Source of the DNA: Patescibacteria group bacterium
Lineage (GTDB): Bacteria; Patescibacteriota; Minisyncoccia; Phycocordibacterales; EsbW-18
Assembly: GCA_038063815.1 (NCBI GenBank)
Contig: JBBTUJ010000005.1
Span: 4,875-68,874 of the forward strand
Direction: 5' to 3'
Length of the DNA: 64,000 bases
The notes under the pieces are model-generated. The model ran no database searches. It had not been told where the DNA came from and saw only the letters and a program-made list of their open reading frames with translations. Shown here piece by piece: positions 1-64,000 of this stretch (positions within the stretch are counted from its first letter, which is position 1; each line of letters begins with the position of its first letter). Made by a program: the position numbers and the translations under genes.

Positions 1-520
1 AGAACTGAACCATTGACGAGATAGGGGGTTATAAAATCAAGAACGTCGCGTGTCGGCTCATACAAATCGCAATCAACATAGACGATTGCCGCTTTGGTAG
101 AACCGATCTTGTGTATCGTCTCATCTCGCTTAGCCCCGACAAGAGTTTCTTCAAAAAAGCCGGGAATAGTTGTCACACCGTTATCTTTTGCACCAACGGC
201 ACGCATCCCCCTCATGAAATCTTCTTCACTGCATGCTCGACCACCCTCGACGAGAATCCCCGTCGTATCATCTTTGCCTGTGGGACGACCAAATCCTTTG
301 AATGAATCAAATGCATAGATATGAAAAGGAGACATACGACGAAGTCGTGCGGCACGAAATATATATTGCGTAACCGCTCCTTGAAAAACACCGAACTCAA
401 AATAGTCCCCTTTGACATGGGTATGTTTCCAAAAATCCAATGCGCGATTGATGATCATGCCTCGCGCCATATTACCTCGGTATTGATACCGAAGGACGAG
501 TTGTTTGAGAAGTCCAATCA
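1..520 (-). CDS. TylF/MycF-like macrocin O-methyltransferase family protein (C-terminal part runs off window start)
   Basis: Minus-strand translation from ATG at 520-518 reads MIGLLKQLVLRYQYRGNMARG...FDSFKGFGRPT...VYVDCDLYEPT, the TylF-type class I SAM methyltransferase signature. The ORF is not in the ORF track because it has no stop inside the window. Confidence 0.55.
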
Positions 521-551
521 TACGGGGGCGATTATAGCACGCACCACAAAA

Positions 552-1577
552 CTACGATCGGGGTCGCTTATGAAGTCCAAGATACTGATACCCACGAACA
601 AGAACGGAACGGCAGTACGCTTGTATGTTTGAGATAAGGTGGAAAACCCGATAGACAAAAGCGTTTTCACTAAAGTCGCCACGCATATACATTGGTATGA
701 CAATACCCATATCGCGGATAGAATTGATTGTTGGGTCAACCGCCGTAACAAGCCTCAACGCGTCTTGAGCGGTATGTAGATAGAGTTGATACATTTCCCA
801 CGAATCCTGTTTCGTGCGACGGCGGTTGAAATCAGAACCCTTGAGTAAGATGTCATGCCAGATACTCTTGTAATGGATAACATGCATTTCGTCAGTAATT
901 GGTTTTGAATTTGTCTCATTGAGAAGCGAGCATGGGAACGCGTGGACTCTAATCGGATGTCCTTTCGTCGAAATTGTGTAATCGGCCTTCGAGGGGTCGT
1001 ACGCAATCATCTCCCAATACGCCATTTGCTCTGGAGCGCCATAGGGGTAGGCACGTGTTGTCGATTGTTCTCGAAGCTCGGGGATGTTGGTGATATGAAT
1101 CGTTCGTTCGTTCAACTCCTCGAGAAACGCGGCAGCGGCTTCTGATGCACGCATGAGGTAGACACCACCATTGAGTGGGTATACTTCACCGGGCTTATGG
1201 GTGAACGCAACGTCGAATGGTATCTCAAAGAAGTGCCTAAGATCTTTTCTGACAAGCATGTCCACATCAAGAAAAACAAAGTTTTCTCCGATATGCTGAC
1301 GAATCGCCTCGGTCCAAAACTTGGGGCGGTTTGCGATACGTTCGATGAAATCGCCCTTGATCGAAGTCCCCGTGTCGACGAACTCGAATTGCGGAAATGC
1401 TTTTTCCAAAAGGCGCGTCCTCGGTGTCACATCATCCCAGAAGATAGTTGCCCGCGCCATCGGATTTGACTTTGAGATTGAGTACAATAAAACCAAAAGC
1501 ATTCCCCCGTACTTCTTCCCATAGACAGATGTCACGAAATGGATTGGTTCCTGTTCATTTTTTTGCATGAAAACCAC
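552..1577 (-). CDS. GT-A fold glycosyltransferase with DXD motif (nucleotide-diphospho-sugar transferase, family uncertain)
   Basis: 341 aa ORF with FVFLDVDMLV (DXD) and a GT8/GT-A-like sequence pattern. Confidence 0.5.
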   Translation of the reverse strand: MVFMQKNEQEPIHFVTSVYGKKYGGMLLVLLYSISKSNPMARATIFWDDVTPRTRLLEKAFPQFEFVDTGTSIKGDFIERIANRPKFWTEAIRQHIGENFVFLDVDMLVRKDLRHFFEIPFDVAFTHKPGEVYPLNGGVYLMRASEAAAAFLEELNERTIHITNIPELREQSTTRAYPYGAPEQMAYWEMIAYDPSKADYTISTKGHPIRVHAFPCSLLNETNSKPITDEMHVIHYKSIWHDILLKGSDFNRRRTKQDSWEMYQLYLHTAQDALRLVTAVDPTINSIRDMGIVIPMYMRGDFSENAFVYRVFHLISNIQAYCRSVLVRGYQYLGLHKRPRS

Positions 1578-1765
1578 TATAGCACGGGATATACAAGCAT
1601 CGTGTACACGCCCGTATTAACAAAAACAAAGAGGTTTGTGGCCACCCGGATCAAAAAGAAAGACCGTAGTACGCCAAAATATGACATGCTATACTCCGCG
1701 CGGACGCCCTTTGGCAGAACTGTCCTAACCAATACCACGAGCCATTTACCCCCAAGGAGACCCCC

Positions 1766-3277
1766 GTGAACAGCGTGTGCCTTATCATTCCACCGTCGGT
1801 GTTCCTCACCGATGAGCGAGTGTTCATGACACTCGGCATCCTCAAGGTCGCCGCGGTGCTTGAGGCCCGCGGTGTTCCAGTTGAGGTCCTCGACCTGTCC
1901 GGCATAAACAACTTCGAAGAGGCCGCCAGAGACCATGCAGCCGCAACAACTGCGACTGTCTTTGGTCTAACGGCAACGACGCCACAACTGCCGGCAACGA
2001 TGGTCATAACCAAAGCCATCCGGTCTGTGCGTAAAGACGCGCGAATCATGCTCGGCGGGCCACACATCACACTGACGAACGCCGCCTACAAACGTGAACA
2101 GACGCACGGAATTCTCGGAGGACGGGCCGTGCCGGCAATGCGACAACTCGTCGAGTCATTCGACGTGCTTGTTGCAGGTGACGGAGAAGATGCCGTCTTC
2201 CTCGCACTGGCAGAAGATGCGCCGCAACTCATCGACGCCGATGATCCTGCGTCACCGCTTTTCCTCACCAATGAGCGCCTCACATCACTTCCGTTCCCCG
2301 CACGTCACCTCGTTGACGTCGGGAGTTACCACTACGCGATCGAGGGCGTTCCAGCCCTTTCCATGATCGCGCAGTTGGGATGTCCATTCGCGTGCGGTTT
2401 CTGTGGCGGAAGGGAATCCGCCATGCTTCGCCGCATTCGAATGCGGACTTCAGAGAACATCGTCGAAGAGATGGTGCACCTCTACACAACGTACGGGTGC
2501 AATGCGTTCATGATGTACGACGATGAACTCAACGTGAACAGAGGGATGCTTGACCTCATGCACCAGATCAGTGAGGCACAGGAGCGCCTCGGTGCGTCCT
2601 GGAAGCTGCGTGGGTTCATCAAGTCCCAACTCTTCACCGACGAGCAGGCATCGGCAATGCACCGAGCCGGATTCCGGTGGATTTTGACCGGGTTCGAGTC
2701 GGGCTCTCCGCGAATCCTGGAGAACATCAACAAGCGGTCAACGCGCGACGAAAACACTCGTTGCGTTGAGATTGCGCGCCGACACAATCTCAAGGTGAAG
2801 GCGCTGATGTCAATCGGACATCCCGGCGAAACGCCGGAAACGGTCGCGGACACAGAGCAATGGCTTGTCGAAGTGGCACCAGACGATTTCGATGTCAGCA
2901 TCATCACGTGTTATCCCGGGACACCCTACTACGATCACGCAGTACGTCATGCGACGCTTCCCGGAGTTTGGACCTACACGTACGAGAAGAATGGTGATCA
3001 ACTTCACCAAATCGAGGTCGACTACGCCACGGTCGCTGACTACTACAAAGGCGACCCCGACGGAGGATACACCGCGTACGTCTTCACTGACGCCCTGTCG
3101 GCAAACGAGCTCGTCGCCGCACGCAATGCCATCGAGCGAAATGTTCGCGCTCGTTTTGGCATCCCGTTCAGTCCGAGCGCTCCCGCGATCAGGTACGAGC
3201 ACTCGATGGGGCAGTTTCCCCCATTCGTTCTGCAGCATCCGCTTCCTGGCGGAACACGGAAGGACAGTTCATCCTGA
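1766..3277 (+). CDS. B12-binding domain radical SAM protein (class B radical SAM, putative C-methyltransferase)
   Basis: 503 aa with an N-terminal Rossmann-like B12-binding region and a CPFACGFC (CX3CX2C) radical SAM cluster motif. GTG start preceded by AAGGAGA 6 nt upstream. The gene is about 60% GC versus roughly 47% in its neighbours. Confidence 0.8.
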   Translation: MNSVCLIIPPSVFLTDERVFMTLGILKVAAVLEARGVPVEVLDLSGINNFEEAARDHAAATTATVFGLTATTPQLPATMVITKAIRSVRKDARIMLGGPHITLTNAAYKREQTHGILGGRAVPAMRQLVESFDVLVAGDGEDAVFLALAEDAPQLIDADDPASPLFLTNERLTSLPFPARHLVDVGSYHYAIEGVPALSMIAQLGCPFACGFCGGRESAMLRRIRMRTSENIVEEMVHLYTTYGCNAFMMYDDELNVNRGMLDLMHQISEAQERLGASWKLRGFIKSQLFTDEQASAMHRAGFRWILTGFESGSPRILENINKRSTRDENTRCVEIARRHNLKVKALMSIGHPGETPETVADTEQWLVEVAPDDFDVSIITCYPGTPYYDHAVRHATLPGVWTYTYEKNGDQLHQIEVDYATVADYYKGDPDGGYTAYVFTDALSANELVAARNAIERNVRARFGIPFSPSAPAIRYEHSMGQFPPFVLQHPLPGGTRKDSSS

Positions 3278-3362
3278 AAACTCGTCGCCACTTCGCGCGA
3301 CGGAGGGCCGCCCAGCGTTGCTGGTCGGCCTTCTCTTTTTATGTACCAAGGACATCATCTTT

Positions 3363-4697
3363 TCAGAGAATGTCGTGTACGCTAAATCCTCCTTGCGCCC
3401 TGATACGCGACACGTAGCCAGTGATTGCGAGAATGAGGAGGAGTGGAGTGATGGGTACCAAAAAACCATTCGCAAGCGATATCGAATCGAAACTTGAGAG
3501 TGTTGCTGTTGAGATGATCGCAACGAAGATGTATACCGTCAGAAGGAATACAAGGAGAGAGAACCCGCGAATCCGTAGCCGGATACATGTCACAAGCGCT
3601 CCAACCAAAACCGCAAGGTGTAGTATGGTGAGCAGAATCTTAACAATAAAAATATTTCGTTCTTTTGGTGAGAAATCTGCAATCCCCTGCTGTCCTCTTA
3701 GAATCTCAACACCACGTTCTTTGTACGAGAATGTCGCGCCACTATCGAGCGTGTGAAGCCCGACAGGAAATGAGAACACCCTCACAAAACCTTCCCGGAA
3801 CATCGGCTCACCGATAGCAAAAAGCGAGCGCGTTGTCTTCCGTATGCTCTCGGGCCTAAGATAGTTCTGCTCACCTTTTGCGATAACAGGCGCAACTGAA
3901 AAATCTTCGTACAGGAATATATTCCTGTATGTCCACGGCAGGATAACGAGAGCGACAGCGGAGCACATGATCGCAACAATCACCACACGTTTTCCTATTC
4001 TCTCCCGCTTTTCTTTTTCACGAACACCATCGACGAGAGCCCACAGGGCGAACACAATAGGCAAGAAAAGGGCGATAACATCAGTAAGCGCGCCGAGACC
4101 GAGAAGGATGCCGCAGACGAGTGCTCGCCAGACACTTTCTTCTTTGAGTGCCCGGATAAAAAAGAAGACCGCGGCCGTAAATACAACGGCATACAAGAGA
4201 GCCGAACTTCCGTGCCGTATCTGAAAGAGGAACGATGGCCACACCGCTGCAAGAAGCGCCACAATCCAAGGGATCCTACCACTTGCCACTTCTTTTGCGA
4301 TCGCATAGATAAGAAGTACGAACACGATGTGGAGCAGTATCTGCGAGATTGCGAGCGCTGTTCCGCTTGACCCGATCGTTAGGTAGATGAACGCGAGGTA
4401 CAAGGGCCAACCCGGAGCGTTCCGACCGAACTCGTGCAGAACAAAATCTCCATCAAGGATATGGTGTGCTGCGGCATCGTAGAGCGGAAAATCTTGATTC
4501 AATCGCAGATCATCTACCCGAGGAACCATGACGCACGTCGCAACAACGCACGCGAGAAGAAGAGCGAGGAGAAGCGCCCGATGATCTCTATACCAATGAT
4601 TCGTACGGTCCATACAAATATGAGCGTGACAGATGTATATGATACACTCGACCGATATATGCAGCCAGACATATCTCGCATCGTCGATGCCCATCAC
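3363..4697 (-). CDS. polytopic membrane glycosyltransferase, GT-C fold (PMT/ArnT-like, GT39/GT83-type), putative
   Basis: 444 aa, multiple hydrophobic helices, N-terminal DDARY motif resembling the loop-1 DE motif of PMT/ArnT enzymes. Start uncertain: the GTG/ATG at 4697 would overlap the divergent gene, and MDRTNHW at 4613 is an alternative. Confidence 0.4.
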   Translation of the reverse strand: MMGIDDARYVWLHISVECIIYICHAHICMDRTNHWYRDHRALLLALLLACVVATCVMVPRVDDLRLNQDFPLYDAAAHHILDGDFVLHEFGRNAPGWPLYLAFIYLTIGSSGTALAISQILLHIVFVLLIYAIAKEVASGRIPWIVALLAAVWPSFLFQIRHGSSALLYAVVFTAAVFFFIRALKEESVWRALVCGILLGLGALTDVIALFLPIVFALWALVDGVREKEKRERIGKRVVIVAIMCSAVALVILPWTYRNIFLYEDFSVAPVIAKGEQNYLRPESIRKTTRSLFAIGEPMFREGFVRVFSFPVGLHTLDSGATFSYKERGVEILRGQQGIADFSPKERNIFIVKILLTILHLAVLVGALVTCIRLRIRGFSLLVFLLTVYIFVAIISTATLSSFDSISLANGFLVPITPLLLILAITGYVSRIRAQGGFSVHDIL

Positions 4698-5246
4698 GGA
4701 TCGTCCTCAGGATTCAGTCGTCACTATCTGACGCTCTATTCGATTATCCTTGGTATAGAAGCGAAGAGTGTGCTTGAGGTTGGTGCCGGATTCTCGACGC
4801 AGACGATACTTGCCGCGCTCAAAGAGACCGGAGGGAAGCTCATGACATTCGATATGCGTGACCTCAAGGGCACCGGCAATCCGGAGAGTCTTCGAACAGA
4901 GTTCGCAAATGCATGGACATACGTGCAGGGAGATACTCGGAATACATTGCACACGATCGAAAAGATGACATTTGACGTGATCCTCCATGACGGATCGCAT
5001 GAGTGGCGTGTCGTTCTGAAAGACCTTCGAAAAATACTCCCGCACATAAAACAGAATGGGCTTCTTCTCGTCCACGACACCGAACACCCGGCATTCCGTC
5101 TCAAATTCGCAACACGGCTCGCGCTCATCGGGTATCGACACGAAATAGTCACGCTCCCCTATGGCTACGGCCTCACGATTGTCCGTATCCTCGGCAACAA
5201 ACGAAACGGCTCAGTGAGAACGACCTGGGAAAAGAACAGAAAATAG
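4581..5246 (+). CDS. class I SAM-dependent methyltransferase (O-methyltransferase-like)
   Basis: VLEVGAGFSTQ motif I and DVILHDGSH. The ORF track starts at 4434, but that extension overlaps the divergent membrane glycosyltransferase gene, so an internal start (4581 or 4620) is more likely. Confidence 0.55.
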   Translation: MISIPMIRTVHTNMSVTDVYDTLDRYMQPDISRIVDAHHGSSSGFSRHYLTLYSIILGIEAKSVLEVGAGFSTQTILAALKETGGKLMTFDMRDLKGTGNPESLRTEFANAWTYVQGDTRNTLHTIEKMTFDVILHDGSHEWRVVLKDLRKILPHIKQNGLLLVHDTEHPAFRLKFATRLALIGYRHEIVTLPYGYGLTIVRILGNKRNGSVRTTWEKNRK

Positions 5247-6089
5247 AAGCGCTGCATACGAGCGAGGTGAAAGCGGCGCGTGCTTCCACACTTCGCACGC
5301 ATACATGCGTGCTTTTGCTTTCATGCCAGCACACGCACACGCGATCGATGTTCCATACACAATCTGTACGTAGCGTGCCTTACATTCTTTTTTGAGAATG
5401 TGACCAAAATCGACAAGAAACGCATCGAGGTGTGGGGCACGATTCGCCGAGCGTGCATAATCGAATTTTTTCCGTCCCTGCGTGAGTGAGCCCGGCGTAT
5501 CAAGAAACACATCCCCCAGCGGTTCCTGAGAATGGAACCACTGACCCTGCGCAGCAAGACGTGCAGCAACGATGAAATCGACATTGCGTGATACATACGG
5601 CGCTTTTAGATACGCATCCTTTCGCGCAAGACGAACCTTCTCGTTATTCCCGAGATATTTGCAGAGAGTTTGTTGAAGTGAGACGTACCCGCTCGTGCGT
5701 ACAGGAAACGGGACCTCCTTGTCCCCGCGCATCATCCGCGCGGGCACTGAAACAACAATGGCATCGGGGTGCGCTTCCACGAGCAAGCGAAGAAAAGCGA
5801 GCGCGTTGGGGTAGAGAGTGTCATCACTGTCCCACACAAGGACGTACTCCCCTTTTGCTTCTTTGATTCCTTGATTGCGCGCAAATGATGCGCCCTTATT
5901 CTCCGGCAATTGAACAGTCCGCAGACGTGAGTCCGTGAATCCGGCAAGGATATCCTTCGTCCCATCCGTCGAACCATCATCAACGACAATGATTTCAAAA
6001 CCCATATCTGTTTGTGAAAGAACGCTCGCAAGACATGCCTGAAGCGTGTGAGATCTATTGTATGTTGCTATGACAATGCTGAGCATCAT
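5211..6089 (-). CDS. glycosyltransferase family 2
   Basis: MLSIVIATYNRSHTLQ...IIVVDDGSTDGT...VWDSDD are typical GT2 motifs. Confidence 0.8.
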   Translation of the reverse strand: MMLSIVIATYNRSHTLQACLASVLSQTDMGFEIIVVDDGSTDGTKDILAGFTDSRLRTVQLPENKGASFARNQGIKEAKGEYVLVWDSDDTLYPNALAFLRLLVEAHPDAIVVSVPARMMRGDKEVPFPVRTSGYVSLQQTLCKYLGNNEKVRLARKDAYLKAPYVSRNVDFIVAARLAAQGQWFHSQEPLGDVFLDTPGSLTQGRKKFDYARSANRAPHLDAFLVDFGHILKKECKARYVQIVYGTSIACACAGMKAKARMYACEVWKHAPLSPRSYAALLFSVLFPGRSH

Positions 6090-7222
6090 ATGTTTTCCGC
6101 AGCTTCTTCTAATACGTTCATGTATTTCTCCGCCACCTTTTCAATACTGAACCCCTTTGCTGTCTTTTGTGCTTCTTGTGCAACGCTATTTCTTTTCTCT
6201 ACAGACAAGTGAGCAACATGCGCGAGCGTGGTAGCAACACTTTCTGGAGTATGTTCAATGAAGAAACCGTTGATCCCCTCGCGTATATACTCGTTAACAC
6301 CGGCAATCCTCGTCGAGAGAACAGGGAGACCGAATGCGATTGCTTCAAGCACAGCATTAGGTCCACCTTCATGCCGCGACGAGAGCACAAAGATGTCCGC
6401 CGCAGCATAAAAAGCATACGCATCGTCACGGTGTCCTAATAACTTTACAAAAGGAAGACCGCCCCGAAGAGAGAGTAGCCGCTCGAGATTCGATCGCTCT
6501 ATCCCATCTCCCAAGATAACCAAAACGTACTCCGGATTTTCTTTGTGGAATGTAAGAAAACCTTCAATGAGAAGCGCCTGATTTTTTTGAGGTTTAAGCC
6601 GACCCACGTTAAGAACTATTTTTTTCTCTTTCGTTAAACCAAGCTCTGCTCGAAGACGCGCCACCACCTCTTCAGACCCCACCCTAAAGTGCTCAATCTC
6701 ATCGACATCAACCCCGTTCAAAATCACAAGAAATTTTGACAAAGGGATACAAGCTTGTTTACTTGCAAATTCTGCAACCACTGCAGATATGGCAATAATT
6801 CGGTATGACATGTAGGAAAGTACATGATCAATCACTTTTTGAAAAAAATTCTTCTCAATATATGTGTTATGTTCCCGAGTGATGCTCGTGTAGCCAAAAA
6901 ATGGCTTTAAAAGGCGGAATATTGTATTCGCCCAAAAGGCACTCGACACCACGACGTGAGGTTTCGCCCTACGTAGAGACGCGAACAATTTCCTCCACAT
7001 GGCAAAGTCCAGATTGGAGGTAAAGGTCAATCGCACTACTTTCACTTCGGGTGGGAGCTGATGATAAAGGGTTTTTTTGTCAGGGTATTCAAAAAAGGTG
7101 AAGAGGGAGACATCGAACATCTCATAGTCATACACCCTCATCTGCTTCAGCAATTGTCGTTCTGTTCCGCCCACAACAAAGCTTGGAAGCGCAAATACGA
7201 CCCGAATCTTTTCTTTTCTCAT
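6086..7222 (-). CDS. glycosyltransferase family 4
   Basis: EGGPNAVLEAIAFGLPVLSTRIAGVNEYI (GT4 E-X7-E region). The N-terminal extension in the ORF track (to 7432) is implausible, and MRKEKIRVVF at 7222 is the likely start. It overlaps the downstream GT2 by 4 nt. Confidence 0.8.
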   Translation of the reverse strand: MRKEKIRVVFALPSFVVGGTERQLLKQMRVYDYEMFDVSLFTFFEYPDKKTLYHQLPPEVKVVRLTFTSNLDFAMWRKLFASLRRAKPHVVVSSAFWANTIFRLLKPFFGYTSITREHNTYIEKNFFQKVIDHVLSYMSYRIIAISAVVAEFASKQACIPLSKFLVILNGVDVDEIEHFRVGSEEVVARLRAELGLTKEKKIVLNVGRLKPQKNQALLIEGFLTFHKENPEYVLVILGDGIERSNLERLLSLRGGLPFVKLLGHRDDAYAFYAAADIFVLSSRHEGGPNAVLEAIAFGLPVLSTRIAGVNEYIREGINGFFIEHTPESVATTLAHVAHLSVEKRNSVAQEAQKTAKGFSIEKVAEKYMNVLEEAAENI

Positions 7223-7274
7223 GAAATTGACTATATCCTTCAGAAATGATGAACACAATGGTACTCTTAGAATA

Positions 7275-8207
7275 ATGTCTACCCACAAGAGAGAGAGTAG
7301 AGAAAACACCGTCTCAGTTGGCCTTATTGGAATCGGCCCGTGGGGAATGAAACTTGCCTCACGATTCGATGCACAGGCAAATCTGCGAGGATTCACTGCG
7401 AAAGGAAATGCGGAGAGAGTCGAGATCTTCAAAAAAGAATTCCCCTCTGTTACCCACTACTCAAGTACCGAGGCTCTTTTAGAGGATACAAGCATCCAAG
7501 CAGTTGTGATCGCGACACCAATCGAAACACACTTCGAGATGGCCCGCTTGGCGCTCAACCACGGAAAACATGTTTTTGTAGAAAAACCCGCCGCACTCGA
7601 CCAGACGAGCGTACGCGAGCTCATCGGACTCGCCCAGAAGCATAACCGGGTACTCTTTACTGGCTACACATTCCTCTATCATCCCGTGTACAAGCACCTG
7701 CGAGAGTTGATAAAAGATACACCCCCGCAACGCATCATCTTCTCATGGCAGAAGCTCGGGAGCTTCCGAGAATCCGGCATCCTCAATCTCATCTGCCACG
7801 ATGTGGCGCTTTTCGCTGATCTCGTGGGCGAGCTTCGGGGAAGCCACATCTTCTTTCGGGCCGATATCATCGGTAAGGACGATATTGCCCAGATAGGGTC
7901 TTCATTCGGAACTGCCGGATCAGCACTCTTCACAATCAACCGTGTGTTCCCCGGAATACCGACGAAATCCGTCGTCGTGATGACCGATTCTGAAACCTAT
8001 GTATGGGAAAATGATGCCTTGTACAAAGCATCCGATGGATCGCTTCATGACATCACGGAGAAGGTCATCGCATCGCAACCGCTCGAGCAAGAATGCTCGC
8101 ACTTCCTCGAACGTGTCGCCGAGGACACATACTGGTCTCGCTCTGACGGAGTTCACGATATGGAAGTTGCTCGTTTCTTTGAGGAAGTCATGCCGCCATC
8201 GGCTTAA
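7275..8207 (+). CDS. Gfo/Idh/MocA family NAD(P)-dependent oxidoreductase
   Basis: VGLIGIGPWG Rossmann motif, EKP motif and the overall pattern. Likely start MSTHKRE at 7275, divergent from the GT4 gene. Confidence 0.75.
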   Translation: MSTHKRESRENTVSVGLIGIGPWGMKLASRFDAQANLRGFTAKGNAERVEIFKKEFPSVTHYSSTEALLEDTSIQAVVIATPIETHFEMARLALNHGKHVFVEKPAALDQTSVRELIGLAQKHNRVLFTGYTFLYHPVYKHLRELIKDTPPQRIIFSWQKLGSFRESGILNLICHDVALFADLVGELRGSHIFFRADIIGKDDIAQIGSSFGTAGSALFTINRVFPGIPTKSVVVMTDSETYVWENDALYKASDGSLHDITEKVIASQPLEQECSHFLERVAEDTYWSRSDGVHDMEVARFFEEVMPPSA

Positions 8208-9316
8208 CCCGTGCTCGAGCCACCATCTCGAACAATCCGAACAATCTCCTCTGCGACGTCAATGCAGGTTCCGATCTTTCCCGAGAAAACCGTAACGATA
8301 CGGTCGTTGATCTTTTGGACGATTGTCGGACGTTCATCAGTATGATCCTTGAATGGAAGAACTGAACGAATGGTGTAAAAAGATCCGATATGTTCAACGT
8401 CTCCAAGGGACGGGATGAACTCACGGATAAGACCGAGGAAGGCTTCTATGTTGCTATGAGACGGCACTGAAATAAGCCCACGGTGCAAAAAATCAGCAAG
8501 ATGCGTCGGGGTGTGCATACCTTTACTGGTCTCACGGTGATGAATTGCATGTTCAACGCTACCGAGCAAATGGAGCCCCGTCGTGCCGTACGGATCAAGG
8601 CAAAAAAACGGACCGTCAATGATAACAAGGCTGATATCTTTAAATTCCTCGGGAAGCCGAACAAGAGGTTTTTCGCAGAGCTCATATTGATATACCTTCT
8701 GATGCTCGGAATTCTCACCGAAGAACTCGTTGAGGTGCCCATATGCAGCAACAATCACCGTGTCGTATGCTTGTGTGGTCTGTTCAGTTGCGGTGGTGTT
8801 GAATATCATTCTCACTCTGCTCGCATCTAAACGCTGTTTGAACTCTCTTTTCAGAGCATGAATATCAATCGCATGTTCCTTAACCTCGATTACAAGAGAT
8901 ATTTTTGACGGATCGAGTAGGACACATTCTGAGACTGTGTATGGAAGCTGGTGTTCGTCGAGAATCCGCAAATACTCTTCGGGACGCACCCGTGATCCTT
9001 CCGTTGGAATCGCATAGAAACGTTTTGCGTCTTTGACTATGGCCGAGGAGAAGGCTTCTTCAAAACGCGGCGTTGATTGGTTACACGATATAATCGTCTC
9101 AGAACTCCGGGGATAGTGATAGCCACGGTGAGATCGCAGTTGATTCGCCCCAGAAGCTCCGAGGAGAATATCCTCTCGAGACTCGTAGACATCGACTGCG
9201 AATCCAGCCGCATCAAGCCAGAGCGCCGCCGTAAGACCAAATATGCCGCCGCCGACGACAGCAATCCTCTTATTTGAGTTGTTTTTAGGAATGGGGCTCA
9301 TAAACAACAATCGCAT
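8204..9316 (-). CDS. FAD-dependent oxidoreductase (DAO-like family)
   Basis: RIAVVGGGIFGLTAALWL dinucleotide-binding motif and GASGANQLRSHRGYHY. Confidence 0.65.
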   Translation of the reverse strand: MRLLFMSPIPKNNSNKRIAVVGGGIFGLTAALWLDAAGFAVDVYESREDILLGASGANQLRSHRGYHYPRSSETIISCNQSTPRFEEAFSSAIVKDAKRFYAIPTEGSRVRPEEYLRILDEHQLPYTVSECVLLDPSKISLVIEVKEHAIDIHALKREFKQRLDASRVRMIFNTTATEQTTQAYDTVIVAAYGHLNEFFGENSEHQKVYQYELCEKPLVRLPEEFKDISLVIIDGPFFCLDPYGTTGLHLLGSVEHAIHHRETSKGMHTPTHLADFLHRGLISVPSHSNIEAFLGLIREFIPSLGDVEHIGSFYTIRSVLPFKDHTDERPTIVQKINDRIVTVFSGKIGTCIDVAEEIVRIVRDGGSSTG

Positions 9317-10091
9317 ACCCCATCGGACACAACGGCGCGAATCGATCTGCTTGCATGCACCACGCGACCACGCGCGGGTACCATGGACGATTGCGGAAGA
9401 TAATTTTTCCCGTTGTCCGCTCGGGGATAGTTATCAAAAAGAAATGTGCGAGAAATGACGCGATGCCTCCCAGAGGATACACGGCATAGTGTGATCCGGC
9501 AAAGAGTCTCTTGATCCGCCGTGGGGTGTACTGCCGGTACCCGTGCCACACATACAAAAAAAGACACCAAAATGACGGCACGACGTGCACCTCGATTCCC
9601 TCTGGAGCCCGGGATGCATGCGCAATACGAACTGCGTTTGCATCATCGGGTATATGCTCAAGAGAGGTATTCGAGATGACGAAATCAAATGTTTGTTCTG
9701 GAGAAAACCTCTCGATTCCCTTTTCTATGAACGTAGTGATAAAAAGAGGCGTGTCAAATCGTGCAAATCGTTCTTCATGAACAACATCTATGCCGGTATA
9801 TTCCCCCGAGTACCCCCTTGATGTAAGAAGTGTTCGAACGTATCCACTTCCACATCCAATATCAAGAATACGAACCACTCGTTTCGGAAAAATCTTTGGC
9901 ACTTCATACAGAAAAAAAGTGTCGATATATATTCGAAAGAAGGAAGATTCTCCCCTCTCTTGAGGTGGGGGATGAAAGCGTTTTTTAGGAACGCGGGCAA
10001 AAAGACCCGTCATACCACGAGCAAGGTTGTGAAAAAGGTAGCGAACCTGTTGAGGACGGGAAAGAGGTATATCACCGGAGATTTCACGCAT
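9285..10091 (-). CDS. class I SAM-dependent methyltransferase
   Basis: RILDIGCGSGYV motif I and the SNTSLEHI region. Confidence 0.7.
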   Translation of the reverse strand: MREISGDIPLSRPQQVRYLFHNLARGMTGLFARVPKKRFHPPPQERGESSFFRIYIDTFFLYEVPKIFPKRVVRILDIGCGSGYVRTLLTSRGYSGEYTGIDVVHEERFARFDTPLFITTFIEKGIERFSPEQTFDFVISNTSLEHIPDDANAVRIAHASRAPEGIEVHVVPSFWCLFLYVWHGYRQYTPRRIKRLFAGSHYAVYPLGGIASFLAHFFLITIPERTTGKIIFRNRPWYPRVVAWCMQADRFAPLCPMGYAIVVYEPHS

Positions 10092-10112
10092 ACAAGATAG
10101 TATAGTTGTTTT

Positions 10113-10835
10113 CTAGGATTGCTTTTTCGGACGGGACAGAAGAACAAAAAACCTTGGCTCAAACACACGACTGTCATAGGGCACGACTTCCGACCCTGTG
10201 GGAGTGTCATAGATACCGAACCGACGACGCATCACGATCTCGCAAAGACGCACTGCACGTCGCACGAAATAATTCGTAAGCCAGCGAGAAACGAGTCGCT
10301 GGCCAAACATTTTCTCAACGATAAGATACGGAGAGAGTTCAGCGATAAGTTCGTCGTATCGATACTCGAGAACATGGAATTGATTGAGTGGGTGGATACT
10401 GAATGGGGATGTCACTTTTTTGTTCGGTGTCGAAATGATGACGAGCCCGTCCGGCGCGAGCCAGCGAGAGAGGTTCGCAAGATATGCGCGCCGCACCTCC
10501 TCTTCGAGATGTTCTATCGTTTCGAATGAGCAGATGATATCAAAGGATGCGTCGGGAAAAAGAGTATCACCCGCAGATGCTTCGATAAATTCGACACCGG
10601 CCTGCGCAAAATGTGTTTGCGCGTAGAGAATGGATTCGTGCGAAACGTCGACACCGGTATACGAAGTAGCCCCTGCGACAATGCACGTCGGGGCTCCGTA
10701 CCCTGTACCACATGCAATATCAAGGACCCGCTTTCCTTTGACAAACGCGGTCGCGAAAGCGTACCGTGCTTGGTGCTCTGCTTCCGTCCGTTCGGATGAT
10801 TCTCCGATAATAACTTGTTCCCCTGTCGCTTTCAT
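10113..10835 (-). CDS. class I SAM-dependent methyltransferase (Methyltransf_11/23-like)
   Basis: VLDIACGTGYG motif I, DIICSFETIEHL and LAPDGLVIIS. Confidence 0.75.
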   Translation of the reverse strand: MKATGEQVIIGESSERTEAEHQARYAFATAFVKGKRVLDIACGTGYGAPTCIVAGATSYTGVDVSHESILYAQTHFAQAGVEFIEASAGDTLFPDASFDIICSFETIEHLEEEVRRAYLANLSRWLAPDGLVIISTPNKKVTSPFSIHPLNQFHVLEYRYDELIAELSPYLIVEKMFGQRLVSRWLTNYFVRRAVRLCEIVMRRRFGIYDTPTGSEVVPYDSRVFEPRFFVLLSRPKKQS

Positions 10836-10842
10836 GTGTCCT

Positions 10843-11880
10843 CTACGATATCACACGCTCGATAACGCGCTTCAGGTCTTCCGCGATCTTCTCGGGAGTC
10901 CCGCGTGACATAAAAAGTTCGTATCCACCACCACCAATCCGCTTTGCAAGACCTGAGTCGTCGCGGAGAGAAAGTACCGCACGCGCAAGGTCATTCGAAT
11001 CTCCTGGAATACAGAGAAGAACGTTCTGCCCATCCTGTGCAATCTCTTCTATCGCCTCAGTACGTGCGGTAACAACAGGCTTCCGACATGCCCACGCCTC
11101 ATACACTTTGTTGGGAATAACGAGATGTATTTTGTGAGTCGTCCCGGCAATACCGATCGATACATCCGCTCGATTGATATATTCACGAAGATCTTCGTAC
11201 AGAACATCATCATGAAAAGATACCTCTGGATATTCCTTCTCATACATCCGCTTTATGCTTGTGCCAACAACTGAGATCTGTATCCCCTGTGCTGAAAGCA
11301 TCTTCCCCGCAGCAAGTACGGTAGGAACACCATGAAGCGGAATGTTCGTTCCGTGAAAGTGGACCGTGAAAGGGTGTGGCGACGAGGAATCATTTGCATC
11401 CGGATAAAAAACCGACGGATCGGATCCGACAAGAATGCGATGACTCCGTTCTGGGTCACACCCGAATTTGTTCACAAAAAAGTCGCGGTGGGCGAATGTG
11501 TCAAAAAGATATGCGTGCGCAAGGTGACATGAGAGAAGATCGAGGAGATAGTAGTATGCCGCGTGCAGACCTACACGTGAGTATTTCTGTCGGTCATCAA
11601 CAAGCGTCATGTGTAAAGAGAAAAACGGATCAAAAATAATCTTCTTTGACGATATAAGTCGCGCTAGTATGAGTGCCTGCTGTCCCGGAAACGCAACGAA
11701 CATGATGTCGTACCTGCCACGAATCTGAGCGTGCTTCCGAATGAGGTCTCTGTATTTTCCTACTCCCTTTTTGTTTGTTCTGCATTCGACAACTGTGTGC
11801 CCGCTTAACTCAAATGCACGCTTGAGGATGCGGTTCCTGGGGTAGGTGGGATCATAAATCCCAAAAAAACATATCTTCAT
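10843..11880 (-). CDS. GT-B fold glycosyltransferase (GT1/GT4-like)
   Basis: 345 aa with a GT-B pattern. It overlaps the upstream GT4 gene by 4 nt. Confidence 0.6.
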   Translation of the reverse strand: MKICFFGIYDPTYPRNRILKRAFELSGHTVVECRTNKKGVGKYRDLIRKHAQIRGRYDIMFVAFPGQQALILARLISSKKIIFDPFFSLHMTLVDDRQKYSRVGLHAAYYYLLDLLSCHLAHAYLFDTFAHRDFFVNKFGCDPERSHRILVGSDPSVFYPDANDSSSPHPFTVHFHGTNIPLHGVPTVLAAGKMLSAQGIQISVVGTSIKRMYEKEYPEVSFHDDVLYEDLREYINRADVSIGIAGTTHKIHLVIPNKVYEAWACRKPVVTARTEAIEEIAQDGQNVLLCIPGDSNDLARAVLSLRDDSGLAKRIGGGGYELFMSRGTPEKIAEDLKRVIERVIS

Positions 11881-12935
11881 ATATGCGCGTCGTTCAAAAT
11901 ACCAACCATCCGCTCTATGAGAGATTGGAGACGATGTTCCGATGCAATCTTTTGGACCAACACACGCAAGGATTGGAACTCTCCATCGCTACGTTGTGCC
12001 ATTTGTAGAAGTGCATTTGCAAGTGTTTGGGCGTCACCTTGAGGAAATGCGACGACACCGGGCCGACCGACGCTCACTGAAAGCGTTCCCTCATTACACG
12101 TCACGACAGGAAGACCTGCCGCCATCGCTTCAAGAGGAGCCTTATCAAGCGCGCCCGTCGTGCTAGCGCTCACAAACACGTGTGCCTTATGAAGATACGG
12201 GAGAATATCCTTTTGGGGGACAGGCCCAACAAATGTTATTTTCTCTGACAAACCGAGTTCTTTCACTCGATCGTGAAGTTTCTTTTCATATGCTACCTGG
12301 TCCGGCGTTCCGGGTCCGCCGATGATAGAAAGAATGATTGAAGTTCCACGCTCCGTAACAATACGGATTGCGTCGATGAGTGTCTCATATCCTTTTACCC
12401 GAGAGATCCTACCGAATGTTACTACGCGGAGAACATCGCGCGGGAGGATTTCGGTAGAAGGAATGAATCGTTCCAGATCGATGCCGTGGCCGACAATGTG
12501 CGTTTTGTTCGATTGAATACGAAAGCTCTCTGTGGTCGATGTAAAAATATCGTGAGCAAGAATGGTGGCGAGGCGAAGTGAGGCGCTGACCGATCCGTGG
12601 GTATACCAAAGACCGATACGTTTCTTGAGTGCGCGCCACACAACACCACCTAAAACCACATAGATTGGGTTCATGTGTACAAAAACCGCGTCATAGTTTT
12701 TTCTTTCCCGCCATATATATGCATAGAACCGACGCAGGTATTTGAAGTGCGAGGGGCCCTTTTCTTTTCCGAGAGAAAGGACATGAACATTCTTTGGAAG
12801 CGCGTGCACGCCTTCATACAAACAGATGACGACTACCGACTCGCACTTTTGTGCAAACTCTTCAATCCATCGGTGAAAAAATCCGAGATTGTCATCTGCG
12901 CTATCAACTTTTTGTGTAAGGATAAGAAGTTTCAT
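11877..12935 (-). CDS. glycosyltransferase family 4
   Basis: RISRVKGYETLIDA...LEAMAAGLPVV, with 4 nt overlaps to both neighbours. Confidence 0.8.
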   Translation of the reverse strand: MKLLILTQKVDSADDNLGFFHRWIEEFAQKCESVVVICLYEGVHALPKNVHVLSLGKEKGPSHFKYLRRFYAYIWRERKNYDAVFVHMNPIYVVLGGVVWRALKKRIGLWYTHGSVSASLRLATILAHDIFTSTTESFRIQSNKTHIVGHGIDLERFIPSTEILPRDVLRVVTFGRISRVKGYETLIDAIRIVTERGTSIILSIIGGPGTPDQVAYEKKLHDRVKELGLSEKITFVGPVPQKDILPYLHKAHVFVSASTTGALDKAPLEAMAAGLPVVTCNEGTLSVSVGRPGVVAFPQGDAQTLANALLQMAQRSDGEFQSLRVLVQKIASEHRLQSLIERMVGILNDAHI

Positions 12936-14071
12936 CTTCGGGAACTGACGAATTCAACCAGCGGACGCTGATAATCAAGAACGGTCTTTCCTCCATACTC
13001 TTTTTGGAACGCCTCTTTGATATTCCGTGAAAACCCTTCAAGAACATCCCTGTGTGAAGAGAGGTGTGTGATTTTTTCTGCATACGCTTCAGATTTTGCT
13101 TCCTGAGAAAGCACGTACCCTGTTTTTTCATCCATAACGAGGCCCTTGATTCCACCAACCTCTGCAGCAATAACAGGCATACCAGCAACAGCCGCTTCCA
13201 TGAATACGCGGGGGAATCCTTCATAGCGGGATGGCAAGAGAAGTACATGATGCGAAGAAAAGAGTCCTACAATATCGTGACGCGACACAACACCGCGCAT
13301 ATCGCACACACCATCAAGACCGCGTCGGTGTACCTGTTGTTCAAACCACGCACGCTCTCTACCCTTGCCGACAATAGTAAACCGCACACCGTTCCCCGTC
13401 GCACGTTTTGTTGTATCAATGATTTCGAGCAGAAGAGGAATATTCTTCTGCAAAACGAACCTTCCCATAAACAAAATCCTGAACGGAGATTCCGAGAGAT
13501 TCCTGGACAACGTCTGCAAAGCATCGAGATCCGTTGGCATCATCGGTTTGAAAAAAACTTTCTTACCATATTCTTCTTTAAGACGCTCCACGGTTTCAGG
13601 ACCATCTGTCTGGATCGCATCCGCCCTCTTGAGAACATGCGGTGCAAGAAGCGTATAGAATCTATGTTTGAGTGATTCCGTTCGAATAAAGACGTTGTGT
13701 ATGTCTGTACCAAAAACACCAGCAACCATGGGTATGTGAAAATGTTTTCCCACCAAGAGTCCTACCAGACCAAAAAGAAATGGGTCTTGTGTGATGATGC
13801 TCCCGGGGCGGATTTTCCTTACAACACGCCCAAGTGTTGTGGATACCCTTAAAAGACCGAGAAGTTTTGATCGGTACGGGACAGGATGCACAAAAACCCG
13901 CGGGAGAACTTCTCGCACTTCACGAAGCGGTGTCGGCGCTGAGAGTATCACGTGCACCGACGCGTAGAGTTCTGTGTACACCTGCATACGACGTGCCGTG
14001 TCACTTGTTGCGTCACCGACAGAGGCGTCGGTCGAGAGCATTACTACGGGTTGTTTTTCTAATGAGGGCAT
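12932..14071 (-). CDS. glycosyltransferase family 4
   Basis: EGFPRVFMEAAVAGMPVIAAEVGGI. The alternative start MLSTDAS at 14041 would avoid overlap with the upstream gene. Confidence 0.8.
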   Translation of the reverse strand: MPSLEKQPVVMLSTDASVGDATSDTARRMQVYTELYASVHVILSAPTPLREVREVLPRVFVHPVPYRSKLLGLLRVSTTLGRVVRKIRPGSIITQDPFLFGLVGLLVGKHFHIPMVAGVFGTDIHNVFIRTESLKHRFYTLLAPHVLKRADAIQTDGPETVERLKEEYGKKVFFKPMMPTDLDALQTLSRNLSESPFRILFMGRFVLQKNIPLLLEIIDTTKRATGNGVRFTIVGKGRERAWFEQQVHRRGLDGVCDMRGVVSRHDIVGLFSSHHVLLLPSRYEGFPRVFMEAAVAGMPVIAAEVGGIKGLVMDEKTGYVLSQEAKSEAYAEKITHLSSHRDVLEGFSRNIKEAFQKEYGGKTVLDYQRPLVEFVSSRR

Positions 14072-15078
14072 AGGGCAAGAAATTCGTGTGCGATATCTTT
14101 GTACGAGTGGATGAATGAAAGTGCGCGGACACGGAGGGCATACTCACGATAGTGGGTTTCGTCAGCAAGCGTCAGAAATGCGTTCGCTATTTCGTCTTCA
14201 TTAAGAGGGTCTACCAAAAATGCCGCGTTCCCAATACGATTTGTTATACCATTTTCACGAGTTAAAATGACTGGTTTTCCAAATGAGAGAGCTTCAAGAA
14301 TAAAGTTCGGTCCTATATCTCCGAGAGACACGAGAACCGCAGCATAACAATTTTTGAGTGCTTCGATAACTTCATCGTGTGGACGATTAAACCGAAGCGT
14401 GAGCGATATGCGCGGGAATTTCTCTTGTGCTTTTTTGAATGCGCGCTCTAATGTGTCCGTATTTTTCCACTTAAGATCTCGGACTATGCATACAAAATTT
14501 TTCTCTGCATCGGGAGATGGTGTTTCTACGACAGACACCGGCTCATAATTGTTCTCAATGACTGAAACCTTTGTTGAATCGACGATATATACAGGAACCC
14601 AGATATCACGCTGATATGTCGTATTAAATACGATTTTGTCCATTTGTTTCAATGCCCATCGCGTCAGTGTAAAAACCATTTTTTCTTTTTGTGTAAAATT
14701 TCGTTCTGCGCTATAAAATTCTGAAAAGAGTATTTTTTCTCCTGTCCGCTCCACATACTGCTCCCATAAAAAATCACCTCCCGTTCGAAGGATGACGTGC
14801 CCACCAAATATCTTTCTAAGAAGCGCCACCGGAAGACCGACGCTAAACGTGTCAAGTGTAATCGTTATATCCGCACGTATGAATCCCAAGATAGATTTTA
14901 AAAAATAGACAGCGTGGCGGATTCCCGTCGGAAGATGGTGCTCAATCGTGTATGTCCGCACAAAAACAGTATGCCCAAGAGATTCAAGGGCTGCTTTAAG
15001 TTGTGATGCGTAATGTCCCGTTCCCCCGGTCTTTGGGGGATAGATTCCTGTCGCAATAAGGATACGCATGCTTTTCAT
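14059..15078 (-). CDS. glycosyltransferase family 4
   Basis: MKSMRILIATGIYPPKTGGTGHY. The ORF track begins at 15135, but MKSM at 15078 is the likely start. Confidence 0.75.
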   Translation of the reverse strand: MKSMRILIATGIYPPKTGGTGHYASQLKAALESLGHTVFVRTYTIEHHLPTGIRHAVYFLKSILGFIRADITITLDTFSVGLPVALLRKIFGGHVILRTGGDFLWEQYVERTGEKILFSEFYSAERNFTQKEKMVFTLTRWALKQMDKIVFNTTYQRDIWVPVYIVDSTKVSVIENNYEPVSVVETPSPDAEKNFVCIVRDLKWKNTDTLERAFKKAQEKFPRISLTLRFNRPHDEVIEALKNCYAAVLVSLGDIGPNFILEALSFGKPVILTRENGITNRIGNAAFLVDPLNEDEIANAFLTLADETHYREYALRVRALSFIHSYKDIAHEFLALCPH

Positions 15079-15178
15079 GGTTGCATAAGTGAGTGAAAAA
15101 GGGAAAGCCGGACGCCAACTGCGCGCCCGGCTCAATTCTCCCCAAAGATCTGCTGACCCGAGCTCACTTAGGCCGTGG

Positions 15179-15667
15179 TTAGGCGATGCACATCCGGAGG
15201 AGAGGTGCGAACTTCTGGTTGCCGCTCAACGCAGCGATCTCACGGGCCTCGTCGAGCGTCATGAGACCAGCATTGACTGCCGCGACAAGAACAACCGCTT
15301 CATCGGCGTCCTCGGGGAGACCCGAGAATGCCATCACGAGGTTCTTAGCCGCACGAATCCCCCCGCCCCACTCGTTGCGTTCCGGATTGCGGCTCTCCGC
15401 GCTTGACCGAAGATTGTCCTGGATGATGCGCAAAACCTTCTCCACACAGTAGTCGACCGAGGGAGAGGTTGGTGGAACGTATCCTAGGCGCATCTTGAAG
15501 GGCATCCAGAGTTCCCCCCTCTTGTCTTTGCACCAGTTGAGAAAGAACCACCCCGCAATCTTCCTTCCCCTCTCGGAATCCTCGGTGAGACCATTCGCAA
15601 TGGCCACATCCAGGATCCGAGGGAGTGATCCGAGGATCTGACCCACGTGATCGAGCGTTGCGCGCAC
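15179..15667 (-). CDS. hypothetical protein (GC-rich islet inside the glycosyltransferase cluster)
   Basis: 162 aa ORF with a GTG start. The region is about 58-60% GC against roughly 45% neighbours. A GC hairpin plus U-tract lies downstream at about 15092-15131. No family recognised. Confidence 0.35.
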   Translation of the reverse strand: MRATLDHVGQILGSLPRILDVAIANGLTEDSERGRKIAGWFFLNWCKDKRGELWMPFKMRLGYVPPTSPSVDYCVEKVLRIIQDNLRSSAESRNPERNEWGGGIRAAKNLVMAFSGLPEDADEAVVLVAAVNAGLMTLDEAREIAALSGNQKFAPLLRMCIA

Positions 15668-15743
15668 CGTTGCACCAAACCTTTCCCCCCGATCAATGTC
15701 GGGGCTTGTCTAGACAAGATAATACGTAATGGGGAAGGTTATG

Positions 15744-16964
15744 TCAAATAACTTTCACAAAAACTTTTTCACGCATATCGCGCGCGACAGTGTCCCATCC
15801 GTATTTTACTCGAACCATCTCGCGCGCATTTTTTACAATCTTCTTGCGGAGTACATCATTCTCCATGAGCCGCACGACGGCACTTGCAATCGATTCGGGG
15901 TTTTTTACTTCACAAAACAATCCCGTCGGCGCTACCTTCCCCAGCGGGCTTTCGGGGTCTATCAAAAAATCGGGAATGCCACCGACGCGCGTTGCGACAA
16001 TTGGAATTCCGGCTGCCATTGCCTCAAGAAAACTCGAACCCATTCCTTCGGAGAGTGCTGGACGGACGAAGATGTCTGATACTTGGAGGTATGCGGGAAC
16101 GAGGTCTGTGTCTACTTGGCCGCAGAACCGCACGCGTTTTTGAAGTCCTTTGGACACGACTTCCTTCCACAATCGCTCCCCAAGAGGACCCGCGCCTAAA
16201 ACTAAAAATTTCACGCGCTCCGGCAATTTTGAAAGTGCTGCAATAACATCTCCAAGTGCATTCTTCTCAACAAGGCGTGATGTTGTCACGAGATATACTT
16301 CGTTCGGTTTCTTATTGAGGGCATAGATAAGTTTGTTTGTTTCTTTTGTATGCTTTGTACTTGCAAATCTTTCAAACTCAACTCCATTCGGAATAACAAC
16401 CGGCTCTCCGGGGTATCCCATGTCTTTTGCAAACTGTGCGAGATATTTTGAAATTGCCTGTACGACCGTTGCTTCAGTAAAAATGCGTTTCAAGAGTCCG
16501 GAAAAAAGACGGATGCGGCGGCGTTTCGTGATGTATTCCGTCGTGTCACCATCTTGGAGTGTCAAAATATACGGAGTCATATCCCGAAAAAATTTCCGCA
16601 ACAAAACCACGGGAAATCCCATATTTGTCATAAGAGACCAGTATGCATTGTAGGGTTTCCCCCGCGAAAGGGAGCACGCCTTCAAAACGGCGAGTGGCAC
16701 ATACAGAACCTTCACGAGATACCACGGGAAGCGGGAAAGATCTTCGAATGTAATCCCTTTTTTTGACGGGCCGATACGGTGAATCGTCACATTCCCAACC
16801 CTCTCAATACGTGGAAGGTTCGCGTCCGCGCGAAGAGCGATGAGGTCAAATTCTATCTCCTCCTTTGAGATCTGGTCCGTGATGAATCGCACGGCCATCT
16901 CCGCCCCACTCTCGTAGGGATGGTACATGAGAGAAAAGATGAGGATGCGCTTGGTTGCCATCAA
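15744..16964 (-). CDS. glycosyltransferase family 4
   Basis: EGMGSSFLEAMAAGIPIVATRVGGIPDFL. Confidence 0.8.
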   Translation of the reverse strand: MMATKRILIFSLMYHPYESGAEMAVRFITDQISKEEIEFDLIALRADANLPRIERVGNVTIHRIGPSKKGITFEDLSRFPWYLVKVLYVPLAVLKACSLSRGKPYNAYWSLMTNMGFPVVLLRKFFRDMTPYILTLQDGDTTEYITKRRRIRLFSGLLKRIFTEATVVQAISKYLAQFAKDMGYPGEPVVIPNGVEFERFASTKHTKETNKLIYALNKKPNEVYLVTTSRLVEKNALGDVIAALSKLPERVKFLVLGAGPLGERLWKEVVSKGLQKRVRFCGQVDTDLVPAYLQVSDIFVRPALSEGMGSSFLEAMAAGIPIVATRVGGIPDFLIDPESPLGKVAPTGLFCEVKNPESIASAVVRLMENDVLRKKIVKNAREMVRVKYGWDTVARDMREKVFVKVI

Positions 16965-16991
16965 GGCATCATACCATGCAGTTGTTTTGCT

Positions 16992-18341
16992 TCATGAAGA
17001 CGCTTCTGTCACCTCAATAATCGTGAACGCGTGTGCTGGCGGAAGGCCTGTACCTGAACCGACATCTTTTCTTGTTCTCTGCGTTGTCAAAAAACCAAGA
17101 AGAGCAAGGGTACTTACAATAAGCGTTCCGGCAAGAATATACGGCAACACGCTTTCTGTATGAGACGCTGTCGGAACAACTTCTTCAACATACCCAAGCA
17201 CCTTATTTTCTACTACGGCGTTTGGTTCGTATGTGGCGGCTTTTTTGCCACCGGGATAGAGAAGTTCTACGCGGTCCTCTTTTTGTGGCAAAAGTTCGGT
17301 TACTTCTTCAGGAAACTTCACTGCACTTCGAGGTGCGATCAGAGTATCATCAGGAAACGTGAATGTGTCTCGTGATTTGCTTCCTTTCTCGTACTCAATG
17401 TGTATCTGCCAGCGTGAAAGGTCGAGTTCCGTTTCCGCGCCGTTCGCGACCTCGATGTATCCGCCGTTTCCCCAATCAATGTCGCTTAAGCGGACTTCTG
17501 CTGGAACCGCCGTCACCATGAGCTTATCCTTCGCCCTTTGATTGTCTCCAGAGACATTGAGAACAACCGTATACGTGCCAGGTTTTCGATACGTGTGCGC
17601 TTCTTCTTTTCCTTTTCCCTTTCCACCATCTCCAAATGACCATGCGTAGTTCGCCGCGGAGATTCGTATGTTTTTATCGCTCACGCCATACCCCTCAAAC
17701 AACGCCTGTGCCCCAACCGTCACAAGACGGTCTTCACCTGCATAGGCAAAAACGACCTGCTTATATCCACCCGTTATTGTTTTCTTGGCAGTTGTGCTCG
17801 AGGAGCTCGAGGAAGAAGTAGATGTTCCCGCAACTTCTCCCCCGGTATCCTCCGTGCTGTTAATCGCCTTTGGTGTCGGAACGCCTGTTATCCACGTCCC
17901 ATCGGCCTGACGTTGAGCTGTGTGTTTTGTTGTGTTGTTTCCGCCGAGATTCTCCCAGTTCGCGCCGCCTGAGGCCGTATCGACGACAACACCATCTTTA
18001 TCGAGAATCTTCAATGTCTCGCCCGTATTTCCCAAATCGCCCGTATATATCTTGTCTGCAGGAATTCCAGAAACACTTTCATCGTCTGTCCGTTCAAGTA
18101 AATAATAGCCACTAGCGGATATCGAACCAGAAAGCGCTATTGACGGACTTCCATCCTCTGCGATAAGTTTCCACCCAGTGAGTGAAACGAGATCTGCGCC
18201 ATCGTTCACGATCTCAATCCATTCATCTGTTGCTGACGTTACAGTTCCCATCCAAGCAACTTCGTTTATAAAAAGGGCTGCAAATGTTTGCGTTGGTGCG
18301 AGCGCCACAAACAAAACAAAAAGAAAAAGCTTCCGTTTCAT
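16992..18341 (-). CDS. secreted/anchored surface protein with two lamin-tail domains flanking a PKD domain
   Basis: N-terminal signal peptide MKRKLFLFVLFVALAPTQTFA. LTD-like LFINEV...WIEIVN and RLSDIDW...YIEVANG segments. PKD-like WSFGDGG...HTYRKPGTYTVVLNVSGDN segment. Poly-Ser/Thr stretch TSTSSSSSSSTT. C-terminal TM helix. Confidence 0.7.
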   Translation of the reverse strand: MKRKLFLFVLFVALAPTQTFAALFINEVAWMGTVTSATDEWIEIVNDGADLVSLTGWKLIAEDGSPSIALSGSISASGYYLLERTDDESVSGIPADKIYTGDLGNTGETLKILDKDGVVVDTASGGANWENLGGNNTTKHTAQRQADGTWITGVPTPKAINSTEDTGGEVAGTSTSSSSSSSTTAKKTITGGYKQVVFAYAGEDRLVTVGAQALFEGYGVSDKNIRISAANYAWSFGDGGKGKGKEEAHTYRKPGTYTVVLNVSGDNQRAKDKLMVTAVPAEVRLSDIDWGNGGYIEVANGAETELDLSRWQIHIEYEKGSKSRDTFTFPDDTLIAPRSAVKFPEEVTELLPQKEDRVELLYPGGKKAATYEPNAVVENKVLGYVEEVVPTASHTESVLPYILAGTLIVSTLALLGFLTTQRTRKDVGSGTGLPPAHAFTIIEVTEASS

Positions 18342-18386
18342 GCGAAAACTCTATCTCATGCAAGATAAAGAGGCGTTAAAGAATAC

Positions 18387-20372
18387 TTACTTCTTTTCCC
18401 GGTCAAACAACTTTTTCAAAACGTGTTCAGGAACTTCAGGAAGTGCTTGTTTCTGTTGAGAAAGATTTGGCGCAGGGGGCACGGGGGCACTCTGGGCAGG
18501 TTTCGGTGAAGGATTCTGGACTGGCGGAGGTGGCGGTGTTTGTTTTACTTCCTGCTTCGGTGGCTGGGATTGTTGTGGTTGTTGTTGTGGTTGGACTTGA
18601 GGAGCTGGTCGTGATGAAGGAGTTTGTTGCACGGGTTCTCGCGGAACAGGGGTTATACCCTCATCCGGGGCAACAGGTTGCTGAAGGACTGCCGCCAACG
18701 CGTCGCGTAAATCTTTCAACCGCTCTTCTGACGGTCCTTTTTCTTTCTTTTGGCGCGCACGCTCTTCTTCTTTAAGGCGCGAAAGAGAAACAGCTTGCCG
18801 AACCCGATCTTCACGATTAGAGAAACCTTTTTGTTTTCCTTCTTCTTGACGGGGTTCTCTTCCCTCCGGAGGTTTTACAGGGCTTCTTTGCTCACTGCGG
18901 GGAATTCCGGACTCCTCTTTTCTCTCCGGTGGCCTGCCGCCACGTTGTTCTCCTCGAAAACTACCTCCACCTCGTTGACCACCACGATCTCCCGAAGAAC
19001 TACCCTCCCGGCGAGGCGGCGGAGCAGAACGCGTCTCAGAGCGTCCGCCGCCTCCTTCTCTTTCCTCTCTACCAAACACCTTTTCGTGCCACGTAATGAT
19101 ATCTTCTTCAACGGGACGTCGTGCTCGGGCAAATTGCTCACGTGAACGAGCGATGGCGACATCGCGGTACGAAACAGCTGGTGACGCGATAGGTCCCAGT
19201 GTTCGCGCGGAAAAAGGAGCAGACGACATACCATCAATCATAAGTTTGAGGTATACCTGCGCAAACCCGAGATTCACGAGATCTTCTGCGGTGAAGAGCG
19301 GTGCGAATTCTTTTTCGAGATACTCGGCGTCCGTCGCACCAACACGGAATGTAATCATCGTTCCGACGTTGCCGAAGACGGCGGCACGCACTTCGTCAGA
19401 CATCTGCTCGATGTACTGATGCGCCATCGTGAGATTCAATTTATATTTTCGCGCCTCCGAGAGGATGTCCGCAAAGGACTCGTTCGCAAATGATTGGAAT
19501 TCATCGACGTAGAGATAAAAGTTCGGCAGTTTATTGAGTTCATCCTCACGCAAGTCGGCGCGTGACATCGCGGCAAGGTAAATCTTTGTGATGAGCATCG
19601 AGCCCAAGAGATTCGCGCTATCTTCACCCACCTGCCCTTTCGAAAGGTTAATGATGAGGATCTTGCGCTGATCCATGATCTCGCGAATGTTAAAAGACGA
19701 TTTCGACTGGCCGACGATATTCCGAATGACAGGATTCGCAGTGAATTGTCCAACTTTGTTCTGGATTGCAGGAGTCGCTTCGGCTGCGAATTTATCGGTA
19801 TATCGTGCAAACTCATCTTCCCAAAATGACTTCACACCAGGGTCAGTCACCGACGCGACCACAGCGGCGCGAAATTCCCTGTCAACGAGCATCCGGTTGA
19901 TTCCCAAAAGCGTTGCGCCTGGGTACTCGAGAAGCGCCAGAATCGTATTGTTCAAAATATATTCCATGCGGGCTGACCACGCATCAACCCAGATTTTCTT
20001 AAATGCAGACATGAGACCCGCCGCAACAAGGTGACGTTTGTCCGGACCAATATCTTCCATCACGTTGAATGAAACCGGATTTGCAAGATCAAACGGTGCA
20101 AAATACACGACATCATTGATACGATGCTCGGGAATGTAGTCAAGAAGAAGGTCAGCGGTCTTGCCGTGCGGATCAATGAAGGCGAATCCTTCGCCGTTCT
20201 GGATATCCTGCACCGCCATGTTCTCAAGCAGAGTTGACTTACCGGTTCCGGTCTTTCCGATGACGTAGACGTGACGCGTCCGGTCCTTGGCTTTAATGCC
20301 AAATTTGACGAGTTTATTCCGGTGGTCGGTCTCGCCGATATATGTGATTCTGTTTGGATCAAAAGAACTCAT
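18387..20372 (-). CDS. soluble VirD4/TraD/TrwB-like (type IV coupling protein-like) P-loop ATPase with RGG/PQ-rich C-terminal tail
   Basis: Walker A VIGKTGTGKSTLL, FIDPHGK, Walker B YLYVDEFQ and ARKYKLNLTMAHQYIEQ. No N-terminal TM helices. About 250 aa low-complexity tail. Paralog of 46202-48943. Confidence 0.6.
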   Translation of the reverse strand: MSSFDPNRITYIGETDHRNKLVKFGIKAKDRTRHVYVIGKTGTGKSTLLENMAVQDIQNGEGFAFIDPHGKTADLLLDYIPEHRINDVVYFAPFDLANPVSFNVMEDIGPDKRHLVAAGLMSAFKKIWVDAWSARMEYILNNTILALLEYPGATLLGINRMLVDREFRAAVVASVTDPGVKSFWEDEFARYTDKFAAEATPAIQNKVGQFTANPVIRNIVGQSKSSFNIREIMDQRKILIINLSKGQVGEDSANLLGSMLITKIYLAAMSRADLREDELNKLPNFYLYVDEFQSFANESFADILSEARKYKLNLTMAHQYIEQMSDEVRAAVFGNVGTMITFRVGATDAEYLEKEFAPLFTAEDLVNLGFAQVYLKLMIDGMSSAPFSARTLGPIASPAVSYRDVAIARSREQFARARRPVEEDIITWHEKVFGREEREGGGGRSETRSAPPPRREGSSSGDRGGQRGGGSFRGEQRGGRPPERKEESGIPRSEQRSPVKPPEGREPRQEEGKQKGFSNREDRVRQAVSLSRLKEEERARQKKEKGPSEERLKDLRDALAAVLQQPVAPDEGITPVPREPVQQTPSSRPAPQVQPQQQPQQSQPPKQEVKQTPPPPPVQNPSPKPAQSAPVPPAPNLSQQKQALPEVPEHVLKKLFDREKK

Positions 20373-20420
20373 GCAAAAAGAGATGTACCTTGTGAATGCT
20401 TTCTACAGTATAAAACAGCG

Positions 20421-20461
20421 GAGCAAAAACGAAAGGCCGCCGTTCTCGCGAACGGCGACCA
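20421..20461 (-). terminator. rho-independent terminator after the 94 aa ORF
   Basis: Minus RNA reads GGUCGCCGUUC-GCGAG-GAACGGCGGCC followed by UUUCGUUUUUG. Confidence 0.5.
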
Positions 20462-20484
20462 CCGAGAGAAACGCGAACGACCGT

Positions 20485-20769
20485 TCAGTCGTCCGCACGG
20501 GATGTAACCGTCGCGCTAGGATTCCACACCCTGACGCTCGTCCATCCTCCCTCTTGGACAACGACAGCGGCCGACCATCCGGCCGTCCGGACGAACCCGG
20601 TGATCTCGTAGACCTGACCGACCGTTAGGTACGGACCGAGTTCGACTCGGGCAAATCCGTTGGTCTGAAGCTGGACGCTGATCGCGCCCAGCACCCGCGA
20701 CTTCGCCTCTTCATTCCAGGGAAACCACTTGCCTCCCTGGGTCTTCTCAACTTGTCCTAAGGTGACCAT
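20485..20769 (-). CDS. hypothetical small protein (GC-rich cassette)
   Basis: 94 aa, about 60% GC. SD GGGAGGAA lies 8 nt upstream of the ATG. An intrinsic terminator hairpin plus U-tract sits at 20421-20461. Confidence 0.45.
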   Translation of the reverse strand: MVTLGQVEKTQGGKWFPWNEEAKSRVLGAISVQLQTNGFARVELGPYLTVGQVYEITGFVRTAGWSAAVVVQEGGWTSVRVWNPSATVTSRADD

Positions 20770-20848
20770 CGTTTCTGTTCCTCCCGTAGGTTTGTACTGC
20801 TCGCTGAAAGGGATGGTACTCTTCGAGAAACACTCTGTCTAGAAAATA

Positions 20849-22096
20849 TTATTCATTCAAAAGCGCCCCTCTTGTATAGGTATTCCCCGCATCCCACAGA
20901 GCCCAACTCGTGAGCCCAACATCGTATGTCGCCTGTATCTCCGCACGGACCATCTCCGGCGTGTATGTCGCTCCGAGATCGAAGTCCTGAATCCATGGGC
21001 GAAGTTGTGATTCTTTGATATCCCCGTGTCCTTTCTCTGCCTGCGCTTTCAAAAAGATAATGTCAGTCGTCGTCGCGGGAGACACAACGCTTGCCGCAAC
21101 AACACGCGCGCGCCGCGCGGCCTCCCTCATTGAATATTCGATAACCTCGTACGGATGCGCTGCCGGATCCGCAATACCGATAAAACCATCATTGTAGTGC
21201 GAGGGATACACCATCGGCATCACGTAATGGAAATACGGGAGCGCGCGTTCAAGCACTTGCCCGATACCAAGATCGTCCGTGTTCGTTGTTGTATACCCGA
21301 AGAGGTCAACGGAGAGTTTGGGCGCCGTATCGAATCCACGGGTTGGTTTCGAGAGGTGGTCATACAGGTATGCAAAGAAATCCTCGAGCCGCTCTTCTTT
21401 GTTTTTTCCTTCGCTCCACGTGAACGCGATATCTTTCATCGGACCATCTGATGGGTAGCGGACGTAGTCAAAGTTGAGCTCATCAAATCCGAGCACATAC
21501 GATTCTTCAGAAAGTTCGATGATATAGTCCCAGAACGGTTCCGCACCGACGTCGATGAACGAGAGTCCTTTATTATCTTTCCACGTGCTCCCGTCACTTG
21601 CTTTTTTCACCGCGAGTTCGGGGTGAAGTTTGCTGTAATGAGGGTCCTGAAACACGGTGATACGTCCGATGACGTAAATATTTTTTTCATGGAGCGTTTT
21701 GATGAACTCTTTCATGTCATAGGCGCCGCACGTATCTGAAACAGCATTTGCAAGAATTTCGTTGTCAGTTGTAAATGCAATCCTTCCCGAGAAATCCTTG
21801 ATATCAATAATGACAGCGTTGAGTTCCGTCTCATCAATAAGTTTGACGAGTTTTTCACGGAACGACGGCGTTCCGACAACACACTGCGTCATATAAATCG
21901 CCTTCAAGGGTTCGGGTGTCTCAAGATGGATGACATCGGGCTTCGGTGGTGGTGTTTTGAGTGTCTCGCCTCGGCCCACCAAATCACCATTCATGTACGT
22001 TGACGAAAAGAGTCGTGGTGCGGCAAAAAGAAGTACCCCGACGAGAATAAGGAGGACTATAAAAACAATGCGTCGCGGGGACAAAACTTTTTGCAT
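20849..22096 (-). CDS. membrane-anchored putative glycoside-hydrolase-like TIM-barrel protein (GHL10/DUF4015-like)
   Basis: N-terminal TM MQKVLSPRRIVFIVLLILVGVLLF. The start is taken at 22096 rather than the track's 22213, which would run through a large palindrome. The domain assignment is pattern-level only. Confidence 0.45.
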   Translation of the reverse strand: MQKVLSPRRIVFIVLLILVGVLLFAAPRLFSSTYMNGDLVGRGETLKTPPPKPDVIHLETPEPLKAIYMTQCVVGTPSFREKLVKLIDETELNAVIIDIKDFSGRIAFTTDNEILANAVSDTCGAYDMKEFIKTLHEKNIYVIGRITVFQDPHYSKLHPELAVKKASDGSTWKDNKGLSFIDVGAEPFWDYIIELSEESYVLGFDELNFDYVRYPSDGPMKDIAFTWSEGKNKEERLEDFFAYLYDHLSKPTRGFDTAPKLSVDLFGYTTTNTDDLGIGQVLERALPYFHYVMPMVYPSHYNDGFIGIADPAAHPYEVIEYSMREAARRARVVAASVVSPATTTDIIFLKAQAEKGHGDIKESQLRPWIQDFDLGATYTPEMVRAEIQATYDVGLTSWALWDAGNTYTRGALLNE

Positions 22097-22110
22097 AGAT
22101 GTATGGGCAA

Positions 22111-22157
22111 GTATACCCCAGCTGCTCACTTTTTTAAAAAATAGTGCTGGGGTATAC
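22111..22157. promoter_or_regulatory. 47 bp near-perfect palindrome in divergent intergenic region (operator-like)
   Basis: GTATACCCCAGCTGCTCACTTTTTT|AAAAAATAGTGCTGGGGTATAC, with 12 bp perfect outer arms. Confidence 0.4.
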
Positions 22158-22177
22158 CCCGCCGGACAAGGTTTTGA

Positions 22178-22525
22178 ATGAACGTTTTGGTGCAAGAACA
22201 CACTCTGATACACTCACTTCCAGACAGCACACTATGGGAAGGGGGCGTGGTGGAAAGAAATCCAAAAAAGCGAGTGCTCGATGCGGAGCAAGAAAGAGCG
22301 GCGATTCCGCCCCTGTGCGATTTCATCGACCACTACCTCGACCTCATGAACGAGAGGGAGTTGGTTGAATTTCTTGGCCGTTTCTATGGGAACGAAGCGG
22401 TGGAAGAAGAGATCGCGGCAATGGAGGTTGGGGACAAGGTCTACAAAGAGTACGTGCCGCATCTGAGGCGCGGTCCTCGGCCGCAAAACGGACACGACAC
22501 CGGGCTGAAAGTGAAAGGAGAGTAG
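22178..22525 (+). CDS. hypothetical small protein (GC-rich islet)
   Basis: 115 aa acidic ORF, about 58% GC. GGAAGGGGG lies upstream of the in-frame GTG codons. A second 66 aa ORF (22526-22726) follows, preceded by AAAGGAGAG. Both are weakly supported. Confidence 0.25.
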   Translation: MNVLVQEHTLIHSLPDSTLWEGGVVERNPKKRVLDAEQERAAIPPLCDFIDHYLDLMNERELVEFLGRFYGNEAVEEEIAAMEVGDKVYKEYVPHLRRGPRPQNGHDTGLKVKGE

Positions 22526-22784
22526 GTGCGGACAGAAATAGAAGTGAAGGTCACTCTCCGCTCGGTCGTAACCGAGCAGATGCGCCTGCGACACGGACTC
22601 GACAGGTCCACGTCTTCAGATGCATTGCGGGAAGCGTGGCGACTCGCCACGCTTCCGCCGGAGCAGTGGCCGGATGCGCTCCCATTTCCAACAACAAACC
22701 GTCACCAGCCGAACCCCAACCCGTAGCGAAAAACTCCCACAAAGGGATTACGACCTACCTGTGTCCATTCCAGGAGGTCGTTTT

Positions 22785-23471
22785 CTATTGATGTGCAACG
22801 ATAATCACAAATTCCCCGCGCTGTTTATCTTTTTGTGTTTCAAAATATTCCTGTACTTCTTTTGCGCTTCCCCGTACCACCTCTTCAAAGATTTTTGTGA
22901 GTTCGCGCGCAATGACAACCATACGTTCATCCGGCAATACTCCAACAAGAGAGGCAAGTGTTTTCAAAATGCGGTGTGGTGATTCGTAGAATACGACCGC
23001 GCGTTCTGTTTCTGCGATTTCTTTAAAAAGTGTTTGACGTCCCTTTTTGTGTGGTAAAAATCCGAGAAAAACAAATTCGTGTGTGGAGACCCCGGCAATC
23101 GAGAGCGCGGCAGCAAGAGCGGACGGTCCGGGAATCGCCTCAATTAAAACATCGGGAAGTTTTTCGCGTACGTGTCCAATAACAAGTGAGCCCGGATCAG
23201 ATATTCCCGGTGTTCCTGCATCCGTCACCAAAGCAACCTTCTTCCCTTCTGAAAGCGCTCCGATGATCGAACCCAATTTCACTCGCTCGGTTCGCGCATT
23301 GAGAGGTGTCATCCGCGTTGTTATCTCATAGCGATCAAGGAGCCGCCCCGTCACGCGCATGTCCTCACAGAAAATAACATCCGCCTCCTTGAGAATGCGG
23401 AGTGCCCGAAGCGTTACGTCTTCGAGATTTCCAATAGGTGTCGCAACGACAGATAATTTCGCTTCCTGCAT
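22785..23471 (-). CDS. rsmI: 16S rRNA (cytidine1402-2'-O)-methyltransferase
   Basis: KLSVVATPIGNLEDVTLRAL...EDMRVTGRLL...VALVTDAGTPGISDPG is the RsmI/tetrapyrrole-methylase-fold signature. Confidence 0.85.
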   Translation of the reverse strand: MQEAKLSVVATPIGNLEDVTLRALRILKEADVIFCEDMRVTGRLLDRYEITTRMTPLNARTERVKLGSIIGALSEGKKVALVTDAGTPGISDPGSLVIGHVREKLPDVLIEAIPGPSALAAALSIAGVSTHEFVFLGFLPHKKGRQTLFKEIAETERAVVFYESPHRILKTLASLVGVLPDERMVVIARELTKIFEEVVRGSAKEVQEYFETQKDKQRGEFVIIVAHQ

Positions 23472-23580
23472 GAGAGTAGTGTACGAGTGTGTTCGTTAAA
23501 AACAAGTATGCCCGTCAAACCGAAACGCTTTACTCGAACCATAAAGAAGCGTAGAGTGACCGCGGAAAGGGGGTGCTTCC

Positions 23581-24084
23581 ATGACGGAGCACGTAAAGGT
23601 CAACGGGGCCAATGTCGTCATCGAAGGCCCCGACGAGACGTTCTTGCTTGAATTGGGTTCATACGGTCGTTGGATGCTTCCCGGCGGAGGCGTCGAACGG
23701 GCTGAGTTACCTGTACACGCGGGGATGGACGAGACCCTCGAGGAAACAGGACTCATCGTCGCCCAGGAAGACCTGCAACTGATTGCGCTCCTCGTGCAAA
23801 AAGTCGTCCGAGGTGGGCAAACCATACCAATTTCCGGCATCGTCGCTCTTTACCGTTGCGATAAGTACGATGGGAAACTCCCCACCGAACCCAATGACGA
23901 GGTGGTGGAGTGGAAGTTCGTAACCTTCGAGAGAGCGCTCGAGTTGTACCAGCAAGGAAAGCTGCTTCGAGGATACATGCGGATGTTAGTCATCTATGAC
24001 AACATTCGTCGAGGTCTTCTGAAGCCGGTCTACGAAGCTATCCTCGCCGACCAGGTACCCGTCCGCCCACAACTGTTCATCTGA
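23581..24084 (+). CDS. NUDIX hydrolase
   Basis: Nudix box GGGVERAELPVHAGMDETLEETG. SD GGAAAGGGGG. About 57% GC. Intrinsic terminator at 24111-24150. Confidence 0.8.
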   Translation: MTEHVKVNGANVVIEGPDETFLLELGSYGRWMLPGGGVERAELPVHAGMDETLEETGLIVAQEDLQLIALLVQKVVRGGQTIPISGIVALYRCDKYDGKLPTEPNDEVVEWKFVTFERALELYQQGKLLRGYMRMLVIYDNIRRGLLKPVYEAILADQVPVRPQLFI

Positions 24085-24110
24085 CATCGGTCCGCCGGCC
24101 GACACAACAG

Positions 24111-24150
24111 CGCGCATCCCTCGAGGAAGGGTGCGCGTCTTTCGTTTTTA
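24111..24150 (+). terminator. rho-independent terminator after the NUDIX gene
   Basis: CGCGCATCCCT-cgaggaa-GGGTGCGCG followed by TCTTTCGTTTTTA. Confidence 0.5.
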
Positions 24151-24168
24151 CGATACTGTATACAAACT

Positions 24169-24849
24169 ATGCACGCTGTTATTCTCGCCGCAGGAAAAGG
24201 AACACGACTTGCTTCACTCACGGATGAAACCCCGAAGTCACTTATCTCAATACTTGGAAAACCGGTGCTTGAGAGGATTTTTGAGTCACTTCCTGCAACA
24301 ATCACCGAGATAATTGTCGTCACAAAATATAAAGAAGAACAAATACACGCGTACTGTAAAAATCATCCTCGTGCATCAGACATTGTGTGCATCTCGCAAG
24401 GCGAAATGTCAGGAACGCTCGGTGCCTTGGTCAGTGCCGCCACGCTTGTTTCATCTCCATTCCTTGTGATAAACGGGGACGATATACACTCACAAAAAGA
24501 TCTCTCGCGTCTCCTCGAACATCCACGCGCTTTTGGTGTCACACATCGAAAAAGTCACGGCTATCACGCAATTGAAAAAAACACGGATGGTTATCTTGAA
24601 AACATGCGCCCCCAAACCACTACCGAAGAAACGGCAGGCGTATTCATTGCAACAGGAGCATACATTCTTGACGTCGACTTTTTTGCACTTCCCCCAAAAC
24701 AACTCAAGAATGGTGAGTATGGCATTCCTCACACACTTCTTGGTTCAAAAGAAACATATCCTGTTCGTATTATTGATATGCCTGATTGGATGCCCGTGAA
24801 CACGCCCGAAGATTTGAAAGACGCGGAACGAACAATCACTTCTCAGTAA
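24169..24849 (+). CDS. sugar-phosphate nucleotidyltransferase (NTP_transferase family)
   Basis: MHAVILAAGKGTRL...LVINGDD. Confidence 0.75.
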   Translation: MHAVILAAGKGTRLASLTDETPKSLISILGKPVLERIFESLPATITEIIVVTKYKEEQIHAYCKNHPRASDIVCISQGEMSGTLGALVSAATLVSSPFLVINGDDIHSQKDLSRLLEHPRAFGVTHRKSHGYHAIEKNTDGYLENMRPQTTTEETAGVFIATGAYILDVDFFALPPKQLKNGEYGIPHTLLGSKETYPVRIIDMPDWMPVNTPEDLKDAERTITSQ

Positions 24850-25975
24850 CTCGTTTTAGGTGTGCTGGTATATGTACAAGGATTTCGTACGGAATTGTTC
24901 CGGACGCAACTGCTATCTTTGAGGCGCTATTCCCCGCCTTTGGATCGGCACTTATGACTTCCGCAGAATCTCCCTCTTTCACGTTGGGAATATCCGTCAC
25001 ATCAACCGTCGTCATGTTCATCGAAACGCGGCCGACAATTGGGCACTCGCGATCATTAACGCGTATAACACCCTTGTTTGAGAGTTGACGGCTGATTCCT
25101 TCAAAGTATCCGGCGGGGATTGTTGCTACCTTTGTTTCGCGAGTTGCGGTCCACGTGTTGTTATACCCGACCGATTCTCCGGCAGAAATTGTCCGGAGGG
25201 CAGTAATAGATGTACGAAGAGAAAGCGCGGGCTTGAGATCCTGCACTTCATTTGCAGGATCAATACCGTAAAGTCCCATACCGAGACGAAGGAGATTTGC
25301 ATCGATTTCCTGAATGTATTTAGTTGCCGCCGTCAGAGCGAGATGGTACCAGCGTGTGTCAGGAATCTTTTCTTTCCATATTTTGACGATTCCATTCCAT
25401 GTCTCGATTTGCTTTCGAGTGAATGTTGGATCAGTACCGTCGGCGTCGGAAAGGTGCGAACAAACGCCCTCAATACGGATTTGTGGATTTGCTGTCAAAA
25501 GATGTATTGTTTCAGAAATCTCATCGGGCATAATTCCCTGCCGATGCATTCCTGTATCGATTTTTATATGAAGCGGCGGCGTTTTTTTCTTTTGCTGTGT
25601 AAGTTCTTTAAGTTGTGAAAGTGTTGCAACGGCAAACGCAACATCTTTAAAAGAATTCTCAAGGATCGTTTTTGTCAGCGTGTGTCCGAGCACCAGAAGA
25701 GGCATTGTGATGCCCTCCGTTCTCAAAACACGCGCTTCGAAGTATGAATCAATAGCGAAAAAAGGGATGTCCTTGTTGTCCTGAAGAATCCGAGCCACAG
25801 TGAGAAGCCCGTGCCCGTAGGCGTTTGATTTGAGAACGGGCGCGACCCTCCACGACCCAGCTTTCTTTTTGAAAAGAGAGAGGTTGTGGAGAATATTGCT
25901 TCGCGAGACACAAACAGTAATGAGCGTCTGCGGCGTCGACTTTCTATCGCGAAGTTTTTGAAAAAACGATTTCAT
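24836..25975 (-). CDS. alr: alanine racemase
   Basis: PLP-site APVLKSNAYGHG, 379 aa with an Alr-like pattern throughout. Confidence 0.85.
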   Translation of the reverse strand: MKSFFQKLRDRKSTPQTLITVCVSRSNILHNLSLFKKKAGSWRVAPVLKSNAYGHGLLTVARILQDNKDIPFFAIDSYFEARVLRTEGITMPLLVLGHTLTKTILENSFKDVAFAVATLSQLKELTQQKKKTPPLHIKIDTGMHRQGIMPDEISETIHLLTANPQIRIEGVCSHLSDADGTDPTFTRKQIETWNGIVKIWKEKIPDTRWYHLALTAATKYIQEIDANLLRLGMGLYGIDPANEVQDLKPALSLRTSITALRTISAGESVGYNNTWTATRETKVATIPAGYFEGISRQLSNKGVIRVNDRECPIVGRVSMNMTTVDVTDIPNVKEGDSAEVISADPKAGNSASKIAVASGTIPYEILVHIPAHLKRVTEK

Positions 25976-25983
25976 GCTGTTGT

Positions 25984-26046
25984 GGGCGCGGAGGGACTCG
26001 GACCCTCAAGGATTGCTCCATACGCTCCTGAAGCTAGCGCGCCCAG
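25984..26046 (-). other. tRNA-like fragment (acceptor stem + T-arm only, no D-arm and no proper anticodon arm)
   Basis: Minus RNA reads GGGCGCG...GAGGG-TCCGAGT-CCCTC-CGCGCCC-A. A 7 bp acceptor and 5 bp T-stem pair perfectly, but only 30 nt lie between them and the T-loop has C at position 54. Confidence 0.3.
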
Positions 26047-26058
26047 CACTAAACTCTG

Positions 26059-26142
26059 TGCCGCGGGGGAGACTCGAACTCCCATTCCCTTACGAGAACT
26101 ACGACCTGAACGTAGCGCGTCTACCAATTTCGCCACCGCGGC
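26059..26142 (-). tRNA. tRNA-Leu (anticodon CAG), type II with long variable arm
   Basis: GCCGCGG-TG-GCG-AAATTGGTAGA-CGC-G-CTACG-TTCAGGT-CGTAG-(long var)-GGGAG-TTCGAGT-CTCCC-CGCGGC-A. CCA is not encoded. Confidence 0.85.
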
Positions 26143-26175
26143 AGTTTAGTGCTGGGTAAATCTACCAATTTTTAT

Positions 26176-26234
26176 CCCGTCACTAACGTTGGCATTCTAC
26201 GCGTGCTTTCGCACAATGCCAATGTTAGTGCGGG
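26176..26234. repeat. GC-rich palindromic hairpin element, homologous to the stem of the 16S V2 insertion
   Basis: CCCGTCACTAACGTTGGCATT...AATGCCAATGTTAGTGCGGG is a 20 bp stem with one bulge and one G.U pair. Compare 28512-28533 and 28625-28646. Confidence 0.6.
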
Positions 26235-26269
26235 ACCGCCACGCGCCCAAAACTGACCGAGATATAACT

Positions 26270-26345
26270 GGTGCGCGTGGTAGGACTCGAACCTACGGCC
26301 TCGTCATTATCAGTGACGTGCTCTAACCAGCTGAGCTACACGCGC
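26270..26345 (-). tRNA. tRNA-Ile (anticodon GAT), CCA encoded
   Basis: GCGCGTG-TA-GCTC-AGCTGGTTA-GAGC-A-CGTCA-CTGATAA-TGACG-AGGCC-GTAGG-TTCGAGT-CCTAC-CACGCGC-ACCA. Confidence 0.9.
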
Positions 26346-26398
26346 AAGTGAGGATGACACATGATGTCTTTCGTGCGAGAGCGGAGTCATCGAGGTAA

Positions 26399-26432
26399 GA
26401 GCAAAAAGGAAAGCTCGCTTTCATTTTTGCTC
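26399..26432. terminator. A/T-flanked palindromic hairpin (bidirectional terminator-like) between the small ORF and tRNA-Ile
   Basis: GAGCAAAAAGGAAAGCTCGCTTTCATTTTTGCTC, with 9 bp outer arms plus an inner GAAAG/CTTTC stem. Confidence 0.4.
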
Positions 26433-26593
26433 GACACCGAGATGATGTGAGCTCGAGCCCTCTACACCATGTGGTCCGAATGCCGCGCTTGTATGTATTC
26501 ATACACGCGAAAACGTATATATGCATACCCACGCAAGCAAGAGGCACTATACCAAAAAACCTATGTGTACTCAATGAAATGTGAAACCGCCAC

Positions 26594-26818
26594 CTACAAC
26601 TGGTGTAGGCGGCGGTGCTGCTCGTTCCCCCAGCGCAGAATCGCGCTGAGGAGAACGACGGCCAGGATGTAGATGAGCGCCGTGGCGCACATCACGAGCG
26701 CCTGACCAGCGCTCATCGTCGGCGTCGCCCCATGGAGCGGCGCCGACAAGTTTCCCAGAGCGTGGATGAACACCGACACTCCGGGGACTGAAAATCTGAT
26801 GACAAAACTGCTGATCAT
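26594..26818 (-). CDS. small hydrophobic protein (75 aa) with its own promoter, SD and terminators
   Basis: MISSFVIRFSVPGVSVFIHALGNLSAPLHGATPTMSAGQALVMCATALIYILAVVLLSAILRWGNEQHRRLHQL. Preceded by TTGACT-N16-TATAAT, then AGGAGGTG 6 nt before the ATG. About 62% GC. The ORF track's 115 aa version extends upstream through the promoter. Confidence 0.5.
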   Translation of the reverse strand: MISSFVIRFSVPGVSVFIHALGNLSAPLHGATPTMSAGQALVMCATALIYILAVVLLSAILRWGNEQHRRLHQL

Positions 26819-26837
26819 TGGCCACCTCCTGAGAAGC

Positions 26838-26865
26838 ATTATACCAGCACGTTTGTAAAAGTCAA
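26838..26865 (-). promoter_or_regulatory. sigma70-like promoter TTGACT-N16-TATAAT driving the small ORF
   Basis: Minus-strand sense reads TTGACTTTTACAAACGTGCTGGTATAATGC, followed by SD AGGAGGTG (26823-26830) and the ATG at 26818. Confidence 0.55.
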
Positions 26866-26881
26866 TACCCTGTGGGTAAGC

Positions 26882-26910
26882 AAAAACGGCCTTAGTTAGG
26901 GCCGTTTTTG
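26882..26910. terminator. bidirectional intrinsic terminator (A5-ACGGCC-loop-GGCCGT-T5)
   Basis: AAAAACGGCCTTAGTTAGGGCCGTTTTTG. It lies between the 16S 3' flank and the small-ORF promoter. Confidence 0.55.
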
Positions 26911-27257
26911 CGCTTTGCCATCCTCGCGGATGACCATACATGTGTCTTTTCTTTTGTTCCGTTCATACCGGTCTTTCCCGGCTTGTCCGATTGCTTTAAG
27001 GATATTCAATCATAATCCATCACGTACTCAATTGAGGTACATGATATCGACCGCCTTGATCAAGTATTCAAAAACTGAACACTCGACGATTTGTCATTGG
27101 ACAAAATCCACGAGCAGCTTCCGCTACCCGTGCCTTGTTACGCCTTAACCCTAGTCACCGAACTTGCCTTAGAACATGAGAACCATGTGCTTCGGGCATT
27201 CCCGGCTCCTTTGACTTGGCGGGCGGTGAGTACAAGGCTCGAGAACGTATTCACCGT

Positions 27258-27289
<32 letters not shown>

Positions 27290-27452
27290 ACTTCATGAGG
27301 TCGAGTTGCAGACCTCAATCCGAACTGAGGATGGCTTTCTAAGGATTGGCTCGGGATTACTCCGTCGCGACCTGTTGTACCACCCATTGTATCACGTGTG
27401 TAGCCCGAGGCATCAGAGGGACATGCTGACTTGGCGTCATCCCCGCCTTCCT

Positions 27453-27594
27453 CCCAGCACGAAGCGTACGATGTACGCTTCAAGTTAAAAGTTTGTAAAG
27501 TTATAAAGTTTATAAAGTATTTTTTGTATTCACTTTACGAACTTGATGAACTTTTTACTTTCTACTTGAAGCGCTTCACGCGCTTTGTGCTGGG
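27453..27594. repeat. 16S V7 (h40-loop) insertion containing a copy of the AT-rich dispersed repeat, flanked by GC palindromes
   Basis: CCCAGCAC...GTGCTGGG closes the stem. Inside lie GAAGCGTACGATGTACGCTTC and GAAGCGCTTC hairpins plus the AAGTTATAAAGTTTATAAAGT...GATGAACTTTTTACTTT repeat. Confidence 0.6.
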
Positions 27595-28511
27595 CGGTCT
27601 CGTCTGACACTTATAACAGACGATAGGGGTTGCGTTCGTTACCCCACTTAAGGGAACAGCTCAAGCCACGAACTGACGACAGCCATGCATCACCTGTCCA
27701 GCCGCCCGAAGGCTCGTAAAGTTTCCTCTACGATTCGTCTGGATGTCTAGCCTCGGTGAGGTTCTTCGTTTAGCATCGAATTAAACCACATGATCCACCG
27801 CTTGTGCGAGCCCCCGTCTATTCCTTTGAGTTTTAACCTTGCGGTCGTACTACCCAGGCGGATCACTTAACGCGTTAGCTTCGCCTCTCAGAGGGTCGAT
27901 ACTCCGAAAAGCTAGTGATCATCGTTTAGGGCCAGGACTACTGGGGTATCTAATCCCATTCGCTCCCCTGGCTTTCGTGTTTCAGCGTCAGATATATGCT
28001 AGTGTACTGCCTTCGCTTTTGGCGTTCCCCACGATATCAACGGATTTCACCCCTACACCGTGAGTTCCGTACACCCCTCATACTCTCGTAGTTGTACCGT
28101 TTCCCATGCGGATTTCTGGTTAGGCCAGAAGATTTGACACAGGACTAATACAACCGCCTACACACCCTTTACGCCCAATAATTCCGGATAACGCTCGGGG
28201 CTCTCGTATTACCGCTGCTGCTGGCACGAGATTAGCAGCCCCTTATTCATCGGGTACCGTCAAAATTTCTTCCCCGATAAAAGATCTTTACGTCCCGAAG
28301 GACTTCATCAATCACGCGGCGTCGCTCCGTCACACTTTCGTGCATTGCGGAAGGTTCTTGACTGCAGCCACCCGTAGGTGTCTGGACAGTGTCTCAGTTC
28401 CAGTGGTGGGGGTCAGGCTCTCACCTCCCCTACGCGTCATAGCCTTGGTAAGCCATTACCTTACCAACTAGCTGATACGAGGCAGGCCGTTCTAGAAGCG
28501 ATAAATCTTTA

Positions 28512-28646
28512 CCCGCACACTAACTTTGGCATTGTCTTCAGTACGCCGAGATCATTGTCACATTATCTGTGATAACTATTCGGGAATAACGATAATAAAC
28601 CTTCCACACAACTGCCTTCGGCGTAATGCCAAAGTTAGTGTGCGGG
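28512..28646. repeat. 16S V2 insertion forming a 22 bp perfect stem (CCCGCACACTAACTTTGGCATT / AATGCCAAAGTTAGTGTGCGGG), with a partial third copy at 28664-28690
   Basis: A perfect 22 bp inverted repeat encloses 91 nt, with an inner ACGCCGA/TCGGCGT extension. It is absent from E. coli-type V2. Confidence 0.65.
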
Positions 28647-29042
28647 TTTACTCCGATTTGAAGACCATTACAAAGTTAGTGAGCGGGACCATCAGGTATT
28701 AGCCCATCTTTCGATGAGTTATTCCTGACTTCTAGGTACGTTCCCACCCGTTACTACCCCGTTTGCCGGTTGCCCTTGCGGGCCCCCTTGACTTGCATGC
28801 CTTAACCACGCCGCCAGCGTTCATCCTGAGCTAGGATCAAACTCTACATAAGAATCACAAATTGCTTTGTGATTTTTCTGAACGGAACAAAAGAAACAAC
28901 ACATGTATATCGTTCTTTGTTCTTTTTTTCCAGCACGTAGCTCATGCGTGCCGGACTTAGATACTTTACTTGTTTAGGAATAGACGAGTACTCCCAACAC
29001 TTATTCGAGTGCTGGAAAATCTTGTACTCTCTACTTATTTTA

Positions 29043-29343
29043 TCCAGCACTTAACTTTGCTCTGTCATGGTGAGAAACAATGGTGTATCTCTACCTTATA
29101 CAGAATAAAAGCGGCGCACTCTACTTTGGTGCAACAACTAATTTGCGACAAAGAATTTTTGACCACAATGCAGGTCGTTCTCTTGCCACACAGGGCTCAG
29201 AGTGGCAACTCGTATATTACGAGGCGTTTCGCGCAGAGAAAGATGCTCGTGACCGTGAACATCAAATAAAGTTTCACGGTCAAGCGAAACGACGACTTAA
29301 ACAACGGCTCAAAAATTCTTTAGAGCAAAGTTAAGTGCTGGAT
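29043..29343 (+). mobile_element. putative mini mobile cassette: GIY-YIG gene bounded by perfect 21 bp terminal inverted repeats
   Basis: Left inverted repeat ATCCAGCACTTAACTTTGCTC at 29043-29063. Right inverted repeat GAGCAAAGTTAAGTGCTGGAT at 29323-29343, which contains the gene's stop codon. Confidence 0.4.
29080..29334 (+). CDS. GIY-YIG nuclease family protein (UPF0213/YhbQ-like)
   Basis: VYLYLIQNKSGALYFGATTNLRQRIFDHN...WQLVYYEAF...REHQIK is the GIY-YIG signature. Confidence 0.75.
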   Translation: MVYLYLIQNKSGALYFGATTNLRQRIFDHNAGRSLATQGSEWQLVYYEAFRAEKDARDREHQIKFHGQAKRRLKQRLKNSLEQS

Positions 29344-29493
29344 GAATTGTCAAAGTCCATCAAAAACCCCACCTCAGCCAGTCACGGCCGAAATGGGGTG
29401 ACTAGTTGAATGGACCTCCATTATATTCATAGAAAGGATTGTGTCAAGTTTCAGTGAATCCCTTGCAAACGCCTTTATCTCGCCCTTTTCACT

Positions 29494-31776
29494 ATGCGCT
29501 ACAATACCCCCATGCAGCTCAACGACCCGCTTATAAAAATACTTCGCCTTACCGAGGCACAGAAGAAGGCGCTCAAAAAACTGCATCTCACGAGTGTGTC
29601 AGATGTGCTCTATCACTTCCCCGCTCGATACGTCTCATCAACGGGCGATGGTGTTATTCAAACAACTGCTCCGGGTGACATGGCTTCTGTTGTGGGAGTT
29701 ATTTCAAAAACAAAAGCACGCAAGGCATGGAAAAGCCGTATTCCTATGACCGAAGCAACACTCAAAGATGCGTCAGGAAGCTTGCATCTTTTGTGGCTCC
29801 ACCAGCCATACATCTCAAAAATGTTTCCCGAAGGATCAGCCGTTGTTGTCACAGGAAAAATAAAAGAGAAGGACGGTAAGCGCTCGATGATTAATCCAGA
29901 AATTACACGCGTAAAAACAGGGGGGTTTGGAGGTCCGACCTCCAGGAATTTGGAGGTCGGACCTCCAAATAGAAATAATCTTTTTAATACAACCCCGAAC
30001 TCGGATATACCACTTCTTCCTGTGTACCCCGAGAGTCGCGGTGTCACGTCACGATGGTTCTTCTACACCATTCAAAAGATACTTGCAGACGATGTTGTGA
30101 ACACCGCACACGATCCAATTCCAAAAGACATCTTAAAAAAATATAATCTTCCGGCGCTCGGTACGGCGCTTGTGTGGATGCATGCCCCAAAAAACGAGAC
30201 CGACGCACGTGCCGCACGCAAACGGTTTGCGTTTCAAGAAATCTTTTTTATTCAACTCAAAAAGCAACAAGAGCGACACTTCACCGACTCGCTCCCCACA
30301 TGGGATATCCGACCGTCGCAAGAAAGCATCAACGAGTTTCTTGCAAAGTTTCCCTTTACACCGACAAGTGCCCAATCAAAAGCGCTCACCGATATCTTTA
30401 ATGATTTTGCCGGTACTCGCGCAATGTCACGACTTCTTGAGGGTGATGTTGGTTCGGGTAAAACATTCGTTGCCGCTGCTACCAGTTTCGCTGTGGTTAC
30501 GACGCGTCCGCCAAAGATGGTATCGACAGGTCCTGCGCTTCCCAAAAAATCCGACTTACAAAAACAAGCTGGTCGTGTCGAGGGTAAGCAAGATTTCGGC
30601 AACCTTCAGGTGGCGCTCATGGCCCCTACTGAAATATTGGCAACGCAGCATTTTGAATCGTTTATCGAGCTCTATCGCGGATTGCCGATCAATGTGGCAC
30701 TCATCACTTCATCGGGATGCAAAAAGTTCCCGTCCAAAGTCAATCCCAATTCATGGACCGACATCTCACGCGCACAACTTTTGAAATGGGTGGCAAATGG
30801 TGAGATACCTATCCTCATTGGCACACACGCACTCATTCAAAAAACGGTGGAGTTTAAACATCTGGCGTATGTGATCATTGATGAACAGCACAGGTTTGGA
30901 ACAAAACAGCGCATGACCTTGGCGCGCAAAGACGAAAAGATTCCTCACTTGCTTTCGATGACTGCAACACCGATCCCTCGCACACTCGCGCTCACTATAT
31001 ATGGCGACCTCGATCTCACCCTGCTCGATGTGATGCCTCCCGGGCGCAAACCGATTGTTACAAAAATCGCCACACCACGCGAGCGAAAGGCGGTGTATGA
31101 ACACATCCGTACCGAAGTACAGAGTGGCAGACAAGCGTACATTATTTGCCCACGTATTGACGCGCCCGATGAAAACGACGAAATGGCACTTCAGGCAAAA
31201 TCGGTTGAGGAAGAAACTAAGCACCTTTCGCGCGACGTGTTCCCGGAATTCCGTATTGCATCGCTCCATGGCAAGATGCTTTCGAGCAAAAAAGAAAGCG
31301 TGATGGCCGACTTTGTGTCGGGGGCAATCAACATTCTCGTAGCAACGTCTGTGGTTGAGGTGGGTGTCAATGTTCCCAATGCAACTATCATTATTATCGA
31401 GGGTGCCGAGCGCTTTGGCCTTTCGCAACTTCACCAAATCCGCGGGCGCGTCTTGCGAAGCACGCACCAAGCGCACTGCTATCTCTTTACTGAATCGAAA
31501 TCGCAATCAACGCTCGACCGTCTCAAAGTGCTTGCCGAGGCCGCCAACGGGTTCGAGCTCGCCGAGCACGACCTCGCACTCCGCGGCGCGGGTGGTCTTG
31601 TCGGCCACAAACAGTGGGGTGTTTCCGATGTCGGCATGGAAGCGCTTCAAAATATCAAAATGGTTGAAGCAGCGCGAAACGAGGCGAAGGCGCTCGTTTC
31701 GCGCGACCCGGAACTCTCAGGATTTCCTCTTTTACAATCCGCCCTCACCGAGCGTGGCGAGGTGCATTTTGAGTAA
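29494..31776 (+). CDS. recG: ATP-dependent DNA helicase RecG
   Basis: Walker A LLEGDVGSGKT, DEQH box VIIDEQHRFG, MTATPIPRTL and QLHQIRGRVLR. 760 aa. Confidence 0.9.
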   Translation: MRYNTPMQLNDPLIKILRLTEAQKKALKKLHLTSVSDVLYHFPARYVSSTGDGVIQTTAPGDMASVVGVISKTKARKAWKSRIPMTEATLKDASGSLHLLWLHQPYISKMFPEGSAVVVTGKIKEKDGKRSMINPEITRVKTGGFGGPTSRNLEVGPPNRNNLFNTTPNSDIPLLPVYPESRGVTSRWFFYTIQKILADDVVNTAHDPIPKDILKKYNLPALGTALVWMHAPKNETDARAARKRFAFQEIFFIQLKKQQERHFTDSLPTWDIRPSQESINEFLAKFPFTPTSAQSKALTDIFNDFAGTRAMSRLLEGDVGSGKTFVAAATSFAVVTTRPPKMVSTGPALPKKSDLQKQAGRVEGKQDFGNLQVALMAPTEILATQHFESFIELYRGLPINVALITSSGCKKFPSKVNPNSWTDISRAQLLKWVANGEIPILIGTHALIQKTVEFKHLAYVIIDEQHRFGTKQRMTLARKDEKIPHLLSMTATPIPRTLALTIYGDLDLTLLDVMPPGRKPIVTKIATPRERKAVYEHIRTEVQSGRQAYIICPRIDAPDENDEMALQAKSVEEETKHLSRDVFPEFRIASLHGKMLSSKKESVMADFVSGAINILVATSVVEVGVNVPNATIIIIEGAERFGLSQLHQIRGRVLRSTHQAHCYLFTESKSQSTLDRLKVLAEAANGFELAEHDLALRGAGGLVGHKQWGVSDVGMEALQNIKMVEAARNEAKALVSRDPELSGFPLLQSALTERGEVHFE
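29926..29970. repeat. 45 bp structured palindrome in-frame inside recG
   Basis: TTTGGAGGTCCGACCTCC-aggaattt-GGAGGTCGGACCTCCAAA. Two 18 bp arms, each itself a near-palindrome, encode GGFGGPTSRNLEVGPPN. Confidence 0.6.
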
Positions 31777-31778
31777 AA

Positions 31779-32123
31779 CTAGTTGATTGTTTCCGACGGC
31801 GTTTTCGATGACGGAAGAGTTGGTACCCCTTCTGTCTCTTCTCGATGCTTTCTTTCCAACTCATCTAATTTGCTTTGTTTTTCTTGCTCCTCCTGCCATT
31901 TTGCAGCAGCTTCTGGAGTATCAAAAACGAGTTGCTTTATAGAAACCCCTTTTCCAAATAATACTTCTTTTTTTGTTCCTACAAGACTTCCTGTTTCTCT
32001 ATTAAAGCTATGTGTAGTTTTTATTTTATCTCCGTTTTCTTCTCCCTCTGTTATCACTTCCATAGTTTTCCCTTCCTTTGCATCCTTTGACGGCACGTAT
32101 GCCTTGGGTCCTTCCATTCCCAT
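31779..32123 (-). CDS. hypothetical small acidic protein
   Basis: 114 aa ORF convergent with recG. No family recognised. Confidence 0.35.
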   Translation of the reverse strand: MGMEGPKAYVPSKDAKEGKTMEVITEGEENGDKIKTTHSFNRETGSLVGTKKEVLFGKGVSIKQLVFDTPEAAAKWQEEQEKQSKLDELERKHREETEGVPTLPSSKTPSETIN

Positions 32124-32224
32124 AGTATTGGTAGATCAATTTTAATACCCCCATGCTATCCCCCCCCCGAAAATAAGACAAGCTAGCTGAAAAGGAAGAC
32201 TTTGAGAGTGAGGCGACCACCTCT

Positions 32225-34003
32225 CTACTCCTCCTCCTTCAAGAACCCTCCCGCCTGAATAGACCACAGCTTTTTGTAGAGCTCGTCTTTGGCGAGAAGT
32301 TCGTTGTGCGTTCCCATCGCGCGAATGTTGCCGTCTTCGATGACAATGATACGGTCCATCTTGATGATTGTTGAGAGTCGGTGCGCAATGACAATGACTG
32401 TCTTTCCTTCCATGAGTGTGCGAAGCGCGTCTTGAATAAGATGCTCCGATTCGGAGTCCAAACTCGATGTGGCTTCGTCGAGCACGAGGATCGGCGCGTC
32501 CTTGAGGATCGCGCGAGCGATGGCGACACGTTGGCGCTCACCGCCCGAGAGCTTGATGCCACGCTCGCCGACCATGGTGTCGTAGCCATCGGGAAGCGCT
32601 GCAATGAATTCGTGACAGCGTGCTTTCTTCGCCGCCTCGATTACCTCCTCGTCGGTCGCATCAAGTCGTCCGTAGCGGATGTTGTCTTTGAGCGAGCGAT
32701 GGAAGAGGATCGGCTCTTGCGGCACCAACGCGATCGCGTTACGCAGACTATCCTGCGTGACTTTCGAAATATCCTGCCCATCAATGAAGATCGTGCCCTC
32801 GGTCACGTCATGGAACCGGAAGAGAAGCTTCGTGACGGTCGTCTTCCCTGCTCCTGAAGGACCAATGAACGCGACCTTCTCACCCGGGTTGATAGAAAGC
32901 GAGAAACCATCGAGCACTTTGCGCGTTTCGTTAAAATTGAATGAGACGTCAGTAAACTCGATCTTACCTTTCGTCACCCTGAGCATTCCTGCCCCCGGAA
33001 CATCCTGCACACCGAAGGGCTTGTCGAGTATCTCGACCATCTCTTTTGCATCGGCGAATGCCTGATACAGAGCTTTAAGTACCCATCCAAAACCCCAAAG
33101 GGAGTTCGCGAGCGTGAGAATGTACGCTTGAAACAAGACGAAATCACCGAGAGTGAGAAGGCCTTTTTGATACAGCTGATATGAACCGAACATTACCACG
33201 ACCTCAATCACGAGCGTCAGAAATCCTTGTACGGCCCGCATAGCCTCGTTGATATTCCAGGTGAACAGACGGATTCTGCGGAGAGATTCGATGGCTTGGC
33301 CAAAGAGACTCTTCTCGTGGTGGACTGCCGAAAACAACTTGATTGTCGTGTTGTTGGTAAACGCATCAGAAGCGGTTGCTCCGACTTTTGTATCAGCTGC
33401 TGCACGCTCTTCCTCATATTTCTGTTTCCATTGGATCACCAGATAATTAAGATAAATCAAAATCCCGCACCAGATGAGCAACGCAAAGCCGATCTCTTTT
33501 GAGCGCGAGAAAATGACCACAAGCATGGTAGTCGTCGTCACAAGAAGCGGTATGAGTGAATATGCGAATTGATCAAATATCGTTTCGTACGCCGCAGCGA
33601 ACCTGCTGACCTTGCGGGTCAGTGATCCGACAAATGAGTTCGTGAAGAATTCGTATGAATGTTGGAGGATGTTCGCAAAAGCAGCATTGGACAGATCGGC
33701 CTCAACCCGTGCCTGGATCCAGTTGGAGATGAGGGTGATCGGACGCCATAAAGCCCACCCCACACCTTTAAGAACGAGTCCCAAAACAAGCGCGGTGAAA
33801 GCGGTGCGAGCAACAACTTCCCCAGCCAATGCGTCAAAAAAGTCCTTGTAGTAGAGCGGCGCGAGCGCGCTCACGACGCTTGTACCGATAAGACAGACAA
33901 AAATGACGAAAAGGCGCCACGGGTACTTTTTGGACTCATCGAAAAAGACCTTGAAGATGCGGCTCGTTTTTACCGTTGATTTCTTTCTTTCAGTTGCATT
34001 CAT
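32225..34003 (-). CDS. ABC transporter permease/ATP-binding protein (MsbA-like exporter)
   Basis: N-terminal 6-TM domain, then Walker A GPSGAGKTT, signature LSGGERQRVAIARAIL and Walker B LVLDEATSSLD. Confidence 0.85.
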   Translation of the reverse strand: MNATERKKSTVKTSRIFKVFFDESKKYPWRLFVIFVCLIGTSVVSALAPLYYKDFFDALAGEVVARTAFTALVLGLVLKGVGWALWRPITLISNWIQARVEADLSNAAFANILQHSYEFFTNSFVGSLTRKVSRFAAAYETIFDQFAYSLIPLLVTTTTMLVVIFSRSKEIGFALLIWCGILIYLNYLVIQWKQKYEEERAAADTKVGATASDAFTNNTTIKLFSAVHHEKSLFGQAIESLRRIRLFTWNINEAMRAVQGFLTLVIEVVVMFGSYQLYQKGLLTLGDFVLFQAYILTLANSLWGFGWVLKALYQAFADAKEMVEILDKPFGVQDVPGAGMLRVTKGKIEFTDVSFNFNETRKVLDGFSLSINPGEKVAFIGPSGAGKTTVTKLLFRFHDVTEGTIFIDGQDISKVTQDSLRNAIALVPQEPILFHRSLKDNIRYGRLDATDEEVIEAAKKARCHEFIAALPDGYDTMVGERGIKLSGGERQRVAIARAILKDAPILVLDEATSSLDSESEHLIQDALRTLMEGKTVIVIAHRLSTIIKMDRIIVIEDGNIRAMGTHNELLAKDELYKKLWSIQAGGFLKEEE

Positions 34004-34127
34004 CCCGCAAGAATATCACAATGGCTTAACCCGTGACATTCCGTCCCTTTTACATACTTGACAAACGTCAACAGGATTTGCTATCATCTACTCATCACCA
34101 CGAAAAAGCTCCTGCGAGGTTCCGTCC

Positions 34128-34646
34128 TCACGGGGCCTTTTTCTTTATATGGGTGTATTCGATTTTGTTTTTTGCTTCTTCAAGAAAAACAAGGTATTTC
34201 TCATTCTCGTCATTTATTTTTTTCAAAAGGGCTGAATACTTCCTTTGGTCGGGCACAAGAACCGCTTCAAGTTTTTTATTTCCTTTCAGATATTCTGCTA
34301 AACAATAGAAATCACCGTCGCCTGAAACAATCACGGCTTTTTCATAATTCGGATACTCAATCATTGCATGGAGAACAAGCTCGGCGTCACAATTACCCTT
34401 GGTTGAACCATCTCTATAGACAAGGGTTGGCTTGAAAATCACAATATACCCATTTTCTTGAAGTTCTTTGTACATCTGCTGCTTTCCTTCAACGTATCCC
34501 ACAAAGAGATACGCTTTTGTCACTTTATACTTTTCTCTTAAGTATTTTCTAAATTTTGCAAAATCGAGCTTCCATCCCTGATTTTTAATGCCTAGATACA
34601 CGTTTTGGCTGTCTATAAAAGCACAGTTGAATGACTTATTATCCAT
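34128..34646 (-). CDS. NYN domain (LabA-like PIN-fold) protein
   Basis: GNCDAELVLHAM...AVIVSGDGDF is the NYN/LabA signature. Confidence 0.7.
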   Translation of the reverse strand: MDNKSFNCAFIDSQNVYLGIKNQGWKLDFAKFRKYLREKYKVTKAYLFVGYVEGKQQMYKELQENGYIVIFKPTLVYRDGSTKGNCDAELVLHAMIEYPNYEKAVIVSGDGDFYCLAEYLKGNKKLEAVLVPDQRKYSALLKKINDENEKYLVFLEEAKNKIEYTHIKKKAP

Positions 34647-34742
34647 ACTTGTAATTGTATCAAACCGCTATTCTTTATCTGTATCCACTTTATTTTTTTA
34701 TTAGGAGCGATGTACAAATGGGGCTAAAGCGTGTAAAAGATA

Positions 34743-34814
34743 TATACGGCGGCCCGTAGCTCAATGGTAGAGCGGTCGACTTATATTCGATTGGTTGCAG
34801 GTTCGAGTCCTGCC
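34743..34814 (+). tRNA. tRNA with anticodon TAT (tRNA-Ile(UAU)-like)
   Basis: CGGCCCG-TA-GCTC-AATGGTA-GAGC-G-GTCGA-CTTATAT-TCGAT-TGGTT-GCAGG-TTCGAGT-CCTGC-CGGGCCG-A. CCA is not encoded. Confidence 0.65.
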
Positions 34815-34822
34815 GGGCCGAC

Positions 34823-35983
34823 ATGAAAAACAAATATATCCCATATACATTGCTCGGCGTCGGTATCCTTATACTCGCCATTGTTTTTGTATGGGGCAGA
34901 ACAGACGATTCAACGTATCTCAAAGCGGCGCGCGCCGGGGGTGACTACCTCGTGCGGCAGATGCATGAAGACGGCTCATTCGTATATGAGTATGACCCTA
35001 TCTCGAACAAGGAAGATGATTCATATAACCTCCTCCGACACGCCGGCACGACATATTCTCTTCTTGAACTCTATGAAGTAACACGGGACACAAAATATCT
35101 CACTGCAGCCGAAAGGGCGCTCACGTATCTTCGCGAATCAGCTATTCCCTGCCCTGTGTATAAAGATGCGCTCTGTATCCTTGAAGAAAACGAGATAAAA
35201 CTCGGCGGAAACGGACTCGCAATCCTTGCGCTTGCAAAATATATGGAAGTCACCTCTTCACGAGATGATTTGGAACTCGCGGAAGGTCTTGCGCGATTTG
35301 CTCAAGCGATCCAAGCAAAAAACGGAAAGTTTCTTTTCTACAAAATGGACAAGGACGGTGTACCCGATTCAGAATTTGTCTCCGAGTACTACCCCGGAGA
35401 AGCGATGTTTGGACTTGCGCGTCTCTCAGGGCTCTCCGACAACAAAGAGTGGCTCAATGTCGCACACAAAGGAGCGGAGTGGATTATCTTGGTACGTGAT
35501 GCAAAAGTTCCAACAGACGACCTGCCCCATGATCACTGGCTGCTCTATGCCTTAAACGAACTCTACGCGGACACGCCAAACCAAATCTATGCTGATCACA
35601 CAAAACGGCTCGTGGAAGCAATTGTCTCCTTACAACACCGCGACAAAGTAGGCGAAGAGGCCGTATGGAACGGCGGCTATTACAACCCTCCCCGCTCAAC
35701 CCCAACCGCAACGCGAAGCGAAGGATTAGGGGCCGCGTATTATCTTTTAAACCGCGCAGGTGACCCTATCTACGCAGGAGTCGCAAAAAACGCAATGGAG
35801 AAGGGAGTCGAGTTTCAACTCCGTACCCAGATGACATCCCAAAAAATTCATGCGTTAAACGCAAGCGGACGCGCTCTCGGTGGATTCCACGAAACGCTTG
35901 ATGACTACACAATCCGTATCGACTACGTCCAGCACAATATCTCTGCGCTCCTCGCGCTTGAAGAGATCGTGAATATTGAATAG
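34823..35983 (+). CDS. membrane-anchored hypothetical protein, alpha/alpha-toroid-like (six-hairpin glycosidase / prenyltransferase-repeat-like)
   Basis: N-terminal TM helix, then repeated aromatic/Gly-rich helical hairpin pattern. The family is not securely recognised. Confidence 0.45.
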   Translation: MKNKYIPYTLLGVGILILAIVFVWGRTDDSTYLKAARAGGDYLVRQMHEDGSFVYEYDPISNKEDDSYNLLRHAGTTYSLLELYEVTRDTKYLTAAERALTYLRESAIPCPVYKDALCILEENEIKLGGNGLAILALAKYMEVTSSRDDLELAEGLARFAQAIQAKNGKFLFYKMDKDGVPDSEFVSEYYPGEAMFGLARLSGLSDNKEWLNVAHKGAEWIILVRDAKVPTDDLPHDHWLLYALNELYADTPNQIYADHTKRLVEAIVSLQHRDKVGEEAVWNGGYYNPPRSTPTATRSEGLGAAYYLLNRAGDPIYAGVAKNAMEKGVEFQLRTQMTSQKIHALNASGRALGGFHETLDDYTIRIDYVQHNISALLALEEIVNIE

Positions 35984-35986
35984 TCC

Positions 35987-37264
35987 TTATTCGACAAATG
36001 TAATTGCGGCTCCTCCCTTTCCTGCGCGGCCGGTGCGGCCGATGCGGTGCACATAATCATCGTGTGTCTGCGGAATGGTGTAATTGATGACGTGTGAGAT
36101 GTCTTTGATATCAAGACCACGCGCAGCAACATCCGTCGCAACGAGAATCTTCACCTTTCCGTCGCGGAAAAGCGTCAAAGAGTGTGTGCGTTCACGCTGA
36201 CGTTTGTCACCGTGAATCGATTCGGCGGTAAACCCTTTGCGTACCAATTCTTTTGCAAGCCGTTCAACATCACGCTTCGTTTCGCTGAAGATGAGAACTT
36301 TTTCGAGTTCCTTGCGCCCTAAAAGCCGTTCGAGCTCTTCAAATTTCTTTGTGTGGTCAGAGACACGAACGATGTCCTGTTTAATATTTACTGTTCGGTG
36401 TGGCGCCGCGATCTCAACAGCGATCGGGTCAGTAAGAAAGCTCTTTGTAAGTTCGCGAATCTTCGGTGGCATCGTTGCGGAGAAAAAGAGCGTCTGACGC
36501 TTCGGCGGAACGGCAGCCATGATTCTTTTGATGTCATCAACGAATCCCATGTCGAGCATCTGATCCACTTCGTCAAGCACGACGTATGAGAATGCGGAGA
36601 GCGGAAGTGAACCGCGCTCGGTCAAGTCCTTGATACGTCCGACAGTTCCGATAACAAATGCCGGTGCGCGGCGAAGGTCAGCGAGCTGTCGTCCAATCGG
36701 CATACCACCAACACATACCGCGGCATACATGTGACGTCCCGCGGAGAATTTCTTGAATTCGCTTTCGATTTGCATCGCAAGTTCGCGAGTCGGAGCAAGA
36801 ATAAGAGCATGTTCACGCGGTTCTTTGGTGATCTTTTCAATAAGTGGAATCAGAAACGCTGCGGTTTTTCCTGTTCCCGTGTTCGCTTTACCAATAAGAT
36901 CACGGCCGTCAAGAATATACGGAATCGCTTCAAACTGTATTGGCATCGCATTCTCGTATCCTTCTTTTGCGAGAAGATCGAGCATGGGACGCGAAAGGTC
37001 GAGTTGTGAGAATGGCCGTGCTGTCTCTTTTGTTTCTGTGTGGATTGTCTCAAGGGGCGTGTGGATAAAGCGGGAGATATCGATGTGTTCTCCTCGTTGT
37101 CGGCGTGCGCCCCCTCGGGGTGCGCCAAAGCGGCGTCCTCCGTGGGAAGGGTGTGCTGTGTGTCTCTGGGGCCGTCCACCACGGAAGGTGGAAGCGCCTC
37201 GAGAGCGAGAACCGGCTCTGGGGCCGGTATGAGTGCGTGTGTACATAAATCTCTGTCCGGTCAA
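35987..37264 (-). CDS. DEAD-box ATP-dependent RNA helicase with Arg/Gly-rich N-terminal extension
   Basis: Q-motif, GKANTGTGKT, PTRELA, DEVD, SAT and HRIGRTGRAG. The first roughly 85 aa are RG-rich. Confidence 0.85.
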   Translation of the reverse strand: MTGQRFMYTRTHTGPRAGSRSRGASTFRGGRPQRHTAHPSHGGRRFGAPRGGARRQRGEHIDISRFIHTPLETIHTETKETARPFSQLDLSRPMLDLLAKEGYENAMPIQFEAIPYILDGRDLIGKANTGTGKTAAFLIPLIEKITKEPREHALILAPTRELAMQIESEFKKFSAGRHMYAAVCVGGMPIGRQLADLRRAPAFVIGTVGRIKDLTERGSLPLSAFSYVVLDEVDQMLDMGFVDDIKRIMAAVPPKRQTLFFSATMPPKIRELTKSFLTDPIAVEIAAPHRTVNIKQDIVRVSDHTKKFEELERLLGRKELEKVLIFSETKRDVERLAKELVRKGFTAESIHGDKRQRERTHSLTLFRDGKVKILVATDVAARGLDIKDISHVINYTIPQTHDDYVHRIGRTGRAGKGGAAITFVE

Positions 37265-37347
37265 AAGGACCGGTACCGATACGTAATAATCTCAATTGCT
37301 GTATAGAACATTGAGAGATCCGTATCTATCAGAAATCTATAGAACAA

Positions 37348-37388
37348 TTAGTATTTGAATACTAACATACTCCTGCCCAAAAAGCAAG
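37348..37388 (-). promoter_or_regulatory. promoter TTGCTT-N17-TAGTAT with an overlapping 18 bp palindrome (TTAGTATTTGAATACTAA), upstream of the DEAD-box helicase
   Basis: The palindrome at 37348-37365 overlaps the -10. Direct repeats CTATAGAACA lie at 37336 and 37305. Confidence 0.35.
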
Positions 37389-37398
37389 TTTTAGAAAA

Positions 37399-37635
37399 CT
37401 ATACGGTTTCTTCGCCCCACTTTAAACGCGGGCTCTTTTGAGTAGTCGCAGAGGGGCGTGCGTTTGGTTTTGCTGGTTCAAATCCTGGCGGTACCGCCTT
37501 ATGCTCAACGCGCTCATTTGTTCCAAACCCTCTTTGCTCAAGTCGTCTGACTTCTTCCATTGCGAGCCGCTTAATTTCTTCTCCTTTTTCGTCACGAGGA
37601 AGTTGTCCGCCAAACACTTCTGAAAAGAATCCCAT
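37399..37635 (-). CDS. hypothetical small protein
   Basis: 78 aa ORF immediately downstream of ftsH. The sequence is protein-like but no family is recognised. Confidence 0.3.
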   Translation of the reverse strand: MGFFSEVFGGQLPRDEKGEEIKRLAMEEVRRLEQRGFGTNERVEHKAVPPGFEPAKPNARPSATTQKSPRLKWGEETV

Positions 37636-37661
37636 GGTTTTTGTTGTATATGATTAAAACA

Positions 37662-39578
37662 CTACACTTTTTTCGCATCTCTTTTCACAATAATACCATG
37701 CGCGCGGAGGATGGCGGCAAATTCTGTTTCTTCTATCGTTTCTTTTTCAAGAAGGACTGTGACGATAACATCAAGAACGGGACGGTGTTTCTTCAAAACC
37801 TCCTCGGCTCGTTCTCGCGCTTTTGAAACAAGCTCTGACACCTCATCGTCTATGAGTGCGGCACTTTTTTCTGAATATTCTTTTCCTTCTCCAAGAAATA
37901 CACCGTGCGGCAAGTGATCATTATCCCCTGTCAGCGCCCACGGTCCGACTTTCTCCGACATTCCGTAGCGCGCGACCATGTCGCGCGCAAGAGCCGCGGC
38001 GACTTGGAGATCATTTGATGGTCCTGTCGTGATGTCTTTGAATATAAGCATCTCCGCCGCGTATCCACCGAGCGTCATCGCAAGGCGATCAAGAAATGCT
38101 TTTCGTGAAAAGAGACGGCGCTCCTCAAGAGGAAGTGCGAGTGTGTACCCGCCAGCATGCCCGCGAGCGATTATGGAAACCTTGTGCACCGGATCGGCGT
38201 GTGTCAGAACAGACGCAACAAGTGCATGCCCCGCTTCGTGATATGCGGTTATCTTCTTTTCTTCATCAGTCAAAATGTGACTCTTCCGCTCCGGTCCGAG
38301 AAGTACTTTTTCAATCGAGCGGACGAGATCGAATTGTGAGACCTGCGTGCGATTTTCTCGTGCCGCAAGGATTGCTGCCTCGTTCATGAGCGACTGGAGA
38401 TCAGCACCCGAGAACCCCGGTGTGCGTTCTGCAATCGTCTTCAAAACAACATCTTCTGCCAAGGGCTTTCCTCGTCCGTGGATTTTCAAAATTTCTTCAC
38501 GACCTGCACGGTCAGGAAGGTCTATGCGAACACGTCTGTCGAATCGTCCCGGACGAAGGAGTGCGGGGTCAAGAACGTCGGGGCGGTTCGTCGCTGCCAT
38601 GACAATCACAGCTTCGTTCTGCTCGAACCCATCCATTTCAACCAATATCTGATTAAGTGTCTGCTCGCGCTCATCGTTTCCACCACCAACACCTGTACCG
38701 CGCACGCGCCCAACAGCGTCAATTTCGTCAATGAAGATAATCGCAGGCGCGGCGCGCTTCACGGTCTGAAACAAATCGCGCACGCGTGACGCTCCGACGC
38801 CGACAAACATCTCGACAAATTCAGAACCGGAGATTGAGAAGAACGGCACGCCTGCTTCTCCCGCAACGGCACGCGCAAGCAATGTCTTCCCCGTTCCTGG
38901 CGCACCCATGAGAAGAACGCCTTTCGGAATCTGTGCGCCCATCTGGATAAATTTTTTCGGATTTTTGAGGAAATCAACAATTTCGAGGAGTTCCTCTTTC
39001 GCTTCCTTCACTCCCGCAACGTCAGCAAATGTCACCTTTTTCTTATCTTTGGGATCAAAGAATCGCGCCTTTGACTGTCCAAACGAGAATGCCTGCATAC
39101 CCGCGCCTTTCACCTGTCGTGTGAGAAGCCAGACGAAAACACCGATGAAGAGAAGTGGAAGAAGCAGTGGTGCCAAGTTCAAAACCCAGAACCAAAACCC
39201 GGATGCGCCCTGAACCGTGATTGCAACACCAGAAAGTGCTTCTGGAGAAACGCCGTATGATGAAAATGTTTCGACAAGAGAAACGCCTGTTTCTTTGTGA
39301 GATGTCTGCGTTGTTCCGTCCTTCTTTGTGATGGTAAGCGTATCGCCTTCAACAACAATCGCGGAGATGGTTCCTGTTGCAACCTCTGCTGCAAGGTCAG
39401 AGATCGCAATCATGTTCTCTGTATCCTCACGATTCGCAAAAAAACTGTAGACAGACGAGAGGAGGAGAAAAATGAGTATCGCAAAAAGCCCGTTCGTAAA
39501 AAGAGACCGTCTTTGTGGCGGTTGTTCTTTTTTCTTCCCGCGTGGAACGGGTGGTTTTTTACCCTGTGCGGATGGCAT
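37662..39578 (-). CDS. ftsH: ATP-dependent zinc metalloprotease FtsH
   Basis: AAA motif [26 protein letters not shown], and zinc site HEAGHAL. Confidence 0.9.
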
Positions 39579-39686
39579 ATAGTTCGCTTCGCGAAAAAAT
39601 CCAATATCCAGTTATCAAATTCCAAACATTGGGATTTCGATCGTTGGGTAGTGTTTGGATTTTGGAGTTTGGAACTTGGTTATTTT

Positions 39687-40034
39687 TTACTTGCTGACTT
39701 CTTTGACGAGACGGTCAAAAACAGCCGGGTGTTCTTCTGCCAAGAGGGCAATCATTTTGCGGTTAAGCAGGATTCCCTTCTTTTTCATCATTCCCATGAA
39801 CTTGCTGTACGAGAGATCGTGCTTCTTGAGCCCCGCTGTCATGCGAACCGTCCAGAGGTGGCGGAAATCGTTCTTCTTATCCTTGCGGTGTGCAAATGCG
39901 TGCGAGCCCGCCTTTACGAGTGCCTCACGTGCCTCGCGCTCTTTTGAACCGCGCTTGTTGCGGAAACCTTTTGTCTGCCGGAGAACATTCCGGCGGCGCT
40001 TCATTGATGTTGTTCCTCGTTTTACTCTCGTCAT
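39687..40034 (-). CDS. rplT: 50S ribosomal protein L20
   Basis: MTRVKRGTTSMKRRRNVLRQTKGFRNKRG... Confidence 0.9.
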   Translation of the reverse strand: MTRVKRGTTSMKRRRNVLRQTKGFRNKRGSKEREAREALVKAGSHAFAHRKDKKNDFRHLWTVRMTAGLKKHDLSYSKFMGMMKKKGILLNRKMIALLAEEHPAVFDRLVKEVSK

Positions 40035-40115
40035 AGGAGTTGGCGGTTAGAAATTAGGTGTTAGTGATTAGTATTGGTTTGGTCTCGTTGTCGGTTGTTG
40101 GTCGTAGGTTGTCGG

Positions 40116-40301
40116 TTACTTCCCTGGAAGGAAACGTGCTCGATTTTTCTTCGTCATCGTGTAAATCTGATTTCGTTTGCGTGCAAGTTGTGTTCCACGC
40201 GATTCTTTCGCGTTATAGTGGTTACCCCCCGGTTTTCGTGAGAGGATTTTACCGTTTTTCGTTACTCGCAATCGTTTTGTGTATGATTTATTCGTTTTCA
40301 T
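40116..40301 (-). CDS. rpmI: 50S ribosomal protein L35
   Basis: MKTNKSYTKRLRVTKNGKILSRKPGGNHY... Confidence 0.85.
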   Translation of the reverse strand: MKTNKSYTKRLRVTKNGKILSRKPGGNHYNAKESRGTQLARKRNQIYTMTKKNRARFLPGK

Positions 40302-40393
40302 AGGAATAGGAGTTGGGGATTGGCCGTGAGATGTTGGTGATTGGTTTTAGTTTTGCTTGGTTTTGTTGTTGGTCGTAGGTTGTTGGTCGTTGG

Positions 40394-40927
40394 TCATTTT
40401 CCCTTTTCTATAACAAGCGCCATTCCCTTCGCACTTTTTGTCGGTGGCTCAGCAACTTTGTAATCAACAGTGAGAAGTTTTAAAAATCTCTGCATGCGCT
40501 CTTCAAGAAACTTCTTGTCGAGATACTTTGCGCGTCCTTGAAGAAAAAGTTCGAATTTGACCCGATGTCCTTCGGAAAGCCACTCGGATGCTTGTTTCGC
40601 TTTGATACCCAAGCTGTGTTCGCTCGTACCGATACGCATCTGCAAACTCTTTGTCTCCGTTGAATGCGATTTTACTTTCTGCTCGCGTTGCTTCTTCTTT
40701 TCAGCGTAGAGATACTTCCCGTACTCCATTATCTTCGCGACGGGCGGACGGGCGGTGGGTGAGATCTCAATCAAATCGAGCCCCACATCCTTCGCGGCAG
40801 TGAGGGCCGCTTCCCGAGAGAGAACACCCAGATTCTCTCCTTCCGCACCAATAACCCGCAATTCGGGAGCGGTGATGCGTTCATTTATCCGAACGCGTAC
40901 GGTGGTTTCTTTGCTGTATTTACCCAA
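40394..40927 (-). CDS. infC: translation initiation factor IF-3
   Basis: VRINERITAPELRVIGAEGENLGVLSREAALTAAKDVGLDLIEISPTARPPVAKIMEYGKY... Confidence 0.85.
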   Translation of the reverse strand: MGKYSKETTVRVRINERITAPELRVIGAEGENLGVLSREAALTAAKDVGLDLIEISPTARPPVAKIMEYGKYLYAEKKKQREQKVKSHSTETKSLQMRIGTSEHSLGIKAKQASEWLSEGHRVKFELFLQGRAKYLDKKFLEERMQRFLKLLTVDYKVAEPPTKSAKGMALVIEKGK

Positions 40928-41002
40928 AGTGACAAAAAATTAGCCGGGTACGAAAACGAGTGTAGCAAATAAAGGGTAAAAAGACAACACGGAAACTCTC
41001 AA

Positions 41003-41035
41003 AAGCAAAACCCGCCTTGGGGGCAGGTTTTGCTT
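41003..41035 (-). terminator. terminator-like hairpin (AAGCAAAACC / GGTTTTGCTT, 13 nt loop) downstream of the zinc-ribbon ORF and tmRNA
   Basis: 10 bp perfect stem, followed on the minus RNA by UUGAGAGUUU. Confidence 0.35.
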
Positions 41036-41060
41036 AATACAGACTTGGGAAGTTCCTCAA

Positions 41061-41282
41061 TTAATATCTAATAGAAACTGTTCCAGATACTGAAGAAACC
41101 GTCGAAGAAACTGTATCTGTCAATTCAAAACTTCTCATTTCAGTATGCAAGTGAGGGTGACTATTGTGTTCTGCACAATCTTCACACAATTCAGAGGGTA
41201 CAAAATTTGCACCATAAACAACTGTAAGGAGACCTGTAGCGAATATCGCACTACATTTTCTACAAACTGATTCTGGGTTCAT
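41061..41282 (-). CDS. hypothetical zinc-ribbon small protein (two CxxC pairs)
   Basis: 73 aa with CRKC...CEDC. It lies directly downstream of the tmRNA. Confidence 0.3.
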   Translation of the reverse strand: MNPESVCRKCSAIFATGLLTVVYGANFVPSELCEDCAEHNSHPHLHTEMRSFELTDTVSSTVSSVSGTVSIRY

Positions 41283-41328
41283 AATCTGCTAAAAGCTAGA
41301 CCTAATAAACTTGGCGGGGTTTTTGTTG

Positions 41329-41706
41329 TGGAGATGGGCGGAATCGAACCGCCGTGCAAAAAGGAAATGAAAGCGCATCTACGATACGTAGGACGTTTTG
41401 GTGTTTAAGCGAGTGAACTCAAAAGCGAGCAAAATATTCATACGCCGATCTTCGGTTGATGTAAGACATCCGTCGAAGCGTCCGGATATCCGAAGTCCCA
41501 TAAGGTTACACCCGAGCATGCGTATGAGACATGGGCATGCCGGATGCCGTTAGGCTACTTTGTACGCAAACTGAAAGTCTGCGGCAGTGTAGAACGGACT
41601 AACAACAGAAGTGTTGCCAGTTGTGTGTTCCGAGATTTTAAAGAAGGTCTCGGGCTTCTGTATCGCGCACAGCCACTTATTCTCTTTGTCGAGGCCAGTC
41701 ATCCCC
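41329..41706 (-). ncRNA. ssrA: tmRNA (SsrA)
   Basis: 5' GGGGATGACTGGCCTCGAC (compare GGGGCTGATTCTGGATTCGAC in E. coli). 3' GGCGGTTCGATTCCGCCCATCTCCA, a tRNA-like T-arm and acceptor. A candidate tag ORF reads ...GCAGACTTTCAGTTTGCGTACAAAGTAGCCTAA (ADFQFAYKVA*). smpB is adjacent. Confidence 0.8.
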
Positions 41707-41720
41707 CCTAAAACAGCAAC

Positions 41721-41801
41721 AGTTTATCAAGTCATAATGTTCATCAAGTTTGTAAAGTAAATTCAAATACTTTATAACTTTACGAACCTTATGAACTTTT
41801 G
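41721..41801. repeat. AT-rich dispersed palindromic repeat copy, upstream of the tmRNA 5' end
   Basis: AGTTTATCAAGTCATAATGTTCATCAAGTTTGTAAAGTAAAT...ACTTTATAACTTTACGAACCTTATGAACTTTTG. Confidence 0.6.
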
Positions 41802-41830
41802 TTTGCTACCTTAGGGCAAACGACTGGTCC

Positions 41831-42277
41831 TTATTCTCTTTTCAATGAACGCTCGATGTCGCGGTCGCTCTCTCGCTTCTTGAGGTCCTCGCGCTTATCG
41901 TACTTTTTCTTTCCGCGCATGATTCCCAAAGAAACCTTCACGAACCGTCCTTTATTATACACCGATAATGGCACAATTGTCAATCCCTTCTGCCCTTCCG
42001 TTTCGGCGATATGGAGCATCTCTTTTTTGTTGAGGAGGAGTTTCCGCGCGCGATCCGGTTCGTAGTCAATTGGGGTGTTTTTCGGCTGATACGGCGCGAT
42101 TGACATCCCAACGAGAAATACCTCGCCGCCACGTGCTACCGCATGCGCGCCCTCGAGTGACCCTTTGCCGGTCCGGAGCGCCTTCACCTCATATCCCGCA
42201 AGAACGATACCCGCCTCAAGCGTTTCAAGGATGGTATAGTCGCGTCGTGCTTTTCTGTTTTCGATGTATGAGGCCAT
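41831..42277 (-). CDS. smpB: SsrA-binding protein SmpB
   Basis: RKARRDYTILETLEAGIVLAGYEVKALR...GKGLTIVPLSVYNKGRFVKVSLG. Confidence 0.9.
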   Translation of the reverse strand: MASYIENRKARRDYTILETLEAGIVLAGYEVKALRTGKGSLEGAHAVARGGEVFLVGMSIAPYQPKNTPIDYEPDRARKLLLNKKEMLHIAETEGQKGLTIVPLSVYNKGRFVKVSLGIMRGKKKYDKREDLKKRESDRDIERSLKRE

Positions 42278-42305
42278 GGGCCAATCATACCACTCGATAT
42301 ATTCT

Positions 42306-42938
42306 TTATCCTCGTACGTCCGCTGCTGGCAAGTCGCTTTCGTCTAAGCGATAGCTGTACGTCATTTTGTTCTCAAGTTTGTCTTTTTTCGCGAGTTCGA
42401 TAACGCGCGCAACAAGATTCTTCGGGTTGGTATCAAAAATTACTTTATTGTGCGAGCGGTTGCTTCGGTCAAGAATCGTGCGAATCGTTTCGTCCATAAC
42501 CCACTCGCCCTCAAGAACACCGATTGGCTTGTTGTCTTCAAATGCGATTGTAAATTCATGAATAGTACCAATGCGTCCACATCCGAAGATGACCGCGTCT
42601 CCCGAGCGCGTCAAAATCAAATCGCGTCCTGAGTATCCGAATCCGGTATAGACAATCAGGTCCATGTAATCAACCGGGAGACGATACGCTTCGATGTGTT
42701 CGCGTTCAGATGCCGCTGGAGAGATACCGATCGATTGTCCACCCGCCTCAACAGCACCGATTGCCGCCCACAGAGGAAATCCTGTTGTCGCACCCGTCAC
42801 GATTGTGGCACCTTGTCGTGCGATTTCACGCCCCGTTTCTTTCGCGACCTCAAATGCGCGCGGACCACACTTCGATGTTTCGGCAGCGCCTGAAACACAG
42901 ATCTTTATCTGGCGATGTTTATGCGGATCGTATGTCAT
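42306..42938 (-). CDS. Rossmann-fold SLOG/LOG-like (TIGR00725-type) protein
   Basis: ICVSGAAETS...GATIVTGATTGFPLWAAIGAVEAGGQSIGISPA pattern. Confidence 0.45.
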   Translation of the reverse strand: MTYDPHKHRQIKICVSGAAETSKCGPRAFEVAKETGREIARQGATIVTGATTGFPLWAAIGAVEAGGQSIGISPAASEREHIEAYRLPVDYMDLIVYTGFGYSGRDLILTRSGDAVIFGCGRIGTIHEFTIAFEDNKPIGVLEGEWVMDETIRTILDRSNRSHNKVIFDTNPKNLVARVIELAKKDKLENKMTYSYRLDESDLPAADVRG

Positions 42939-42963
42939 TTACAGCAAGTATGACGCGATTACG

Positions 42964-43038
42964 CAAGTTTATCAAGTTGAAAGTTATAACGTTACAAGTA
43001 ACTTGATGAACTTTATAACACGGCGAACCTGATGAACT
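42964..43038. repeat. AT-rich dispersed palindromic repeat copy between the LOG-like and MBL-fold genes
   Basis: CAAGTTTATCAAGTTGAAAGTTATAACGTTACAAGTAACTTGATGAACTTTATAACACGGCGAACCTGATGAACT. Confidence 0.6.
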
Positions 43039-44401
43039 ATTCGAGGTCGAACGTCTGCCCGAGTTCGGGATATACGGCATCTACTCCGAGATAATCACGC
43101 AAACGTTGCACAAAAAATTGTGACGCGCGCGGCTCTCCCATTGTGACAAATACCTTTTTGAGCGTGTGGCCTGTCGCCGTAACGAACGCCAAGAGCCCGT
43201 CAACATCGCGATGTCCAGAGAATCCGTGTATCTTTTCTATCTGTGCTCGAACTTGAATTTTTTCTCTTCCAATCGTGACGCTCTTTGCCCCATCCTCCAG
43301 CTGTCGTCCCAAGGACCCCGGTGACTGGTACCCGACAATCAGAAGCGCATTTTTCGGATCACTCAAATAGTGTTTCTCATGACTCACCACCCGTCCTCCG
43401 TGAGACATTCCTGATCCCGCGATGATGATCTTCGGCCCGGGAACCTTTGCAAGCACGTCCGACTTTTCTTTTTCCGAGATAAGGGTCAATTCTGGGAACG
43501 AGAACAGTTTTTCTCCCCGTGCGATTGTTTCTTGTGCTGTCTTATTGAAAATGTCAGATGAGTGTTCATAGATGTGCGTTGCTTTGATCGCCAAGGGCGA
43601 GTCGAGATATACAGGTATCCGCGGGATACGTCCCGCCTTGAGAAGCGCGTGGAGTTCATACAGCACAAGCTGTGAACGTTCAACAGAAAATGCCGGAATG
43701 AGAAGCGTTCCTTTACGCGCCGCGACTTCATTGATAACACTCTCGAGACGCGCGGTCCGATCTTCTCCCGTTTCGTGCCGCCTATCACCATAGACGCTCT
43801 CAATAACGAGGTATGACGCGCTATCGACGATGTCCGTATCGCGAAGAAGGAGTGATGGCGAATTCCCCAAATCACCACTGAAAACGATTGTCCCTGCGGT
43901 GGGATGCGTCGCGAGAACAAGGGCCGACCCAAGGACGTGTCCTGCGTCTTTGAGCGTTATCGAGAAATCACCTATTGAGAACGGCTCATAGTACGGCACC
44001 CCTTTCCAGAGAGGGAACGCCGCTGCAACGTCGGCCGGCTCGTATGGTGGCGTGGTTCCGCATGCAGCCGCCTCGCCAGCGAGAAGATGTGCGGCGTCAA
44101 CGAGAAGAATCTCTGCGAGTTCTTTTGTCTGAGGCGTCGAATAGATCACTCCCTTGAAACCATCCCTCACGAGCTTTGGAATACGGCCGATGTGGTCGAT
44201 ATGTGTGTGCGTGACAATAAGCGCGTCGATATCTTTAGGTTCGTACGGAAAATCCTCGTAGTTTTTCTCATCACACACACGTCTTCCCTGGAAAAGTCCG
44301 CAGTCAACGAGAATCTTCTTCCCGCCGCCCTCCAAAAGAAAGTTTGCGCCCGTCACCGAGCCAACGCCGCCGTAAAATGTAAGTTTGGGAGAAGTGCTCA
44401 T
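43037..44401 (-). CDS. MBL-fold metallo-hydrolase with beta-CASP domain (RNase J / CPSF-like ribonuclease)
   Basis: HTHIDHIG motif and the overall beta-lactamase plus beta-CASP pattern. Likely start MSTSPKLTFYGG at 44401. Confidence 0.7.
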   Translation of the reverse strand: MSTSPKLTFYGGVGSVTGANFLLEGGGKKILVDCGLFQGRRVCDEKNYEDFPYEPKDIDALIVTHTHIDHIGRIPKLVRDGFKGVIYSTPQTKELAEILLVDAAHLLAGEAAACGTTPPYEPADVAAAFPLWKGVPYYEPFSIGDFSITLKDAGHVLGSALVLATHPTAGTIVFSGDLGNSPSLLLRDTDIVDSASYLVIESVYGDRRHETGEDRTARLESVINEVAARKGTLLIPAFSVERSQLVLYELHALLKAGRIPRIPVYLDSPLAIKATHIYEHSSDIFNKTAQETIARGEKLFSFPELTLISEKEKSDVLAKVPGPKIIIAGSGMSHGGRVVSHEKHYLSDPKNALLIVGYQSPGSLGRQLEDGAKSVTIGREKIQVRAQIEKIHGFSGHRDVDGLLAFVTATGHTLKKVFVTMGEPRASQFFVQRLRDYLGVDAVYPELGQTFDLE

Positions 44402-44820
44402 ACAAGAGGTGAAGTTTTTCTGTGTGTAAAGATACCTCTCATCAGATACGCCGCGCACCATGCCCCTGTCATGTCCATTGCCAGATCAACCACTGTATCT
44501 GCGACAATATTTTTCTGCCCCGCAAACATCCCTGTTGCATACTCGAATATCTCCCACCCGATACCGGTTATCAATACCGCAAGTACAATTTGAAAAAAGT
44601 ATGGAAACTTTCCAAAAAATGTCTCGAACCGAAAATATCCCCACGCGGCACATCCGCCAAGCGCAAAACCACTAAGAAAATGCAACGGGGCGAAACACCA
44701 GGGACAGGTCAGGTCTAAAGAATACTTGAGCATTACTTCCTGCACTATAAAAACAAGCCCGACAACAAGAAAAAGGGCAAGGAGCGTGGTTCCAAATCGC
44801 ATCGGCATGATGGTAGACAT
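44398..44820 (-). CDS. VanZ-like family membrane protein
   Basis: Four TM helices with a VanZ-like pattern. The start is uncertain and was taken at MSTIMPMRFG. Confidence 0.45.
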   Translation of the reverse strand: MSTIMPMRFGTTLLALFLVVGLVFIVQEVMLKYSLDLTCPWCFAPLHFLSGFALGGCAAWGYFRFETFFGKFPYFFQIVLAVLITGIGWEIFEYATGMFAGQKNIVADTVVDLAMDMTGAWCAAYLMRGIFTHRKTSPLV

Positions 44821-44830
44821 TTTATCAGAA

Positions 44831-44858
44831 ACAAAAAATCCCCGCTTGAGCGGAGATT
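44831..44858 (-). terminator. rho-independent terminator (AUCUCCGC-UCAA-GCGGGGAU followed by U6)
   Basis: Minus RNA reads AUCUCCGCUCAAGCGGGGAUUUUUUG. Confidence 0.5.
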
Positions 44859-45117
44859 CTTTGTTGGGGGTTATTTCAGACGTGACCCTAGCGTAAACTA
44901 GGTGGGTGTCCTCAGTACGTGAGCCGAAGCGCACGGTTTAAAACAATTCGGACTCCCTTAAAAATTTATTTGATCTAGATTATATCCAAAATAACCCCTA
45001 CGAACATGGTACGCCTCTCCGTGAAAAGGACGCAAGGGGGATATCGCGACGGAATACGGATTTGACTCTCTGTAAAAGAGATTTTGCTACCAAAAAAACT
45101 CTCCCGCCAAAGTATTC

Positions 45118-46173
45118 TTAAATACCAAGCGCTTTTGGAAGTTGCTTCAGGAGTGTCACAACCGCGGGTGGTGCCAGTAAGCTGTGCACCTCATCTCCTT
45201 CATCGTCAAGAATGGTCCAAGGGGACTCTTTGGTGACCGCCTTCAATCCGTCCCATTCGTATGTGTACATAGGAGTAATCTCGTAGTCGTCAAAATATTT
45301 TTTCACGTCTCCGACAGGGACCGCGTTGCGTACCAACACCTTCGGAATACCGTGAAGCGAGAGAAGCTTGTCGATAAGTTCTCCATCACGCACCAAACGA
45401 TCTTTAATGGGTGCAATTCCTTCCGCATCTCCTTCTTTTGGACCCATACGCACCCCATGATCGTCACAGAGAAGGTGAAATGTCTCTGTTACTGCATCAC
45501 GTTCGACATTCTTCGTCGGAAAGAGCTTCGTATTACGCGGCGTTTGGCAGACAGGACAGATAACGCGGAACTTCATGCGCTCATCGATGACTGCTGTCGG
45601 CACGTCAATCGCAATAAAGATGTCTGGGTCTTGTCGGTAGTCCACGAGGTCTCTGAAAAAGAGCGCGTATGAGATTTGATCGAGATCGCGCGGAAAACCA
45701 TCGAGAAAAAGTGTCTTCTTTGGCAGTGCGCTGATTTTTTGTTTCACCAACGCGAGGATGAATTCTGTCGGAAGAAGTTTTGTTTGGCTTTTGCCAATAA
45801 GTGCATCAACCGCATCTTCTAGAGAAATGTATCCGCGATAGAGAGATCGAAGTGATTCTGTAAACGCTTCTTTATCTTTTGTTGCCGCTTCGTGCGCAGC
45901 ACGTACGGTATCCCCAACAGAGATGTGTTCGATGAGATCGTTTCCGAAGATCTCGGCCATCATTTTTGTGTACGTTCCCTTCCCCGCACTCTTTTTTGCA
46001 AGAAGGTATGCAATGAATGTGTTGTCTTTGAAAAAGTCCTTGAGCGCACGGATTTCCGCGCCCGCTTTCGCTTCAAAATATTCTTTACGACCTTCCGGCG
46101 TTGAAAGATCAAACACTTTGGTCACGCCTTCTACCCTTGTTCCCTGCATGGGAAATTCTTTTGTATATTTCAT
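45118..46173 (-). CDS. adenylate kinase-family (NMP kinase) paralog with N- and C-terminal extensions
   Basis: P-loop LLAKKSAGKGTYT, LDGFPR motif and a LID with CPVC...CDDHG. It is about 100 aa longer than the canonical adk at 52993-53631. Start taken at MKYTKEF. Confidence 0.55.
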   Translation of the reverse strand: MKYTKEFPMQGTRVEGVTKVFDLSTPEGRKEYFEAKAGAEIRALKDFFKDNTFIAYLLAKKSAGKGTYTKMMAEIFGNDLIEHISVGDTVRAAHEAATKDKEAFTESLRSLYRGYISLEDAVDALIGKSQTKLLPTEFILALVKQKISALPKKTLFLDGFPRDLDQISYALFFRDLVDYRQDPDIFIAIDVPTAVIDERMKFRVICPVCQTPRNTKLFPTKNVERDAVTETFHLLCDDHGVRMGPKEGDAEGIAPIKDRLVRDGELIDKLLSLHGIPKVLVRNAVPVGDVKKYFDDYEITPMYTYEWDGLKAVTKESPWTILDDEGDEVHSLLAPPAVVTLLKQLPKALGI

Positions 46174-46201
46174 AGAAAAAACACTATAGCACACCTTCCG
46201 T

Positions 46202-48943
46202 TTAGAGATGGTATTTTTCCCCAATTTCTCGCTCCACCTCAGCCCGAGGACGTCCATGGCGCTCAAATGATTCCCGGGCGAGTATTTCCGCGCGAGCACG
46301 ATCGAACTTCGGCGGTGATACCGTCTCAACATTAAAGGGACGTTCCGGGCGACCGTTTGAAAGAAGGCGCAAAAAGGCATTCCTGTTGTCGACGTTCATG
46401 AGATCAGATGCCGTGAACACCGGTGTGAATTGTTTCTCAAGGTACTCCGCGTCATCACTTCCGACACGGAACGCTGCAATTGAGCCCACGTTCCCAAAGA
46501 CCGCATCACGTATTTTTTCATCAAGTTGTTTGATGAACTGGTGAGCGACCGTCAGAGACAGGCGGTATTTCCGTGCCTCAGAGAGAATCGTTGCGATTGA
46601 ATCCGTCGTGACATTCTGAAACTCGTCGATGTAGAGGAAGAAGTCAGGCCGTTCTCCAGCTTCCGCATCAACACGCGAGAGTGATGCCATCAAAATCTTC
46701 CCGACAATGATGAGACCCAAAAGATTCGCATTGATGTCACCCAAGCGGCCCTTCGAGAGATTCACCAGAAGAATCTTCCGTTCGTCCATGATACGACGGA
46801 AGTCGAATGCGGACGTTTTTTGAACAACGATCGGACGCATGATGTCATTCGCGAGGAAGACATCGAATTTCGATGTTATGTAGGGCACAATGTTCGCGAG
46901 AGATGCTTCTCCTCCCGCTTTTTCCGCGACATCACGCCAGAATTGGACAATAATCGGGTTCTTGCAGCGAGAGAGCTTGAGCTCGCGATATGTTTTGTCA
47001 GACATCACACGCGACACGTCAAACAATGTGTTTCCTGTTTCTGGGTCCTCGATGACAAGCATCGTCGCATTCCGGAAATACTGCTCAAACATTGGGCCCA
47101 TCGATTCGGGAACTTTTCCGTAGAGTTTTTGGAAGATAGAAAAGAGCTCGTTCACCACGAACGTCTTCTGCTCCGGATGTGCTGGGTCATACTCGAGCAT
47201 ATTGAGCCCCATCGGACGGTCAACCTGCGAAGGGTCAAAATAAATGACATCATTTCGCCTCTCATCCGGCACGGCCGAGAGGATATCAAAAACGTCGTTC
47301 CCGTGCGGATCAATCATGCAAACCCCGTCGCCATTCGCGATATCTTGGACAATCATGTTCTTGAGTAACGTCGTCTTTCCTGTTCCCGTCTGACCAATCA
47401 CGTACAAGTGCCGCATGCGATCCTCCGGCGTAAAGAATATCTGTGTCTCTGCATTCCTGTATCGATTGATACCAAGCAAAACCCCCTCATGCGGAAGATC
47501 CACAGGGGCGGGCGCGCTTCCGGCCTTTGAACGCTTAAGCTCTCGGGACGATTCGACTCCCGTTGCAGGAAAGTGAAATACCGTTGCAAGTTCCCTGATG
47601 TTGAGAGGGAGTACGAGATCACTCTTGAAGTATCGATAGGTGAAGTCGCGAATGAACTCCTTAAGACCTCGCGAGGAGACACGTACAAATTTGAATTTAT
47701 TTCCCTTTCCCTCTTCAAACTGATTAAATGTTGCCTCCAGATCAGAAAGGATTACTTCACTTCGTGATTCACCACCCGAGGAAGCAAGGAGGCGGATATT
47801 CGTTTCAAGAACGGGGTGTGAAATTTTTTGTTTAATCGATTCAAGTGCAACGTCGTCAATGACTTTCTGCTCTTTTTCTTTTTCTTTCTCGTCCTTCTTT
47901 TTCGACACAAAAAACTCTTTGAACCCTTTGGCGATGTCTTTCACGACCGACTCGTCCGCAAGCGCCTTTTTGAGTTTCTCGCCTTTTTGGAGACGTGTGA
48001 TGACGCGTTTGTATTTCTCCGTATATGAATCGCCTGCGGGTTTGACGACGATTTGAAGCGCCGCCCCTTCTCCTACCCGTGAGAGTTTTGCAAAAGCGGA
48101 GAGTGTGATATTCAAAGGATCATAATCGAGTGTCTCAAATGTCTTCAGGGGAAAAGCGGCGGGGCGAAGAAGCGTTGCGAAGGAAGCCGCAACAGAACCG
48201 TCAGGAACAAAGACGTTGTAGTCGTTCTTTGTTTCAACAAGACGTGCCTGAGGAAAAATCGAGAGAAGTTGTTTTTCAAAGAGTTCTCGTTTTTCGACCG
48301 GTACCGCACAAAAAAGCGTTGCGTGCTCGTGACTCGCTTCTACGGCAAGTTCAAGCGTAAAGTATGCAGACCTCGAGGCCTGTGCCGCAACAGAAGAGAG
48401 TCCGGCGTAGAGTTGTTCCATTGACGAGAGAAGTTCTTTAAGCGGCCTTCGGTCTTCTTTCTCGCGCGCTCCAATAGGAAGAGAGACCTCGAAAAGCGTC
48501 ATGTGAAGCGCTTTCCACATCTCGGACTTTTGCGAAACACCATCTGCCGCGTAGCCCTCTTTCAGATATTCAGCAAGAAATCGGTGAAAATCGTCCGCAA
48601 GGTGTGGGTTGTCGAGTTTTGAGAGAACAGAGAGCGCGTTCCTGACACCTCTCTCGCGCATAATCGAGAGAAGTTCGCTTATCTGTTCATCGTGTTCCTC
48701 GGGCTGAAGATCAAGTACAATCGCGTCAATTTCGGGTTTAAGCATCGCATGACCTTTTTCAAGGACATGTTCCGGGTGGTGTTTTGTATATGCTGCAACA
48801 AGATTCTCGGCTGCCGCTTCGGGCCCGCTCGCTTCCGCAGATGTCATTCCTTTCTCAAGTTCCCGTAGACGCTCTCGCAAAAAAGTTGCCTCCTCGTCAG
48901 GTGTTTTGAATTTTGCTTCAGGCGTAACGCTGAATCGTTCCAT
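46202..48943 (-). CDS. VirD4/TraD/TrwB-like P-loop ATPase with about 480 aa unique N-terminal domain (paralog of 18387-20372)
   Basis: Walker A YVIGQTGTGKTTLL, MIDPHGN, Walker B FLYIDEFQ and ARKYRLSLTVAHQFIKQ. No TM segments. Confidence 0.6.
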   Translation of the reverse strand: MERFSVTPEAKFKTPDEEATFLRERLRELEKGMTSAEASGPEAAAENLVAAYTKHHPEHVLEKGHAMLKPEIDAIVLDLQPEEHDEQISELLSIMRERGVRNALSVLSKLDNPHLADDFHRFLAEYLKEGYAADGVSQKSEMWKALHMTLFEVSLPIGAREKEDRRPLKELLSSMEQLYAGLSSVAAQASRSAYFTLELAVEASHEHATLFCAVPVEKRELFEKQLLSIFPQARLVETKNDYNVFVPDGSVAASFATLLRPAAFPLKTFETLDYDPLNITLSAFAKLSRVGEGAALQIVVKPAGDSYTEKYKRVITRLQKGEKLKKALADESVVKDIAKGFKEFFVSKKKDEKEKEKEQKVIDDVALESIKQKISHPVLETNIRLLASSGGESRSEVILSDLEATFNQFEEGKGNKFKFVRVSSRGLKEFIRDFTYRYFKSDLVLPLNIRELATVFHFPATGVESSRELKRSKAGSAPAPVDLPHEGVLLGINRYRNAETQIFFTPEDRMRHLYVIGQTGTGKTTLLKNMIVQDIANGDGVCMIDPHGNDVFDILSAVPDERRNDVIYFDPSQVDRPMGLNMLEYDPAHPEQKTFVVNELFSIFQKLYGKVPESMGPMFEQYFRNATMLVIEDPETGNTLFDVSRVMSDKTYRELKLSRCKNPIIVQFWRDVAEKAGGEASLANIVPYITSKFDVFLANDIMRPIVVQKTSAFDFRRIMDERKILLVNLSKGRLGDINANLLGLIIVGKILMASLSRVDAEAGERPDFFLYIDEFQNVTTDSIATILSEARKYRLSLTVAHQFIKQLDEKIRDAVFGNVGSIAAFRVGSDDAEYLEKQFTPVFTASDLMNVDNRNAFLRLLSNGRPERPFNVETVSPPKFDRARAEILARESFERHGRPRAEVEREIGEKYHL

Positions 48944-49007
48944 GTGCCCTTATTCTATCATTCCTTCGAATGATAGCTGCCTCTTTTTTAAATGAAGCGC
49001 GTGAGAC

Positions 49008-49226
49008 CTACTCTTCTGCGAGCGCCTTTTTGAACGCGAGGAGGTCCTTTTGGGCTTCCAACTTGTTCTCCATTCCTTCCGCAAAAGCGGCCATTACTAT
49101 TTTTTTCTGCATATCCTCAGGAAAAGAGGAGAAGTGTTCTCGTAGAAACATCTTCGCTTTTTCTTCGTCTCCTTCGCGGAGGATCTTTCTAAAATCCTCA
49201 AATAACTTTGTTGTATCAGGGTTCAT
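49008..49226 (-). CDS. hypothetical small helical protein
   Basis: 72 aa ORF between the 990 aa protein and the ATPase, with a tight spacing of 19 nt. Confidence 0.35.
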   Translation of the reverse strand: MNPDTTKLFEDFRKILREGDEEKAKMFLREHFSSFPEDMQKKIVMAAFAEGMENKLEAQKDLLAFKKALAEE

Positions 49227-49245
49227 GATTGTTGGAGAAATTATC

Positions 49246-52218
49246 CTACTTTAAGTTTTTTGGACCAAAAAAGTCTTTGCACAAGAGGCCGATGATAGAA
49301 GCCCAGAATCCTCCTGTTTGAGGAAAATTGTGCTTTTTCTTGTAGTCCGCCTCAAACGCAGACCGTGCCGTATTTCGTTGCTTACCAGCAGGCATTTTGT
49401 CCCATTTGACTGATTTTTTGTATGTCTCCCATTCCTCCTGAACACCCTCTTCGTCGGGAACAGCGTCGGAGAGCTCCGCGAGAGATACTCTTTTTACTTT
49501 CTCACCGCCAACAACCTTCTCTTTATAGAGCGCTGTCGTGAGCGCTTCGCGCATACGTGGGTCATCAGAGACAAGCGTCGCGATGAATGATCCATTCTCT
49601 TGCATGATACGCGCTCGCTCAGTTCGCAGTCCTTCAAACGTGTCGGCGTGTGCGGATGTCGCTTCCGCCGCACTACGTCTTCCAAAAAGCGTTACGGTTT
49701 TTTTAAACCATCCCATTTCCGAAGAAAATGCTGTACGAAGGGCTTTCTCTCGCTCAGCAGGATCGGTATTGCCCATTGCTTCTACAACGGCGGCAGGTGA
49801 CGAGAGGCCATATTTCGCACACATTTTTTGTATGGACTCATTTACGGGCGCAGCACTTTCCTCAATCTGGACAAGCTCATCATGCCTGCTCGCAAGCTCC
49901 TGAAACTCGTCCGGAGATGCAATCGCCTTATCAATGACTCCTGCTCGTATAATCTTTCGAAGCGCGGGGAGGCCAACAACAGATCGCAAATCTTCAAGCT
50001 CTTCGGAGTATAGTGCGAGTTCAGTAATCTCATCGTCGCTCAGTGCTTCGTTCAGTTTTTCTCCGCTTTCTTTTCGCTGAAGATACTCCTCTCGGTGTTG
50101 TGCGAGCTGTGTCATGTCATCTGGTTCGAGAGTGCGTGAAAGCATCCTTTCACCAAGTGCCGCCACCTCAGGATCTCCAAATGAGTCGAGCATCTGACCA
50201 AATTGTTCCGCCTCTTTTGCAAGGATATCGGCAAGGGTCGGCCTTGCGTCAACCTCTTCACGACGTGCGCTTCCTGCATCTTTCTGTTCTGCATACATTC
50301 TAAATGGATTTTCTGGACTCATGGGGTGTGTATTTTTAATAGTATATGAATTCGTATCTAGTGTACCTCGATGCCTAGGCGTGTCAATTCTGCCGGCAGC
50401 ACTAAGAGGTGTGCCCACCGATGGATTTCGTTTCCGTGTTGTTCGTTCTGTTTTTTTGGGCACTTCCGGTGGTTCTTCTGGAACAGTTTCGCTCGTCATC
50501 ACAACTGGTGGCGTGGTTGGTGCTGTTTCTGTCGAAACGATAGGCGGAGGAACCTCTCGTGTTGGCAGAACCGAATTATTTTCAGGTAACCCTGTGGTTG
50601 GTTGGTGTGGAGGTGTTTCCGATAAAGGGGTGACTTTTTTTGCTTCACCTCTTTGTGGCGCCTGTGATGGTGTTTTTGTTGATTCCGTATCAATAACGGG
50701 TACCTCCACAATGACAGTCCTTGATTTCTTTTCTCCCTTGAAAGAAATCTCGAGATTCCCGTTTTTAATTGTCACGTCATCAATTTGTTCTGGGTATTTT
50801 CCTTGAAGATGCTGTCGGATTTTTGGAATTAAAGATGGAAGGGCTGACTCAAGGGCCGGCTTAATAACAGCTCTTTTAAGAAAAGATGCGTCAATATCAT
50901 AACCCGCTACCGACAGCCCACGCCCACCACCCTGAATCCTCGCGGAAAGACCGAATGCGCCCGCAAGATTGTGTCGTAGCTTTGCCGTCAGGTCTATCGT
51001 ATTACTGTGTCCATTCACCAAAAGGGTGTCCACCGTGGCAAGTCCGCTTAGTAATGACTTAATTTCTAATTGTATCTCACTCGGCGTGAGTACAGCGTTT
51101 TCCCTTTTTACCATTTCCTCAACGACCCTCTCGACTTTTTGCGTCAGTGGCGTGGTTGGTGCTGTTTCTTTTTTACGAACCCGCGGTTGTTTTTGTGGAG
51201 CTTCCAGACCAATGACGGGCTTCGGGGTCTCAGTGCTTGGCGGTTGAACATTTTTGTTCTGAAATCGTTTAGCCCGCGACTCAACAGTCGCCGCGTCAGT
51301 AACCAATGACTCCATCCCAGAACGAACCCGTATGCTTTGCGCATCAAGAGATTCCTTACCTCCCGATTGCACCATAGCAACAGGCGAGACGGGCATCATT
51401 TCAACAATCCTTCGTAACTTTGCGGCGGACTCTCTTCTTTGCTCCACGGTGCTTTGGTCATCTGCAAAAACACGTGCAAGTTCTGGAATACTCCGTATGT
51501 ACCCGCGTATTTCAGCTCGTGCCTTTTTGGTACGCGTTGTATCCATCTCAAGTTTTTCGAGCATGTTGAGAGCATACCTCTCCGCAACAGATGGGTCAGC
51601 GATAATCGCATCGGTCTCGTATTTAAAATGGTGGGCAAGGTCTATTAACCTCTGCTTCTCCCTCCTTTCGGCGTTATCACGAACAGGGTGTTTCTGCGAA
51701 GAATTCGCCTTCTTGCTTTCTCCTCGTGTTTCTTGTTCAGATTTTTCTTTTTTACGAGGTTTTTCTGCAGGCCTTTCGGGAAGTGTGGGTGGTGGAAGTG
51801 CCACATCTTCCCTTCCGCCCGGTCTTCGGCGCTGGCTTTCTCTTCGTTCACTATCACGCGTACTCCTCTTGCGCGATGTTCTTTGACGATCAATCGACGC
51901 AGGCGCATCGCTTCCATACACTTCAAGTTCACTTTCGACGAGGGGTTCAGTGGGTTTTTCTTGCCTACTCTTTTCAACATGACGCACTGCCTCCAAGAGT
52001 GCTTCGGTAAACGTTGTCTGTTCGGACGTGAGCGTTGGCTGTTCTACCTCGACCGCTTGGGCAGCATCGATCGCATCTCTGAGATCTTGTTGTTGTTCGA
52101 GCGAAAGCGGCTTCACGTCAGCGTCAACTCCTTCCAAAGGTGTTTCTGCGCGATGCTCACTATCGTCCCCTCCCGGAACGTTTGGTGGTGGAAATTGATT
52201 AACATCTTCAGGACTCAT
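49246..52218 (-). CDS. large hypothetical protein (990 aa), largely charged/low-complexity with Pro/Thr-rich linkers
   Basis: A long uninterrupted ORF that starts 8 nt after the map stop. No TM helices and no recognisable domain. Confidence 0.55.
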   Translation of the reverse strand: MSPEDVNQFPPPNVPGGDDSEHRAETPLEGVDADVKPLSLEQQQDLRDAIDAAQAVEVEQPTLTSEQTTFTEALLEAVRHVEKSRQEKPTEPLVESELEVYGSDAPASIDRQRTSRKRSTRDSERRESQRRRPGGREDVALPPPTLPERPAEKPRKKEKSEQETRGESKKANSSQKHPVRDNAERREKQRLIDLAHHFKYETDAIIADPSVAERYALNMLEKLEMDTTRTKKARAEIRGYIRSIPELARVFADDQSTVEQRRESAAKLRRIVEMMPVSPVAMVQSGGKESLDAQSIRVRSGMESLVTDAATVESRAKRFQNKNVQPPSTETPKPVIGLEAPQKQPRVRKKETAPTTPLTQKVERVVEEMVKRENAVLTPSEIQLEIKSLLSGLATVDTLLVNGHSNTIDLTAKLRHNLAGAFGLSARIQGGGRGLSVAGYDIDASFLKRAVIKPALESALPSLIPKIRQHLQGKYPEQIDDVTIKNGNLEISFKGEKKSRTVIVEVPVIDTESTKTPSQAPQRGEAKKVTPLSETPPHQPTTGLPENNSVLPTREVPPPIVSTETAPTTPPVVMTSETVPEEPPEVPKKTERTTRKRNPSVGTPLSAAGRIDTPRHRGTLDTNSYTIKNTHPMSPENPFRMYAEQKDAGSARREEVDARPTLADILAKEAEQFGQMLDSFGDPEVAALGERMLSRTLEPDDMTQLAQHREEYLQRKESGEKLNEALSDDEITELALYSEELEDLRSVVGLPALRKIIRAGVIDKAIASPDEFQELASRHDELVQIEESAAPVNESIQKMCAKYGLSSPAAVVEAMGNTDPAEREKALRTAFSSEMGWFKKTVTLFGRRSAAEATSAHADTFEGLRTERARIMQENGSFIATLVSDDPRMREALTTALYKEKVVGGEKVKRVSLAELSDAVPDEEGVQEEWETYKKSVKWDKMPAGKQRNTARSAFEADYKKKHNFPQTGGFWASIIGLLCKDFFGPKNLK

Positions 52219-52226
52219 ACAAAAAA

Positions 52227-53027
52227 TTATACACCCTCTGTCAAAATCTCGGGGGCACCGCTCGTGATAAGAATCGTGTGCTCGAACTGGGCTGTGCGAG
52301 AGCCGTCTTTCGTACGATACGTGTATCCGTCGTCCGCAAGAACTATTTCTGTTCCGCCTTCGGAAACAGTTGGTTCGATTGTAATGACCATTCCAGGAAT
52401 GAGTTCAGCTCCTGTTCCCTTTCTCCCGAAGTGAAAAATATGCGGTGCCTCGTGTACGCTATGTCCAACACCATGTCCTCCCAAATCAGGCACAACGGAG
52501 AATTCCGTACCCTTGAGGGATGATTCAATCGCTTCCCCGATATCTCCGAGGTGTGCACCGCCACGCGCCGCGGCAATACCTGCATCACGCGCTTTTTCCG
52601 CCTCTGCAATAAGCCGAGTCCCCCGTTCATCAAGAGCGCCAACGGAAATGGTCACGCACATGTCTGTTATAAGACCCTTGTGTGTCAAACCGGTATCAAG
52701 CGAAACAATATCTCCTTCCTTGATGACCTCGGTATGTTCTTCGGGAACCCCGTGAACCGCTTCGTCGTTTACTGACACGCAGAGAGTTGCGGGATACGGA
52801 TGTTTTGCGCCCGCCGGTTTGTAATTCAAAAATGCTGGGACGTCGCCACCTTCGGTGATAAGACGATGCGCGAGAACATCTAATTCACGCGGATGAACTC
52901 CGGGCGCGACTGCATCCTCGATTTTTCGCACAACAGCCGCCAAACGTCGCCCCCCTTCACGGAGAATCTCAATCTCTTCTGGTGTTTTTATCTTACTCAT
53001 GGAGAGTCGAAGGAAACAATTCTTCAA
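52227..53027 (-). CDS. map: type I methionyl aminopeptidase
   Basis: HGVGHSVHEAPHIFHFG...GMVITIEP, the metal-ligand pattern. Confidence 0.9.
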   Translation of the reverse strand: MKNCFLRLSMSKIKTPEEIEILREGGRRLAAVVRKIEDAVAPGVHPRELDVLAHRLITEGGDVPAFLNYKPAGAKHPYPATLCVSVNDEAVHGVPEEHTEVIKEGDIVSLDTGLTHKGLITDMCVTISVGALDERGTRLIAEAEKARDAGIAAARGGAHLGDIGEAIESSLKGTEFSVVPDLGGHGVGHSVHEAPHIFHFGRKGTGAELIPGMVITIEPTVSEGGTEIVLADDGYTYRTKDGSRTAQFEHTILITSGAPEILTEGV

Positions 53028-53631
53028 ATTTCTTCATGATTTCTTCGTGGATCTTCTCGATCGAACCTTCACCATTAATCTGTACGAGATGTCCCTTGTC
53101 GTTGAAAAACTCAAGTGACTTCTCCGTATGTTTTTTGTATTCTTCCATCCGTTCCAAAAGCGTCTCGTCCGTATCATCTGTCCTATTCTCCTTGCCCGCT
53201 CTCTTTTCGATACGATCTTTCATCTCTCCATCGCTTACCTCCAGTGAAAACACCTTATACGGACGCTCAATCCACTCAAGAACGCCGTGGAATAATTCGG
53301 CTTCTTTTAACTGGCGCACAGCACCATCGATGATGAGACCTTGCGACAGAGGGTGAGAGAATATCTCGTCGAGCCACAAATGCATGATGAGCCATGCCGG
53401 AAGCAGGTGGCCGTGATCCATTATCTTCAAAATCTTTTCGCCGACGTGTTTATTCTCCGCAGCAAAAGACCGAAGTCCGCCGCTTGTTTTAAAAAGAGAA
53501 AAACCCGTTTTTTTAGAAAACATCTCTGCCTGAGTTCCCTTTCCTGACCCGGGTTTCCCCAAAAAGACGATTATAGGTGCGTTCATAACAAAGAGTATAC
53601 CCGAGCACGCTTTAAAAAGCATGAGATGCAA
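52993..53631 (-). CDS. adk: adenylate kinase
   Basis: IVFLGKPGSGKGTQAEMF and the LID region. Confidence 0.9.
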   Translation of the reverse strand: MHLMLFKACSGILFVMNAPIIVFLGKPGSGKGTQAEMFSKKTGFSLFKTSGGLRSFAAENKHVGEKILKIMDHGHLLPAWLIMHLWLDEIFSHPLSQGLIIDGAVRQLKEAELFHGVLEWIERPYKVFSLEVSDGEMKDRIEKRAGKENRTDDTDETLLERMEEYKKHTEKSLEFFNDKGHLVQINGEGSIEKIHEEIMKKFEELFPSTLHE

Positions 53632-53685
53632 GGCGCGAGTGAGGACCGGAACGAGTAACGCAGCAGATCGGCTTTTTAAGGCGCG

Positions 53686-54957
53686 CTAATACTCGCGAAG
53701 AGAGAGTTGTGCATCCACTTTCTTGATGAGATCAATCACAACCGAGACAACGATGAGGAGTCCCGTACCACCAATCGCAAGGGACGTGATACCGGTCACC
53801 GACTGCATGATGAGAGGAAGGACGGCAATGATACCGAGGAAGAGGGCACCGAACATCGTAAGACGGGTCAGGATTGAAGCGATATATGCGGATGTTGATT
53901 GCCCCGGACGAACACCTGGAATGAAGGCACCGCCGCGCTGAAGGTTCTTTGAGATCGCATCCGGGTCAAACGTGACCGCGGTGTAGAAGTATGTGAAAAG
54001 AAAGACGAGAGCAAAATATGCGATCCCGTATACCCACCCATTCGTCACCAATGACAAGAGAAATACAGATGCCTTCTGTGCGATGGGGTTGCTTGCCGCC
54101 GCAAGAAAATTACCGATCATCTGCGGGAAGAGAAGGATCGAGAGCGCGAAAATGATTGGCATCACGCCCGCCTGGTTCAAACGAAGCGGAAGGTATGTCG
54201 AAACGCCACCGTACACCTTGTTGCCGCGGATTTGTCGTGCATACGTGATCGGAATTGGACGCTCGGATTCGGTAATGATGACAACACCCAAGACAACAAG
54301 AAGCGAGATGACGAGAAAAATAATATAGAGAGGGATCTGCTCAGGTGTGAATGTGAATTTGAGCTGTTGAAGTGTCGACGGCAAGCCAGCAACGATACCT
54401 GCAAAGATGATGACTGAAACGCCGTTCCCGAATCCGAATTCCGAAATAAGTTCTCCGATCCATGTCAAAAGGAATGACCCCGCGACGATAACCGTAATGT
54501 TTGTGATGAGATCAAATGAGGAGAGTTCAGGAATGATGCCGTTTTTCTGGAAGAGAACGATGAATCCAAATGCCTGAAGCGCTGCCAAAGGAAGCGTCAA
54601 AAGACGTGAGTACTGCGAGATCTTTTTGCGTCCCGCCTCTCCTTCTTCGTGGTACATCGCCTTCAGTTTCGGCGAAAGAATCGTCAAAAGTTGCATGATG
54701 ATCGATGCGGTGATGTACGGTCCAACACCGAGCATGATGATCGAGAGTCCCGAGAGTCCACCTCCAGAAAAGAGGTTAAGCAACCCGAAGAATTGGTTCG
54801 AGCCAAAGAATTGGTCAAGTGCAAGCGTGTTAATGCCAGGAACAGGAATCGCGGAGAGAACACGCATGATGAAAAGTGCTCCGAGAATAAAAAGAACACG
54901 CCGACGCAATTGCGGATCCGCGAAGAGCATCTTTAGTTTTTGTGTGAACTCGTTCAT
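53686..54957 (-). CDS. secY: preprotein translocase subunit SecY
   Basis: 423 aa, 10 TM helices, with a SecY pattern throughout. Confidence 0.9.
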   Translation of the reverse strand: MNEFTQKLKMLFADPQLRRRVLFILGALFIMRVLSAIPVPGINTLALDQFFGSNQFFGLLNLFSGGGLSGLSIIMLGVGPYITASIIMQLLTILSPKLKAMYHEEGEAGRKKISQYSRLLTLPLAALQAFGFIVLFQKNGIIPELSSFDLITNITVIVAGSFLLTWIGELISEFGFGNGVSVIIFAGIVAGLPSTLQQLKFTFTPEQIPLYIIFLVISLLVVLGVVIITESERPIPITYARQIRGNKVYGGVSTYLPLRLNQAGVMPIIFALSILLFPQMIGNFLAAASNPIAQKASVFLLSLVTNGWVYGIAYFALVFLFTYFYTAVTFDPDAISKNLQRGGAFIPGVRPGQSTSAYIASILTRLTMFGALFLGIIAVLPLIMQSVTGITSLAIGGTGLLIVVSVVIDLIKKVDAQLSLREY

Positions 54958-54961
54958 AGGT

Positions 54962-55390
54962 TTACTCTACCACTTTCTTCACGCTTGCAGACATCGTCAC
55001 GTTCTCAAACGAGAGTTTCTTCGAAAGCGTTCCCCCTCCCAATATCTTGACCTGGGGCGGGATACCCCGTCGCATCTTGATGATGCCCTTTTCTGCGAGT
55101 GTTTTTGGAGAAACGGTCTCTCCTGCGGCAAATGCCTTTTCGATTGCGCCTATTGAAACAACGACTGGGCGAATAGTGCCATCATTGATGCTGTCTGCAC
55201 GATGCTTACCATATCCACGGCGTTTCGGGAGCTTCTTGATGATGTCACGCGATTCCGGTCGCATGCGGTGTCCCGCGCGCGCTTTTTGTCCCTTGTGACC
55301 TTTGCCGGATGTTTTACCACGCTTTCCTCCGCGTCCGACACGCTTTTTGAATGTGCGAGGTGTTGTTGGTTTTAATGTGTGAAGTTGCAT
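54962..55390 (-). CDS. rplO: 50S ribosomal protein L15
   Basis: RVGRGGKRGKTSGKGHKGQKARAG... Confidence 0.9.
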   Translation of the reverse strand: MQLHTLKPTTPRTFKKRVGRGGKRGKTSGKGHKGQKARAGHRMRPESRDIIKKLPKRRGYGKHRADSINDGTIRPVVVSIGAIEKAFAAGETVSPKTLAEKGIIKMRRGIPPQVKILGGGTLSKKLSFENVTMSASVKKVVE

Positions 55391-55408
55391 ATGGAAAGTT
55401 ACAATTCG

Positions 55409-56065
55409 TTATACGCTATTTTTTGTTCGAGAAACACGTCGAGAGTGTTGCAAAAGTTGCTGGAGTGCCTTCAGAGCCGCTTGTGCGTTGTTGAGTTTAT
55501 TCTTCGACGGTGAAAGGATTTTTGCACCAATGTCACGCAACCCTCCCAACTCAAGAACGTCACGCACTGCTCCTCCTGCAACAATACCTCGTCCTGGTGC
55601 TGGGTAAATAAGAACCGAACCACTTGAGTATTTCGCACGAACTTCGTGTGGAATCGAGTTTGTCTTCGTAAGAGGAATCTGGATCTTGTGTTTGACCGCG
55701 TTTCGGTATGCTTTATCAACCGCAAGGGCCGTGTCGCCCGCCTTGCCTGTACCAACACCAACCACTCCACGGCGGTTTCCCGCGACGAGAGTGACACTGA
55801 AACTGAAGCGGCGTCCTCCGGCAACAACACGCGTCACACGGCGGATACCAAGGATACGCTGATCAAATTCCGCTTTGACGCGCTCCGGTCGGCCGCGTCC
55901 ACGAGAACGGCGCGGGTTTTTTGAAAATTCTTTTCCTCCGCGTCCGCCCCCATCGCGTGAGTGGTCTCCACCGACCGCAGTCGTTGGTCTTGCTTCTTGC
56001 GGCGCTGAAACAGGAGCAGGTGTTGGTGCTGGAGTTACAGGGTCTGTGTGTGGTGTGTCATTCAT
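55409..56065 (-). CDS. rpsE: 30S ribosomal protein S5 with low-complexity N-terminal extension
   Basis: RVTRVVAGGRRFSFSVTLVAGNRRGVVGVGTGKAGD... The start is taken at MNDTPH (56065), which avoids overlap with L18. Confidence 0.85.
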   Translation of the reverse strand: MNDTPHTDPVTPAPTPAPVSAPQEARPTTAVGGDHSRDGGGRGGKEFSKNPRRSRGRGRPERVKAEFDQRILGIRRVTRVVAGGRRFSFSVTLVAGNRRGVVGVGTGKAGDTALAVDKAYRNAVKHKIQIPLTKTNSIPHEVRAKYSSGSVLIYPAPGRGIVAGGAVRDVLELGGLRDIGAKILSPSKNKLNNAQAALKALQQLLQHSRRVSRTKNSV

Positions 56066-56069
56066 ATAA

Positions 56070-56417
56070 TTAAAATACAAGTCCTTCTGCACGAGCTGAA
56101 TCAGCAAGACGTTTCACAAGTCCTCCGTATGAAAATCCTCCACGATCGAACACGACCGTTGTGATCTTCTTCTCTTTTCCCGCAAGAGCAATCGCTTTCC
56201 CAACCTTCTCCGCCTTCTCGGTCATCTTTCCTTTCATGCCTTTTGATGATGCCGCGGCAACAGTGATACCTTTCGTATCGTCGATCATCTGTGCGTACAC
56301 CTCTTTGTTGGAACGAAATACCGAGAGACGTGGACGCGCTTCGGTGCCCGAAATCTTCGCGCGGATGCGTGCTTGTCGTCGTACTCTCTTTTCTTTTTTT
56401 GTTTGAACGATCGTCAT
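56070..56417 (-). CDS. rplR: 50S ribosomal protein L18
   Basis: RRQARIRAKISGTEARPRLSVFRSNKEVYAQMIDD... Confidence 0.9.
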   Translation of the reverse strand: MTIVQTKKEKRVRRQARIRAKISGTEARPRLSVFRSNKEVYAQMIDDTKGITVAAASSKGMKGKMTEKAEKVGKAIALAGKEKKITTVVFDRGGFSYGGLVKRLADSARAEGLVF

Positions 56418-56425
56418 ATGGTTCG

Positions 56426-56959
56426 TTATGCTGCGCGCTTACCTTCCTTGCGACGAATAACTTCGGTATCGTAGCGGATTCCTTTTCCCTTGTATGGTTC
56501 CGGTGGCTTCTGATCGCGGATACGTGCTGCAAATTGTCCGACGAGTTCCTTATCAATTCCGGAAAGTGTAATCGTGCCTTTTTCAACGGTGAGTGTGATG
56601 CCGGCGGGAATCTCCATAACGACAGGGTGTGAAAATCCGAGTTGCATCGTGAGTTTATTCGCCGACGCTTCTGCGCGGAATCCAACTCCTTCAACGATGA
56701 GTTTCTTTTGGTACGCCGCGTTTACACCCTTCACCATGTTCGCGATGTGCGAGCCATATGTTCCCCACAACGGCGAGAGGTCGGTTTCCTCGTGTGCGGG
56801 TTTCAAAGTGACTTCACCGTTCTCAACAGCGATCAAGATGTCCGACTTGAAGCTTCGTGAGAGTTCTCCGAGAGGTCCTTTAACAGTTACCAACGGACCG
56901 TTAACGGTGACGGTTGTTTTCTCAGGTATCTTGATGTTTTGTTTTCCAATACGGGACAT
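56426..56959 (-). CDS. rplF: 50S ribosomal protein L6
   Basis: MSRIGKQNIKIPEKTTVTVNGPLVTVKGPLGEL... Start taken at M28 of the track ORF. Confidence 0.85.
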   Translation of the reverse strand: MSRIGKQNIKIPEKTTVTVNGPLVTVKGPLGELSRSFKSDILIAVENGEVTLKPAHEETDLSPLWGTYGSHIANMVKGVNAAYQKKLIVEGVGFRAEASANKLTMQLGFSHPVVMEIPAGITLTVEKGTITLSGIDKELVGQFAARIRDQKPPEPYKGKGIRYDTEVIRRKEGKRAA

Positions 56960-56987
56960 AGAATTACTTGTGGTGAGCGTTATCGGT

Positions 56988-57383
56988 CTACCAGATTTCG
57001 AAAAGGGCTTCGCCACCGACTTTTTCTTTTCGTGCAGCATCTCCCGTCAAAACACCTTTTGGTGTCGAGAGAATGACGCGTCCGTATCCGCGACGAACAG
57101 GAACGATATCTTTTACTGCGTAGTACACGCGCCGTGACGGTTTTGAAACGCGCTTTACGTCATGAACACGTGACCCCATGTCATCCGTTGCAACAGTAAC
57201 TTCGAGAGAGGGGCGCCCTCCTTTCTTTCCCTTTTTTGAAACATCAGAAAGAAATCCTTCTTTTTGTAAAACCTCCGCGATCGACTGTTTAATCTGAGAG
57301 TACGGAGTACGCACGACACCCTTACCTCCCTGTGCGGCATTCTTGATAGCAGTTATGAAATTTGCGATTGGATCGGTTACCAT
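56988..57383 (-). CDS. rpsH: 30S ribosomal protein S8
   Basis: [39 protein letters not shown]... Confidence 0.9.
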
Positions 57384-57646
57384 GATGCTTTTTTAACGCC
57401 AGGAATCATTCCTTTGTTTGCGAGCTCTCGAAAACAGATACGGCAGAGACCGAAGTCCCGCATGAATCCACGAGAGCGACCGCATTTAAAACAACGGTTT
57501 TTTGAACGCACCGGCGATGCGTTCTTCTTGAGCGCTTGAAGTCCCTCATGGTCATGTGCAACCTTGAGCGCCGTGCGCTTTTCGCGGTTCTTTGCTATGA
57601 GCGTGTGCCGTTTTCGGTCTCGCGCTTTGAGGGCTGTGCGTGCCAT
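57377..57646 (-). CDS. rpsN: 30S ribosomal protein S14 (type Z, zinc-binding)
   Basis: 89 aa with [25 protein letters not shown]. Confidence 0.9.
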
Positions 57647-57812
57647 GAATAGTTGGTTGTAGGTCGTTGGTTGTCTGTTTTGCGACGACAGTCACAATAA
57701 AACACCTGCCTTTCTTGATACCCATGGATCACGCTGAGCGGGACCGGCTGGTATCTAAAGGCGGATAAGTCCCCCGCAAAGCGGGGCAAGCTCTCGAAAC
57801 GAAAGCCCAGCT

Positions 57813-57841
57813 ATCCTAGCAAAAAACGACCCCTCTGTCAA
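57813..57841 (-). promoter_or_regulatory. promoter-like TTGACA-N17-TAGGAT inside the rplE-rpsN spacer
   Basis: Minus-strand sense reads TTGACAGAGGGGTCGTTTTTTGCTAGGAT, directly after the L5 terminator. Confidence 0.4.
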
Positions 57842-57844
57842 AAA

Positions 57845-57880
57845 CGAAAGTCCGCTCCCTTGCGGAGCGGACTTTCACGT
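57845..57880 (-). terminator. rho-independent terminator immediately after rplE
   Basis: Minus RNA reads AAAGUCCGCUCC-GCAA-GGGAGCGGACUUU, a 12 bp perfect stem, followed by CGUUUUUG. Confidence 0.6.
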
Positions 57881-57882
57881 TC

Positions 57883-58467
57883 TTATGACTCTTTGTTTTT
57901 CTTTCCTTTCTTTTTCTTCGGTTCGGATTCCTTTTTGAAAGGGATGCCCATGTATTCAAGATATTTTTCTGCCTGTTCGCGATTCTTTGCCGTTGTGACG
58001 ATTGTCACTGCCAAACTGAATACGTCTTTCAGTTCCTCGTCTGCCGTTTCGGGGAAAATGCTGTGCTCCTTGATACCAATTGTGATATTTCCCATCGGAT
58101 CGATCGATTCACGCGCAATGCCACGAAAGTCGCGGCTTCGAGGAAGCGCGATATTGATCAGGCGATCGAGAAAATCGTGCATACGCACACCACGGAGGGT
58201 CACTTGGTATCCGATTACTGTTCCCTCACGAAGCTTGAACGATGCGATCGATTTCTTTGCCGCGCGCGGTGCGGGTTTCTGTCCCGTGATCTTCGCAAGT
58301 CGGTCCTCGATAACTTCGATCTTTTTCTTGTCCTTCACCGATCCAACACCGACAGACACGACCACTTTTGTGACATGTGGAAGTGCCATTGTGTTCTTGA
58401 CGGAAAGTGCTTCAGCGATCGTGCTGAATGCTTTTTTCTGTTTTTCTTTTATTGAAAGGGTGCTCAT
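57883..58467 (-). CDS. rplE: 50S ribosomal protein L5
   Basis: An L5 pattern throughout, with a KK-rich C-terminal tail. Confidence 0.9.
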   Translation of the reverse strand: MSTLSIKEKQKKAFSTIAEALSVKNTMALPHVTKVVVSVGVGSVKDKKKIEVIEDRLAKITGQKPAPRAAKKSIASFKLREGTVIGYQVTLRGVRMHDFLDRLINIALPRSRDFRGIARESIDPMGNITIGIKEHSIFPETADEELKDVFSLAVTIVTTAKNREQAEKYLEYMGIPFKKESEPKKKKGKKNKES

Positions 58468-58492
58468 ACCAGTTCGTTAGTTCATTAGTTGC

Positions 58493-58711
58493 TTAGTTTG
58501 TTTTCTTTACATTTGAAACGTGAATCGGCATCGACTTATCTAAGATCTGCCCCTTCTTTGTTCCCTTTCGCGCTTTCTGATGACGCTTCACAACGTTTAC
58601 ACCCTCGATCAAAACCATGTCTCTCTTGGGAAATGCTTGGAGAATCGTGCCTGTCGCACCTTTATCCTTCCCCGCAATAACTGTTATTTTGTCTCCTTTT
58701 TTGACGTGCAT
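58493..58711 (-). CDS. rplX: 50S ribosomal protein L24
   Basis: [27 protein letters not shown]... Start taken at MHVKKGD. Confidence 0.85.
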
Positions 58712-58815
58712 GTTTTTAAGTTCCAAGTTCCAAAATCCAAATTCCAATCTAGGGTATCATTGTTTGGAGTTTAGTTAGTGTTTGGTATTTGGTAGTTGGA
58801 TTTTGGATTTTATTC

Positions 58816-59187
58816 TTATACAACTTCAGGCGCAAGAGAAATGATCTTCTGATATCCACGCTCACCGAGTTCGCGTGGGATGGGACCGAAGATACGGTTT
58901 GCCTTTGGTTCGGGCTTTACTTTATCAACGAGAACAACCGCGTTCTCATCAAAACGAACGTATGATCCATCCTTGCGACGGAATGCTTTCGTTTGACGAA
59001 CCACAACAGCGTGGACGACCTCCTTTTTCTTGACCGCTTTGCGGGGTTGTGCGAGCTGAATCGAGATCACCACCTTGTCCCCGATTGAAGCGTAGCGTTT
59101 ACGTGATCCGCCCAATACCTTGAACACACGACCCAATGTCGCACCTGAGTTGTCAGCAATATTCACGATGGAACGAGGTTGGATCAT
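58816..59187 (-). CDS. rplN: 50S ribosomal protein L14
   Basis: MIQPRSIVNIADNSGATLGRVFKVLGG... Confidence 0.9.
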   Translation of the reverse strand: MIQPRSIVNIADNSGATLGRVFKVLGGSRKRYASIGDKVVISIQLAQPRKAVKKKEVVHAVVVRQTKAFRRKDGSYVRFDENAVVLVDKVKPEPKANRIFGPIPRELGERGYQKIISLAPEVV

Positions 59188-59189
59188 AA

Positions 59190-59438
59190 CTATGCAACTA
59201 CTTTAAAGTGCTTATCTTTTGAGATCGGGCGCGTTTCGACGATTGTTACCTTGTCTCCGACTGCAAGCGTGTTCCCAGGATTGTGCGCCTTGTATCGCTT
59301 TCGTGTCTGCATGTACTTTCCGTACTTCGGGTGCTTCACGTACCGCTCAACAATGACAACAACCGTGTCTTTCATCTTGTTTGATACGACGACACCTGAG
59401 AGCGTTTTTGTTTTTTTAACTGTGTTTTCCATATGCAT
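59190..59438 (-). CDS. rpsQ: 30S ribosomal protein S17
   Basis: TLSGVVVSNKMKDTVVVIVERYVKHPKYGKY... Confidence 0.9.
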   Translation of the reverse strand: MHMENTVKKTKTLSGVVVSNKMKDTVVVIVERYVKHPKYGKYMQTRKRYKAHNPGNTLAVGDKVTIVETRPISKDKHFKVVA

Positions 59439-59632
59439 TATGCGTTCCGTCGCGCCGACATGGCTGTTAATGCACGGGCGATATCCTTGCGGTTCTCACG
59501 TACTTTCTTCACATCTCTTCCCTTACTCCCTGCAACAACGAATCGTTCACGGCGAATCGCCTCTCGTGTCTCATCAACGAGAGAGAAGAGTTCTTTGTCA
59601 TTTTTCTTTTGTATATCGGTCATGGATGCCAT
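59438..59632 (-). CDS. rpmC: 50S ribosomal protein L29
   Basis: 64 aa, ...ELFSLVDETREAIRRERF... Confidence 0.8.
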   Translation of the reverse strand: MASMTDIQKKNDKELFSLVDETREAIRRERFVVAGSKGRDVKKVRENRKDIARALTAMSARRNA

Positions 59633-59650
59633 GTGGAGTGGAAAGTTGCA

Positions 59651-59737
59651 GGTTATAAGGTTTATAAAGTAAATGCAAGGTTTTTTTCTTTATGAACTTT
59701 ATAACTTGATAAACTTTATGAACTTTTATTTTAGTGT
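59651..59737. repeat. AT-rich dispersed palindromic repeat (one of 6 copies), rpmC-rplP spacer
   Basis: GGTTATAAGGTTTATAAAGT...TTTATGAACTTTATAACTTGATAAACTTTATGAACTTTT. The other copies are at 27481-27566, 41721-41801, 42964-43038, 61281-61386 and 63716-63808. Confidence 0.65.
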
Positions 59738-60153
59738 GTGCGCGAAACAATCTTTGTAATGACGGGCATCTTTGCTCCACCCTTGCGCAACACCTCTCGC
59801 GCAAGCACCTCGTCAACTCCGTCAACTTCAAAAAGCATTCGTCCTGCTTGAATCGGTGCCACAAAACCAACAGGTGCCCCTTTTCCTTTACCCATGCCGA
59901 CTTCCGATCCTTTTGCCGTCACCGGTCGGTCAGGAAAAATCCGCGTCCAGATTGTTCCGTTCTTTCCAAGTGCGCGACGCATCACACGGCGAGATGCTTC
60001 AATCTGGTTACTGGTGATGCGACCAGGGGCCATCGCTTTCAAACCATACGCACCGAAAGAGAGTTTGACGCCACGCCCAGCAAGACCAACACGCAAAGGA
60101 TTGCGCCGTCCTGTCTGCCACTTTCTGTATTTTACTTTTTTAGGAAACAACAT
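59731..60153 (-). CDS. rplP: 50S ribosomal protein L16
   Basis: MLFPKKVKYRKWQTGRRNPLRVGLAGRG... Confidence 0.9.
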   Translation of the reverse strand: MLFPKKVKYRKWQTGRRNPLRVGLAGRGVKLSFGAYGLKAMAPGRITSNQIEASRRVMRRALGKNGTIWTRIFPDRPVTAKGSEVGMGKGKGAPVGFVAPIQAGRMLFEVDGVDEVLAREVLRKGGAKMPVITKIVSRTH

Positions 60154-60176
60154 ATACGTTCAAAGTATGAAAAAAT

Positions 60177-60863
60177 CTATCGTTTTGCGGCTGCCGCTTT
60201 TTCTGCTTCTTGTGCAAAGATCTCTCCGCGGTAGATCCATACACGGATACCGATTTGTCCCTGCGGAATGTGCGCCTCATCATGCGCGTAATCAATGTCT
60301 GCGCGGAATGTCTGAAGCGGAATACGACCTCGTTTGATCTGTTCCCTGCGTGCCATGTCAGCACCGCCCAATCGTCCTGCAAGGTGGATACGCACTCCTT
60401 CAACATCCCTGTTTGCCATCACTTTCTCTGCTGTTTGTTTGAGGACGCGGCGGAATGGGAGACGTTTCTCGATACCTTCACGAACCATGAGCGCAACAAT
60501 CGCCGCATTTGATTCAGGGGACTTGATTTCTTCAACATCAAATTTGACCGTTTCTGCACCAGCAAGTTTATTGTCGAGAATGAATGCTTCAAGCAACTTC
60601 CGGATACGTGAGATACCCTCTCCGCTCTTTCCGATGATAAGACCGGGGCGTGATGTTTTGACGAGAATCTTCAATTGGTTTCCGTGTCGTTCCATCTCGA
60701 TGCCACCAACGTGCATCTCGCGCATGAGTTTGTGGAGAAAGCCGCGCACGAGAACGTCCGTTTTGAGGAATGCCTGATAGTCACCATTACGCGCGAACCA
60801 ACGCGACTGCCAATCGCGCAAAATTCCGAGGCGGTGTGCAAATGGATGAACGTGGTGTGTCAT
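60177..60863 (-). CDS. rpsC: 30S ribosomal protein S3
   Basis: KH domain LIIGKSGEGISRIRKLL plus an S3 C-terminal pattern. Confidence 0.9.
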   Translation of the reverse strand: MTHHVHPFAHRLGILRDWQSRWFARNGDYQAFLKTDVLVRGFLHKLMREMHVGGIEMERHGNQLKILVKTSRPGLIIGKSGEGISRIRKLLEAFILDNKLAGAETVKFDVEEIKSPESNAAIVALMVREGIEKRLPFRRVLKQTAEKVMANRDVEGVRIHLAGRLGGADMARREQIKRGRIPLQTFRADIDYAHDEAHIPQGQIGIRVWIYRGEIFAQEAEKAAAAKR

Positions 60864-60890
60864 AAATAATAGAAGTGAGAGGGTTTGAAG

Positions 60891-61277
60891 TTAGGCGTTA
60901 GCGGCTGGTTTGGTCTTGGATTTTTTTGGTTTTTGAATTTTGGATTTTGGATTTTCTTGTGCGAGAACAAGGATGATATTGCTTGCGTGCTTGTCAATCC
61001 GTGTTGCCCGTCCTTGTGCTCGAGGAATCGAGCGACGCATCGTGAGACCCTTATCAACCCGGATTTCTTTGATGATGAGCGACTCAACACCGATACCATC
61101 TTTGCTTTTTGCATTTGCGATTGCTGACTCCACCAATTTTTTGAGCGCGCCCGTTGCACGCTTCGGTGTTGTATCCAAAAGAAGAAGCGCTCGGGTAACC
61201 GACTTTCCTTTGATGAGATCGGCGACAAGACGCACCTTTCTCGGCGATTGTCTGTAGTTTTTAAGGTACGCGCGCAT
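60891..61277 (-). CDS. rplV: 50S ribosomal protein L22 with Lys/Pro-rich C-terminal tail
   Basis: MRAYLKNYRQSPRKVRLVADLIKGKSVTRALLLL... The tail is encoded by a CA-rich AAATCCAAAATCCAAA repeat. Confidence 0.9.
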   Translation of the reverse strand: MRAYLKNYRQSPRKVRLVADLIKGKSVTRALLLLDTTPKRATGALKKLVESAIANAKSKDGIGVESLIIKEIRVDKGLTMRRSIPRAQGRATRIDKHASNIILVLAQENPKSKIQKPKKSKTKPAANA

Positions 61278-61280
61278 GGT

Positions 61281-61386
61281 AGTTATAAAGTTCGAAAGTT
61301 ATAAAGTTCATCAAGTTCGTATAGGAATTTGAGATTGAAGAGATTTTGACTTTATAACTTTATAAACCTGATAAACTTTTTACTTT
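61281..61386. repeat. AT-rich dispersed palindromic repeat copy, rpsS-rplV spacer
   Basis: AGTTATAAAGTTCGAAAGTTATAAAGTTCATCAAGTT...GACTTTATAACTTTATAAACCTGATAAACTTTTTACTTTTT. Confidence 0.65.
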
Positions 61387-61736
61387 TTGGCTGCCGGTGC
61401 TGCTGCAGTATCCGCTGCGGCCTTCGCCCCCTTCGCTGCTGCGATCTCTGCGTCCTTCTTCGCTTGGTCGAGTGCCTTTTGCATCTGTCCTCCGTGTCGG
61501 CGGAATGTCTTTGTTGGTGAAAATTCACCAAGACGGTGTCCAACCATTTCTTCGGTTACAAACACATCGAGAAAACTCTTCCCGTTGTGTACACCAAATG
61601 TATATCCGACCATTTCAGGCGCAATGATACTCGCGCGAGCCCATGTTTTGATGGTCGCACCACCGGCTTTTCCGGCAGCAACCTTCTTCATGAGTTTCGC
61701 GTTCAAATATGGTCCTTTCTTGAGGGATCGGGTCAT
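61380..61736 (-). CDS. rpsS: 30S ribosomal protein S19 with Ala/Lys-rich C-terminal tail
   Basis: [19 protein letters not shown]...[18 protein letters not shown]. The start is taken at M17 of the track ORF. The stop codon lies inside an AT-rich repeat copy. Confidence 0.85.
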
Positions 61737-61895
61737 GGATGTTGAACAAAAAGAGCCCCAGTGGCTCGCAAAGTATCGTAGCAAAAAATAAGGAAATGTA
61801 AACCCCTACCACAACATCCTGACTAAACACTCGGTGTCCGGTCAAACTGACCGGACACCGAGTGTTGCACGTACCGATGTAATGTCTGTAAAACC

Positions 61896-61924
61896 TTGTG
61901 GAGGTGTGCAAAACGAGGTATAGT
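61896..61924 (+). promoter_or_regulatory. plus-strand promoter-like TTGTGG-N17-TATAGT inside the rplB-rpsS spacer
   Basis: TTGTGGAGGTGTGCAAAACGAGGTATAGT. It would drive the antisense 66 aa minigene. Confidence 0.4.
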
Positions 61925-62006
61925 TTTTGTTGGGCACAGTTCTTTGTTTTTTGTAGTTTGGAATCACCTTTTCCGCATGGAGCGGAAGGGTTCGCAGGAG
62001 AAGCAC

Positions 62007-62207
62007 ATGAAGGATGCGGAGCGGAACGAAACCGACCAGCCATGCCTTTGCGAAAAGAGTCACGCCGTCATGCAGCGGCATGGCAAACCGACCGAGGTTC
62101 GAATTCTGAGCCTCAGCCACCGCAGAGGAACTGCCTGCGTCCGACCGCTCAAGGGAGCGTCGGGGACACTGGTCGTCTCAATCGCTGCCCTCGTCGCTCT
62201 CACGTAA
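62007..62207 (+). CDS. hypothetical small protein (66 aa) encoded antisense within the rplB-rpsS spacer
   Basis: MKDAERNETDQPCLCEKSHAVMQRHGKPTEVRILSLSHRRGTACVRPLKGASGTLVVSIAALVALT. SD AGGAGA lies 5 nt upstream. About 60% GC. A promoter sits upstream and an intrinsic terminator at 62241-62270 downstream. Confidence 0.4.
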   Translation: MKDAERNETDQPCLCEKSHAVMQRHGKPTEVRILSLSHRRGTACVRPLKGASGTLVVSIAALVALT

Positions 62208-62240
62208 CACCCCCCCTCGCACTACCCCCCACCCCCCGAA

Positions 62241-62270
62241 GGCGCCGCAAGTAGTACGCGGCGCCTTTTC
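62241..62270 (+). terminator. plus-strand intrinsic terminator (GGCGCCGC-loop-GCGGCGCC-TTTTCTC)
   Basis: 8 bp GC stem, 9 nt loop and a T-tract, 34 nt after the stop of the 66 aa ORF. Confidence 0.5.
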
Positions 62271-62275
62271 TCATT

Positions 62276-62309
62276 CACAAAACCACCCCCGCCTTTCGGC
62301 GGGGGTGGT
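62276..62309 (-). terminator. minus-strand intrinsic terminator directly after rplB
   Basis: Minus RNA reads ACCACCCCCGCC-GAAA-GGCGGGGGUGGU followed by UUUUGUG, 16 nt after the L2 stop. Confidence 0.55.
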
Positions 62310-62325
62310 CTCTTTCAATTTATTT

Positions 62326-63180
62326 TTACTGGTTCCGTTTCTTTCCAACACGTCGCCTCTCTGAAATGAGGTGGTCTGAGTATTTGTTGTGGCGGCGCGT
62401 CTTGTGTCCCTTTCCTGTGTTCTTTCCGTGTCGTGTTCGTGCGCGTCGGTGTCCACGTCCTTGTCGTCCTTCACCACCACCGTGTGGGTGATCAACTGGG
62501 TTCATCGCAGTACCACGCACCTTCGGACGGATTCCCATCCAACGTGAGCGTCCCGCTTTTCCAAGAACCTGCAAACGAAATTCAGGATTTGAGACCTCAC
62601 CAATTGATGCCCATGCGCCTTCAGGAACTCTTCGGATTTCTGTTGACGGCATTTTGAGAAGTGTGTACCCCCCGTCGTGCGCAACGACTTCCGCATAGTT
62701 TCCTGCCGAGCGGCTCAATTTTGCACCGCCATTTGATTTGAGTTCGATGTTGTAGACGAATGTACCAACAACAATCTTTGCGAGGGGCAATCGGTTGCCC
62801 GGAGTTACGGGAGCACTCTCGGATGTAAGAACTGTTGCGCCAACTTTGAGCGATTGCGGAGCGAGAATGTAGCGGCGCTCGCCATCTTTATACAAAAGAA
62901 GTGCAATGAATCCCGTGCGGTTCGGATCATATTCGATCGCTTCAACGCGCGCAGGAATATCTTTTTTGTTATACATGAAATCAACATCACGGAATCGGCG
63001 CTTGTGCCCTCCACCTGTTGAGCGCGTCGTCAAACGTCCGCGTGAGTTACGACCGACCGCAGGAGAAAATCCTTTGGTGAGTGCCTTGTGCGGCTTTCCA
63101 GACGTCGAGGTCAAAACACCGCGATACGTCACGGTAGACATTCCTCTTCGGCCTGCTGATGTTGGTTTGTGGTGCTTCAT
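62326..63180 (-). CDS. rplB: 50S ribosomal protein L2
   Basis: 284 aa, ...GGGHKRRFRDVDF...HPHGGGEGR... Confidence 0.9.
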   Translation of the reverse strand: MKHHKPTSAGRRGMSTVTYRGVLTSTSGKPHKALTKGFSPAVGRNSRGRLTTRSTGGGHKRRFRDVDFMYNKKDIPARVEAIEYDPNRTGFIALLLYKDGERRYILAPQSLKVGATVLTSESAPVTPGNRLPLAKIVVGTFVYNIELKSNGGAKLSRSAGNYAEVVAHDGGYTLLKMPSTEIRRVPEGAWASIGEVSNPEFRLQVLGKAGRSRWMGIRPKVRGTAMNPVDHPHGGGEGRQGRGHRRARTRHGKNTGKGHKTRRHNKYSDHLISERRRVGKKRNQ

Positions 63181-63243
63181 GACAGTTTGTAAGTTTTTTA
63201 GTTTATTGGTTTTGAACTAAAGCGTAGCGTAACTAATAAACTA

Positions 63244-63708
63244 TTAAACTAATTCTATGGTTTCTCCTTTTTTCAACTGCACGTATGCTTTCTTGCCGCC
63301 CTGTTGTACTCCGGCGATACCACGACGATTCACCCGACGTTTTGCAGGAATCGTCACGACACGAATCGAAACGGGTGTGACATTGTAGACATCCTTAATC
63401 GCATTCGCAATCTGACGTTTTCCCGCAGCCGGCAATACATCAAATGTATACACGTTGTTTCCCGTGTGCATCGTGGCTTTCTCGGTGATACGCGGACGAC
63501 GAAGGATATTCGCGTTTGTTTTTCCTGTTCCGTGTCCTGCGGAAATCGTTTTTGCCTGTGCATTCTCCCCATCACCTGGTGTACGTGCAACATCAGCGGA
63601 TTTTGCATCGTGCGCTGCCTCGCGGTTTTCATCTTGTTTCGCACGACGAACAAACATCGATGTTTTCGCTTTTGCACTGTCTTTTGATTCTTTTCGTTTA
63701 AAAAGCAT
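63244..63708 (-). CDS. rplW: 50S ribosomal protein L23 with about 65 aa charged N-terminal extension
   Basis: The C-terminal roughly 95 aa reads ILRRPRITEKATM...VVTIPAKRRVNRRGIAGVQQGGKKAYVQL. It is unclear whether the N-terminal extension is real. Confidence 0.75.
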   Translation of the reverse strand: MLFKRKESKDSAKAKTSMFVRRAKQDENREAAHDAKSADVARTPGDGENAQAKTISAGHGTGKTNANILRRPRITEKATMHTGNNVYTFDVLPAAGKRQIANAIKDVYNVTPVSIRVVTIPAKRRVNRRGIAGVQQGGKKAYVQLKKGETIELV

Positions 63709-63715
63709 ATCAGTG

Positions 63716-63808
63716 AGTTATAAAGTTGAAGGTTATAAGGTTTATCAAGTTAGAAATAGATTGCGTATGAACTTTATGAACTTGACGGACCTGATGAACT
63801 TTTTACTT
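63716..63808. repeat. AT-rich dispersed palindromic repeat copy, rplD-rplW spacer
   Basis: GAGTTATAAAGTTGAAGGTTATAAGGTTTATCAAGTT...ATGAACTTTATGAACTTGACGGACCTGATGAACTTTTTACTTTTT. Confidence 0.65.
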
Positions 63809-64000
63809 TTTCTTCAAGTGTCTTTACTGCCTCTTCTGGATTTTCGATTATGAGGTAGGTACTTGCGAGCACGTCAACAACGTTCACGTTTCGAACCTCT
63901 TCAACAGAGATGCTTCCGATGTTCTGGAAACTCTTCTTTGCGGCAACATTGTTGCCTGAGAGAAGGATGAGCGCTGCGTTCGTGTTCTTTGTTGTGAGTT
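63774..64000 (-). CDS. rplD: 50S ribosomal protein L4 (C-terminal part; gene continues beyond the window end)
   Basis: Minus frame reads ...AALILLSGNNVAAKKSFQNIGSISVEEVRNVNVVDVLASTYLIIENPEEAVKTLEEK... The stop lies inside an AT-rich repeat copy. Confidence 0.55.
   Translation of the reverse strand, partial: LTTKNTNAALILLSGNNVAAKKSFQNIGSISVEEVRNVNVVDVLASTYLIIENPEEAVKTLEEKVKSSSGPSSS

Follow-up and report, generated by a model that had tools for sequence, protein, structure and literature searches.

The Correia elements, the MITEs of Neisseria, are non-autonomous units of about 100-155 bp with terminal inverted repeats of about 26 bp and a short target duplication, and their hairpin transcripts are substrates of RNase III. 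The Rickettsia palindromic elements (RPEs), selfish palindromes of reduced genomes, insert into functional genes, RNA genes included, without destroying them. The intervening sequences (IVS) that RNase III excises from rRNA are short, ORF-less and unrelated to introns; they extend the stem of a peripheral helix and are patchily distributed among relatives, and in their classical form they occupy helices 9, 25 and 45 of 23S rRNA and are not known to recur as repeats around the genome. The REP/BIME sequences are structured hairpin repeats thought to be mobilised in trans by RAYT, a domesticated nuclease of the IS200/IS605 type (Y1) that acts on ssDNA hairpins. The Ssn enzymes, finally, are nucleases of about 94 aa with GIY-YIG as their single domain, and they cleave ssDNA beside hairpin repeats (Chenal et al. 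2025, PMC11893778). These repeats (NTS) both flank the gene of their own nuclease (NTS-ssnA-NTS) and occur dispersed, a layout in which the authors saw a likeness to insertion sequences; their paper mentions neither CPR nor rRNA (PMC11893778). [quoted passage not shown] 2024, PMC11270868).

Here we describe a hairpin in the V2 region of a Patescibacterial 16S rRNA gene, which we regard, with good though not full confidence, as one member of a mobile, non-autonomous family of foldback (MITE-like) elements that occurs widely in Patescibacteria and whose origin we infer to be linked to GIY-YIG nucleases. The element is apparently undescribed and appears to combine features of MITEs, of the palindromes of reduced genomes, of rRNA IVS and of Ssn repeats in a new way: literature searches with its arm sequences, with the peptide MPKLVCG that its arm encodes and with Patescibacteria combined with MITE returned no searchable paper that describes it. 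This fits the statement, made in an earlier sequence-only reading of the locus, that no homologues of such an insertion are known from outside the rRNA, the short insertions being among those left uncharacterized in PMC11270868.

The DNA analysed is a stretch of 64 kb (hereafter the window) from a Campbellbacteria-like member of Patescibacteria (CPR); its features are collected in Table 1. Its 16S rRNA gene is full length and measures 1757 nt against 1533 positions of the bacterial model, from which it differs by two insertions. Upstream, on the plus strand, lie an ORF of 84 aa encoding a GIY-YIG protein and recG, and the best homologues of the RecG protein are annotated as Candidatus Campbellbacteria or Paceibacterota. 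In the minus-strand sense, the 16S gene is followed by a small ORF, tRNA-Ile(GAT) and tRNA-Leu(CAG), and there is no 23S gene there. The 16S gene is enclosed by a 30-bp leader/trailer stem, which, from the established knowledge of bacterial rRNA operons, we take to be the ordinary pre-16S processing stem; its sequence is unrelated to that of the hairpin element. One of the two insertions appears in the Infernal alignment as an unaligned segment of 155 nt at model positions of about 188-192, i.e. in V2, around helices h9 and h10. This region is peripheral in the small subunit, and the eukaryotic expansion segment ES3 belongs to the same region. The other insertion, at the tip of h40, may be a member of a sister family characterized by the terminus CCCAGCAC, but this assignment is ambiguous because part of its stem may be native.

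Table 1. Features of the 64-kb window in and around the 16S rRNA gene (positions refer to the window).
Feature	Position	Strand	Remarks
tRNA-Leu(CAG) enclosed by perfect 14-bp inverted repeat CCCAGCACTAAACT / AGTTTAGTGCTGGG	26042-26156		terminus of the sister CCCAGCAC type
tRNA-Leu(CAG)	26058-26142	-	
Short (59-nt) family copy, tRNA-Ile/tRNA-Leu spacer	26176-26234		no recognisable target duplication
tRNA-Ile(GAT)	26269-26345	-	
Trailer half of the 30-bp leader/trailer stem enclosing 16S	26936-26965		partner 28879-28908; inverted repeat of 30 nt, 93% complementary
16S rRNA gene hosting the insertion	27096-28852	-	Rfam RF00177, 1362.9 bits, model positions 1-1533
Second 16S insertion, tip of h40; AT-rich hairpin with base CCCAGCAC/GTGCTGGG	27450-27597		missing from L014 16S
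TTTA, probable target-site duplication, left copy	28508-28511		seen in sequence; L001 empty site with single TTTA
Probable foldback (MITE-like) element copy, V2, between h9 and h10	28512-28646		perfect inverted repeat; missing from L001 and L003
TTTA, probable target-site duplication, right copy	28647-28650		seen in sequence; L001 empty site with single TTTA
Solo arm (CATTACAAAGTTAGTGAGCGGG)	28666-28687		homologous solo arm in L037 16S; none in L001, L003, L014
GIY-YIG cassette: 84-aa ORF (29080-29334) within 22-25-bp inverted repeat ATCCAGCACTTAACTTTGCTCT	29042-29343	+	homologous cassettes in L069, L075

The V2 hairpin had been described as 135 nt long with a perfect stem of 22 bp, and this description holds: its arms (28512-28533 and 28625-28646) consist of CCCGCACACTAACTTTGGCATT and its reverse complement, and including the flanking base on each side the inverted repeat (28511-28533 / 28625-28647) reaches 23 nt with 100% complementarity, the arms being separated by 91 nt. 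The predicted fold of the element has an energy of -57.9 kcal/mol, and the inner ACGCCGA/TCGGCGT stem proposed earlier appears in it. There is no ORF inside. The neighbouring half-copy, which we call the solo arm, is likewise present and differs from the arm by one mismatch in 17 nt. In the RNA sense it represents a second 5' arm, able to pair with the 3' arm of the element, and it has an alternative pairing with positions 28512-28540 (29 nt, 86%). The V2 region as a whole folds with -76.1 kcal/mol (z = -5.4), and since it is the outer solo arm, and not the inner perfect stem, that pairs in this minimum-energy fold, the three arms offer two mutually exclusive long helices. An ACCAT direct repeat around the solo arm was considered as a second target duplication and rejected; it is probably coincidental, because the homologous solo arm of a relative (L037) stands without it.

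The related hairpin that had been noticed in the tRNA-Leu/tRNA-Ile spacer is indeed found between these two minus-strand tRNA genes. It has an RNA fold z-score of -4.7, and an identical copy occurs on a groundwater contig of 1.2 kb (L044). The window thus contains two copies and one solo arm, and none was added by fuzzy arm searches, which allowed for up to 4 substitutions and indels. The 16-nt core CACTAACNTTGGCATT occurs five times in the 64 kb where 0.56 matches are expected (about 9-fold above chance), a number reached in none of 100 shuffles. The perfect repeat around tRNA-Leu was typed by comparison of its terminus with those of L001hp, L007b and the L073 cassette. All family members of the window fall within 3.3 kb around the 16S, tRNA-Ile and tRNA-Leu genes. 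In the segment 25950-29450, no Rfam family, introns included, matches the hairpins at gathering thresholds or even at E <= 1; a mir-16 match on the L023 copy and a MIR7993 match on the second 16S insertion are spurious hairpin matches.

Comparison of the 16S gene with those of relatives, which the sequence-only reading had called for, provides evidence for insertion. The closest relative retrieved, L001 (GCA_025450795.1), has a RecG protein 91% identical to that of the window, and its contig ends within the 16S gene. On one side of the site its 16S gene is 100% identical to that of the window along 224 nt, and on the other 99.4% identical along 169 nt, whereas the site itself measures 8 nt in L001 and 174 nt in the window. 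In L001 it reads GAUGGU-CUC-UUCG-GAG-UAAAG-AUUUAUCGC, that is, the small tetraloop hairpin h9 followed by h10. The hairpin of the window sits at this UAAA (TTTA in the DNA), with TTTA on both sides, while L001 has one TTTA and no insert; the window also has an arm-like segment ahead of h9. A more distant relative, L003 (RecG 68% identical), lacks the insertion as well. Consequently, of the earlier statement that the insertion comprises 135 nt only the size of the hairpin stands: the extra DNA relative to the relatives amounts to 174 nt (28513-28686) and includes, besides the 135-nt hairpin, the duplicated TTTA and the segment that holds the solo arm. Copies in V2 are also found in L014 and in a relative, L037. 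The 16S gene of L037, about 80-90% identical to that of the window, has both the solo arm and the hairpin where the window has them; with 80 nt its element is shorter than the one in the window (135 nt), and its first 11 interior bases are the same. This patchiness, with a composite insertion in the distant L037 and none in the near-identical L001, counts against the mobile reading; the V2 segment could have been lost, recombined or laterally transferred, or the end of the L001 contig could be chimeric.

The family extends far beyond this gene. A scan of one genome per GTDB species with the pattern CCCGN{0,2}CACTAACNTTGGCATT yielded 26 loci, half of them (13) in Patescibacteria: Saccharibacteria, Zambryskibacteria, Nomurabacteria, Doudnabacteria, Parcubacteria, Paceibacterota and unclassified members. 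At 12 of these 13 loci, the pattern falls on an arm of a hairpin whose arms are those of the window. A scan of metagenomes added 37 loci, many of them from CPR-rich groundwater, and once orthologous sites were collapsed about 24 independent insertions remained. In these pattern scans, hairpin-forming copies are confined to Patescibacteria, in which they occur in several classes. The matches in Acinetobacter (one conserved locus), Chloroflexia and Marinicella have no partner arm, their number fits the chance expectation, and we regard them as chance matches, as we do those in Doudnabacteria L021/L042 (within an ORF of 473 aa) and on the viral contigs L055/L067/L068, which also lack a partner arm.

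The members share terminal inverted repeats of about 22 nt with the consensus CCCGCACACTAACTTTGGCAT / ATGCCAAAGTTAGTGTGCGGG, near-invariant across classes. In 18 independent copies, 98.1% of the cells of the 21-bp stem are paired and ten positions are invariant; double-sided changes occur in 6 of the 21 stem pairs, which none of 500 shuffles attains. Stem position 14, for example, is U-A in 14 copies, A-U in three and G-C in one, and in L017b the terminus CCCGCACAC is kept while the inner stem is largely different yet complementary. The combination of invariant sequence and compensatory change suggests that a protein reads the folded, probably single-stranded arm, for which duplex shape would be insufficient. 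The interiors are unalignable between independent copies, but their length is kept at about 28 or about 90 nt, giving two classes of total length, one of 59-71 nt and one of 131-138 nt (typically about 71 or 133 nt), and a few intermediates of 80-120 nt; no copy of 59-138 nt contains an ORF.

Direct repeats of 4 bp or longer flank 14 of the 24 independent sites (TTTA, TAAA, TCAA, CCTG, CAAG, CTTG, CCCA, CACG and, in one case, CTTGA). When the right flanks were shuffled among the sites, the mean was 2.6 and the maximum 8 in 10,000 permutations (P < 1e-4). The remaining ten sites, the spacer copy of the window among them, have no clean duplication, which counts against the mobile reading, and the apparent copy number is low for a MITE, with 1-3 copies per locus (two each in L017, in L023 and in MAG OFTM362). 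Nonetheless, the empty site with its single TTTA, the frequency of duplications and the predominance of copies outside rRNA together favour the first of the two possibilities raised by the sequence-only reading, i.e. a mobile palindromic element that has invaded the 16S gene.

About a quarter of the sites are at stable-RNA genes; outside the window, about 6 of 24 independent sites lie in 16S genes or against tRNA genes. In L014 the 16S gene carries an independent copy in the loop of h10, a few nucleotides from the V2 site of the window and in a different orientation relative to 16S, and the same MAG has another copy outside rRNA, on L028. Copies directly abut tRNA ends in L010/L036, L052 and L045. 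The other copies lie in pilin genes and between genes, where both orientations occur, as well as in one long ORF or ahead of ORFs. Three of these sites hit Gly-Phe-Thr codons (GGN|TTTA|CN), two of them in prepilin genes and one in the long ORF, whose end (...EVPFGPFL...) resembles, we presume, a prepilin peptidase. If the element and one copy of the repeat are removed, L043 reads MLSKFTKYKKG|FTFLETIVAIG... and L020 reads MYSSKRG|FTLIELLVVIAIIG...; both reconstructed genes are intact prepilins that score above the cut-off of PF07963 (prepilin N-methylation motif). The arm read outward, ATG CCA AAG TTA GTG TGC GGG, encodes MPKLVCG, and therefore the downstream half of a gene interrupted at TTTA starts with MPKLVxG|FT..., in which MPKLVxG, judging from the sequence, could plausibly serve as a substitute prepilin leader. 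Either such a supply of a leader explains why insertions into pilin genes survive, or the arms derive from the 5' end of a pilin gene. Precise insertions at prepilin cleavage junctions with a leader supplied by the arm would be unusual, in that the mobile element would be so constructed as to keep the gene it enters functional.

With these data at hand, the element can be set against the repeats described at the outset. Correia elements are similar in size, in their terminal inverted repeats, in having a short target duplication and in the long hairpins of their transcripts. Their duplication, however, is TA, their interior is conserved and their copies number in the hundreds within a single genus, whereas the Patescibacterial element duplicates 4 bp, has few copies per genome and an unconserved interior, and keeps its arms across classes with compensatory changes. 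RPEs offer a parallel as selfish palindromes tolerated within genes of reduced genomes, the copies here lying in 16S and at prepilin leader junctions; however, RPEs keep the reading frame and appear in the protein as additional stretches of peptide, while here the arm would replace the leader and the duplications are clear, and there is no sequence similarity between the element and RPEs. The V2 insert resembles an IVS in being a short, ORF-less, stem-forming and patchily distributed insertion in a peripheral helix, but unlike the classical IVS, the family lies mostly outside rRNA and bears the hallmarks of a transposon. REP sequences, likewise hairpins in which structure counts, have a conserved 5' GTAG and no target duplication, whereas the termini here begin with CCCG; there is no RAYT gene in the window and no Y1 gene in its syntenic part. 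A faint Y1_Tnp gene in L001 was considered as a candidate mobiliser and dropped because the segment of L001 that contains it is missing from the window.

The second possibility raised by the sequence-only reading was a shared processing module of the RNase III type. According to it, the hairpins would primarily serve host RNA processing, as sites at which RNase III or another endonuclease separates the tRNAs and removes the V2 insert. Such a module would explain the clustering of the window's members around stable-RNA genes, the share of sites in 16S or against tRNA genes elsewhere, and stems of at least 21 bp that are 98% paired with compensatory changes, and it agrees with the suggestion that short non-intron insertions of CPR rRNA are intervening sequences (PMC11270868). 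However, the majority of copies lie outside stable-RNA transcripts, in pilin genes and between genes in either orientation; the closest relative, L001, copes without the insert; the 16S gene already owns an unrelated leader/trailer stem; and the orientation relative to 16S is unlike between the window and L014. The target duplications, moreover, point to insertion events, and RNase III reads the shape of a duplex, for which a near-invariant arm sequence across classes is unneeded: it is the sequence that is conserved, not just the structure. As an account of the primary nature of the family, the processing module is thus unlikely, but the transcribed stem may plausibly act in addition as a substrate of RNase III.

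A possible mobiliser of the family is suggested by the GIY-YIG gene located 434 nt from the V2 hairpin. GIY-YIG (PF01541) is the sole domain of the 84-aa protein, which has no NCBIfam match and whose nearest solved relative is UPF0213 BH0048 (1zg2, E = 2.4e-5). Its gene forms a cassette with the surrounding inverted repeat, and its stop codon falls inside the right arm. The arms of the cassette resemble those of the hairpin in two blocks, having CC[A/C]GCAC and TAACTTTG in common, and the end of the cassette ORF, ...GAG CAA AGT TAA (E-Q-S-stop), aligns with ...TGC CAA AGT TAG of the hairpin arm. Altogether, GIY-YIG genes inside inverted repeats beginning with YCC[A/G]GCAC were found in five contexts. 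In L069-L072 and L075 the gene lies between bAvd and the reverse transcriptase of a diversity-generating retroelement, with arms TCCAGCACTTAAT... and direct repeats TAAAG (L069) or TAAA (L075), and the cassettes of L073 and L074 have the termini CCCAGCACTTTCT and TCCGGCACTCG..., respectively. ORF-less hairpins with the CCCAGCAC terminus exist too (L001 949-1018, L007 6039-6152), as does the 14-bp repeat around tRNA-Leu in the window. Furthermore, GIY-YIG genes are found 20-150 nt from canonical hairpins in L010/L041/L065, L036, L018/L051 and L037, and in L037 a GIY-YIG ORF lies within V1 of 16S. No cassette with canonical CCCGCACACTAAC arms around a GIY-YIG ORF was found; the termini are related, not identical. 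Among the window ORFs scanned, no DDE transposase was identified. A viral scan for the cassette termini gave a single perfect-palindrome contig, probably an assembly artefact. The adjacency of GIY-YIG genes and hairpins could also merely reflect a common preference for safe sites.

These cassettes resemble the Ssn system in several respects: a single-domain GIY-YIG gene of about 84-96 aa is bracketed by repeats that are found elsewhere in the genome, in a layout reminiscent of insertion sequences, and hairpin bases with CCCGC...GCGGG are common to Ssn repeats and to the present element. It could accordingly be argued that the hairpins are not mobile at all and represent recognition repeats of an Ssn-type nuclease (NTS/SRM-like) that are placed near certain genes, modulate recombination or transformation and have been spread by recombination, all the more so as Ssn/NTS sets a precedent both for gene-flanking repeats and for a link to transformation, and several insertions hit genes of type IV pili, i.e. 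the machinery of DNA uptake. Yet the 14 of 24 sites with a clean 4-bp duplication, together with the pair of filled and empty sites, indicate that a discrete unit was inserted; the repeats are foldbacks of 59-138 nt or arms enclosing a gene, not hairpins of 20-50 nt; and the closest solved relative of the GIY-YIG protein is UPF0213 BH0048. The SRM consensus HGTCWYN(0-2)YYVSBRHN(0-5)WNVSBRGN(0-2)RNCYNB has 0 matches on both strands of the window, against 0.5 expected, and because this consensus is unmatched we do not file the element as SRM. The host is a Patescibacterium, and the rRNA, tRNA and pilin gene targets are not mentioned for Ssn (PMC11893778). Immobile recognition repeats therefore seem very unlikely to us; by analogy we propose that the system works like the Ssn system, but we do not claim membership in the Ssn family. 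Least of all do we favour a degenerate intron or a relic of a homing endonuclease with a chance or locally duplicated spacer copy, an extremely unlikely explanation even though group I/II introns and homing-endonuclease ORFs are frequent in CPR 16S genes (PMC11270868) and L037 has its GIY-YIG ORF within 16S, since intron families remain unmatched at E <= 1, the element has no ORF, the core motif is far above chance in the window, and about 24 independent homologous copies, mostly outside rRNA, come with target duplications.

We thus return to the foldback element and propose the following scenario. The element integrates with a 4-bp target duplication, often of TTTA; in this genome its point of entry into 16S was the TTTA that separates h9 from h10, and the tRNA-Ile/tRNA-Leu spacer holds a short copy. 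The family may have been derived from GIY-YIG cassettes with related termini (YCC[A/G]GCAC...TAA...) and may be mobilised by them in trans; the compensatory changes in the arms would fit recognition of a single-stranded hairpin. Upon transcription, the element would fold into a perfect duplex, at least 22 bp long, that sticks out of the peripheral V2 of pre-16S, and a perfect RNA duplex of this length is a textbook substrate of RNase III. The duplex would then be either removed by RNase III as an intervening sequence or kept as an expansion segment, and we consider excision and retention of the V2 insert about equally likely. A simple motif scan found no RNase III signature in the 64-kb window, a result uninformative for the whole genome.

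It is tempting to go one step further and to speculate that single-domain GIY-YIG nucleases, relatives of Ssn, mobilise an unrecognised class of bacterial foldback transposons that have terminal inverted repeats and duplicate 4-5 bp of the target, and whose ORF-less derivatives settle at survivable sites and whose arms have evolved to encode the MPKLVCG leader. We put this forward as a possibility that is rather doubtful at present. Ssn enzymes leave dsDNA and RNA uncut, which counts against the role of a mobiliser, and we know of no mechanism by which a GIY-YIG or Ssn-type enzyme could make a 4-bp duplication. If the speculation were true, the survivable sites would comprise helices at the periphery of rRNA, the ends of tRNA genes and, in genes of type IV pili, the Gly|Phe-Thr codons, an interrupted pilin gene would stay expressible through the leader encoded by the arm, and part of the "uncharacterized short insertions" of CPR rRNA, together with the intron-unrelated GIY-YIG insertions, would be explained.

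[quoted passage not shown] The present analysis links one uncharacterized type of insertion to a dispersed family with the hallmarks of a transposon, and ties this family to GIY-YIG cassettes with an architecture like that of Ssn, a group of nucleases for which neither mobility nor an association with rRNA has been reported. Finally, such insertions lengthen and alter V2, and thereby affect both 16S amplicon surveys and the metagenome assembly of these organisms.

The 16S element is not the only palindromic sequence in this region. A segment inside the recG gene of the window (see table) looks like an in-frame palindromic insertion resembling the Rickettsia palindromic elements (RPE), albeit of a sequence family different from that of the 16S element. 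It maps in frame to the RecG linker, which gains ~27 aa (…GGFGGPTSRNLEVGPPNRNN…) that are absent from the 91%-identical RecG of the closest relative, L001.

The 16S gene of the window also carries a second insertion, at the tip of h40, where the 16S of L014 (another contig with a copy of the element) has a plain CCC-UCAC-GGG hairpin, whereas the window has a long one. Because its stem may be partly native, it is uncertain whether this insertion belongs to the sister family of ORF-less hairpins. The sequence at its base is also the terminus of that family and of some GIY-YIG cassettes. No 23S gene adjoins the 16S gene, hence the rRNA genes are unlinked; the small hydrophobic ORF beyond its 3' end is preceded by an extended -10-like sequence TGGTATAAT and an AGGAGG ribosome-binding site.

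Features of the window and of related contigs
Sequence	Position	Feature	Details
window	26042-26156	inverted repeat exactly around tRNA-Leu(CAG)	perfect, 14 bp; CCCAGCACTAAACT/AGTTTAGTGCTGGG
window	26594-26850 (-)	small hydrophobic ORF	between 16S 3' end and tRNA-Ile
window	27450-27597	second 16S insertion, h40 tip	~140 nt, AT-rich, long hairpin; base CCCAGCAC/GTGCTGGG
window	29920-29975	palindromic segment inside recG (29494-31776, +)	19-bp perfect arms TTTGGAGGTCCGACCTCCA / TGGAGGTCGGACCTCCAAA
window	39594-39686, 58729-58811	imperfect inverted repeats of TCCAAA/TTGGA units	e.g. TCCAAAATCCAAATTCCAA / TTGGTAGTTGGATTTTGGA
L001	400-940	PF05635 (23S_rRNA_IVP/bAvd-like) ORF	129 aa; inserted in 16S leader
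L037	380-692	GIY-YIG ORF within 16S V1 (h6)	13-bp flanking stem ATGCCACACCTCT/AGAGGTGTGGCAT
L037	~10944-11078	GIY-YIG fragment	between 23S and 5S genes
L069-L072	3001-3255	GIY-YIG cassette, 64% identical	inverted repeat and direct repeat
L075	666-920	GIY-YIG cassette, 64% identical	inverted repeat and direct repeat
L076 (IMG/VR contig)	3477-3778	perfect palindrome	~300 bp

A GIY-YIG ORF and a GIY-YIG fragment lie in the rRNA loci of L037, a relative with the element in its 16S. In L069-L072 and L075 the cassette is inserted into a diversity-generating retroelement, with bAvd on one side and the reverse-transcriptase gene on the other, approximately where the template repeat would be expected. 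The tRNA-Leu(CAG) gene of the window looks like cargo carried by a foldback element of the GIY-YIG cassette type; alternatively, its precursor may have a long leader/trailer stem. TTTA is found on one flank of its inverted repeat. The palindrome of L076, retrieved solely because CCAGCACTTAA occurs in it, is most likely a foldback assembly artefact.

In L001, the PF05635 ORF lies after the processing stem and before the mature 16S 5' end, with long GGAGTTGGAAGTTGGAAG-type inverted repeats on both sides; in the window, a small hairpin (28855-28880) is all that occupies the equivalent site. The TCCAAA/TTGGA repeats of the window, which may constitute another repeat family, are similar to those around this ORF.

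As for the element itself, in L020, L043, L026 and the L007/L063 group its arms, read outward, encode MPKLV(C/S/R)G, and the exact insertion site is GGN|TTTA|CN (Gly|Phe-Thr), in two prepilin genes and in a long ORF ending with EVPFGPFL. The downstream part of the interrupted gene therefore gains a start and a leader encoded by the arm.

What the first reader, a model, noticed from the sequence alone, without database searches (positions are those of the whole stretch)
28925..29343. GIY-YIG nuclease minigene bounded by perfect 21 bp terminal inverted repeats upstream of the 16S gene
The 84 aa GIY-YIG ORF (29080-29334) is flanked by ATCCAGCACTTAACTTTGCTC (29043-29063) and its exact reverse complement (29323-29343), which includes the stop codon. 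A second inverted repeat pair, TTCCAGCAC...GTGCTGGAA (28927-29017), lies just outside. GIY-YIG enzymes are the catalytic modules of homing endonucleases. A TIR-bounded roughly 300 bp unit carrying only this gene next to an rRNA gene looks like a minimal homing or mobile cassette rather than a housekeeping YhbQ-like gene.
Basis: seen in the sequence. Interest (0 to 1): 0.55.

Follow-up and report, generated by a model that had tools for sequence, protein, structure and literature searches.

The report
Stem-bounded GIY-YIG nuclease gene cassette
A 300-base unit, one small nuclease gene closed by a base-paired stem, recurs in many bacterial phyla, often inside ribosomal RNA genes, and may help explain how such rRNA insertions spread.

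Summary
This is not a local oddity. In 60 of 85 homologous loci from many phyla, the ORF is bracketed the same way (3 of 830 random placements). The outer core is conserved, (C/T)CC(A/C/G)GCAC, and the inner arms covary. In 29 loci the cassette sits at helix tips inside 16S or 23S rRNA genes, and in two it replaces RNase P RNA helix P3. It is always sense to the host RNA. In others it lies in a DGR spacer or between genes. Mismatches in the stem are G·T six times more often than A·C, so pairing is selected in the sense RNA. ORF-less hairpins with the same ends occupy the same rRNA sites. The window holds five such relatives in its 16S/tRNA cluster. The protein resembles Slx1/UPF0213 and is under purifying selection. 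E. coli yhbQ has no such repeat. Best reading: an evolutionarily mobile intervening-sequence-type cassette whose "terminal inverted repeat" is an RNA closing stem. The window copy is atypical: it lies about 190 nt upstream of the 16S 5' end, antisense to it. Nuclease activity, RNase III excision and the mobility mechanism are untested.

The parts
29042..29063 (+). Left (5') arm of the closing stem, ATCCAGCACTTAACTTTGCTCT. The conserved outer core TCCAGCAC lies at 29043-29050. It pairs with 29322-29343.
29322..29343 (+). Right (3') arm, AGAGCAAAGTTAAGTGCTGGAT. It covers the last four codons and the TAA stop codon (29332-29334).
   Evidence: In the window and its closest relatives the stop codon lies directly before GTGCTGG; across the family the arm covers or closely follows the stop.
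29080..29334 (+). 84-aa minimal GIY-YIG nuclease ORF of the Slx1/UPF0213 type.
   Evidence: Pfam PF01541, E 9.3e-13. PDB sequence hits 1zg2 and 1ywl. AlphaFold2 model with pLDDT 87, closest to 1zg2 and Slx1. Invariant Y3, Y5, Y15, G17, R25, H29 and E60. dN/dS 0.27 against L005.
29069..29074 (+). Shine-Dalgarno-like GGTGAG, 5 nt before the ATG. In the predicted fold it is paired with codons 4-6.
   Evidence: Read from the sequence. Minimum-free-energy fold. Inferred, not tested.
29150..29162 (+). 5' strand of a second, inner helix (AAAGAATTTTTGA, ORF positions 71-83). It pairs with 29309-29321.
   Evidence: (I4). The helix is found at the same ORF position, with compensatory changes, in 13 of 58 cassettes against 1 of 58 controls.
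29309..29321 (+). 3' strand of the inner helix (TCAAAAATTCTTT). It stacks directly under the outer stem.
28926..29019 (.). Degenerate ORF-less relative. An 11-bp perfect repeat, TTTTCCAGCAC / GTGCTGGAAAA, with the same core, and 72 nt between the arms.
   Evidence: (I9). The left arm is not conserved in L005. The two ends do not pair in the predicted fold.
28511..28687 (-). ORF-less insertion in the 16S helix-10 region. It has a 23-bp perfect repeat, ACCCGCACACTAACTTTGGCATT (28511-28533 / 28625-28647), and a third arm copy at 28659-28687. It is absent from the 16S of the closest relative, L005.
   Evidence: (I1, I3, D2).
27454..27593 (-). Second ORF-less insertion in the 16S gene (E. coli positions about 1126-1174). 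It is a long hairpin closed by CCCAGCAC / GTGCTGGG.
26172..26233 (-). ORF-less hairpin of the same family (TCCCGCACTAACATTGGCATT ... AATGCCAACGTTAGTGACGGGA), between tRNA-Ile and tRNA-Leu.
26042..26156 (-). 14-bp perfect repeat, CCCAGCACTAAACT / AGTTTAGTGCTGGG, that brackets the tRNA-Leu(CAG) gene (26058-26142).
27096..28852 (-). 16S rRNA gene. It is the host stable-RNA gene next to the cassette, and the cassette ORF is antisense to it.
   Evidence: Rfam RF00177, 1362.9 bits.
28880..28908 (-). Leader strand of the 16S processing stem. It pairs with the trailer at 26936-26964. The pre-16S transcript must therefore start upstream of it, towards the cassette.
   Evidence: Read from the sequence. 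Inferred from the known architecture of rRNA precursors.
29420..29447 (-). Perfect sigma-70 promoter, TTGACA-16-TATAAT, pointing towards the cassette and the 16S gene. Both hexamers are conserved in L005 although the spacer has diverged. It is the only strong promoter candidate upstream of the 16S leader.

Best explanation
The 302-bp unit at 29042-29343 belongs to a widespread family of compact gene cassettes. Each carries one minimal, Slx1/UPF0213-like GIY-YIG nuclease gene closed by an RNA stem.

The stem is made of the 5' untranslated region and the 3' end of the ORF, including the stop codon. Its outer 8 bp are conserved, (C/T)CC(A/C/G)GCAC paired with its complement. The inner 8-14 bp covary.

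The family behaves like the ORF-bearing form of rRNA intervening sequences. Its members replace the tips of peripheral helices in stable-RNA genes (16S, 23S, RNase P P3), always in the sense orientation. The stem continues the host helix, so the insert is tolerated. By analogy with classical intervening sequences it is probably cut out by RNase III. The cut-out piece would be a stem-closed mRNA for the nuclease.

The nuclease is inferred to promote spread of the cassette, and of ORF-less hairpin derivatives with the same ends. The likely route is cleavage of hairpin-forming target DNA followed by repair from a cassette-bearing copy.

Shown here:
- the cassette architecture;
- its recurrence in unrelated sites and phyla;
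- covariation and a G·U bias;
- sense-only orientation in RNA genes;
- presence/absence differences between close relatives, for the ORF-less relatives and the IVP cassette but not for the GIY-YIG cassette itself;
- purifying selection on the protein.

Inferred, not shown: RNase III excision, nuclease activity, and the mobility mechanism.

The window copy is an atypical member. It lies about 190 nt upstream of the 16S 5' end. It is probably inside the 16S leader transcript but antisense to it. It sits next to five ORF-less relatives in the same 16S/tRNA cluster.
For: - **Recurrence of the bracketing repeat.** It is seen in distant homologues. In 60 of 85 loci the repeat score is at least 12, against 3 of 830 random placements.
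- **Covariation.** 94.5% of cells are paired. 18 of 20 pairs change on both sides. The covariation score is 0.71, against 0.18 in shuffles and 0.08-0.14 when partners are slid. A second inner helix with compensatory changes occurs in the window's subclade. The RNA fold z-score is -8.9.
- **Sense-RNA signal.** Non-Watson-Crick positions in the stems are G·T 36 and A·C 6. The window stem grows from 22 to 26 bp only in the ORF-sense strand.
- **Location.** 29 loci are inside 16S or 23S genes at about ten different sites, all sense. In L068 the cassette replaces RNase P RNA helix P3, and L071 has the same arrangement.
- **Mobility.** Cassettes 75-84% identical have unrelated flanks, across three phyla and within one genome. 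One cassette sits between avd and the template repeat of a DGR. Between the window and L005 there are clean insertions or deletions of ORF-less relatives and of an IVP cassette.
- **ORF-less derivatives.** 30 hairpins with the same core are found, against 0 in shuffles. Some occupy rRNA sites that hold ORF-bearing cassettes elsewhere. Many keep the stop-codon triplet next to the core.
- **Protein.** Pfam match, catalytic residues, Slx1/UPF0213 fold, dN/dS 0.04-0.27.
- **Contrast.** E. coli yhbQ has no repeat.
- **Literature.** GIY-YIG ORFs occur in rRNA insertions of Candidate Phyla Radiation (CPR) bacteria that are not introns, and classical intervening sequences are excised by RNase III (PMC11270868).
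Against: - The window copy is not inside a mature rRNA, and it is antisense to the 16S gene. It cannot be translated from the pre-rRNA. Only a weak + strand promoter candidate was found (TGGAAA-17-TATTTT, 29013-29041).
- No empty site for this particular copy was found.
- RNase III has no known need for a conserved 8-bp sequence, so the conserved core is not explained by excision alone.
- About half of the loci are not in any known RNA gene.
- GIY-YIG enzymes only hydrolyse DNA, so a complete mobility pathway needs host repair. None of this is demonstrated.
- The loci in the covariation alignment were selected for having a repeat. This inflates the percentage paired, though not the diversity of pair types.
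Confidence: 0.7

Rival explanations
1. A DNA-level transposon. The inverted repeats are terminal repeats that the GIY-YIG protein recognises and cuts as its own transposase. The short hairpins are its MITEs (miniature non-autonomous derivatives).
For: - The outer 8-bp core is conserved whatever the insertion site.
- ORF-less copies with the same ends are frequent.
- A 137-bp insertion in the window's 16S gene, relative to L005, is flanked by a possible 2-bp TT duplication. That would fit the 2-nt staggered cuts known for GIY-YIG enzymes (the cut geometry is from general knowledge).
- Cassettes in one genome have unrelated flanks.
Against: - The G·T to A·C asymmetry of 36:6 and the G·U extensions of the stem make sense only for a single sense strand.
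- All 31 copies in stable-RNA genes are sense. A symmetric repeat-bounded transposon would land in both orientations.
- The inner arms diverge freely while staying complementary.
- No consistent target-site duplication is seen at the window cassette or at the L006 or rRNA sites, where the helix tip is replaced rather than split.
- GIY-YIG nucleases are not known to catalyse strand transfer (general knowledge).
Confidence: 0.12
2. A host-serving system, not a selfish one. The GIY-YIG protein is a sequence- and structure-specific processing enzyme for RNA stems that carry the CCCAGCAC core. These include the rRNA inserts, the stem around tRNA-Leu, and its own mRNA. The repeat around its gene would then be an autoregulatory copy of its substrate.
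For: - Six stems with the same core cluster within 3.3 kb of the window's 16S/tRNA region and nowhere else in the 64 kb. One of them brackets an intact tRNA-Leu gene.
- The core is conserved beyond what pairing requires.
- The protein is under purifying selection.
- The pairing signal is at the RNA level.
- A link between prokaryotic Slx1-like domains and RNA metabolism has been suggested from a TrmH fusion (PMC1564403).
Against: - Characterised GIY-YIG and Slx1 enzymes cut DNA (PMC1564403; Slx1 structures).
- The patchy distribution, the unrelated flanks and the presence in only some close relatives fit a selfish element better.
- Many genomes would carry the stems only because the element brought them.
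- This reading does not exclude mobility.
Confidence: 0.12
3. An ordinary small gene whose flanking repeat is a chance or purely local feature, for example a terminator-like or mRNA-stabilising hairpin peculiar to this locus.
For: No identical copy of the 22-mer exists elsewhere in the window. The only close relative with the same locus has the same arrangement.
Against: The repeat is conserved, with covariation, in 60 of 85 homologous loci from many phyla, against 3 of 830 controls. 0 matches are expected by chance in the window.
Confidence: 0.01

Closest known systems
rRNA intervening sequences (IVSs) excised by RNase III, including ORF-bearing ones such as the Coxiella and Leptospira 23S IVS that encodes the S23p / 23S_rRNA_IVP protein
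   Same: Both are inserts at the tips of peripheral rRNA helices (23S helices 9, 25, 45 and others). Both are bounded by complementary ends that extend the host helix. Both are sporadically distributed and sometimes carry one small ORF. Many family members found here sit at exactly these sites. L005 has an IVP-encoding cassette of the same design in the pre-16S leader.
   Different: The cargo here is a GIY-YIG nuclease, not the four-helix-bundle IVP protein. The ends carry a conserved 8-bp core across phyla. Members also occur outside rRNA: RNase P P3, a DGR spacer, intergenic sites, and the window's 16S leader in antisense. Excision by RNase III is not shown for any member.
GIY-YIG ORFs in rRNA insertions of Candidate Phyla Radiation (CPR) bacteria (Tsurumaki et al. 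2024, J Bacteriol, PMC11270868; that paper also cites an earlier study for them as its reference 2)
   Same: Same protein family and same host group as the window. That paper reports GIY-YIG ORFs in 16S and 23S insertions that are not group I or II introns, scattered over several sites.
   Different: A term search of that paper found no occurrence of 'inverted repeat'. It considers the GIY-YIG ORFs to lie outside the context of homing. The conserved stem and core, the ORF-less derivatives, the non-CPR hosts and the non-rRNA sites are not described there. My literature searches cover open-access text only.
GIY-YIG homing endonucleases (I-TevI, Seg proteins; NCBIfam TIGR01453)
   Same: They share the catalytic GIY-YIG domain and are selfish genes embedded in a host sequence that is removed at the RNA level. 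The proposed logic is also the same: a double-strand break followed by copying.
   Different: The protein here has no DNA-binding domain (84 aa against about 245 aa). It has no hit to TIGR01453, and two homologues score far below the cut-off. Its fold is nearer to Slx1 than to I-TevI. There is no self-splicing intron. The family is essentially absent from viral contigs.
Prokaryotic Slx1-like / UPF0213 proteins (E. coli YhbQ, B. halodurans BH0048 = 1zg2, E. faecalis EF2693 = 1ywl) and eukaryotic Slx1
   Same: All are minimal stand-alone GIY-YIG domains, and these are the best sequence and fold matches. Slx1 is a structure-specific nuclease for branched DNA, which fits targeting of hairpin-forming DNA.
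   Different: E. coli yhbQ is a fixed chromosomal gene with no flanking repeat and is only 32% identical. The cassette subfamily is defined by its stem and its scattered locations.
REP elements with their RAYT transposase (REPtrons), and IS200/IS605 hairpin ends
   Same: Both have a single small gene bracketed by inverted copies of a hairpin-forming repeat that is also scattered in ORF-less form. Both recognise structure rather than long terminal repeats.
   Different: Those systems use HUH/Y1 transposases that act on single-stranded DNA. Here the enzyme is a GIY-YIG hydrolase, and the pairing signal points to RNA. The ORF-less copies cluster in stable-RNA genes rather than in extragenic space.

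Membership tests
GIY-YIG nuclease superfamily (Pfam PF01541) | Profile match above the curated threshold | tested here: met
   48.7 bits against a cut-off of 22.6, E 9.3e-13, residues 2-69.
GIY-YIG nuclease superfamily (Pfam PF01541) | Conserved catalytic residues: Tyr of 'GIY', Tyr-x-Gly of 'YIG', then Arg, His and Glu | tested here: met
   Y3, Y5, Y15, G17, R25, H29 and E60 are invariant in the 16-sequence alignment A2. Their assignment to catalytic roles is by analogy with I-TevI and UvrC.
GIY-YIG nuclease superfamily (Pfam PF01541) | Beta-beta-alpha-beta-alpha core fold | tested here: met
   AlphaFold2 model with pLDDT 87 and elements E2-8, E14-19, H22-30, E43-50, H53-65. Foldseek hits to 1zg2, Slx1 and I-TevI.
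Prokaryotic Slx1-like / UPF0213 (YhbQ) minimal GIY-YIG proteins | Stand-alone domain of about 80-100 aa whose nearest relatives are UPF0213 proteins and Slx1 | tested here: met
   84 aa. PDB sequence hits are 1zg2 (E 2.4e-5) and 1ywl. The fold search ranks 1zg2, 4xm5, 1ywl, 6seh and 7cq2 ahead of I-TevI. 32% identity to E. coli YhbQ.
Prokaryotic Slx1-like / UPF0213 (YhbQ) minimal GIY-YIG proteins | Absence of the C-terminal catalytic Asn of the UvrC/homing-endonuclease lineage (PMC1564403) | tested here: inconclusive
   An Asn (N79) is present in the window protein but is replaced by Arg in several homologues in A2. No structural superposition was made to decide whether the positions are equivalent.
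GIY-YIG homing endonucleases (I-TevI type, TIGR01453) | Catalytic domain joined to a C-terminal DNA-binding domain | tested here: not met
   The protein is 84 aa with only the catalytic domain. The window protein has no hit to TIGR01453, and two homologues score 18-21 bits against a cut-off of 56.
GIY-YIG homing endonucleases (I-TevI type, TIGR01453) | Encoded in a self-splicing intron or free-standing in a phage genome | tested here: not met
   No intron family matches the window at Rfam gathering thresholds, nor any of the 45 related loci scanned. Only 3 weak relatives were found in 2.9 million viral contigs.
GIY-YIG homing endonucleases (I-TevI type, TIGR01453) | Cleaves the cassette-less allele and is copied into it | not testable with these tools
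   This needs a nuclease assay and a homing assay.
rRNA intervening sequence (IVS) | Extra sequence at a helix tip inside a 16S or 23S gene, relative to the consensus | tested here: not met
   This holds for the window cassette: it lies about 190 nt upstream of the 16S 5' end and is antisense. The feature is met by 29 other family members and by two ORF-less relatives inside the window's own 16S gene.
rRNA intervening sequence (IVS) | Complementary ends that form a stem | tested here: met
   22 bp perfect, or 26 bp with G·U pairs. Covariation across the family.
rRNA intervening sequence (IVS) | Excised by RNase III without religation, which gives fragmented rRNA | not testable with these tools
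   No RNA data are available. This is inferred from classical IVSs (PMC11270868).
Terminal-repeat-bounded DNA transposon / MITE | Encodes a transposase (DDE, HUH, serine or tyrosine recombinase) | tested here: not met
   The only ORF is a GIY-YIG hydrolase domain.
Terminal-repeat-bounded DNA transposon / MITE | Target-site duplication of fixed length at the ends | tested here: inconclusive
   None is evident at 29042 / 29343. There is a possible TT duplication at the 16S helix-10 insert. In L006 the TAAAG next to both ends is ambiguous. At rRNA sites the helix tip is replaced, not duplicated.
Terminal-repeat-bounded DNA transposon / MITE | Insertion in either orientation | tested here: not met
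   All 31 copies in stable-RNA genes are sense. Next to protein genes the count is 18 co-oriented to 7 opposed, on each side.

The most novel reading that the evidence does not exclude
Many short ORF-less rRNA intervening sequences may be the non-autonomous derivatives of these cassettes. An Slx1-like GIY-YIG nuclease would recognise the conserved CCCAGCAC stem, or hairpin-forming target DNA, and mobilise both forms in trans into helix tips of stable-RNA genes. This would be a structure-targeted mobile element class that uses host RNA processing in place of self-splicing. It would give a mechanism for the long-unexplained spread of intervening sequences.
Probability: 0.3. Interest if true: 0.85.

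Novelty: new variant of a known kind. Interest (0 to 1): 0.66.

Why it matters
Intervening sequences in rRNA have been known for decades. They are said to spread horizontally (PMC11270868), but I know of no established mechanism. The only ORF family commonly linked to them (IVP/S23p) has no known activity.

This work shows a nuclease-bearing family with a conserved terminal stem in at least a dozen phyla. It occupies the classical intervening-sequence sites and comes with ORF-less derivatives that share its ends. That gives a concrete hypothesis, testable in cultured carriers such as Methylomicrobium sp. wino1, Paracoccus isoporae DSM 22220 and Deferribacter thermophilus.

There are practical consequences too:
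- these cassettes inflate and fragment rRNA and RNase P RNA genes, which affects 16S/23S annotation and phylogeny, especially in Patescibacteria;
- they supply new stop codons to neighbouring genes;
- they can sit inside DGR RNA.

A minimal 84-aa nuclease that recognises a defined stem would also be of interest to enzymologists.

Tried and rejected
- **Empty site for the window copy.** RecG neighbours at about 70% identity (L094, L095) have no 16S gene or GIY-YIG gene upstream, so synteny is lost and no empty site could be read. The single metagenome scan, using the 16S processing-stem sequence, returned only the same organism.
- **Phage carriage.** Only 3 weak relatives were found in viral contigs.
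- **Known RNA families.** No Rfam family covers the cassette, and no group I or II intron was found. One Rfam call with 20 sources failed.
- **Own promoter for the ORF.** Only a weak TGGAAA-17-TATTTT candidate exists at 29013-29041.
- **16S promoter between the cassette and the 16S gene.** None was found.
- **Target-site duplication.** No consistent pattern.
- **Co-orientation with neighbouring protein genes.** 18 to 7, no different from ordinary gene-order bias.
- **ORF remnants inside the ORF-less inserts of the window.** None by tblastn.
- **Is the repeat general to UPF0213?** No. E. coli yhbQ lacks it.
- **Literature.** Searches for this architecture, for GIY-YIG in DGRs and for YhbQ found nothing beyond PMC11270868. 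One search failed on term length.
Full report
**1. The observation**

The 84-aa ORF at 29080-29334 (+) is a GIY-YIG domain (Pfam E 9.3e-13). It is bracketed by a perfect 22-bp inverted repeat: ATCCAGCACTTAACTTTGCTCT at 29042-29063 and its reverse complement at 29322-29343.

- The 22-mer occurs nowhere else in the window with up to 3 mismatches, against 0 expected.
- The right arm covers the stop codon.
- The outer 11-bp pair TTTTCCAGCAC / GTGCTGGAAAA (28926-28936 / 29009-29019) is also real.
- TCCAGCAC is over-represented, 7 occurrences against 1.25 expected, and 4 of the 7 lie in this 420-bp stretch.
- The 16S gene is on the minus strand (27096-28852). The ORF therefore lies upstream of the 16S 5' end and is divergent from it.
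- The window matches a Hainich groundwater contig. Its closest RecG relatives are Patescibacteria, labelled Campbellbacteria or Paceibacterota.

**2. The repeat belongs to the gene family, not to the locus**

A 95%-identical homologue (L005) has the identical arms. Homologues at 46-64% identity, in quite different surroundings, have a repeat at the same place with the same outer end but different inner sequence:
- TCCAGCACTTAATTCGGGAT (L006, 20/20);
- TCCAGCACTTAATTTCGG (L010, 18/18);
- TCCGGCACTCGTTTCAG... (L011);
- CCCAGCACTTTCT... (L012).

A scan of one genome per GTDB species found 381 relatives, and I kept the best 80 loci. Including the earlier loci, 60 of 85 have a bracketing repeat with score at least 12. 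Only 3 of 830 random placements of the same geometry in the same loci reach that score.

When anchored on the core, the first 8 pairs read (C/T)CC(A/C/G)GCAC and are 93-100% Watson-Crick. The next seven columns each carry three or four different Watson-Crick pair types and are still 91-100% paired.

On a 49-sequence alignment:
- 94.5% of cells pair;
- 18 of 20 pairs change on both sides;
- the covariation score is 0.71, against 0.18 for shuffles (0 of 500 reach it) and 0.08-0.14 when partners are slid.

The loci were chosen for having a repeat, which inflates the percentage paired but not the diversity of pair types.

**3. The pairing is selected in the sense-strand RNA**

Inside the stems, non-Watson-Crick positions are G·T 36 times and A·C 6 times. 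G·T on the ORF strand is G·U in the sense transcript. A·C would be G·U only in the antisense transcript. Both arise by transitions, so the asymmetry points to the sense RNA.

- Many stems are extended at both ends by G·U pairs. One example is the conserved UUGA/UUGA extension in L019, L022 and L024.
- The window stem is 26 bp in the sense strand but 22 bp in the antisense strand.
- The window cassette folds far better than shuffles, z = -8.9.
- A second helix pairs ORF positions 71-83 with the codons just before the right arm. It recurs at the same ORF position with fully compensatory sequences in 13 of 58 cassettes, against 1 of 58 controls. Examples are AAAGAATTTTTGA, GAGAATTTCTGAGC, GACGGCTTGCAC and GCTTTGCCGCA.

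**4. Where the cassettes sit**

In 29 loci the cassette interrupts a 16S or 23S gene, at about ten different places (E. coli numbering):
- 23S about 131-177, 270-290, 540-553 (helix 25, the commonest site), 1164-1185 (helix 45), 1704-1770, 1866-1875 and 2789-2821;
- 16S about 66-100 and 1440-1481.

In every case the ORF is sense to the rRNA. The flanks continue the host helix. For example, AGTGGGAG|CCGAGCAC...GTGCTCGG|TGACCGCG replaces the tip of helix 25.

In the Saccharibacteria locus L068 the cassette replaces helix P3 of RNase P RNA, again in sense. L071 has the same arrangement.

Other copies lie between avd and the template repeat of a diversity-generating retroelement, where the left arm supplies the stop codon of avd. 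Others lie in short intergenic gaps.

The literature I could search already records GIY-YIG ORFs in non-intron rRNA insertions of Candidate Phyla Radiation (CPR) bacteria. It judges them to lie outside the context of homing, and a term search of the paper found no occurrence of "inverted repeat" (PMC11270868).

**5. Evidence for mobility**

- Cassettes 81-84% identical in nucleotide sequence occur with unrelated flanks in MAGs assigned to Dehalococcoidia, WOR-3 and Fidelibacterota (L064, L072, L043). Two contigs of one Parcubacteria genome do the same (L014, L024).
- Two rRNA operons of one Cloacimonadales genome carry identical copies (L054, L056).
- The family is large, with 3,548 clusters at 50% identity at E ≤ 1e-10. 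It is almost absent from viral contigs.
- The ORF is under purifying selection in nine of nine measurable pairs, with dN/dS 0.04-0.27, and 0.27 for the window against L005.
- ORF-less hairpins of 58-116 nt with the same core are common in the same loci, 30 against 0 in shuffled sequence. Many still carry the stop-codon triplet next to the core.
- Some of these hairpins occupy rRNA sites that hold ORF-bearing cassettes in other genomes: 16S about 1413-1485, 23S about 1854-1888, and 23S about 2789-2806.

**6. The window itself**

Besides the cassette and the degenerate 11-bp pair, the same 3.3-kb 16S/tRNA cluster holds four more relatives:
- a 177-nt insert in 16S helix 10 (28511-28687) with a 23-bp perfect repeat, ACCCGCACACTAACTTTGGCATT, and a third arm copy; it is cleanly absent from the L005 16S gene;
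- a second 16S insert closed by CCCAGCAC / GTGCTGGG (27454-27593);
- a hairpin between tRNA-Ile and tRNA-Leu (26172-26233);
- a 14-bp repeat of the same type that brackets the intact tRNA-Leu gene (26042-26156).

None occurs elsewhere in the 64 kb at the same threshold. The window holds only one GIY-YIG ORF.

Conversely, L005 has a 75-bp ORF-less hairpin (TACCCAGCACATACTTTGCCAT...) and a stem-bounded cassette of about 510 bp that encodes a 23S_rRNA_IVP protein. The window has neither. At the site of the IVP cassette the window has only an 18-nt hairpin.

**7. Why the window copy is atypical**

The leader strand of the 16S processing stem (28880-28908) pairs with a trailer at 26936-26964. The pre-16S transcript must therefore start further upstream, on the cassette side.

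The only strong promoter there is a perfect TTGACA-16-TATAAT on the minus strand at 29447-29420. Its hexamers are conserved in L005 although the spacer has diverged. It is followed by a terminator-like hairpin (29399-29366).

If this promoter drives the 16S gene, the cassette lies in the leader transcript in antisense. Its 22 perfect pairs would still form there, but the ORF could not be translated from that RNA. On the + strand I found only a weak promoter candidate. How this copy is expressed is unresolved.

**8. The protein**

- Residues Y3, Y5, Y15, G17, R25, H29 and E60 are invariant.
- The nearest solved sequences are the UPF0213 proteins 1zg2 and 1ywl.
- The AlphaFold2 model (pLDDT 87) matches 1zg2 and the Slx1 nuclease domain better than I-TevI.
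- Prokaryotic Slx1-like proteins are described as the minimal form of the GIY-YIG domain. Slx1 is a structure-specific nuclease (PMC1564403).
- E. coli YhbQ is 32% identical and has no flanking repeat.
- There is no DNA-binding domain, and nothing passes the threshold of the group I intron endonuclease family.

**9. Interpretation**

Best supported (0.7): an intervening-sequence-type cassette that has moved between sites and genomes over evolutionary time. Its "terminal inverted repeat" is an RNA closing stem that lets it sit at helix tips of stable RNAs. It is probably cut out by RNase III. Its Slx1-like nuclease is inferred to drive spread of ORF-bearing and ORF-less forms, possibly by cutting hairpin-forming DNA.

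The conserved 8-bp core is not explained by RNase III. It suggests recognition by the encoded protein, on either DNA or RNA. That keeps two rivals alive at about 0.12 each: a DNA-level transposon, and a stem-specific processing enzyme.

**10. Limits**

- There are no RNA data and no biochemistry.
- No empty site was found for this copy.
- Most loci come from MAGs, and some have doubtful bin taxonomy.
- The literature check is limited to open-access text.

Noticed in passing
window 26042-26156 (minus strand): The intact tRNA-Leu(CAG) gene (26058-26142) is bracketed by a perfect 14-bp inverted repeat, CCCAGCACTAAACT / AGTTTAGTGCTGGG, of the same family as the cassette arms. It looks as if the tRNA were the cargo of such a stem. 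I have no explanation for this.
   Followed up: partly
window 28511-28687 and 27454-27593 (inside the 16S gene, minus strand): The 16S gene carries two ORF-less inserts closed by the same core motif. The helix-10 insert has three arm copies and is absent from the 16S gene of the 95%-related L005.
   Followed up: yes
window 29360-29447 (minus strand): A perfect consensus promoter, TTGACA-16-TATAAT (29447-29420), is followed within about 15 nt by a 15-pair terminator-like hairpin and a U-run (29399-29361). It could be the start of the 16S leader with an attenuator or boxB-like hairpin, or a small RNA of about 50 nt. The promoter hexamers are conserved in L005.
   Followed up: partly
window 28880-28908 and 26936-26964: A leader/trailer complementarity of about 29 bp flanks the 16S gene (GAACGGAACAAAAGAAA..ACACATGTAT). 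It is the presumed RNase III processing stem of the pre-16S RNA. No 23S gene follows within the window, so the rRNA genes appear unlinked.
   Followed up: partly
L005 392-900: The closest relative has a cassette of about 510 bp between the 16S processing-stem leader and the 16S 5' end. It encodes a 129-aa 23S_rRNA_IVP (four-helix-bundle) protein, sense to the 16S gene, and is bounded by its own, different inverted repeat (GGAGTTGGAAGTTGGAAG... / ...CTTCCAACCCC). At that position the window has only the 18-nt hairpin TCACAAATTGCTTTGTGA (about 28851-28876).
   Followed up: partly
L006-L010 (for example L006 5646-7683): In several groundwater contigs the GIY-YIG cassette sits inside a diversity-generating retroelement, between bAvd and the template repeat and reverse transcriptase. 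The left arm provides the last three codons and the stop codon of avd.
   Followed up: partly
L068 3947-4579; L071 about 3809-4437: In two Saccharibacteria MAGs the cassette replaces helix P3 of RNase P RNA, in sense. In L068 the P1 and P2 5' strands lie upstream of it and the P4 sequence AGGAAAGTCC follows it directly. If the cassette is excised, RNase P RNA would be in two pieces.
   Followed up: partly
L033, L057, L060, L087 (rRNA operons): Single rRNA operons carry three to five separate inserts of this family, ORF-bearing and ORF-less. L033 also has an unexamined 438-nt insert at 23S helix 45 (3561-4000), and L057 has a 492-nt insert at 23S position about 1866.
   Followed up: no
window 25980-26042 (minus strand): Directly after the right arm of the tRNA-Leu stem lies a tRNA-like sequence (GGGCGCGCTAGCTTCAGGAGCG...GGGTCCGAGTCCCTCCGCGCCCA). 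It has a 7-bp acceptor-type pairing, but neither ARAGORN nor Rfam calls it.
   Followed up: no
L017 2459-2514: A type III hammerhead ribozyme hit just above the Rfam threshold (49.1 bits against 48.5), about 1.4 kb from a cassette in a gammaproteobacterial MAG.
   Followed up: no
L016, L020, L042, L050, L065: In loci where the ORF is not bracketed by a repeat, a complete hairpin with the same core lies directly before or after the ORF. In L065 there is one on each side. This is a variant arrangement of ORF and stem.
   Followed up: partly

Follow-up and report, generated by a model that had tools for sequence, protein, structure and literature searches.

Results

The genes that follow map in the genome studied here raise the question of whether the tail of the spc operon has acquired one dedicated machine. 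In the window, by which we mean the whole stretch of 64,000 nucleotides that was analysed, part of a Patescibacteria (Paceibacteria-type) metagenome-assembled genome, map is the final canonical gene of the spc-secY-adk-map operon, and four minus-strand ORFs come after it at the positions originally predicted. They encode a 990-aa protein (p990), a 72-aa protein (p72), a 913-aa ATPase and a long adenylate kinase-like (AK-like) protein (Table 1). The cluster is real, and its ORFs, spacing, motifs and terminator were confirmed with small corrections; the public gene calls for this genome (GCA_964355065.1, locus L084) contain the identical set. The gaps are 8 nt from the map stop to p990, as predicted, 19 nt from p990 to p72 and 64 nt from p72 to the ATPase gene. 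A hairpin with a U tract stands between the AK-like stop and the start of the DUF2238 gene, where a clean intrinsic terminator had been expected, although a consensus terminator scan did not list it. Because the genes after map are packed tightly on one strand and the sole terminator lies past the AK-like gene, transcription could plausibly continue from the spc operon into the cluster, and from this spacing and the one terminator we infer that the genes are probably co-transcribed.

Some starts differ between calls. The AK-like ORF as called (45118-46380, 420 aa) would overlap the ATPase gene; the most likely start is the ATG at 46173, which gives the conserved N-terminus of the family (MKYTKEFP) and 351 aa, and the public start is 46149 (343 aa). 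The public starts are 53000 for map and 53586 for the spc-operon adk copy (adk212), which makes the latter 197 aa.

Table 1. Features of the cluster and its surroundings (window coordinates).
Feature	Coordinates	Strand	Basis
SLOG cluster-4 (LDcluster4) protein, conserved block member	42306..42938	-	Pfam PF18306 5.7e-33; synteny
MBL/beta-CASP/RMMBL hydrolase, conserved block member	43037..44401	-	Pfam Beta-Casp 1e-33, Lactamase_B, RMMBL; synteny
DUF2238 membrane protein, conserved synteny-block member	44398..44808	-	PF09997 in L084
Intrinsic-terminator-like hairpin and U tract	44830..44865	-	MFE -21.5 kcal/mol, z = -5.0 vs shuffles
Long AK-like NMP kinase, 351 aa	45118..46173	-	Pfam ADK 47 bits; TIGR01351 69.8 bits, under cut-off
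TM-less ATPase, 913 aa: DUF8128 VirB4-like N-terminal domain and T4CP-like (TrwB/TraD/VirD4) motor	46202..48943	-	profile, sequence and structure comparisons
ATPase residues 481-913, P-loop motor	46202..47503	-	Pfam T4SS-DNA_transf, TrwB_AAD_bind, TraG-D_C
Walker B region LYIDEFQ, ATPase residues 770-776	46616..46636	-	D773, E774, F775, Q776 invariant (20 homologues)
Walker A GQTGTGKT, ATPase residues 517-524	47372..47395	-	invariant or nearly so in 20 homologues
ATPase residues 1-480, DUF8128 (Pfam PF26449): helical bundle, then alpha/beta subdomains	47504..48943	-	
p72, small protein, partner 3' of p990C-family genes	49008..49226	-	homologues directly after p990C gene
p990, hypothetical protein: disordered N-terminal extension and conserved C-terminal domain	49246..52218	-	ORF; NCBI record MEK7579347.1, 'hypothetical protein'
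p990C domain, p990 residues 639-986	49261..50304	-	phmmer homologues and HMM match
C-terminal basic/hydrophobic motif GGFWASIIGLLCKDFF, consensus K/R...GFWAxIFxxLF	49267..49314	-	alignment of p990C family
p990 residues 1-620, E/R/K/P/T-rich	50359..52218	-	composition and hydropathy
map (methionine aminopeptidase)	52227..53027	-	Pfam Peptidase_M24 E = 4.6e-40; gene call in L084
adk212, short-type adenylate-kinase family, spc operon	52993..53631	-	Pfam ADK 90 bits
T4CP-like paralogue, 661 aa	18387..20372	-	Pfam TrwB_AAD_bind, T4SS-DNA_transf

The 990-aa protein had been described as almost entirely charged or low in complexity and without a TM segment. This holds for residues 1 to about 620, where no homologue, TM segment or tandem repeat (TRF) was detected, but not for residues from about 640 to 986, which form a conserved domain of about 360 aa (p990C). 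Although p990 has no match in Pfam or NCBIfam, a phmmer search of 1.84 billion cluster representatives returned 200 matches to this domain at E<=1e-3, of which 84 reached E<=1e-10. Most family members are stand-alone proteins, about 350-390 aa long, and match only the C-terminal part of p990. The GGFWASIIGLLCKDFF motif is conserved in 98 of the 139 aligned family members; it is too short to be a TM helix and its hydrophobic moment is not unusual. By hydropathy, TM-like segments are absent from p990, p72, the ATPase and the AK-like protein alike.

A p72-like gene accompanied the p990C gene in 7/7 loci, directly 3' of it in L098, L168, L169, L170 and L171 and as an 85-aa ORF in the P0397 locus. 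The pair lies 5' of the ATPase gene in the window, in L098 and probably in L169, whose contig holds only the first 24 codons of the gene after the pair. A remote homologous pair (hhalign probabilities 75% and 78%, E about 2e-5) precedes the ATPase in five further loci (L025, L068, L070, L071 and L080). The pair is also found away from such an ATPase, in 4/7 loci, so that p990 and p72 are not tied to it as had been supposed. One such cassette, in L170, has five T4SS_pilin genes at a distance of 2 kb.

The 913-aa protein had been taken for a VirD4/TraD-like ATPase with a unique N-terminal domain of about 480 aa. Its motor is indeed T4CP-like: all three motor families exceed the Pfam gathering cut-offs, and in the PDB only TrwB and DotL were matched by sequence. 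Because both Walker motifs are intact, the protein should hydrolyse ATP. The N-terminal domain is a known family, DUF8128, and its fold is shared among solved structures only with VirB4. The protein is not a canonical coupling protein, since it has this VirB4-type fold and no TM anchor, and no T4SS or relaxase context was seen; NCBIfam models of TraD and VirD4 scored far under cut-off. Full-length homologues, 51-85% identical, occur in more than 595 species genomes. A paralogue of 661 aa in the window, the "first" ATPase implied when the 913-aa protein was called the second, consists of a motor domain, 41% identical to residues 484-899 of the 913-aa protein, and an RGG/PQ-rich tail of about 240 aa, with no TM segment.

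It is possible, though we think it rather unlikely, that the Patescibacteria T4SS encoded elsewhere in the genome uses the 913-aa protein as its working ATPase, for coupling or for energising, that the N-terminal domain of the protein docks on VirB3/VirB8-like membrane parts of that system and that the place of the gene after map is incidental. The T4CP-like motor is consistent with this, as are the pilin genes near the L170 cassette and the N-terminal fold: VirB4 with that fold sits, in PDB entries, in an inner-membrane complex with VirB3, VirB6 and VirB8, and VirB4-type N-terminal domains normally dock on T4SS VirB3/VirB8. T4CP genes also often lie far from virB4 (Quinonero-Coronel et al. 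2025, PMC12102498). Against it stand the missing TM anchor, the absence of T4SS genes from the immediate neighbours (58 ORFs scanned) and of a VirB4-sized ATPase from the window's ten largest other ORFs, and conservation at the level of a core gene in housekeeping synteny. The same study states that in S. epibionticum the T4SS is essential whereas the T4CP homologue, which may not be of the DUF8128 type, is not (PMC12102498).

The AK-like protein had been read as a surplus paralog with a Cys4 LID, next to a canonical adk in the spc operon. Its LID has three Cys (CPVC ... LLC) and then D-D-H instead of a fourth Cys. The chain begins with a helix, its NMP-binding domain contains an insertion (YRGY), and it ends in a beta-rich domain of about 90 aa. 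The catalytic motifs are intact and invariant across a family that is found phylum-wide at 55-73% identity, and the AF2 model (pLDDT 90) retrieved long adenylate kinases in Foldseek (E = 2e-9). The protein is not a surplus copy: it belongs to this conserved family, most members of which have their genes at other places, frequently next to one for an MBL-fold hydrolase. As for the presumed canonical adk, adk212 passes Pfam ADK (gathering cut-off 26.8 bits) but falls under all NCBIfam adenylate-kinase cut-offs, and its median identity to orthologues is 28%, with the motif DGxPRxxxEA. It is a fast-evolving copy in which the Gln that reads adenine is missing, so AMP phosphorylation may fall mainly to the long AK-like protein.

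We regard it as improbable that p990, p72, the ATPase and the AK-like protein form one four-part machine in which the kinase feeds or regenerates nucleotides for a translocase. The recurrence of a kinase gene directly 3' of the ATPase speaks for a coupling of the two: among 83 ATPase loci, map is upstream in 36, NDK downstream in 37 and both are present in 31. NDK or an AK-like gene follows the ATPase in about 50 loci. AK-like genes occupy the place of NDK in at least three clades (the window with L081, L166 and L167; L097-L119; L086), and L167 (AK-like) and L082 (NDK) are sister taxa. Adenylate kinase can reportedly substitute for NDK activity in E. coli, a finding attributed to Lu and Inouye in 1996; on that basis an exchange of the two genes would make functional sense. 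In the distant L098, all four gene types occur together again, as map, p990C and p72 homologues, ATPase, two inserted ORFs and AK-like.

The quartet is nevertheless not conserved as a unit. In the closest relative, L081 (ATPase 85% identical), the only ORF between map and the ATPase gene is one of 107 aa, for which no similarity to either p990 or p72 was detected, and in at least 13 loci the ATPase gene begins within 150 nt of map and therefore leaves no room for the cassette. The cassettes that lack an ATPase argue in the same direction. About half of the ATPase loci have neither NDK nor an AK-like gene nearby and both map and NDK are missing from about half; the neighbours at loci without map or NDK are mixed, with no T4SS families. 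Conversely, the ATPase is upstream in only 11 of the 80 AK-like loci (many of the contigs are short), and the commonest upstream neighbour is an MBL-fold hydrolase, in 24 of the 51 loci with a readable neighbour.

That the cluster is what remains of a conjugative or mobile element that integrated 3' of map is very improbable: the T4CP-like domain and the variable gene content between map and the ATPase would fit, but the insertion point and flanking order are the same over deep clades, consistent with vertical inheritance, GC is even over the whole region (0.48-0.50), TRF found no tandem repeats within 45000-52300, and around the cluster there is no integrase, relaxase or flanking tRNA, the nearest RNA gene being tmRNA about 3.4 kb past the AK-like stop.

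Discussion

Taken together, these data indicate that the genes are three separately conserved modules of tiny CPR (candidate phyla radiation) bacteria and not one dedicated four-gene machine. The explanation that we favour, with slightly more confidence than doubt, is that these modules were appended to the tail of the Patescibacteria spc-secY-adk-map operon and that the ATPase is an orphan motor of the secretion type with a housekeeping role.

The first module is a soluble motor of the P-loop type, from the VirB4/VirD4 branch of the FtsK-HerA superfamily, with a VirB4-type N-terminal domain (DUF8128) and a motor nearest T4CPs by sequence. The precedents of TrwB and VirB4 suggest that it works as an oligomeric translocase, a ring that pulls or pushes a polymer; lacking its own membrane anchor, it would dock through the N-terminal domain. 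It would be inherited vertically as a near-core gene of the class, outside any mobile T4SS. Most likely it has been exapted for a housekeeping role, which would presumably not depend on a T4SS locus. In keeping with this, Quinonero-Coronel et al. 2025 (PMC12102498) count 5,713 VirD4-type homologues in 2,918 Patescibacteria genomes, about two per genome, with only 148 near virB4, and keep exaptation open. The likeliest role of this kind is nucleic-acid handling, in register with the nucleotide-salvage genes after the ATPase, its substrate being our guess.

The second module is a kinase slot, held by NDK in most lineages and by the long AK-like gene here; DUF2238, a beta-CASP hydrolase and a SLOG protein come next. 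In 17 loci, DUF2238 homologues separate the kinase slot from the MBL gene, and the hydrolase is of a type that Pfam links with RNA-specific metallo-hydrolases. The alternation of NDK and AK-like genes could reflect a recombination-prone slot rather than functional coupling, and the conserved gene order could be phylogenetic inertia of streamlined genomes, with no functional meaning. The third module, p990C with p72, would be a mobile two-gene pair, parked in some lineages between map and the ATPase gene and perhaps serving as an optional adaptor, here with a disordered extension of 620 aa.

Comparison with known systems

The ATPase shares the motor signatures T4SS-DNA_transf, TrwB_AAD_bind and TraG-D_C with the type IV coupling proteins (TrwB of R388, TraD, VirD4 and DotL), but it has a VirB4-like domain of 480 aa in place of their N-terminal transmembrane anchor, and its gene is chromosomal, near-core and set in housekeeping synteny, with no relaxase or T4SS neighbours seen. 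Compared with VirB4/TrwK, the signature ATPase of T4SS, the N-terminal domain shows only 9-11% identity, sequence searches matched no VirB4, the motor is nearer T4CPs, and the gene is not encoded with virB3, virB6 or virB8. The ATPase very probably belongs to the orphan "T4CP homologues" of Patescibacteria (PMC12102498), of which there are about two per genome, as there are two in the window; the passages on these homologues mention neither the DUF8128/VirB4-like domain or missing TM anchor, nor the map-ATPase-NDK/AK synteny or the p990C/p72 cassette.

With long-type Zn-LID adenylate kinases (Bacillus subtilis Adk, PDB 1p3j; E. coli Adk) the AK-like protein has in common the motifs GKGT (P-loop), HISxGDxxR, LLPTEF..AL.K and DGFPRxLDQ, the LID arginines, the LID pattern CxxC...C-D and the fold (E about 1e-9). 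It differs in being about 140 residues longer, with the added helix and C-terminal domain, in a 20-aa NMP-binding-domain insertion with an invariant YRGY, in the replacement of the first P-loop glycines (AKKSAGKGT) and in scoring under the NCBIfam adenylate-kinase cut-offs. The bacterial spc operon tail keeps its canonical order L15-secY-adk-map here, with an unusually divergent adk copy, and is lengthened by lineage-specific genes.

Gene order downstream of map

The genes for p990, its 72 aa partner p72, the ATPase and the long adenylate kinase (AK)-like protein all lie on the reverse strand, immediately after L15, secY, adk and map, and the gaps are short: 8 nt between map and p990, 19 nt between p990 and p72, 64 nt between p72 and the ATPase gene, and 28 nt from there to the AK-like start (46173). 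The public annotation of this genome, a metagenome-assembled genome of Patescibacteria (GCA_964355065.1), calls these genes too, and in it p990 and p72 are each labelled 'hypothetical protein'. About 250 nt past the AK-like stop, and ahead of the gene for a DUF2238 membrane protein, we found a predicted hairpin followed by a U tract on the coding strand, as in an intrinsic (Rho-independent) terminator. A consensus terminator scan missed it, but direct folding confirmed the hairpin (free energy -21.5 kcal/mol; z = -5.0). Beyond it come the DUF2238 gene, an MBL/beta-CASP/RMMBL hydrolase and a SLOG protein. The four genes and the terminator of the original prediction are present as described, subject to the corrections made below. 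A mobile-element reading was rejected on uniform composition, conserved flanks and searches that found neither an integrase nor a relaxase.

Elsewhere in the window, the match to 16S rRNA covers 1757 nt, compared with 1533 model positions, and contains an insertion of ~220 nt. ARAGORN predicted a tRNA-Ile with anticodon TAT, an unusual bacterial way of reading AUA, and a tmRNA with the predicted tag GNTSVVSPFYTAADFQFAYKVA adjoins smpB.

Coordinates of features in the window and in loci of relatives
Feature	Sequence	Coordinates	Strand
p990	window	49246-52218	-
p72	window	49008-49226	-
ATPase (913 aa)	window	46202-48943	-
AK-like protein (351 aa)	window	45118-46173	-
Terminator hairpin	window	44830-44865	-
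adk212, short adenylate-kinase-family gene of the spc operon	window	52993-53631	-
T4CP-like paralogue	window	18387-20372	-
16S rRNA	window	27096-28852	-
tRNA-Ile (TAT)	window	34750-34822	+
tmRNA	window	41326-41706	-
smpB	window	41831-42277	
Hypothetical gene between L5 and S14	L081	2550-2861	
Hypothetical gene between L5 and S14	L082	1938-2789	
NUDIX hydrolase gene	L167	9071-9547	
Two unannotated ORFs	L098	8797-9815	

The ATPase combines a T4CP-like motor with a VirB4-type N-terminal domain

The ATPase had been called VirD4/TraD-like, and for the motor this held. Its nucleotide-binding domain is of the FtsK/HerA type and bears Walker A/B motifs and T4CP signatures, and Pfam matches above cut-off were obtained for T4SS-DNA_transf (32 bits, cut-off 20.1), TrwB_AAD_bind (23.4, cut-off 20.5) and TraG-D_C (23.3, cut-off 22), sequence matches to families of this type being confined to residues ~485-850. 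The Walker A (GQTGTGKT) and Walker B (YIDEFQ) motifs do not vary among the homologues, and TrwB and DotL are the sole solved structures that the sequence matched. The rest of the label did not hold. Full-length TraD/VirD4 models were not matched (TIGR03743, 54.8 bits, cut-off 366; NF045973, 33.4 bits, cut-off 250), and their matches were mostly restricted to the P-loop region. Hydropathy analysis found no hydrophobic 19-mer within residues 1-700 that could be an N-terminal TM anchor, and the single above-threshold segment, residues 737-755, sits inside the motor core; a TM anchor was thereby ruled out for the ATPase, and by hydropathy also for p990 and p72. No linkage to a T4SS or relaxase emerged from the 58 directly neighbouring ORFs scanned in related ATPase loci, or from the ten largest ORFs in the rest of the window.

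Sequence models of two other classes, VirB4 and FtsK/SpoIIIE, stayed below their cut-offs. On the ATPase, TIGR00929 (VirB4_CagE) gave 16 bits (cut-off 643), a profile search of the PDB matched no VirB4 chain, and neighbourhood scans did not find virB3, virB6 and virB8 alongside. FtsK_SpoIIIE matched the P-loop only, with a sub-threshold score of 17.9 bits (cut-off 24), and the TM segments of an FtsK/SpoIIIE architecture were not found.

The N-terminal domain of ~480 aa, which had been taken as unique, is Pfam DUF8128 (residues 1-480), a family of which we found no mention in the literature. An AlphaFold2 (AF2) model of these residues (pLDDT 79) is a soluble alpha/beta domain, and all 14 Foldseek matches at E<=1e-3 were TrwK chains, a VirB4-type N-terminal domain by this comparison. 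Because the modelled piece has no P-loop domain and shows a beta-alpha-beta-beta-alpha-beta pattern that is not RecA-like, we infer that the TrwK match concerns the N-terminal domain of VirB4. With a VirB4-type N-terminal domain joined to a T4CP-type motor, the ATPase is a predicted hybrid whose architecture resembles VirB4 and whose motor sequence resembles T4CPs.

The T4CP-like paralogue in the window consists of a motor domain only, with a disordered RGG/PQ-rich tail of ~240 aa and no TM segment. L023, the locus of a relative, has a similar second T4CP-like copy 8.5 kb from its DUF8128 ATPase.

The ATPase is conserved and its kinase neighbour is exchanged

Homologues of the ATPase share 51-85% identity along their whole length, and bacterial genomes sampled at one per species yielded more than 595 matches, all of them labelled Patescibacteria or Parcubacteria-type. 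In a survey of 83 ATPase loci with flanks of up to 10 kb, map was upstream in 36, NDK was downstream in 37, and both were present in 31, with a map-to-ATPase gap of 19 nt to 6.9 kb. On a rough neighbour-joining tree, map-ATPase-NDK looks like the widespread and probably ancestral order. Loci without map and NDK had unrelated neighbours and no T4SS families.

The AK-like gene follows the ATPase gene in three places only, namely in the window's clade (L081, L166, L167), in a second clade (L096-L101, L114, L117-L119) and in L086. NDK and AK-like were never found together after the ATPase (0 loci), and in the rough tree L167, with AK-like and NUDIX, and L082, with NDK, are sister taxa. Two nucleotide phosphate kinases therefore replace each other repeatedly in the slot after the ATPase. 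The slot also appears to collect additional genes. The central intuition of the original prediction, a nucleotide kinase beside a translocase-like ATPase, corresponds to a real and recurrent pattern. No NDK was found elsewhere in the window, a search of 64 kb that has no bearing on the rest of the genome. Extra genes lie between the ATPase and AK-like genes, or beside the latter: a NUDIX hydrolase gene in L167 and two unannotated ORFs (152 and 176 aa) in L098.

The AK-like protein is a conserved predicted kinase

The AK-like protein belongs to a family of ~355 aa proteins whose members in Wolfebacteria, Kaiserbacteria, Moranbacteria and others share 55-73% identity. In 33 members K59, K60, G63, K64, G65, T66, R90, R161, R198, R202, K245, G247, D248 and R258 (numbering omits Met1) are invariant. 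The invariant features include the P-loop lysine, HISxGDxxR, DGFPRxLDQ, the LID arginines and a CxxC...C-D site, which corrects the Cys4 LID read earlier. The P-loop, NMP-binding motif, GFPR motif and LID arginines are those of the NMP kinase family, and Pfam ADK scored 47 bits (cut-off 26.8). The AF2 model (pLDDT 90) has the AK fold of CORE, NMP-binding domain and LID; with it Foldseek matched 119 PDB chains at E<=1e-3, the 50 listed all being adenylate kinases, with the long type matched and TM-scores, normalised to the target, of up to 0.69. The protein fell short of the NCBIfam adenylate kinase equivalog (best, TIGR01351, 69.8 bits, cut-off 168). The Gln four residues past the GFPR arginine, a position that reads adenine in AKs, is invariant in the family. 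To this fold the protein adds a helix at the N-terminus, a YRGY-containing insertion and a C-terminal domain rich in beta structure.

The ATPase is upstream of this kinase in only 11 of 80 metagenomic loci. Among the loci of this family (L088-L165), those away from the ATPase have a gene for an MBL-fold protein (~289 aa) upstream in 24 of 51 cases and M16 peptidase genes in ~10 of 51, suggesting a pairing of a nuclease/hydrolase with an NMP kinase. The conservation of the family and its own neighbourhoods make it a conserved, predicted enzyme in its own right, and not the surplus paralogue that had been proposed.

The adk212 gene has diverged much more rapidly than the genes around it, with a median identity of 28% to 42 orthologues, compared with 60-80% for secY. 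Its motif reads DGxPRxxxEA in place of GFPRxxxQ, placing Glu at the adenine-reading Gln position of AKs, and it failed the NCBIfam adenylate kinase equivalog cut-off (131.7 against 187). The specificity of adk212 may have changed, and the true adenylate kinase in these bacteria could be the long AK-like protein.

p990 and p72 form a separate pair

Described earlier as almost entirely charged or low-complexity, p990 has 200 homologous representative clusters for residues 621-990 by exhaustive phmmer. The homologues of its conserved C-terminal domain (p990C, residues 639-986) are mostly stand-alone proteins of 350-390 aa, and one is a 995 aa protein with a p990-like layout. A word-indexed search with full-length p990 found nothing, a misleading result, probably because the prefilter was swamped by low-complexity words. 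No tandem repeats were found in p990. The C-terminus of the family has a conserved K/R-rich stretch followed by GFWAxIFxxLF; an amphipathic helix at this motif was unsupported, the median hydrophobic moment (0.26) being no higher than that of other 14-mers of the same proteins, and we call it simply a motif of basic and hydrophobic residues. Pfam gave no family for p990C-family members, for the p72 homologue of L098, or for the upstream proteins of the L025 and L001 types.

The p990C-family gene has a small p72-like gene downstream at 7 of 7 loci (the window's locus, L098, L168, L169, P0397, L170 and L171), with homology confirmed by sequence at six, P0397 being the exception. The pair is immediately upstream of the DUF8128 ATPase in the window's locus and L098, and probably also in L169, whose following gene begins MERKLFPHIPEVKVTPD. 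In L025, L068, L070, L071 and L080 a remotely related pair precedes the ATPase (hhalign probabilities 75% and 78%), detectable only by profile-profile comparison, by which the upstream family of L001, L002, L003 and L082 showed no relation to p990C/p72 (probability <1%). Against the 83 ATPase loci, tblastn/phmmer with p990, p72 and AK-like gave the AK-like protein of L081 as the sole match, and HMMs of the p990C and p72 families matched L098 alone. The pair is absent from L081, the closest relative. Elsewhere (L168, L170, L171, P0397) it lies near sortase genes or, in L170, 2 kb from five T4SS_pilin genes; in L171 it follows L5 within the ribosomal operon, with an opposite-strand gene next, and this ribosomal-operon copy is close to PilB/PilT/PilC (type IV pilus) genes. 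These locations hint that the cassette is linked to the cell surface or a pilus. Between L5 and S14 of the ribosomal operon, L081 and L082 have hypothetical genes of variable size.

Interpretation

Taken together, p990, p72, the ATPase and the AK-like protein are three modules, each conserved and only loosely linked. The four-part machine once proposed is not supported as a conserved unit; p990C/p72, for example, is missing in L081. The most secure statement is that the ATPase is a near-core gene by inheritance and, as predicted from sequence and model, a TM-less VirB4/T4CP hybrid. Its family points to an ATP-driven ring translocase. We prefer a role that does not depend on a T4SS locus, because of the housekeeping synteny, the core-like conservation and the nucleotide-handling genes downstream; that the ATPase is instead a T4SS partner is a reading kept alive by its VirB4-type docking domain.

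A T4SS-independent role could be extended further. The DUF8128 ATPase might be a VirB4/VirD4-hybrid motor that handles nucleic acid at the membrane through its VirB4-like N-terminal domain and, where present, a p990C/p72 adaptor, and that is genetically wired to a salvage chain running from the beta-CASP hydrolase to the NMP kinase or NDK, with NUDIX and SLOG alongside; we regard this full scheme as improbable. If true, the ATPase would help nucleotide-auxotrophic Patescibacteria to convert acquired nucleic acid to NTPs, and the NDK/AK-like swap would be a non-orthologous displacement inside one pathway. Patescibacteria represent a large share of bacterial diversity and are host-dependent, and to our knowledge they cannot make nucleotides. 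Three more uncharacterised, widely conserved families are flagged here, the long AK-like kinase, p990C and its p72 partner.

A survey of Patescibacteria, in its passages on VirD4-type homologues, counts about two per genome, rarely near virB4, and there states that exaptation cannot be ruled out and assigns no role (PMC12102498). Such orphan VirD4-like ATPases now gain a concrete anatomy, in which one class would have a VirB4-type N-terminal domain, a T4CP-type motor and no membrane anchor, with core-gene-like inheritance at the end of a ribosomal-protein operon and with interchangeable nucleotide kinases and a nuclease-type hydrolase downstream. Compared with a T4SS locus, p72 occupies the position expected of virB3 but is without a hydrophobic segment. 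With the anatomy outlined above, 'exapted for something' becomes a testable choice between a T4SS partner and a housekeeping nucleic-acid motor.
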